Shown: positions 1 through 20,000, counted from the first letter of the stretch. The stretch is DNA of 20,000 bases from Psammoneis japonica (GCA_008632985.1 QPGO01000103.1:245718-265717), one strand, 5' to 3'. Made by a program: numbers and translations. The notes: generated from the letters alone by a model not told the origin.

Positions 1-47
1 AAGAAATGCCAGGAGTCACATGTGGACAGGATTCTACAGACATTTTT

Positions 48-79
48 CGTTCTGGGTGGGCATCGCCGGATCCATGTCA
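48..79 (+). repeat. Left terminal inverted repeat of the MULE
   Basis: cgttctgggtgggcatcgccggatccatgtca is the reverse complement of 3580-3611 apart from one CpG/TpG difference. Confidence 0.85.
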
Positions 80-281
80 GCATTCCTGTCTGTCTGCCCG
101 GCGGAATCAACACCCACAGATGCAAGCAAGAACATGATTTGAATTCAAATGGGTCGCTGCCCTGTCAGTTGGCTGCGGTCAGCATCGCCTGCCCATCTCA
201 TCTGATTTCCAATTGTGTTGTTGCGCTGTCATTCATCTGGGTCCGTCGCTTCAGTTCTTTCAATCTAACAACCATGCGACC

Positions 282-3200
282 ATGTCTGGTGCCCCACTCC
301 CTGTCGACGTTGTAGATGATGGCTTGCATGATGACAATGATGACAATGACAAGAACGCAGGAACAGCTTTCAATGACAGTGAGTCTCACAATGATGCAAT
401 TGTGCAAGAAGCAGAGCCACCACCTGTTGATGTGTGCCATGCATTGGACATCCTTGACACTGTCTTTTGTGGTCTTGACGATGATTGGTGCACTCCCATG
501 ATGTTTCCCGTCAATGTCGTCCATTCGAAAGAGGTTCCACCGTCTCTTTTCATGGATGCCAACATCACCGAGTGCCTGGGCAAAGATGGGCCTGGCAGTG
601 TGCTTCATTGACATGTGCACGTCTGCTTTGACACAACGAGGTGTCCCCCACTGCCCGCTGCTGCAAAGCCATTCTCCAAGGATGACACGAGTTGCGCAGC
701 TTTGTTGCAGGACTTCCACCAATGTGCTGCAAGCAATGGGTTCGAGGCAATTTCCAATGGCAATGGCCGCATTGTCTGTTCCTGCTTTCTGACGCATTGT
801 CATAAACCCGAACAACGTGACCCAACAGCTCCGGCCACCTCCTGTCGGAAAACTTCCCTTCATGATGATCGCCGTCGGAACAATCGCAAACAAGGCCACA
901 AGAATCATCCTCGACGACAGCAGACATCCAAGGCACCAAATGTTGAGGACACATGTGGTTGGAACATTTGCATCCAAGCCAATGCTTTTGGCTGTTTCTT
1001 CAAGTGTGGCACTGGGTGTGGCTTTCATTGCAACCACCACAAACGACTTCCTGATGAAATCCAGCAGAAGATTCGTCACCTAAATTCATCCACCACATTG
1101 TCCATGAAGCGCATGAGAAAGGGACGCTTGGGGGCTGGCCATGTGCGCAAACACATTCTCGCCAACAAGGATCACTTTCTGTCCAGGTCGCAGGTTCGTC
1201 GCGTCATGCAAAAGGCGGATCAGGAACAGTTGACCCCATTCTCACCACCCTCCGAAAATGCTGATTTGGATGATGGCATCTTGGAGCTGCAGAAGTTCTT
1301 TCAGAGTCGAGAAGACGTGGAACACTCTGCACTGGCAAGTGGAGCCAATGCTGTGCAGACCCCCACCCAAGAAAGAAACCTGCATTTCCAGTCTTCATTG
1401 CTTTTCAATGAAGCTTGCGTTGATGGAGAAAGGGAGATTCAGAACCTCGAGGAACTTTGTTCCGAGGTTGTTGACCAGTGCAGGCGTGAGAGGGAAGCGG
1501 CGCAGCTTGGTCCTGATGACAACCTGTTCATTGGTGCTGCATGGACACTCAAGGGCGAGAAACGATTGTTTCGCCAAATGCCACATGTGATCAAAGTGGA
1601 CGTAACGTCTCACACAAACAATGAGAAACGGCCTTGCCTGACTTTCTCCACCCGTGCGCCAGATGGGTCTCACTTTGTTTTCCTGCAAATCCATCTTCCA
1701 GATCAAACACAGGGGACGTTTCGGTGGGCATTTCATGTTGCACTGCCCACTCTACTTGATCAAGCATCAATCCAGCAAATCAAGCTTGCGTTGACAGATG
1801 GAGACTCTCAAGAAATCTGCGAGTTGCGCAGTGCCATTCAAGTCTACATGCCCGACGTCTTCCAAGGCCGTTGTGGCTGGCACATTGTGGAAAAGGGATG
1901 GTTGCGTCACTGCCCTGGTGAGAGCTGTGTGTCTCCAGGGCAGAAGCATGAGACCCACAAGCATTTCGTCGCTGCAGTCAAAGCCTGGCTTCATTCATTC
2001 ATGCACCCGGGTGGTTGCGAGAATGAAGATGAACTCAAGGTCTCCAAGTCATTGCTCATCATGTTTCTGCATTCCCCAAGAGTTCTCCAGACATGCGATG
2101 GCAATGAGTCCACTGTGCAGAGAATCATTGCCTTCATCCGAAATGAGGTGTTTGCATGGGAGCGGCATCATGCCTGTCACCTCAAGAAATTCATTCGTCA
2201 CTACGAGGAAGCAAACAATTCAAGTCATGAGGGAACCAACAATGGGATGAAGAACCATTCTGCCCCTGTGCTGCCCTCACAGAATTTAGCCACCAGCGCC
2301 ATCAACTTCGCCATGCAATCCGACGTGAAGGTTGCCGAGTCACACACTGAAAGCAACGGCATGGCCACAACAAAATGTCTCTGGTCCACCTGAGAAGGTG
2401 CCAAGGAGTGCAAGAGACTGCACACCTCGTCACGAGAAGACAAAGCACATCCTGGCAAGGGGACCGGCAACGACAGGGAGGTCGTGGGTGGACTCAGTTC
2501 TACTTCTGCACGTGATGCAGTCCTTGAGCCACTGGCACAAGCCGCCGAGGTTCTGTCAAACCAGCAAGTGGTGGAGAAGTCAACAGGGAGGTCATGGGTG
2601 GACTCGGTTCTACTTCTACATGCGATGCAGTCCTCGAGCCACCAGCACGAGCCGCCGAGCATTCTGTCACACCAGCAAGTGGTGGAGAAGTCAACAGGGA
2701 GGTTGTGGGTGGACTCGGCTCTACTTCTACATGCGATGTAGTCCTCGAGCCACCAGCATGAGCCGTCGAGCGTTCTGTCACACCAGCAAGTGGTGGAGAA
2801 GTCAACAGGGAGGTCGTGGGTTGACTGGGTTCCACTTCTGCACGCGATGCAGTCCTCGAGCCACCAGCACGAGCCGCCGAGCGTTCCATCACACCAGCAA
2901 GTGGTGGAGAAGTCAACAGGGAGGTCGTGGGTGGACTCGGTTCTACAATCGGCGGAAGTGGAACTCGGTGTGGTGACTCCGCCAGGCGAAAATGGTTTGG
3001 AGTGAAAAAAGAACCGAAAACAGCAGAGAGACTGCTTTTGACACCGGCAAAAAAACTTGACACAACCGAATTGGTTTGTGGAGTGCTCTCTCTCTTGGCA
3101 CGATGACGGCGACGGTGCTTCCTCTTGCCCTGACTCTTCAAACAGGAGCGTTCGTGGCGTTTGCGGTGGCAACGCAAGCTGTTGCTGCAAGACTCCAATC

Positions 3201-3398
3201 CGTCTTGATTTCCTCTTTTCGGCTGGGAAAAACAACAAGCACAGTGTGAGAGACTGCAAAATGATGGCACAAAAGGGGAGAAGCACAAAAGGGGAGAACA
3301 AGCCATGCAGCAATGCTTGCGGGGTTGGGTGGCTTCATCGTTGGATGAACAACGTCGTTTGCAAAACAACATTGTGCGTGCGATGTGTGCAAAAGTGA
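282..3398 (+). pseudogene. MULE transposase pseudogene (N-terminal WRKY/FAR1-like Zn-finger candidate, DDE core, 37-aa repeats, C-terminal Cys-rich tail)
   Basis: ATG at 282 is in frame with ORFs 213..611 and 615..2393, which are interrupted by in-frame TGA at 609-611 and 2391-2393. MULE motifs: first Asp in KVDVTSHTN (~1600), second Asp in LTDGD (~1795-1805), CGWH = CxxH (~1872-1883) and catalytic Glu in NSSHEGTN (~2229). CGWNI...HCNHH resembles the WRKY/GCM1-type DNA-binding domain. Frameshifts follow 2393, and the Cys-rich tail is in ORF 3057..3398. Confidence 0.8.
2473..2946 (+). repeat. 111-bp (37-codon) tandem repeat, ~4.3 copies, inside the transposase
   Basis: Units beginning acagggaggt start at 2473, 2583, 2694, 2805 and 2916 (spacings 110, 111, 111, 111). 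Unit 1 lacks one base. The consensus is open in one frame (REVVGGLGSTS.RD.VLEPPARAAERS.TPASGGEVN). Confidence 0.95.
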
Positions 3399-3579
3399 AG
3401 TGAGGAGATGGAGGAATTCAAATTTTCTTCCAAATGCCGGTCATTGAGAATTTCGAACAATGACTTTGCAACGGTTTTTACGATCATTCCCACACGAGGG
3501 TAAACACAAAGAGGATTGGCCTGTTCGCGCTGAAGTTGTCAACAAGCAAACTGACAACAACAGGCTCACTTGACGCACG

Positions 3580-3611
3580 TGACGTGGATCCGGCGATGCC
3601 CACCCAGAACG
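3580..3611 (-). repeat. Right terminal inverted repeat of the MULE
   Basis: tgacgtggatccggcgatgcccacccagaacg reverse-complements to 48-79 with 1 mismatch. Confidence 0.85.
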
Positions 3612-4148
3612 GCACATGGCACTCCAAGTGGAGTCATTTGATCAAGAACCCACATCACAACATTTGGGTGGTTTGCCGGGTGTGGGTCAGGTGGAACTCT
3701 CTTTGGAGGCTGCTTGATTTCTGTTGCACTGCAAATGTCATTTGCTGTGATTGCAAATGTCCCCAATGTCCACAGGCTCAAGTTCAAGAAATGCACAGGC
3801 TGGCATGAAGGGCCGCCACGTGAGTCCCATTTTGTGAATGTGGGTTGGCCTGCGCGTCTTTTTGCTGTCTTTTCTACGTGTGTTTAAGTGCTGAAACTAC
3901 GTGCAATCTGAGAATTTCATTTCTACCTCCCAACAGGAATCACTCGGCTCTCAGAGTCATTGCGTAGAAGTTGTGTAGAAGAGCACCAGAAATGTTTGTT
4001 GTCAGTCTGTCCACCCGTCCGTGTTCGAATGCCAACTCCTCGGGAAATCAATTGAGGTGTCATCTGATCAAGGGTGCTGCTCTTCACCATCTAACACCCT
4101 TGGTCAGATGACATTTCAATTGAGTTCCCGAAAAGTCAGTGGCCCCAA

Positions 4149-4923
4149 TCACCCTCTCGTATGACATTGTGTACATTTCCACACAATTTGGCATTTTTCC
4201 TTGTGCAAAATGCCGGTTGTGACTCTTGTGACATTTTCGAATGATTCCTGTTGAACACTGAAGCGAGAGGTGTTTCTCTTGCCATGACAACTGTGCCGGC
4301 AGCTGAGTCGTCTGAAGAACATGATGGTTTCAAAGAACACGATGACATTGTGAATTGCAACTCTAGATGCAATGTCGCCAATTGCGGTGGCAGTTGAAAA
4401 AAACAATGCCGCTGCAATCGCAATCACCACAAAACAGTTTGTTCCATTCTGAAGCGGCACCCACCTTGTTGCATGACTTCACGGCAGATTGTGCAATGTG
4501 CAAGCATCAACAGATTCAACAAGGGAATCACACAAACCATGCGCCGACAAGTCCATCCGGAATGACTCAATTTGAATGTGGGCTTGAGATTCGGGAGCAT
4601 CGGGATCCGATTCAAATTTCCACTGAACAACAGTGCCTTTCATTGTTGTTGGACTTTCTGTGAATTGCAACCAAGCCCTTGGATCCAGACCCCTTCTGAA
4701 TTGCATCCAATGTCCCACTTTTGGCTGTTCTGCCTCGAAAGCCGCCACTCTGGAGCACACGATGAATGTCTCCTGCATTTGGCCATCAGCCTTTTTCCAT
4801 CAGAGCTCACCAAGACGTGTGCTGTCAAAAGAATGAGAGCATTGTTGACTCTCTTTTTAACAGGACAGCCACTTTTTTCTTTCCTGTGGTGCTGCTCTTT
4901 TTCTTGCTGCTCGTAGATGCCAT
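4149..4923 (-). pseudogene. Decayed small ORF of unknown function (Lys-rich N-terminus, hydrophobic C-terminal segment)
   Basis: MASTSSKKKSSTTGKKK... starts at 4923. After a frameshift near 4825 one frame continues through ORFs 4479..4778 and 4149..4460, interrupted only by TGA stops (~4800, ~4479). It is nearly Tyr-free and His/Cys-rich. No family recognised. Confidence 0.4.
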
Positions 4924-5339
4924 GGCTGCACGAACTACGATGACGGTTGGATGATGTTGGTGTGAGAAAATTGGAAACTCAAATGACGAGCACTGAATCA
5001 CGTAGAAACACACGCACCTTGTCAACGCTTGGCAAGGTCGGCCATGGCAAAAAAGAGATGGCATTTTCACAACAATGGAAGGCGGGGCATCGGTCGCCGA
5101 TGGCATGTTCGAGCCTTTAGAGCATCAAAAGGGACCAATGCAATCATCGGCTTCCGATGCCCCACCTTCCATTGTGCTCAAAATCGCGACGGCGTGATGA
5201 CGCCATTTTGCCGTGCTGTGTTGCGGTGAAAAACACTTGAAGGGTCACGAAAATCCACCATCTGACGGACAGATGATGGACCAAACATTTGCGAAAAAGG
5301 TTGCAAATCGGCACACACAAAATCATTTTAGGATGTGGT

Positions 5340-8300
5340 TGTCAATCATTTTTCTGTTGAGATGACATGCCAGCCTGTCTCTTGAACTTGAGCCTGTGCA
5401 ATGTCAACCTCAGTCCATTGAGAGCAGCCTCAGTGTCAGGCCTTGCACTTGAGCTCCTCAGGAATGGAGGACCTTGTCTTTGTCTTCAATGTTGGGTTGG
5501 TGAAGGAGTTGACAGAGAGGCGTTGCACTTTTGTGGCAGAAAGGACTGCAGCTGATCCATTGAAAAGTCCTCCAACTCCTCATGGATGTGTGGCATGTCC
5601 AAACTTCTAGCACAAATGGGTTGAAATTTCAATTTGAACAAGTGCAAGCTTCCAGAGGCACAATGAAGATGGAGGAATGACTCCTGATGAGAAAACCTTG
5701 CCTTTTGCAAAAATTCTTGGAGAAACTTGCCTTGCAAAGTCGTTGAACTTGCACCCATTAAAGTCATTTCATTTGCATGTGTTGACTGATCAAGTCAGTA
5801 AAATCTTCAGTGGATGTTGGCCAAAACATGATGTGGTTGGAGAGTTTGGTTGTTGCTGTGGTTTTGTTGTGCAGTTGATGGAGACATTGTGCAGTTGCAG
5901 CTGCAATGGATTGACAGACAGGCCTTGTTGAGTTGTGGTTGCGCCTTGCCATGCCAGGTGAAGCTGGTGGCCTCTCCAAGTGGCTCTGGGCAGAGCCCAG
6001 CACAAGCAAAAAAGTTTTTCACAACAACAACCAATGGCAACAGTGGCGCCAATGCATTGGCAAGAGTTTTGAGTTTTGAGCTCATTTTGTTGGGTTCCAG
6101 ATGGGGAAGGATGATGGCAAACAATCAAAAGCAGTGCACTCATTTGAAAACCACACATGTTTGTGCACACAAAGCCAACAAACACACGCCAATGTTGTTG
6201 CACCCCACAACACATTGTGTGCATGCTTCACTCTGTTGTTGATTTTCAATTTCAGTTTCAAGTGATCCAGCACACAACAAAAAAAGTGATTTTGCATGAA
6301 CGGCGCAACAAAGGTTGATCACCAACATGGGGGCACAAAGCAAATTGCCATCTTTTGCTCCAAGAGTCCCTCCATTTTGATGCTGTCCTTGCCGCCTTCT
6401 GTCATCCCTGTCTGCCTTGCCAAAGCCATTGTTGAGCTCCTTCTCCGGCAAGTCTTCCATGTGATCCTTGTCTTTGGCTGAGTCAAAAGAAATGTGCAAA
6501 AATGTCTTGGGTTGATGTGCTGCTTCTTTGACTCACTTGATTTTGTGGCCATTTGCATCAGCAGGATTCTCCAGGCATGTCTGTCTCTTTTGTTCCTTGG
6601 CCTGCTTTTGCAATCATTGCCACTGCAGAGCAATCTGTGCTGTTTGTTCAGCCTGGGGATGCAAGCCCCAATGCATGAAAGTTGACAAAATCCTTGGCCA
6701 GTGTTGTTGCATGTGCCTTGCCAATGCTGCAGAGTTCATCAGGCAGACAGGCTCCAAACCCATTGTGGCAGAGAGGAGCTCTGACAGCTGGCTTCTTTCA
6801 CAGAATCATGAACACCTTTTCACAAAAGCCCTTGGCAATCATGGGTTTTATTTGGCTCCATGTCCAACCAAATTCTCCTGGCAGATTGATGGTCATTGAC
6901 TGGTGGGGCAATCTTTCTCTGGAGGGCACACATGAGCCACTTGCAGTGGGAGGAGAAATGCCAAAGTTTTCCATTTTCCAGTCATCATCCACATTGGCAA
7001 TGAACCCCACCTTGTGACTTAGACTGTGACGGCACTCATGGAGCACATCTGTGGCACAATCAAGTTGAAAATGACCCCACCTTGTTGGCTGTCATTTGTG
7101 ACAGAAAGCATCAACTCAGCTGTGCACAAAACAACAACAAGAGTGGCATTTCCAGCTGCAGCTGCAATTGTCTGCCAGAGAAGCAGTTTGTTGCTGGTGG
7201 CCTTGGGAGGCACTGCCTGCCAGCGGGTCTGCAGCGGTGTTCCTGCAGCTGCAGCACCAGGCTGCCAGGCAACTGCCAGCATGCCCTTGTCAGCAACAGC
7301 TCAGGCTGCATTGACACCAGCCAGGCAGTGTTGCTTGCACAAAATCCAATGCTTGCCTCCTTTGCCTTGACCATGGGGCTGATGACTTTTTGTCAGAGGG
7401 CTTGGAAACCCTCAACAGCTTTTGGGGCATGCCCATTTTGTGTTTGGCTGCGATCCGATTTCCATGTTGCAACATGGCTGACAAATTCGGACAGCTGCAC
7501 ACATGGCACCCCTCTTGGTCCAGCTTTGTCAAGACAGGTCCTCTCTGCTTGCCCAAGGAATGATTGCATTTGCCAAATCTTGGGATCAGTTTTTTTTTAT
7601 TGGAGAGTGGACAACCATCCAAGTTGCACTTGGTGGCAACAAAGAGACCAGCACACCAATGCAATTGTGCTCTCTGTCAGTTTGCGCATTTCTTCTGAGT
7701 GCAGCCATGATTTGCTCACACTCCTTCTCTTGCCAGAGCTCATGTTGTGACACATGCCAACCCCCTTGACAATGGACCCACACCAGCTGTGCACAAAGCA
7801 CTCTGGTCACACAAGAAATGGCTTTGCTTCCAAGTCAAAAAGTGCATTTTGAGCATTGCTTTGTGCAACTTTTTGCCCTTTTCACATCCAACACTGTTTG
7901 AAAGAATCTTTCCACAAAATCCCAGGCACCTGAAATGAAAGAAGGCATGGTCAATGCAAGAAAACCTGTGGCACATGTCAGGTCAACCCACTTTTTCATT
8001 GATGGCACATTCTGGACATCCAGAAAGGCTCTGCATGAGCCAAGTTTTTTTCTGCCAGCACTTCCAAGTGCCACATTTTGACATTGCCCACTTCCTTGTT
8101 GCTGATCAACCACAAAAAAAAAGCAAATGCAAAACAAAGTCATGTCTGGCAACTTGCAAGGTTTTGCCAGAAGCAACCCATGCACCACCCAAAAAGCCAA
8201 CAAAGGCCCCTTTGTGGCTGACTTTCTCATTTTCACAGTCTGCACACAGAAGAGCAAGAGCTGCTTTTTCTGCTTCTGCATGATCACAAGGTAACTCAGG

Positions 8301-9780
8301 AGATGAAGTCAAGCAAGATTTTCACACAAGATCAACACAGAGTCAGGTTTGTGTCTGTGCTTGCCCCGGCCGTCTGCTTTGCCAAAGCAACCAACCACAG
8401 GTTGCTTTCCTTCCATCATCAAACAACTCCAATTCCAGCCTTTGTCTTTCCAGCATCTGTGCTCCACTTCCTGAGCAAAATTGCACAAGTCAAGCCAAAT
8501 TGATTGTGTGGCATGTGGGTGACTGCATGCCCTCATGAGAATTTTGTGACTGAAAAGGTCCTTGGCATGTGGTTTTGAGCTGTTTGAACAACTCATCCAA
8601 CTTTCACTGCACCCACTGCTGGCATTTGTTCTCACATTCTGAATTCACAAAACACTCACACTCTGCCCACCTTCAAACAAGACAAAGTGGACTCACACAA
8701 TCACTGCCTCATTGAACATTTCCAATTTTGTGAGCACATGGGTGCTTTGATGCAGAGCTCTTGTGCCATCTCAAATCCTCTTTGAGACATTTCCAAGTTG
8801 CTCTCAATTTTCCCCTCCAACCAATTGCAGGTCAACAAGTCCTGCTGAACACAAATTTGTGCTCTGTGTCAGTCTCAATTTGTCCATTTTCAGCACATTT
8901 GACCTTGCTGTCATGTCTGGATCTTTGTGCTTGTTGCAGCCAACAATGATTTTTTCTTGAATTTGCCTCAGATCCTGACACCCAACAAGCAGATGAGCAA
9001 CCCCTGCTTTTTTGCTGACTCTGCTGAAATCTGAGATTGGCCACTTTTGACCTCAAATCCCCGGGAAATGATTGGCGCATGGTGCCAGAGATGTGCACAT
9101 CACACCATCAGACAACACAGCACTCTTGCCAATGTCAAAGTTGCCAGAAATGGCTTGTCTGGGCACTGTGGGTGTCTCAGATGGAAAGTTGCAGGAGAGC
9201 CTTTGAGTGTTGGCTGGTTGATCATTTGCCATCTTCTGCAGTTTTTGTGACCAAGTCATTTTGCTGCATCTTTGGCAAGGTCATCCAGCCAAGCTGAGCA
9301 AAAGCAGCAGCCAGTGTTGCTCTGGTCTCTTGGAGGTGTCTTCAATGTTGAGTGCAGATGGCCCCAGCTTCCAGCTTGCTCCTGCATGGTTCTTGGCATG
9401 CTGCAGCAATGAGCTGTCTAGAGCGCAGCATGCCAACTTCTTGTTGGAACCTTGTCCAAGCCCATCATCCCCAACACCCATGAGATTGTTGCCTTTGGTC
9501 TTTGCTCAGTGTCTGGCTCACTCTGTTGCCATGATCACAGTGCTGCACCAGCTGGCGCTGCAAGGAGTGCTTGTTGTGAGTGTTGCATGCTGCAGAAATG
9601 CTGGGGGTGGGAAGTTCCTTTCTCAGCTGCTGAAATGAAGAGCTTGGGGGTGGTGCTGTTTGTGTTCAGCCATTCTCCAAAACTGACCAGTTTGGTCTGT
9701 GCAAAGTGTCCCAATGCATTTGTTCTGGTCTGCTCTGAAGACACTTTTGTTCTTGTGATCCTCATCTTTTCTGGAAATCT
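5340..9780. other. Heavily hypermutated domain (TpA and CpG both almost absent); unidentifiable coding/TE relics
   Basis: By eye only about ten TA dinucleotides and few CG in ~4.4 kb, with strong TG/CA excess. Many overlapping short C/H/Q/W-rich ORFs occur in all frames. Confidence 0.8.
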
Positions 9781-10770
9781 GTTGACCTTCTAGAGCACAA
9801 CTTGGAGAATTGGTTCATGGAGAAGGCCACAGTCTTTGTAAAATTTGGCATTGCTGCTGGGGACCAGCAAGATGACCCCTGTTCTTTTTCTTCCTCAGTG
9901 GTTGGTTGCCCCTCTGCTCTCATTTGAGAAGATCAATGTGGGGCCCAGATGGCGCCAATGGACTTCCAACAAGGCCCGTGCCAGCCAGTGCCAACACAAA
10001 GACATTTTTTGACTTCACAATTGTCTTGCCCCACTTGAAATGAGCACCATGCATGAGACATCACCTCTCCTCATTGATTGAGCATGAGAAACATCTCTTT
10101 TGACTCCTGCAAGGTGTGTGACAAAATGGAAAGTGATTTCCTGCAAGCTCTTCATCTGGCTTCCACTGGTTGTCAGCACAAATTCAGAGCCAACAGGCGT
10201 GTTCAAGAGTTTCTGAGATTTCCTTCAAGCTCTTCATCTGGCTTCCACTGGTTGTCAGCACAAATGCACAACCAACAGGCATTTTCATGATGCACCTGCA
10301 ATTCAGCGGCGTGGTGTTCAACAGCAAGCACAAAGGAAGTCACCACCCCCCACCAATGGGAAACAAATGTGCCAGGTTTGCGTTTGACTGAACTGACCAC
10401 CACCAGCTCAGTCCATGAACAGGACAGCTCCTTGGGAATGATTTTCTTCAATGCCAGCTCATTCATGTGATGCTGGTTCACATCAAACCAAAAAAATTGA
10501 CTGCTCTCGTTCTTCAAAAGCCCCACTTTGCCCAGCTGCTTTGTGCAGTCCCGAAGTTGGCACAGCTGACAGAGCATCATGACACATCCCCAGTTGCTTG
10601 GAATGTCCTGAGGTTGGGGTGCATTTGTTGCTGAAAGTGACAGCGTAATCCTTGACTTCTCGCCAAGGTGCCGGCATCGCTTGATCGGACAAGATCATTG
10701 TGTTGGCGACAACGCGAAAGGCGAGCGCAGCTCCGCGCCTCACGAGTTCCGAGAGTCGAATGAATCATTG
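9780..10770 (-). pseudogene. Decayed gene with a HET/TIR-like module of the FVSHWW...WxCAxxNQW...RxWCxFE type
   Basis: ORF 10203..10580 reads LCQL...NQHHMNEL..KKIIP..SCSWTELV...PGTFVSHWWG...EHH...ACWLCICADNQWK..EEL..NL. In another frame downstream it reads LQESKEMFLMLN..GEVMSHAWCSF (~10030-10110). The motif order matches my recollection of an expanded uncharacterised algal/protist family. Boundaries are approximate. Confidence 0.55.
10135..10282. repeat. Local direct duplication with 82-bp period
   Basis: caagctcttcatctggcttccactggttgtcagcacaaat occurs identically at 10144-10183 and 10226-10265, with similar flanks (gatttcct on the left, ccaacaggc on the right). Confidence 0.9.
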
Positions 10771-10927
10771 GATCTAATGCAGACAGATACTTTACTGTAG
10801 TTTGACAACTCTCATGACAGCTGCGTCTCCTCTCTAAACTAGAGCATCCACTCAATCAAACCATTCTATTTCATTAGAAAGATCAACAAAATACAATCGG
10901 GGAAACCCCAAGCTGCAGAATCAGCAA

Positions 10928-12199
10928 TTACGAAGTGCTGGCGTAAGCCATGTGCGCCCGGTGCGTCTCTTGCTCTAGTTTCCGCCCCATGAGTGTTTTG
11001 ACAGCCTCCTCGGGTGTCAAGGTTTGGTGAATAAGAGCATGGACGACTCGAAAGATTGGTAGTTCCAGTCCACACATGTCGGCGTAGGCAACGGCAACAT
11101 CGGCGGTAGGAACTCCTTCCACAGTGTAGTCCTTTTCAATGTCAGCCACCGCTTCTCCTTTGATGAGACGTTGTCCACACCGCTGGTTGCGACTCTGTGA
11201 GGAAAAGCACGTTAACATCAAGTCTCCAATGCCCGACAAACCATCAATTGTGCTAGGATTACCTCCCATGGCGATGCATAAGTCGCACAGCTCTCGACTG
11301 GCGCGAGTGACACAAGCCGACAACGTGTTTGTTCCAAAACCCATACCAGCCACCATTCCAGCACCGACGGCTAGAGGATTTTTAAGAGCACCACCAAGCT
11401 GTACACCAATTGGATCTTGTGATGTGTATACCCGAAATGAATTGGAGTTGCTCATGATCTTTTGCATCTTGACCGCGAGAAATAGCTGATCCGATGCTAC
11501 AACGACTGCGGTTGGAAATCCTTTTACAACTTCCTCGGCAAAGCTAGGGCCGCTGAGGAAAGCCAAAGGCTGCTGTGCTCTATCCAATGCGTCAAGAATA
11601 GCATGCCCAATCAACTGCTTAGTAGGCAGATAGAGGCCCTTGGCGGTACTGCAGAGTAGCACGTCCGGTGGGATCAAATCCCGGTGCTCCTTGATCCAAG
11701 AGGGCGTCTTTTGGCACGGTAAAGCCAGAATCGCCACGACTCCCGGAGATTGAAATTCCTCCTTCAAGTCGTTTGTCGAACAAATACCACGAATAGTACC
11801 CGACAACTCGTTGAATTTGTATGTTGATAGATACTTTGAATTGTATCCTTCTTGATTCATGGTTTCACACTGTTTTGCATCACGCATAAACATGACCACC
11901 TCGTGACCATTGTTGGCTGCCGTATAAGCCATGGCTGTTCCATAGCTTCCTGCTCCAATAACGAGAACTTTTTGTTTGCTTCCGTTTTTGTGTACAATCT
12001 CCATCACTGGACCCAAAGCGGCACGTTGCCCCTGCTTGAGGTGCTTCTGTACGCGACTGCAGGCATGACGGAGACGTTCACGATCGCGAAGTCTCAGCAA
12101 GTACGTTGCACATCCCACACCTCCTGCAAAGGCGATAGAGACGCTCAAACCCAGTACAATATGAAAACTGTGGTTGTTTGTAGTGGATGACATCAACAT
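10928..12199 (-). CDS. gpsA: NAD(P)H-dependent glycerol-3-phosphate dehydrogenase (GpsA-type) with N-terminal hydrophobic extension
   Basis: 423-aa intact ORF. Motifs: Rossmann VLVIGAGSYGTA, STAKGL, LSGPSFAEEV, GGALKN, GLSGIGDLMLTCFSSQSRN, VEGVPT. Normal dinucleotide composition. Confidence 0.95.
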   Translation of the reverse strand: MLMSSTTNNHSFHIVLGLSVSIAFAGGVGCATYLLRLRDRERLRHACSRVQKHLKQGQRAALGPVMEIVHKNGSKQKVLVIGAGSYGTAMAYTAANNGHEVVMFMRDAKQCETMNQEGYNSKYLSTYKFNELSGTIRGICSTNDLKEEFQSPGVVAILALPCQKTPSWIKEHRDLIPPDVLLCSTAKGLYLPTKQLIGHAILDALDRAQQPLAFLSGPSFAEEVVKGFPTAVVVASDQLFLAVKMQKIMSNSNSFRVYTSQDPIGVQLGGALKNPLAVGAGMVAGMGFGTNTLSACVTRASRELCDLCIAMGGNPSTIDGLSGIGDLMLTCFSSQSRNQRCGQRLIKGEAVADIEKDYTVEGVPTADVAVAYADMCGLELPIFRVVHALIHQTLTPEEAVKTLMGRKLEQETHRAHMAYASTS

Positions 12200-12512
12200 T
12201 GTACCGATAGTCTACTAGCAACGTCGAGGAGAAGCATCACAATGAGGAAATGATGATTTTCGAAAATCGCAAATCGCAAAAAATCAAAATCTGACATGGG
12301 GTTCGCACGTGACGTCATATTTTAACAAAGGGATAGACAGACGGACGTTGAGCGCAAATCACGAATAAATCGACCATGATGAATAATCCGGAGACGAAAC
12401 AAGAAACAATCGCTTTTTCTGGGTTATTTTCTTTAAGCCCGTCACTTCGGTGTTGTCAGGGTTTCTGGCTGAGCGATTTTGTGACGAGTGACGCGATAAA
12501 TAAACAGCAAGA
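12200..12512. promoter_or_regulatory. Probable bidirectional promoter between head-to-head GPDH and AAA ATPase genes
   Basis: 313 bp between divergent start codons. Overlapping CACGTG (12306-12311) and TGACGTCA (12310-12317) palindromes. Confidence 0.45.
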
Positions 12513-14139
12513 ATGGAATCATCGATTTTTCCGCCCAACACAGACGAGAAGCAGCTACCCTTGATCAAGAGCTTGTCGTCGTCGTCGTCGTCGTCAAGCT
12601 CGGGCAGTGACAGTACCGGGAGCTATGAGTCCGCAAACGAAGAAGAATGGAGACGAAAAAAGTGGACCGAACTCGTGATCTCCTGGTTACGGAAAGGGGA
12701 TGAAACACAACACTCTGAAAAAGAAAAGGAACGACGTAAAAAGATGCTTGCCCTTGCCGCAGTTACAACCGTATTATTGATTTGGTTGAGGAAAAAACGA
12801 AAAGGCGGCTTACTACAAACAATATTACCCGCGGTACTAAGCAGTGTAACAAAATCTAAGTCGGTGAATGAGTATCCTGGACGAAATGCGAAGGAAGCAC
12901 CGCTTTCACTGCTTTTGACGGCAGCCAAAAAGGGCCAGATTCTTCGTGCTCGCTTAATGGGTTCGGCCGTAGCCTTCCAGATCCAAGATGGTACATGGAG
13001 GCGTGCGACTGTACCAAAACAGAATCCATCCTTTCAATCCACACTGGTGGAAACGCTTGCTCAAGGAGGGTGTTTGGACGTGGCGGCTGTTCCAGAATCA
13101 ATTTGGTCTCGACTCGCAACTCCCGCTATTGCTGCCCTCCCGTTTGTCTATTTGGCTCTTCTTTACAAAATGATGCGCAATCTACATGACAATACCGACC
13201 CTGTCCGAACCCATGGCAGGGATGCATCGGCTCGTGTCACGTTTCAGGACGTTGCGGGGTTGGACTCGGTCGTGATGGAAGTATCCGAGGTTGTCAGCTA
13301 TCTGGACAACCCCACTGCCTATCATGGAGTGGGAGCTCGTGCTCCACGGGGTATTCTCTTGTATGGACCACCAGGATCAGGCAAGACATTACTGGCCCGT
13401 GCAGTGGCTGGAGAAGCTCAATGTGAGGTATTCATGGCATGCAGCGGAAGTGACTTTGTGGAGAGCTACGTGGGACGAGGAGCTGCCCGCATACGTTCCC
13501 TGTTTGACCGGGCACGTGCTCAAGCGAGGGGTAACGATAAGAATGGTTGGTTAGACTTTCCATGGCGATTCTCTTCAAAGACGACAAGACTGTCCCCAGT
13601 GGTAGAAAGCCGTCTGCCGTTGTATTTATGGATGAAATCGATGCTATAGCCAAGTCAAGATCTGGAGTTGGGGATTGGCCAGCAACGATGAACGGGATCA
13701 TACTCTTAATCAGCTCTTGACGGAAATCGATGGCTTTGCATCCAACGAAGATATCACACTGATTTTCATTGCGGCCACAAACCGCGCCGATGTGCTGGAT
13801 CCCGCAATCCTGCGACGATTTGATCGACGTGTCCATGTGGGGTATCCTGACCAAGAAGGACGGCGTGCCATTCTGGAAATACACGTACGAAACATTCACC
13901 ATGGACACTGTTTAGATCTTGATCAGTTGGCGTCTGATCGAATGACAGCGGGATTCTCGGGCGCTGATCTTCGCAATGTCGTAAATGAAGCTGCGCTCTT
14001 AGCTGTTCGAGAGAAAAGCGCAATCGTGCAACAAAGTCATTTGCTGCATGCGGCACGACGAGTCAAGCAAATGAAAACAAATCTCAGTCACAACGATACG
14101 GATGTTATCCTTTCGAATCTCCCGCCGGGATTGCGATGA
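12513..14139 (+). CDS. FtsH-like membrane AAA+ ATPase lacking the M41 protease domain; split over three frames in this sequence
   Basis: Two hydrophobic segments, [33 protein letters not shown] (Walker A) and [21 protein letters not shown] in ORF 12513..13649. Walker [14 protein letters not shown] is at ~13616-13654 in a second frame. [38 protein letters not shown] and [18 protein letters not shown] are in ORF 13675..14139. The stop comes right after the AAA lid, with no HExxH. Confidence 0.85.
12575..12595 (+). repeat. (TCG)n microsatellite encoding poly-Ser
   Basis: gtcgtcgtcgtcgtcgtcgtc in the N-terminal part of the AAA ATPase ORF. Confidence 0.8.
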
Positions 14140-14218
14140 CAAGCGACGACAGTCTTCTGGCGAAAGTACATGAACAATTTCTGCCGAACAATACGATGAC
14201 AATCTATGAAAATTAACG

Positions 14219-15808
14219 TTATGACCGACTCTTGCTTCTACGATTACTGCTCCTTTTGCGACTTCCACTTCTATAAGAGCTTCTGCCATTGGTAGCCTTA
14301 GATTCACCATCATTTGACCATCCGTTGCTTCCTCGGCCCCGTGTCCTCCTGTAGCTACGCGGTGGGCTTGAAGTTCGTCCATTTTCTCCTTGACCCCACG
14401 ATTTGCGTCGGCCATTCGGTCGACCACCTCTACTAGGCGGACTGCGACTGTTGCTTCTTGTAAATCGATGCGGACTCCAAGACCGTTCCCGATGATAGCC
14501 ATTTTCTCTTCGATGTGGCGAACGGCTACGGCTTCTTGAACGGTCGCGTCGACCGTTCTCTCTGCCCCATTGAGGGGACGAGGATCGATCATGGGGTGGA
14601 TCATCGTCGTAAAGGAATCCATTTCTGACATACCCCGCGGAATCTCCACCGATAGAGACCCCATTCTGATGGAAACGCTTCAACGGTAGATTCATGTATC
14701 GTCCTTGATATCGTCGTACGCCTCTACCCTTGTACACGGTTCCTCCCGGACTTGTCCGTCCATTGGTTTGAGAGGATGAAGCGTCGGCTTGAATCAGTGG
14801 GTTGGACATTGCTTTATCCTGTTCTGAAACATTGTCGTTCTTCTTCTCTTCATCTTCCACGGGATCTGCTTGGCTGCTGTGAATAGAATGACACTCAACA
14901 CTCTCAGCTAGAGATCCGCCACAATCATCTGTATCCACATGTGCAACAACATCACTACTTGCCACCGATCGCTGAGAACCAAAGGACCGGACCGATCCAG
15001 CACGAGATGAGGACCCTCCAAAAGACCGTTCTCCTGGTTGGTGCTGCTGAAGAAGGAGGGACCTTGAAAGTGGCGGCCCCATGTCATTCATGGGGATGGC
15101 CAATGTAGGCCTTAGGGTCGGAGAAGCACGAGCGTTTGGTAGTGGCATGAGCGGTACCTGCTGTGGTCGGGGATGCATGTTTCCAGCGGATAAACCAAGC
15201 GAGGGAGCAAACTCCACTGAACGAGGTGTACCAATACTGCCACTGTTGGATCGTCGAAGACTACTGCCTCCTCCAGGGTTCAGGGTTCCACCCAGGGATG
15301 ATATTCTCTCTGATGTAGGCGTCTGAGGCACATTCATTTCCGCAGATAAGACGCTTGCTACATCGATATCGTCCACGACACTACCAGAGCACACAGTCGC
15401 AATGTCACTCTTGGCCGCTTCACTCGTGGCATAAGACATTGCTGTAGGAAACCGTGTTTCAGAGTTCATAATGTGAGAAGCTCGGAAAAACGAACGATGA
15501 GCGTAGCGTTCTTCAGATCCGGTAGAACCAACCGAACGCATTGACGAAGCGTGTCCCGTAGCACTGTTTGGAGCACCATCACTGAGTGCACCAGATGAAT
15601 GGTATCCCGAGTTGTCGCTCGTGTAATGATGGGACGATAAGGATCGAGAATGGTCCAGAGTCAACGTTTCTGGAGGCCGTTCGTTGCTTCTCCATTTTGG
15701 CGGGGGAGAGGAACGAGGCTCCGATGCACTATCATCATGATGATCTCGTTCGACCCATTCTCGTGCTGGTGATGATCTTTGACCATCATTGGACAGGGGC
15801 TTGTCCAT
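14219..15808 (-). CDS. Uncharacterised Ser-rich, probably disordered protein with C-terminal RS/RG-rich tail
   Basis: 529-aa intact ORF with normal composition. One non-low-complexity island, GRTSPGGTVYKGRGVRRYQGRYMNLPLKRFHQNG, is followed by RSRSRSRSP-type repeats. Convergent with the AAA gene, 79 bp apart. Confidence 0.8.
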   Translation of the reverse strand: MDKPLSNDGQRSSPAREWVERDHHDDSASEPRSSPPPKWRSNERPPETLTLDHSRSLSSHHYTSDNSGYHSSGALSDGAPNSATGHASSMRSVGSTGSEERYAHRSFFRASHIMNSETRFPTAMSYATSEAAKSDIATVCSGSVVDDIDVASVLSAEMNVPQTPTSERISSLGGTLNPGGGSSLRRSNSGSIGTPRSVEFAPSLGLSAGNMHPRPQQVPLMPLPNARASPTLRPTLAIPMNDMGPPLSRSLLLQQHQPGERSFGGSSSRAGSVRSFGSQRSVASSDVVAHVDTDDCGGSLAESVECHSIHSSQADPVEDEEKKNDNVSEQDKAMSNPLIQADASSSQTNGRTSPGGTVYKGRGVRRYQGRYMNLPLKRFHQNGVSIGGDSAGYVRNGFLYDDDPPHDRSSSPQWGRENGRRDRSRSRSRSPHRRENGYHRERSWSPHRFTRSNSRSPPSRGGRPNGRRKSWGQGENGRTSSPPRSYRRTRGRGSNGWSNDGESKATNGRSSYRSGSRKRSSNRRSKSRS

Positions 15809-16329
15809 TACAAAACGGCAACAGAGTTATGGGAGAAACAACAGTGTTCAGAAGTCGGAAGATCTTTCGTTTCTTAGGAACTTCTAAACGCTCAGGCGTT
15901 TCAAGCTCAAAATTTTACCGCTTTTCCCCTCCGCTGTCTTCCAGCTTTGGCTGTAGGGCTTAACGCTTTGCAATTAAAAAAGGAAGATCAACGACAGTTG
16001 TCATTTAAATCTATCTATTCACAGAGCAACAACAACTATGAGCCATGAGATGGGGGGAACTCCATGTAGTACGGTAACATACACTCCCAACTGGGAGGTC
16101 TCTGGGTAGCCTAACATAGTGAAACTCCAACCTACCTGGGGCCTGGGCGGGTGCAGAACTCGCAGACCACGAAGACATGTGTTTCCCTACTTAGGACTTG
16201 AAAACGTGATGACGAACCCTTTCTAATTAAATAATGCCGTCGTCCTACGTCATTGGTGTCCTTAACCCTTTTTAGACATGCGCACTTGAATAATGACGTC
16301 AACAACCATTTCCATTAATTGTGAAACGT

Positions 16330-18760
16330 CGCATTGACGTCGGGGGTTCTGAAATCCGCCACACAACACAAAATGATGACGAACAAGGTTTGTTGAACAA
16401 CAGCAGGTGGTGAGTCGCAACACCACATGTCCACCACCAGCAGTGTGTTGCATGACACCAGCCACAACAGGAGAGCAGGTGGCCAAAGAATGCAAGCAAC
16501 ATCATTTGTTCAGCACTTCCACCGCACTTGGAAGAGCCATCTCTTTGTCTGACAGCAAGAAAGAAAAAGAGACGCTCGGTGAGAACGCCACTGCTGCTGC
16601 GTGGCTGCGCAGACCCTGCTTGCACGCATCACTTTCTTGTTGCAAGTGTGCCACACAACCAAAAGCTGCTGCCTGCACCATGCCAGCTATGGTGAGAGCT
16701 TTGCAGACCAGCAAAAGACAAAAAATGTGTGGGTGGTGGCAGCTGCCACTTTTGTTGTCTGTGTGGAAGCACCCCACAACTTTTTGACAAAAGATTGAAA
16801 AACACAGCAGACTTTAATCAGCAGAGAGATTTAGCATTGTGGGGTGAGCTGCCATTGCCGCAAATGGCAAAGCACCCTTTGGGCTGCCTGATTGTTGGGA
16901 ATGGTGTGGCGCAGCATTGTGCGCCAAGTGTGCACTCTCTCCCAATGCTTGCTTCTGGAGCAGTGTGCAGCGACTCATGAGCAACTTGACCACATTGACA
17001 GCACATTTGGTGCCTGGCTCCTTGTTGTTGTCAAGTGCACTGTTCAACAAAAATTGCGCAAGTTTCTTGGGTGTGTGGGCGCAGCTGCAGCAATTTCAGA
17101 ATTGTTGGAGCACCAGTGCAGCAAGCCAGGCAACACCTCCATCCTCCAAAGTCCAAAACAGCTGTGCACATGTGGTCAACAGTCAATTGTGTGAGATCTT
17201 GGTGCCAACAAAACCACTTCTTTCTTGAGACCTTGCAAGACAGAACACACAGCTCTTGATGGTGGCCAGCACTCCTCCTTCATTGTGGAGCAACCCAAGA
17301 GAGTCTGTTGCAGCAGCAGCCAGTCATCTGCATGTCTGGGTCACCTGTCTTTGTTGCTCTTAGAGCCCCTTGGGATGGCACTGATGTGCTGAGTGCCCCA
17401 CAACTTGTTGACTTGCTTGACTTGCACAAGCCGCCCAGCAGCCGCAGCATTTGTGCTGGCAGCTCAGCTGAGACCTTGCAGCAGTTGCTTGCCTGGAGCC
17501 CCCTTTTGCTGATTTTGGGAGCTGGGGCTGCTTGTGATGGTGTGAAGCCTCCTGCCTGGCCAGTGCAGCAGCGTTTTTGCAGCAGGAGACTCTTGCAGCA
17601 TGCTGGAGCCTTGAGAGCCCACAAAGGACTCCAGACCTGTGAACAAAAGGCCACATGATGATGTGCCCTCTTGGCAGTGCCCTGGTGGTGAGTGGTCACA
17701 TTGGAGGCTTCTCCAGCAGCCTGACAAGGCCATGACCCTTCCTTGCAAGGTGAAACCAGAGGGTTTGCTCTTGAGATCCAAGTCACCAAGAAGCAGCATT
17801 CCTTGACTGCTTTGCTCATCTCAGCAGCCCTTGCAACAATGTGCTGCTTGCAGTGTGCTGACAACCAAAAGGAAAAATGACAGGATTTCAGGGCTGCCAG
17901 CTGGGCAAGTCTTCACAGCCAAGGAGCAGATGGCATCTCAAGCTGCTGGCACATGAGTCTTTGTTGTGATCAAACAACGCAGGGCAAGAGGAACTTTCTT
18001 GCTTTGTTTGTCCCTTTCTTCTGGCACCTCCATTGCATGGACCAGCCTCTCTCTTCCTTTTGACCAAGGAGTGCATGCCAGCAAAGGCAAGGGAGCATTT
18101 TAAGGCCTTGGCCTTCTTGCTCAAGTCTCGCAGATTATTTTGGCTCTGGCACTTGACACTGGGTGCCTGCCAAGCTTGTTGAGCAAGGGAAGGGTGCCCA
18201 AGAGAGAGGAAGAGCAATGCGTGGAAAGACCATGCAAGAAAGCCTGCACCTGACAACAACAGCTTCAACAAAATGACATTGCTTGGAGAACTTGGCACCC
18301 TGGTGCACCAGACAACAAGGTGGAGGCAGTGGAGAAGGAGGAGTGCAAGGAACTGTGGCGTGAGCATCTTGATCAAACTTGGGTGGCAAGAGGACAGCCA
18401 CACAAGCTGCAGGAGGAGCCAGAGGGCCAGGAGGGGACGGAGGTGCCGGTGAGCTGCAACGTGCAAAGCAATGGTGTTCAGTGCACAGCACTGAGATGCT
18501 GATGGTCCACCAACCTCCAGGCAACTGCAAATTCCAGCAGCCAAGAGCAGAGCATGGAGCACTGCTGGGGAGGCAAAGGGGCAAGACAAGGCTTGCCTGT
18601 GCAAGCTTGTTGCCAAGAATGACACAGGTGAGTGTGACCTCACTGATGAGGCCTTTCTTTGATCCCAGCAGTGATCACCCAGTGCCCATGGAGGTGAATG
18701 CGAAACTGTTGGAGCAAGGAGTGGTGCTGTTTGGGTCCAAGAAACACAGCAAGAACTCAC
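16330..18760. other. Second hypermutated domain (TpA-free, CpG-poor) with unidentifiable coding relics
   Basis: Only about six TA dinucleotides seen (16688, 16815, 16832, 17361, 18101, 18136), with TG/CA excess and overlapping C/H/Q-rich ORFs. Confidence 0.8.
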
Positions 18761-19107
18761 TGTAACAAGCGCAAGCACAAAGCAATGGAAGTACAAAGTG
18801 GCGAGGGAGAACAAGAGGCCAACGTGCAATCTAATCATCTGCAGTAGACACCACTTTACTGTGTTCTGTGCAGTTCTTTGTACATTGCACTTTGTGTGCT
18901 TTCAATGGCGTGCACAGCCTCTTTCAATGGAAACAACAAATGTCCTCAAACCAAACGCAGTTCACCAACTAACCTACATTGTAGTGCTGAATAAAATTTG
19001 TTCAGCAACACAACTAAAACTGGTTGACGCACCACACCCCTCCACTCGTTGCTCTCTCACTTGCTTTTCTCTGTCCCTTGCTGCTCCTTTTTCCCAACAC
19101 CCTCCGA

Positions 19108-19518
19108 TCACCCTTCTGCCCCGCCTCCCCACTCCTCCACCGCTTTGGGTTTCTTTCTTTTCCGAGATCCGTTGCGCTTTTTCTTTTGCTTCTTCTTTTT
19201 GTTAGACTTGGGCGTGGCCCAGCATGGATGCATAATCAAGCCGTCCATTGCCGTTCCATCGAGGTCCTCCATGGCCGCCAAGGCGTCTTCGTGCCACTGA
19301 AAAGTCACAAAGGCAAATCCGCGATTTTGTCCATGCTCATTGAGGGGGATGACAACATCCTTTACTGGGCCCCTGCCCTGCATTGTGTGGCGCACGCTAT
19401 GGTGGGTGGCTGTGGGGGGAATTGGGAGGAACACTTTCTTGGGGAAGCGAGAAGTGGTCGTTGTGGAGGCGGTAGTGGTAGTGGCGGTGGAGACGGAGTT
19501 GTTGGAGGAGGCGCTCAT
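19108..19518 (-). CDS. Small single-RRM RNA-binding protein (possibly partly mutated or a pseudogene)
   Basis: 136-aa ORF: KKVFL (RNP2-like), GPVKDVVIP...GQNRGFAFVTF...EDALAAMEDLDG (RNP1), then WA and a Lys/Arg-rich tail. No Tyr in the ORF; it ends in TGA. Confidence 0.7.
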   Translation of the reverse strand: MSASSNNSVSTATTTTASTTTTSRFPKKVFLPIPPTATHHSVRHTMQGRGPVKDVVIPLNEHGQNRGFAFVTFQWHEDALAAMEDLDGTAMDGLIMHPCWATPKSNKKKKQKKKRNGSRKRKKPKAVEEWGGGAEG

Positions 19519-20000
19519 GTTGGAGTTCTAGTTTGTCGATGTGTTGGGTCTGTGGATGTTTGAGTTTTGGATTTTGTGAGACCAAAGGGAGGTGCAGAAA
19601 AAAAAGTAGAAATGATCACGATTCATTCACAACACACGTTTGAAGATGAGGTCGCACGTTTGACGTTTGGGTTTGAGTTTGGATTAAGTCGTGCTTGCAA
19701 CACCGCGAGCTCTACCGGTTCCACTGTTCGCTTCTGCCCCCTGCCCAGGCAATTTTTCCTTGTGCTTCTTCTCATGAGCATGCACCAATGCTGTGGTGAC
19801 GTTTACCAACGCCGCACAAACGCAGGCACGATTCGGCTCAAATGCGTTTTGATCTTCACGACTCCGGTTGTTGGGAATCAGACCGGCTACCGTAACAAAC
19901 AGACTCAACGATTGTGCTCTGCTTCCATAAATTGTACACCTTGACATTTTGCTTCTGACCGACAGCGCATGGCTGCTCGAAATGATTGAGTTGATGACAC

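Follow-up and report, generated by a model that had tools for sequence, protein, structure and literature searches.

A probable footprint of region-targeted TpA to TpG/CpA conversion in nuclear DNA of the diatom Psammoneis japonica

The DNA analysed here, a window of 20,000 nucleotides from Psammoneis japonica (GCA_008632985.1, QPGO01000103.1:245718-265717), contains two blocks from which the dinucleotide TpA (TA) has almost disappeared, and between them an island of host genes in which it has not. We consider it probable (about 0.7) that the blocks are transposon-derived or silent diatom nuclear DNA that underwent region-targeted conversion of TpA to TpG or CpA, together with decay of CpG. 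In the process envisaged, an A:T-to-G:C transition at the self-complementary TpA, on either strand, would have turned approximately 80-95% of the TpA in both blocks into TpG or CpA; methyl-CpG decay would be superimposed in two of the three sub-blocks, and host genes and their intergenic DNA would have been spared. Such a conversion would never create an in-frame stop (TAA becoming TGA or CAA, and TAG becoming TGG or CAG), and proteins would instead be destroyed through missense changes, with all tyrosines gone and long frames left open.

TA-poor blocks and the gene island

The window is partitioned as follows, coordinates being given with strand where one applies.

1..10646: TA-poor block 1 (46 TA, observed/expected [o/e] 0.07), continuing past the window's left end and sharp at its right edge
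1..5310: sub-block 1a, TA-poor with CpG mildly reduced (34 TA, 223 CG)
5311..10640: sub-block 1b, TA-poor and CpG-poor (11 TA, 30 CG)
10647..16319: gene island without TA loss, as judged by TA o/e; the internal control
10928-12199, minus strand: GPDH, 423 aa (Pfam)
12513-14139, plus strand: AAA ATPase (Pfam)
14219-15808, minus strand: 529-aa ORF without assigned identity
16320..18760: TA-poor block 2, CpG-poor from 16626 (6 TA, o/e 0.04; 31 CG, o/e 0.18)

Dinucleotide counts agree with the initial annotation, which had described TA as near-absent from 1-10.65 and 16.33-18.76 kb and common between them, with TG and CA in excess. Positions 1-10650 hold 46 TA (o/e 0.07) at TG and CA o/e of 1.68 and 1.71, and positions 16331-18760 hold 6 (o/e 0.04) at 1.85 and 1.78, as against 211 TA (o/e 0.58) in the island at 10651-16330. 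The depletion runs through all 500-bp bins from 1 to 10500 (TA o/e 0.00-0.32), such that 1-10640 retains 45 TA (34 in 1a, 11 in 1b) versus the approximately 407 (192 and 215) expected at the o/e of the island. The final TA-free gap of block 1 spans 9839-10646; TA is dense from 10775, ends after 16316 and is back at 18763. Within the island, TA o/e is 0.54-0.61 in coding sequence and 0.46-0.76 in four intergenic stretches, which carry 56 TA in 1184 bp. The sharp edges and the retention of TA by intergenic DNA within the island support the view that the blocks constitute a targeted region. Both strands are affected, TG and CA being nearly equal in number in 1-10650 (1122 and 1132) and tyrosine-to-histidine and tyrosine-to-cysteine replacements in the transposase described below numbering 4 and 3.

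The GPDH of the window nests among diatoms in one gene tree. Among the TA-poor DNA, transposon derivation has been established, on sequence homology, for 615-2426 only. Sub-block 1b gave no Pfam match in six frames read through stops and has no recognisable coding capacity, block 2 gave neither a Pfam match nor homologues and likewise has no recognisable coding capacity, and no second dispersed copy of any element was seen within the window.

A MULE transposase and its lost tyrosines

The following features of sub-block 1a belong to, or may belong to, a Mutator-like element (MULE).

41..79, plus strand: left arm of a 39-bp inverted repeat, a candidate MULE terminal inverted repeat, aligning with the reverse complement of 3580-3618
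615..2393, plus strand: MULE transposase ORF, 592 aa, ending in TGA (Pfam PF10551, homologues)
2473..2946: tandem array of a 111-bp unit, 4.3 copies, in place of the C-terminal third of the transposase gene
3580..3618, minus strand: right arm of the 39-bp inverted repeat, pairing with 41..79

The ORF at 615-2393 is assigned to the MULE transposases on the basis of a PF10551 match above cut-off (31.2 versus 27.6 bits) and of 34 invariant columns of the family that it keeps in an alignment with 13 homologues; tblastn homology covers 621-2426 in one frame, with a single-frame HSP at 621-2387. MULEs are defined by terminal inverted repeats and a 9-11-bp target-site duplication; no such duplication was seen at the ends of the 39-bp inverted repeat. 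An intact ORF of 592 codons, along with many long ORFs in six frames, would be expected because the proposed conversion cannot make stops.

The initial annotation had also remarked that this ORF has only 2 tyrosines versus 11 in the 423-aa GPDH and is rich in histidine and cysteine, and the counts agree (36 His, 26 Cys), the ORF having 7 TA in 1779 bp (o/e 0.07). None of the 13 consensus tyrosines is kept, as compared with 164 of 326 columns that have another consensus residue (Fisher p 2e-4). The positions are now occupied by His (4), Cys (3), Arg (2), Ala (2), Leu and Phe, and among the 13 homologues the retention of consensus tyrosines ranges from 40 to 100%. His or Cys accounts for 7 of the 13 replacements at consensus-tyrosine columns, versus 21 of 162 elsewhere (p 1e-3), in line with the suggestion that former tyrosine codons now read as these two residues; one of them lies in WLHSF, where His stands at a position that is tyrosine in 13/13 homologues. 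Among the peptides that had been quoted in that connection, ETHKHF, WLHSF and RHHACHLKK are present in the ORF and HVHVCFDTTRCP is absent as written. Apart from the loss of tyrosine, the ORF shows little other decay, as is evident from the single-frame HSP, the 34 invariant columns and a retention at non-tyrosine consensus positions of 0.50 (homologues 0.48-0.85). The 111-bp array contains 7 residual TAs, and 14 of its 22 variable columns are alternatives among TA, TG, CA and CG, the copies differing by TA/TG, TA/CA and TG/CA alternatives.

Homologous MULEs could have been equally poor in TA and tyrosine, and they are not. Across the matched gene segment, TA o/e is 0.34-0.92 in 57/57 related MULE loci, compared with 0.07 in the window's MULE, and none of the 669 1-kb windows of these loci falls below 0.25. 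This comparison of sequences confirms that the TA loss is, in all likelihood, derived rather than intrinsic.

Mass balance and alternative explanations

The losses and gains of dinucleotides balance closely. Sub-block 1a has lost 157 TA and 109 CG (267 together) and gained 277 TG+CA, sub-block 1b has lost 204 TA and 265 CG (469) and gained 450, and block 2 has lost 209 TA+CG and gained 202 TG+CA. A two-parameter model, in which conversion of TA and CG to TG and CA was simulated on island DNA, reduced the RMSD over all 16 dinucleotide o/e values of 1-5310 from 0.218 to 0.057 (r 0.985), the best fit being reached with approximately 80% of TA and 35% of CG converted. Outside the model are residuals in 1b and block 2, namely AT o/e of 0.79 and 0.60, GC o/e of 1.31 and 1.39, high AG/CT and low GA/TC.

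Deamination of 5-methylcytosine turns CpG into TpG or CpA and leaves TA untouched. CpG is strongly depleted in 5311-10640 (30 CG, o/e 0.10) and in 16626-18700 (16 CG), where methyl-CpG-type decay of the kind seen in methylated transposons is a second, separate and ordinary process. The earlier attribution of the TG/CA excess to TA conversion is thus supported in part; it had overlooked CpG decay, the source of about half of that excess in sub-block 1b and block 2. The two signatures are separable, since four related MULE loci (L030, L040, L054 and L056) have CG o/e of 0.00-0.20 yet TA o/e of 0.46-0.73, and 1-5310 is stripped of TA with CpG only mildly low (o/e 0.66). Methyl-CpG decay was accordingly rejected as the cause of the TA loss, TA not being removable in this way and the four CpG-decayed loci having kept it. 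Fungal RIP of the RID/DNMT4 type, which changes CpA to TpA and gains TA and stop codons, was also rejected: TA was lost instead of gained, and the six frames of 1-10650 contain 520 TGA versus 58 TAA and TAG (23 and 35). Homologues, mass balance and model agree with the original proposal of a derived, region-targeted TpA to TpG/CpA change on both strands that is neither RIP nor CpG decay.

As to chemistry, we tentatively suggest that an ADAT2/3- or TadA-like polynucleotide adenosine deaminase, preferring a 5' T, deaminated DNA adenine to hypoxanthine. No candidate for the enzyme is encoded within the window. Runs tests detected no strand-coordinated clustering in 1a (z 0.07) or 1b (z -0.43), and so do not actively favour a single-strand deaminase; z is -2.43 in block 2. 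A thymine-directed process, in which the T of TpA ends up as C, either after modification (a TET/JBP-type enzyme yielding 5-hydroxymethyluracil, for instance) or through mispairing, is unlikely, although it fares best among the alternatives: because TpA is its own complement, A- and T-directed chemistry give identical results, and all the results suit T-to-C as well as A-to-G. The 5-hydroxymethyluracil of dinoflagellates is, moreover, concentrated at TpA. However, no feature of the window favours thymine modification, and the sole published proposal, in the accessible text of the preprint discussed below, is adenosine deamination (bioRxiv 10.64898/2026.01.13.699255).

Slightly less likely still is a by-product without dedicated defence, arising from heterochromatin-limited polymerase or repair bias at TpA in silent chromatin. 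The blocks do overlap DNA with CpG decay, which is therefore likely to be methylated and silent, and transposable elements of diatoms carry methylation and are silenced according to the accessible part of one study (PMC9998398). A bias of the Pol eta type, however, predicts through its WA motif a loss of AA and TT as well, and these are not reduced (both o/e 1.25 in block 1 versus 1.12 and 1.08 in the island), which led us to reject WA-motif mutagenesis; the separability of TA loss and CpG decay, in the four MULE loci and in sub-block 1a, also speaks against a by-product. More improbable again is an assembly or base-calling artefact, with a long-read base-caller rendering TA in modified DNA as TG or CA. 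An error limited to TA would spare the rest of the ORF, as is seen, yet a symmetric modification should give TG on plus and CA on minus reads, and so often a consensus of CG, which is depleted (o/e to 0.10). The 111-bp copies, furthermore, differ in fixed TA, TG and CA states, and we know of no eukaryotic modification that causes such an artefact. Illumina data from Bigelowiella natans, according to the available text of the preprint, document a genuine process whose spectrum is exactly the same.

There is very little likelihood that the composition is intrinsic, through a TA-avoiding donor or selection against TA within the elements. Other oddities of 1b and block 2 (low AT, high GC) may be ancestral, but ordinary TA in the 57 related loci, the replacement of family-invariant tyrosines, a signature common to three unrelated blocks and a mass balance that matches conversion all argue against this explanation for TA. 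RNA-level A-to-I editing of element transcripts by an ADAR-like enzyme, followed by copying into DNA, is the least probable of all: ADAR-type enzymes prefer a 5' U (as the preprint's accessible text notes; bioRxiv 10.64898/2026.01.13.699255), but the single identified element is a DNA transposon, the strands are equally affected, and ORF and non-coding flanks are affected alike.

Relation to known hypermutation systems

Targeted hypermutation of selfish DNA is familiar from fungi (RIP, C-to-T) and animals (APOBEC, ADAR). Like fungal RIP, the TpA conversion proposed here is a sharp-edged, region-targeted and defence-like transition hypermutation of mobile DNA, though opposite in that TA is erased and stops cannot arise. 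It resembles the action of APOBEC and ADAR on retroelements and viruses in that selfish nucleic acids are hypermutated in a specific context and in the manner of a deaminase. Those enzymes act on C, or on one strand of RNA or cDNA, whereas here A:T pairs are affected on both DNA strands, in a DNA transposon as well as in non-coding DNA. Methylation of diatom transposable elements depends on DNMT5a, as the accessible part of one study reports (PMC9998398).

The initial annotation had called the system undescribed, and this does not hold: in the chlorarachniophyte B. natans, integrated DNA of NCLDVs and virophages has been reported to undergo TpA to TpG/CpA hypermutation (Mettrop et al., bioRxiv 10.64898/2026.01.13.699255). 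According to the accessible text of that preprint, two viral insertions had acquired 231 de novo mutations, 230 of them A-to-G/T-to-C, and the authors place all such changes on TpA; the genome contains 124 TpA-depleted, CpA+TpG-enriched clusters; low-TpA coding sequences (mean TpA frequency 0.0018, compared with 0.0039 in the window's MULE ORF) are enriched in DDE and RT domains; and an ADAT2-type adenosine deaminase is proposed. A literature search found no report of the signature in diatoms, and the window is most suitably regarded as a new case, at saturation, from a second lineage.

Relative to what is available of the B. natans account, the two cases share the TpA target, TpG and CpA products in similar numbers on either strand, restriction to DNA of foreign or mobile origin, with normal host genes next to it (the MULE being demonstrated here in block 1 only) and a long-term footprint of clustered TpA depletion with CpA+TpG enrichment. 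Change at TpA almost alone, as in B. natans, is fitted by 1-5310, whereas 1b and block 2 add AT, GC, AG and TC deviations. On the same basis, the cases differ in that only the end-state is visible here and the B. natans mutations were caught directly, in the near saturation of the loss (o/e 0.04-0.07 versus a Rho of 0.45 in a B. natans NCLDV region), in the identified target, here a DNA transposon, and in the co-occurrence of CpG decay. Their hosts, a stramenopile diatom and a rhizarian, stand apart at supergroup level. The process in the diatom would be of the same kind as that in the B. natans mutation-accumulation lines, and would presumably act as a dedicated defence against mobile DNA.

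It is conceivable, at somewhat below even odds, that TpA-directed DNA editing is a conserved SAR genome-defence pathway of stramenopiles and rhizarians, saturating on diatom transposons, acting by missense only and independent of CpG methylation. The one report of an A:T-to-G:C counterpart at TpA is the 2026 preprint on one rhizarian alga, and a saturated diatom footprint of the same process would mean that it occurs widely among the marine algae that dominate ecologically. If so, a second genome becomes available for comparative enzyme identification, two distant lineages would allow phylogenetic profiling to pinpoint the enzyme, and this might prove the first natural DNA adenine deaminase serving defence; natural enzymes of this kind matter directly to base editing. 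Regions of this type also yield long spurious ORFs and tyrosine-free, His/Cys-rich pseudo-proteins that gene finders and homology searches mishandle. An example is the ORF at 7004-7747, whose homology matches were rejected as compositional, Cys-rich false matches.

TpA loss and CpG decay along the window

The loss of TA that the initial annotation described is real and is evident from dinucleotide counts. Positions 1-10650 hold 46 TA (observed/expected ratio, o/e, 0.07; the ratios of TG and CA there are 1.68 and 1.71), and positions 16331-18760 hold only 6 (o/e 0.04), as against 211 (o/e 0.58) in the gene island between them, which bears out the claimed scarcity. Had 1-10640 the same o/e as the island, it should hold about 407 TA; it has 45. 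The block borders are abrupt, in that TA is dense from 10775, ends past 16316 and is back at 18763.

Blocks and principal features of the window
1-10646: block 1, TA-poor (sub-block 1a, 1-5310; sub-block 1b, 5311-10640)
41-79 and 3580-3618: 39-bp inverted repeat, candidate element ends
615-2393 (+): MULE ORF, 592-aa Mutator-like transposase (PF10551, 31.2 bits against a Pfam cut-off of 27.6)
2473-2946: 111-bp tandem array, in the place of the missing C-terminal third of the MULE
10647-16319: island of unmutated genes (GPDH, an AAA ATPase and a 529-aa ORF without an assigned family), the internal control
16320-18760: block 2, TA-poor

TA is also kept in the intergenic DNA within the island (n = 56 in 1184 bp, o/e 0.46-0.76), and a genome-wide neutral bias against TA, masked in genes by selection, is therefore refuted; the loss is region-targeted. 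Among the six-frame stop words of block 1, TGA (520) dominates over TAA (23) and TAG (35), largely as had been proposed. To the right of block 2, positions 18761-20000 are partially depleted (TA n = 26, o/e 0.34; TG 1.37, CA 1.41), a stretch that covers an RRM-domain ORF at 19111-19527 (-) and may represent spill-over or a further, partly mutated element.

CpG depletion is a second signature, absent from the initial annotation, with o/e values of 0.10 in 5311-10640, about 0.18 in block 2 and 0.66 in 1-5310. TA loss can be told apart from CpG decay as a process of its own: sub-block 1a is stripped of TA and retains the majority of its CpG, and four of the related MULE loci from metagenome DNA (L030, L040, L054 and L056) have a CG o/e of 0.00-0.20 in the gene with ordinary TA at 0.46-0.73. 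These four look like methylated, decaying transposons of other environmental eukaryotes. In diatoms, CpG methylation of transposable elements by DNMT5a is established (PMC9998398), and methylation of this type explains the CpG-poor sub-blocks.

Derived origin of the TA loss

The TA loss is derived, as is evident from the DNA of relatives, from polarisation of the protein sequence and from the balance of dinucleotides lost and gained. A check on whether homologous transposases are equally TA-poor, the outcome that would have pointed to intrinsic composition, gave a clear negative: in the matched segment, all 57 related MULE metagenome loci have a TA o/e of 0.34-0.92 vs 0.07 in the window, and across these loci none of 669 1-kb windows falls below 0.25.

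At the protein level, the reported tyrosine contrast was reproduced, with 2 Tyr in the MULE ORF (592 aa, also containing 36 His and 26 Cys) vs 11 in GPDH (423 aa). We defined consensus-Tyr columns as those with Tyr in at least half of 13 homologues (25-44% identity to the MULE ORF). At the 13 such columns the MULE ORF has no Tyr and instead carries 4 His, 3 Cys, 2 Arg, 2 Ala, one Leu and one Phe, whereas 164 of 326 other consensus residues are kept (Fisher p = 2e-4). As a control, the homologues were left out one at a time, and each of them retains 40-100% of its consensus Tyr. His and Cys make up 7/13 of the replacements at Tyr columns vs 21/162 elsewhere (p = 1e-3). Two positions at which Tyr is invariant in 13/13 homologues are His (460) and Leu (474) in the MULE ORF, and the former upholds the earlier reading of the peptide WLHSF as containing a former Tyr. 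Three of the four peptides quoted in that connection are present in the ORF; the fourth is not found as written.

With island DNA as the baseline, the TA and CG lost balance the TG and CA gained in sub-block 1a (267/277), sub-block 1b (469/450) and block 2 (209/202). A simulation applying only TA to TG/CA and CG to TG/CA conversions to island DNA matches all 16 dinucleotides of 1-5310 (RMSD reduced from 0.218 to 0.057, r = 0.985) when some 80% of TA and 35% of CG are converted. Sub-block 1b and block 2 show further deviations (AT o/e 0.79 and 0.60, GC 1.31 and 1.39, respectively; AG and CT up, GA and TC down) that this conversion model leaves unaccounted for. They may go back to the original composition of elements that we could not identify, or to context effects of a third kind.

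Properties of the mutation process and known counterparts

TG and CA counts match in block 1, and both Tyr to His (sense T to C) and Tyr to Cys (A to G) changes are found in the MULE ORF; the two strands are affected equally, and editing of an RNA intermediate is therefore disfavoured. Strand-coordinated clustering of TG vs CA is absent from sub-blocks 1a and 1b, with block 2 alone giving weak evidence of it (z = -2.43, dispersion p = 0.03). Every TA context is down by at least 80% in the blocks vs the island. ATA and TAT are nearly gone (block/island ratios 0.01 and 0.05), and among the TA that survive in the blocks 1 of 51 has A on its 5' side, the island figure being 54 of 210 (p = 3e-5). 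As TpA is palindromic, A-directed and T-directed chemistries are indistinguishable from sequence.

It is unlikely that base-calling artefacts placed TG and CA at genuine TA sites: a symmetric miscall would yield CG, which is depleted in the blocks; copies of the 111-bp array have fixed states that differ between copies; and, in the preprint discussed below, the TpA process was measured in another organism with Illumina data. Among the four array copies, 14 of 22 variable columns are TA/TG/CA/CG alternatives, three of them TA/TG or TA/CA and two at which copies differ as TG vs CA. Neither AA nor TT is depleted, and a WA mutator of the Pol eta type is therefore rejected; so is GC-biased gene conversion, AA, TT and AT being unaltered in sub-block 1a.

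A TpA-directed A to G or T to C change never turns a sense codon into TAA, TAG or TGA under the genetic code, and the MULE ORF remained open despite loss of all conserved Tyr. A 592-codon open frame has a probability of about 9e-8 per start at the local stop density, and the ORF is therefore a real gene remnant. Non-Tyr consensus retention is 0.50 vs 0.48-0.85 in the homologues, with 34 invariant columns kept. Tyr aside, the ORF has decayed no further than a divergent homologue, and TA loss was therefore fast compared with other decay.

The mechanism put forward in the initial annotation, a targeted conversion of TpA to TpG or CpA, stands largely as proposed, but its description as undescribed does not, given a preprint on Bigelowiella natans (bioRxiv 10.64898/2026.01.13.699255). 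There, 231 of 302 nuclear point mutations in mutation-accumulation lines fell in two integrated viral regions at rates about 1000-fold over background; 230 of these 231 were A to G or T to C, all on TpA per the authors, who propose ADAT2-like DNA adenosine deamination. The same source reports 124 genomic clusters of 1-kb windows depleted of TpA and enriched in CpA and TpG, with DDE-endonuclease and reverse-transcriptase domains enriched among low-TpA coding sequences (bioRxiv 10.64898/2026.01.13.699255). The footprint is of the same kind as that of the window; unlike in B. natans, the window's footprint is further advanced, lies in another lineage and is on a DNA transposon. Our full-text literature search found no report of a TpA-loss signature in diatoms or other stramenopiles, and what is likely new is that it occurs, saturated, in a diatom. 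RIP is a functional analogue operating in the opposite direction.

Gene content and lineage of the window

MULE homology is confined to a single frame (621-2426), and the window's MULE lacks the C-terminal third of its homologues, which are about 1000 aa long. The 39-bp inverted repeat may mark the element's termini; no target-site duplication was seen at its ends. A Pfam scan of 92 stop-to-stop ORFs of at least 80 aa gave no match in 2394-5310, 5311-10640 or 16320-18900, with matches to AAA/AAA-lid (13636-14136) and RRM (19111-19527) both lying outside the blocks; six-frame read-through of the same three intervals, with X for stops, returned DUF7060 alone (E = 0.03). The tRNA and Rfam scans gave no match. 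For polarising substitutions, the window offers no internal paralogues beyond short inverted repeats and a pair of tandem arrays. Imperfect palindromes occur in TA-poor DNA at 4040-4131 (92 bp, 80%) and 5063-5184 (122 bp, 74%).

Long ORFs arise in all frames of the TA-poor blocks because TAA and TAG are almost gone, and these are a pitfall for automatic annotation. For example, ORF 7004-7747 (+) has nine protein matches, every one in 3-9 short stretches, which we rejected as compositional and Cys-rich; the five that we scanned belong to long proteins of bacteria with Ig/PKD repeats, and Cys/His-rich translations of such ORFs attract spurious matches of this kind. ORF 17891-18901 (-) had no homologue among 8000 candidates scored.

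In the island, the AAA ATPase (12513-14139, +) is split into two ORFs that match the profile of a single AAA domain at positions 1-57 and 77-131, which suggests a short intron or frameshift near 13640. The top matches of GPDH have 80-84% identity, none reaching 100%; among named diatoms, identity is 70% to Seminavis, 68% to Cyclotella, 67% to Thalassiosira and, over partial length, 76% to Pseudo-nitzschia, vs 55-58% to Triparma. In a maximum-likelihood tree, GPDH falls within a clade with 100/100 support whose named members are diatoms, bar one row labelled Alexandrium. On the basis of this single gene, we treat the window as putative diatom nuclear DNA. The Alexandrium row, P0066, a EukProt GPDH homologue with an Alexandrium scaffold label, groups among Thalassiosirales and may be diatom contamination in that data set.

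Follow-up and report, generated by a model that had tools for sequence, protein, structure and literature searches.

TpA-restricted hypermutation has been described for the integrated giant-virus and virophage DNA of the alga Bigelowiella natans (Mettrop et al., bioRxiv 10.64898/2026.01.13.699255). According to the main text of that preprint, 230 of the 231 mutations found in two viral regions of mutation-accumulation lines were A→G or T→C changes, and the GC-biased de novo mutations all lay at TpA. Adenine deamination of the ADAT2 type is proposed there, and this main text holds no analysis of the bases beyond the TpA. As described in the preprint, the system shares several traits with the nuclear DNA of the diatom Psammoneis japonica analysed here: TpA is converted to TpG or CpA only, foreign or repeat DNA is affected while genes are spared, the long-term footprint joins TpA depletion to a gain of CpA and TpG, and DDE transposases and reverse transcriptases are over-represented among the TpA-poor coding sequences. 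However, B. natans is a chlorarachniophyte, whereas the host here is a stramenopile in which transposons and old repeat DNA are the targets. In addition, the Rho value given for the NCLDV region in the preprint is 0.45, while depletion in the diatom blocks is far deeper (TA observed/expected ∼0.05–0.1).

Repeat-induced point mutation (RIP), which operates in ascomycete fungi, also targets repeat or mobile DNA, leaves a dinucleotide-specific footprint and riddles transposase genes with missense changes. Its product is TpA, formed from CpA (C→T); in the diatom, TpA is destroyed and CpA/TpG are gained. Since TA is down and CA/TG are up, the opposite direction, fungal RIP was rejected. ADAR favours a 3′ G, a liking opposite to the sparing of TAG(A) in the diatom DNA; moreover, its substrate is RNA, while the transposon described below is a cut-and-paste element without an RNA genome stage. 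To our knowledge, the TadA/ADAT2 type, with the adenine base editors derived from it, is the only well-known family engineered or reported for A→I conversion on DNA (amphioxus ADAT2 is the subject of PMC10354150). In both cases there is some resemblance to the diatom changes: TadA/ADAT2 enzymes deaminate an A preceded by U/T, and ADAR hyper-editing of repeat-derived double-stranded RNA, as covered in the B. natans preprint (bioRxiv 10.64898/2026.01.13.699255), produces A→G changes with U preferred before the edited A.

TpA loss confined to repeat DNA

The whole stretch of P. japonica DNA analysed (the window, 20,000 nt) showed observed/expected ratios of 0.23 for TA, 1.52 for CA and 1.54 for TG. 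The depleted transposon blocks, at positions 1–10750 and 16250–18750, held 56 TAs in 13.25 kb (0–6 per 250 bp), versus 233 TAs in 6.75 kb for genes. The gene island between them (10751–16249; TA ∼35 per kb, 5–18 per 250 bp) provided an internal control and contains genes for a glycerol-3-phosphate dehydrogenase (10928–12199, minus strand) and an AAA ATPase (12513–13649, plus strand), together with a further ORF (14219–15808, minus strand). The loss of TA, with a gain of CA and TG, is confined to repeat DNA.

The depleted DNA comprises a ‘young’ block (1–5250), in which CpG is mostly retained, and two ‘old’ blocks (5251–10750 and 16250–18750) depleted of both TA and CG; CG is almost absent from 5251–10750 and 16500–18750. 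A Pfam search with 49 ORFs of at least 90 aa from the old and flanking blocks gave no match. Decay of methylated CpG yields the same TG/CA products and also operates in the old blocks. In the young block, however, 34 TAs were present where 187 were predicted (>80% lost), versus 220 CGs where 304 were predicted (∼28% lost). CpG methylation decay was therefore rejected as the cause of TA loss; it is a separate process.

The young block includes a Mutator-like (MULE) DNA transposon (49–3611, plus strand), TA-depleted but CpG-retaining, bounded by 32 nt TIRs (∼49–80 and 3580–3611) that match at 31 of 32 positions, the single mismatch in the alignment being TG versus CG. An empty site is represented by a contig of run X1 that connects position 48 to 3612 with five other letters between them. 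Within the element, a 111-bp tandem array of 4.3 units (2473–2946, plus strand) has eight CTAC/GTAG sites at only three independent positions; when its units are compared, columns with TA in one unit show CA or TG in another. Contig depth and inverted repeats mark a high-copy region with MITE-like hairpins (3336–5336; summed depth 776–3160, versus about 50–60 in genes); a short TIR pair lies at 3771–3789 and 5380–5398, and the CTAC cluster (3875–3977 and 4914–5003) falls inside the region.

The MULE transposase reading frame (615–2393, plus strand; 592 aa; Pfam MULE PF10551, E = 3 × 10⁻⁷) has nearly lost its tyrosines: Tyr makes up 0.3% of residues, versus 2.7–4.1% in nine homologues, while His (6.1%) and Cys (4.4%) are both raised. 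None of 13 columns that are mostly Tyr in the homologues keeps Tyr, and five of them hold His or Cys. This supports the direction TA→CA/TG. Between the window and other copies, at least six CA↔TG double differences were found among the 40 rows listed of 1171, the ancestral contexts of those six being gCTAC, TTAT, GTAC, ATAT, ATAC and TTAC. Both Tyr codons that remain (1845 and 2202) are cTAC, as had been pointed out in the original prediction, where they were taken as survivors; since the homologues have His (6/9) or Phe (8/8) at these places, they may instead be new TAs.

Mobile or foreign DNA is thus affected and host genes are spared, judging by the TA counts per 250 bp and the Pfam-identified MULE. 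What is read here is a footprint and not mutation events observed, and it matches the one that TpA→TpG/CpA hypermutation as in B. natans would leave. The restriction to TpA itself, as opposed to generic GC-biased drift, agrees with the mutational process measured in that alga.

Sequence context of the leftover TAs

Contexts were recorded for all 45 TAs in 1–10500 and for the 10 in 16250–18750. Removal of four tandem-repeat duplicates (2611, 2722, 2728 and 2944) left 52 independent TAs, 30 in the young block and 12 and 10 in the first and second old blocks. Genic TAs (233) and those of unmutated MULE relatives (3196) were used as backgrounds. The context classes of the original prediction and the refinements presented here were both set after viewing these same 52 sites of one window, and the p-values are therefore optimistic.

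Across ten strand-symmetric NTAN classes, depleted and genic DNA differed (chi-square 28.0, 9 df, p = 0.0009, tandem duplicates included), so that within the window the leftovers do not mirror the genic background. In line with the original prediction, RTAY is depleted and YTAR enriched. RTAY accounted for 2 of the 52 sites (GTAT at 4160 and GTAC at 4172, exceptions already noted; none in the block 5251–10750), versus 13.2 expected from genes (p = 8 × 10⁻⁵) and 15.7 from MULE relatives (p = 5 × 10⁻⁶). YTAR accounted for 21, versus 9.2 (p = 1 × 10⁻⁴) and 8.3 (p = 2 × 10⁻⁵), respectively. The proposed sparing of CTAC/GTAG fared less uniformly. This class supplied 16 of the 30 young sites (expected 6.3 from genes, 4.2 from MULE relatives) and none of the 22 old ones (expected 4.6 and 3.1). 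Over all 52 sites, the 16 found versus 10.9 expected under the genic null were not significant (p = 0.09), because the class is already the commonest in genes (21%). Sparing is thus seen only in the CpG-retaining block, and there only as WCTAC: all 16 independent CTAC sites are preceded by W (12 T, 4 A, no G or C), and GCTAC and CCTAC are absent from the depleted leftovers, versus 25 occurrences in genes. In the young block, the base before C(CA|TG)C is W in 77 cases and S in 72.

The individual sites on which these classes had been based were read correctly, save for three slips. In the MULE they are GTAG at 313, CTAC at 1753 and 2202, CTAA at 266 and 1081, TTAG at 2287, GTAA at 1603 and 3501, and TTAC at 3479; in the old blocks they are CTAG at 5608, 9419 and 9791, TTAA at 5759, 16815 and 18101, and TTAG at 7020 and 16832. 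The site given as 1855 lies at 1845, that at 17361 is TTAG and not CTAG, and an ATAA at 803, within the MULE, had been overlooked.

The leftover TAs were best described by half-sites. TCTA/TAGA was present at 22 of the 52 (16 of them in the young block), versus 17% of genic sites (p = 2 × 10⁻⁵) and 11% of those in MULE relatives (p = 5 × 10⁻⁹), with weak replication in the old blocks (6/22; p = 0.25 and 0.024, respectively). ATA/TAT was scarce (7/52, versus 40% and 49%); this scarcity, like that of RTAY, appears in the young and old blocks separately. The palindrome TCTAGA, which joins two spared half-sites, occurs at 4362–4367, 9417–9422 and 9789–9794, that is, at 3 of the 52 leftovers; the MULE relatives have it at 9 of 3196 TAs (0.28%) and genes at none of 233 (binomial p = 4 × 10⁻⁴). 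Finally, TA abuts CpG at 10 of the 30 young sites, versus 73 of the 1029 CA/TG sites that this block contains (Fisher p = 4 × 10⁻⁵). No TA–CpG enrichment was found at gaps of 1–10 nt, so this adjacency is not mere patchiness.

Native TadA editing sites are described in PMC11472039 as sharing UACG or YUACGAA. The original prediction had looked to the TadA context for comparison, and the result runs the opposite way: TACG half-sites are among the best spared, at 10 of the 30 young leftovers versus 11% in genes and 10% in MULE relatives, and 7 of the 16 CTAC sites are CTACG. A wild-type-like TadA preference was rejected on these grounds.

When the 3′ dinucleotide half-sites were resampled over all 16 contexts, the genic and MULE-relative nulls were rejected in each block (global p ≤ 5 × 10⁻⁵). 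A third null, context-blind regeneration of TAs from the present sequence, was rejected as well (young, p < 1 × 10⁻⁵; old, about 10⁻³). The leftovers therefore differ from genes, from unmutated relatives and from context-blind back-mutation, indicating some context-dependent process to be at work, and the non-randomness claimed in the original prediction stands.

Survivors, regenerated TAs and ancestral composition

A ranking of contexts by a single rate did not fit the data. In the young block, CTAC survived better (16 of ∼41 predicted) than YTAR (8 of ∼31), while in the old blocks CTAC was lost altogether (0 of ∼56) and YTAR persisted at a similar level (13 of ∼54). A simple first-order model thus fails, the best young survivor being absent from old DNA. 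Regeneration of the old-block TAs would account for this mismatch more readily. On a rival view, the leftovers are mostly new TAs made by ordinary mutation after clearing, their context being the preference of that mutation and not of the TpA mutator. The routes would be C→T at CpA, G→A at TpG and transversions in A/T runs, with TCCA→TCTA and TTCA→TTTA as examples in pyrimidine tracts. Several observations agree: homologues have His or Phe in place of the two Tyr codons that remain, one tandem unit has TA at site 2739 where the other three listed have CA, YYTA occurs on one strand or both at 23 of the 30 young sites and 16 of the 22 old ones (38–45% in the backgrounds), and TAAA, TAAT and TTTA are frequent among the old-block TAs, as expected for changes within A/T runs. 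In addition, the ∼28% CpG loss of the young block suggests that ordinary transitions alone could have regenerated roughly as many TAs as there are now, an estimate that assumes a rate ratio. However, the rejection of context-blind regeneration means that a special creation bias must be assumed, and a pyrimidine-tract rule fails on CCTAC (0) versus TCTAC (16, duplicates included), whose precursors CCCAC and TCCAC number 21 and 29. The adjacency of TA to CpG would be left unexplained, and new TAs would be filtered anyway if the mutator were still active. We consider this account unlikely.

The direction tests disagree: the ratio of Y-TG-Y to Y-CA-Y was 602:348 in the old blocks versus 280:275 in genes (p = 1 × 10⁻⁶), a comparison confounded by CpG decay, and 297:281, not significant, in the young block. 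The five conserved Tyr codons were changed to Cys in two cases and to His in three.

It is still less probable that the leftovers simply mirror elements originally rich in certain TA motifs, for instance repeats of TTCTAC[G/A] close to their ends, or that the sites are not independent; in one variant, transposition requires such motifs in cis, so that copies still able to move keep them. Eight of 20 CTAC/GTAG occurrences do come from a single tandem array, at three of its positions, there are further TTCTAC or GTAGAA motifs at 35, 2501, 2617, 3875, 3924, 3965, 3976 and 5003, and the cluster at 3875–3977 lies within a high-copy element. Yet the excess persists after the array is collapsed, the CTAC sites of 3875–5003 fall outside the inverted repeats of the element, and the old blocks, which are unrelated, again show TCTAGA and few RTAY sites. 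Moreover, an abundant TCTAC that was hit like other TAs (>80% lost) predicts about ten times the 47 TCCAC and TCTGC seen. Chance is very improbable: 52 sites allow so many groupings that one or another is sure to look striking, the classes were picked on the same data, and the old-block replication of TCTA versus the genic null is weak, but the global tests involved no picked class and the scarcity of RTAY and ATA/TAT holds in each block by itself.

A candidate flank-dependent TpA mutator

The best reading, to which we give about even credence on a small sample whose survivors are inseparable from regenerated TAs, is a mutator whose action depends on the flanks of its target. It would convert TpA to TpG or CpA in transposon-rich DNA through an A:T→G:C transition that affects the A of 5′-TA-3′ on either strand, for which deamination of adenine to inosine would be the most economical chemistry. 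The conversion rate would be set by the bases beside TA, being fastest after A or before T (ATA/TAT), and at RTAY generally, and slowest where TCTA lies on one side (TAGA on the other strand) or TA abuts CpG (TACG); YTAR sites would tend to persist. Some of the TAs now present would have survived in slow contexts, and others would have arisen anew by ordinary mutation and then passed through the same filter. The original prediction of a sequence-specific catalyst, as opposed to drift, is partly borne out: a context-dependent process is supported, a simple ranking of contexts is not. The enzyme class, the placing of the bias in destruction and not in creation, and any role for CpG methylation are what we infer.

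More tentatively, and in our judgement improbably, the mutator may read at least 6 bp of duplex DNA and interact with cytosine methylation, in which case TCTA/TAGA would be refractory, TCTAGA essentially immune and TA-mCG blocked. TCTAGA is at least as dense in the depleted DNA as in the unmutated relatives. If an abutting mCG blocked the enzyme, protection would vanish once the CpG decayed, which would explain why CTAC(G) is kept in the CpG-retaining block and absent from the CpG-free ones. Were this true, it would reveal a second, sequence-selective layer in a genome defence known from one preprint, and the motif could guide a biochemical identification of the enzyme.

TpA-directed hypermutation of foreign DNA has one prior report, in an unrelated alga, and the context pattern found here is a first, still rough fingerprint of the mutating activity. 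The spared motifs TACG and TAG are those favoured by known adenosine deaminases, so a specificity like that of TadA or ADAR should not simply be taken for granted. If reproducible, a flank preference would offer a biochemical fingerprint for in vitro tests of candidate deaminases or other base-modifying enzymes on oligonucleotides of defined sequence, would tell whether the diatom and the chlorarachniophyte share one activity, and would improve the dating and ‘de-mutation’ of degraded diatom transposons.

Composition of the window and its mobile elements

The top named relatives of a glycerol-3-phosphate dehydrogenase ORF (10928-12199, minus strand) were diatoms (Seminavis robusta, 70% identity), with Cyclotella and Thalassiosira next and unnamed matches reaching 80-84%, which marks the window as diatom nuclear DNA. 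Over its whole length the observed/expected ratios were 0.23 for TA, 1.52 for CA and 1.54 for TG. There were 56 TAs in 13.25 kb (positions 1-10750 plus 16250-18750) and 233 in the 6.75 kb made up of the gene island (10751-16249) plus 18751-20000. Positions 1-5250 mostly retained CpG (220 observed; genic proportions predict 304) but contained 34 TAs where 187 were predicted in the same way. CpG was nearly lost as well in 5251-10750 and 16500-18750. The TA-depleted, CpG-retaining segment (1-5250) is referred to below as the young block, and the two segments depleted of both dinucleotides as the old blocks. None of the 49 stop-to-stop ORFs of at least 90 aa in the old and flanking blocks matched Pfam at E ≤ 0.01, and codon-level reconstruction was therefore impossible in the old blocks. 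Within the gene island, an ORF of 529 aa (14219-15808, minus strand) also lacked a Pfam match. A tandem duplication of 82 bp (1.9 copies at 91% identity; 10135-10287) lies at the edge of a depleted block and adjoins the gene island.

The young block contains a Mutator-like DNA transposon (MULE; 49-3611) bounded by 32-nt terminal inverted repeats (TIRs) with a single TG/CG mismatch. Its transposase frame (615-2393; 592 aa) includes the Pfam MULE domain and stops immediately before a tandem array of 111-bp units (2473-2946). Most homologues are longer, at about 1000 aa, and extend into a C-terminal region (with a SWIM zinc finger in one case); truncation or rearrangement of the element is therefore probable. 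A protein search detected 13 relatives, all of them distant (28-44% identity), and an exact search of viral contigs for the TIR gave no matches. In the one sequencing sample containing the stretch, a contig ran straight from position 48 to position 3612, separated by five letters of other sequence; an empty MULE site is therefore present in the same sample. The depth of this contig was 33, versus about 50-60 for genes. The heavily TA-depleted MULE may thus be an insertion polymorphism or hemizygous, in which case it was mutated either before moving or rapidly after insertion. The contigs compared come from this one sample; runs X2 and X3 cover the stretch little or not at all.

Positions 3336-5336 consist of high-copy repeats (summed contig depth up to about 3160) with hairpin-like inverted repeats (4035-4136 and 5063-5184), a 19-nt perfect inverted pair (3771-3789/5380-5398) and many alternative joints in the other copies; the region looks like nested MITE-like elements. 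The inverted-repeat arms were considered as before/after pairs and discarded, as only about 40 bp paired (3771-3812/5357-5398), with no informative TA site.

Sequence context of the leftover TAs

The original prediction held that, among the TAs still present in depleted DNA (leftover TAs), RTAY contexts had been attacked and YTAR and CTAC/GTAG spared. Its sites and tetramers were read correctly apart from three slips (the site placed at 1855 lies at 1845, that at 17361 is TTAG, and an ATAA at 803 was overlooked). Eight of the 20 CTAC/GTAG occurrences represent three positions in the tandem array; once the duplicates (2611, 2722, 2728 and 2944) were dropped, 30 young and 22 old independent sites remained, 52 in all. 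They were compared with (a) the window's genic TAs (233), (b) 3,193 TAs from those metagenome loci with GC ≥ 0.43 that encode MULE relatives (23 of 33 loci), and (c) the TAs that one substitution could create in the sequence as it now stands, transitions being weighted 1, 5 or infinity. TA content was ordinary in all 33 metagenome loci (rho 0.47-0.82), which therefore supplied a null model instead of mutated replicates.

Leftover TAs were placed non-randomly, as predicted. RTAY was scarce (2 of 52, versus 13.2 and 15.7 expected under (a) and (b)) and YTAR common (21 of 52, versus 9.2 and 8.3). CTAC/GTAG accounted for 16 of the 30 young sites (6.3 and 4.2 expected) and none of the 22 old ones; its excess over genes across all 52 sites was not significant (p = 0.09) because it is already the commonest genic class (21%). 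Class-free resampling of all 16 half-site dinucleotides gave p ≤ 5 × 10⁻⁵ per block against both (a) and (b), and null (c) was rejected at p < 1 × 10⁻⁵ in the young block and about 1 × 10⁻³ in the old ones. With all three nulls rejected, the context bias is real. In the window's genes, CTAC/GTAG and TCTA-bearing sites make up 21% and 17% of TAs, versus 14% and 11% in the MULE relatives of other organisms, a surplus for which codon usage, or a faint trace of the same preference across the genome, could account.

The predicted rule is a first approximation only. With both strands read, A preceded the T of TA in 3% of young and 11% of old half-sites, versus 21-28% in the backgrounds, and the base one position further out was T in 55% and 43%, versus 24-28%. 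ATA/TAT occurred in seven of the 52 sites, versus 40% (genic) and 49% (MULE relatives), and the TCTA/TAGA half-site in 16 of 30 young and six of 22 old sites, versus 17% and 11%. TCTAGA, which carries the half-site on both strands, was found three times in depleted DNA (4362, 9417 and 9789), or 3 per 13.25 kb; the relatives had nine in 76.6 kb, and genes none (p = 4 × 10⁻⁴). Each of the 16 independent CTAC sites had a T (12) or an A (4) before it; GCTAC and CCTAC were absent from the leftovers, versus 25 in genes. C(CA|TG)C in the young block was preceded by W (A/T) 77 times and by S (G/C) 72 times. The sparing of CTAC/GTAG thus held for WCTAC in the CpG-retaining block and failed in the old ones. 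In addition, a CpG abutted TA (TACG/CGTA) in 10 of the 30 young TAs, versus 73 of that block's 1029 CA/TG sites (p = 4 × 10⁻⁵); the genic figure was 25 of 207 TAs. There was no excess at gaps of 1-10 nt, and patchiness was rejected as the source of the association because the enrichment was confined to the abutting position. TCTA or TACG was contained in 22 of the 30 young sites.

Origin of the leftover sites and direction of change

Tyr makes up 0.3% of the MULE frame, in which His and Cys are raised; in nine homologues it accounts for 2.7-4.1%. Of the 13 columns with Tyr in at least half of the homologues, none is still Tyr in the window; five are now His (three) or Cys (two), which a single TA→CA or TA→TG change would produce. 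Just two Tyr codons are left in the frame (1845-1847 and 2202-2204), both of them cTAC, as originally noted. Since the homologues carry His (six of nine) and Phe (eight of eight) at these positions, the two codons may be new TAs and not survivors. Among the 40 contig differences listed, of 1171, at least six places had CA in the window and TG in every other copy, or the converse, the pattern expected if a single ancestral TA had been hit independently in different copies; the ancestral contexts were gCTAC (the one doubly hit CTAC among those listed), TTAT, GTAC, ATAT, ATAC and TTAC.

Relative to prediction, CTAC survived better than YTAR in the young block (16 of about 41 sites versus 8 of about 31); in the old blocks the figures were 0 of about 56 for CTAC and 13 of about 54 for YTAR. 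This contrast is incompatible with one fixed set of rates, and a single-rate kinetic model was rejected. One possibility is that most old-block TAs are regenerated; the other is that CTAC(G) is protected by the neighbouring CpG until that CpG decays, which would fit the TACG result. Context-biased regeneration as the source of the leftover TAs in general is unlikely. That the contexts reflect ancestral motif content is more doubtful still. At 3897 the window has C (aCTAc) where 13 of 13 other contigs have T (aTTAc), so at least one CTAC context was made by a flank change and not inherited. Chance is the least credible explanation, given the resampling results.

The ratio of Y-TG-Y to Y-CA-Y (R-CA-R and R-TG-R, respectively, on the other strand) was 602:348 in the old blocks (here 5251-10750 and 16250-18750), 297:281 in the young block, 280:275 in genes and 3193:2934 in the MULE relatives. 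A rule in which an A followed by Y is the target was not retained: its support came from the CpG-free blocks, in which it is confounded with CpG decay, and neither the young block nor the five conserved Tyr codons supported it. The old-block surplus points to flank-dependent direction of TA and/or CpG decay, two processes that are inseparable here. No clear strand-coordinated tracts of CA versus TG were found among 40 bins of 500 bp, three of which deviated weakly (p about 0.005-0.012).

Comparison with known systems

The TpA-loss footprint matches a process measured in Bigelowiella natans. The preprint on that organism reports that A→G or T→C changes made up 230 of the 231 mutations seen in two integrated viral regions of mutation-accumulation lines, that the GC-biased mutations were all on TpA, and that transposase and reverse-transcriptase domains were over-represented among TpA-poor coding sequences; bases beyond TpA are not analysed in its main text (bioRxiv 10.64898/2026.01.13.699255).

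The proposed comparison with TadA turned out opposite to what was hoped. TadA editing sites are described as sharing UACG, in a longer form YUACGAA (PMC11472039), whereas TACG was among the best-spared contexts in the window. CTACG accounted for seven of the 16 CTAC sites, and the window accordingly does not show a wild-type TadA-like preference. ADAR prefers G after the edited A, whereas TAG(A) was spared here; moreover, it acts on RNA, while a cut-and-paste MULE has no RNA stage. ADAR is also described as preferring U before the edited A (bioRxiv 10.64898/2026.01.13.699255, Discussion). RIP runs in the direction opposite to the TpA loss in the window.

The original prediction had taken the flanking-base bias to argue for a sequence-specific catalyst. 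A context-sensitive catalyst is the best reading, at roughly even confidence, the context classes having been read after the fact from 52 sites in a single window. A full-text literature search returned no account of TpA depletion in diatom transposons and no flank preference for a TpA mutator (a putative activity converting TpA to TpG/CpA), the B. natans preprint being the sole relevant work found. TpA hypermutation in a diatom would thus add to a kind of process known from one preprint, and the flank preference would be a new detail of it.
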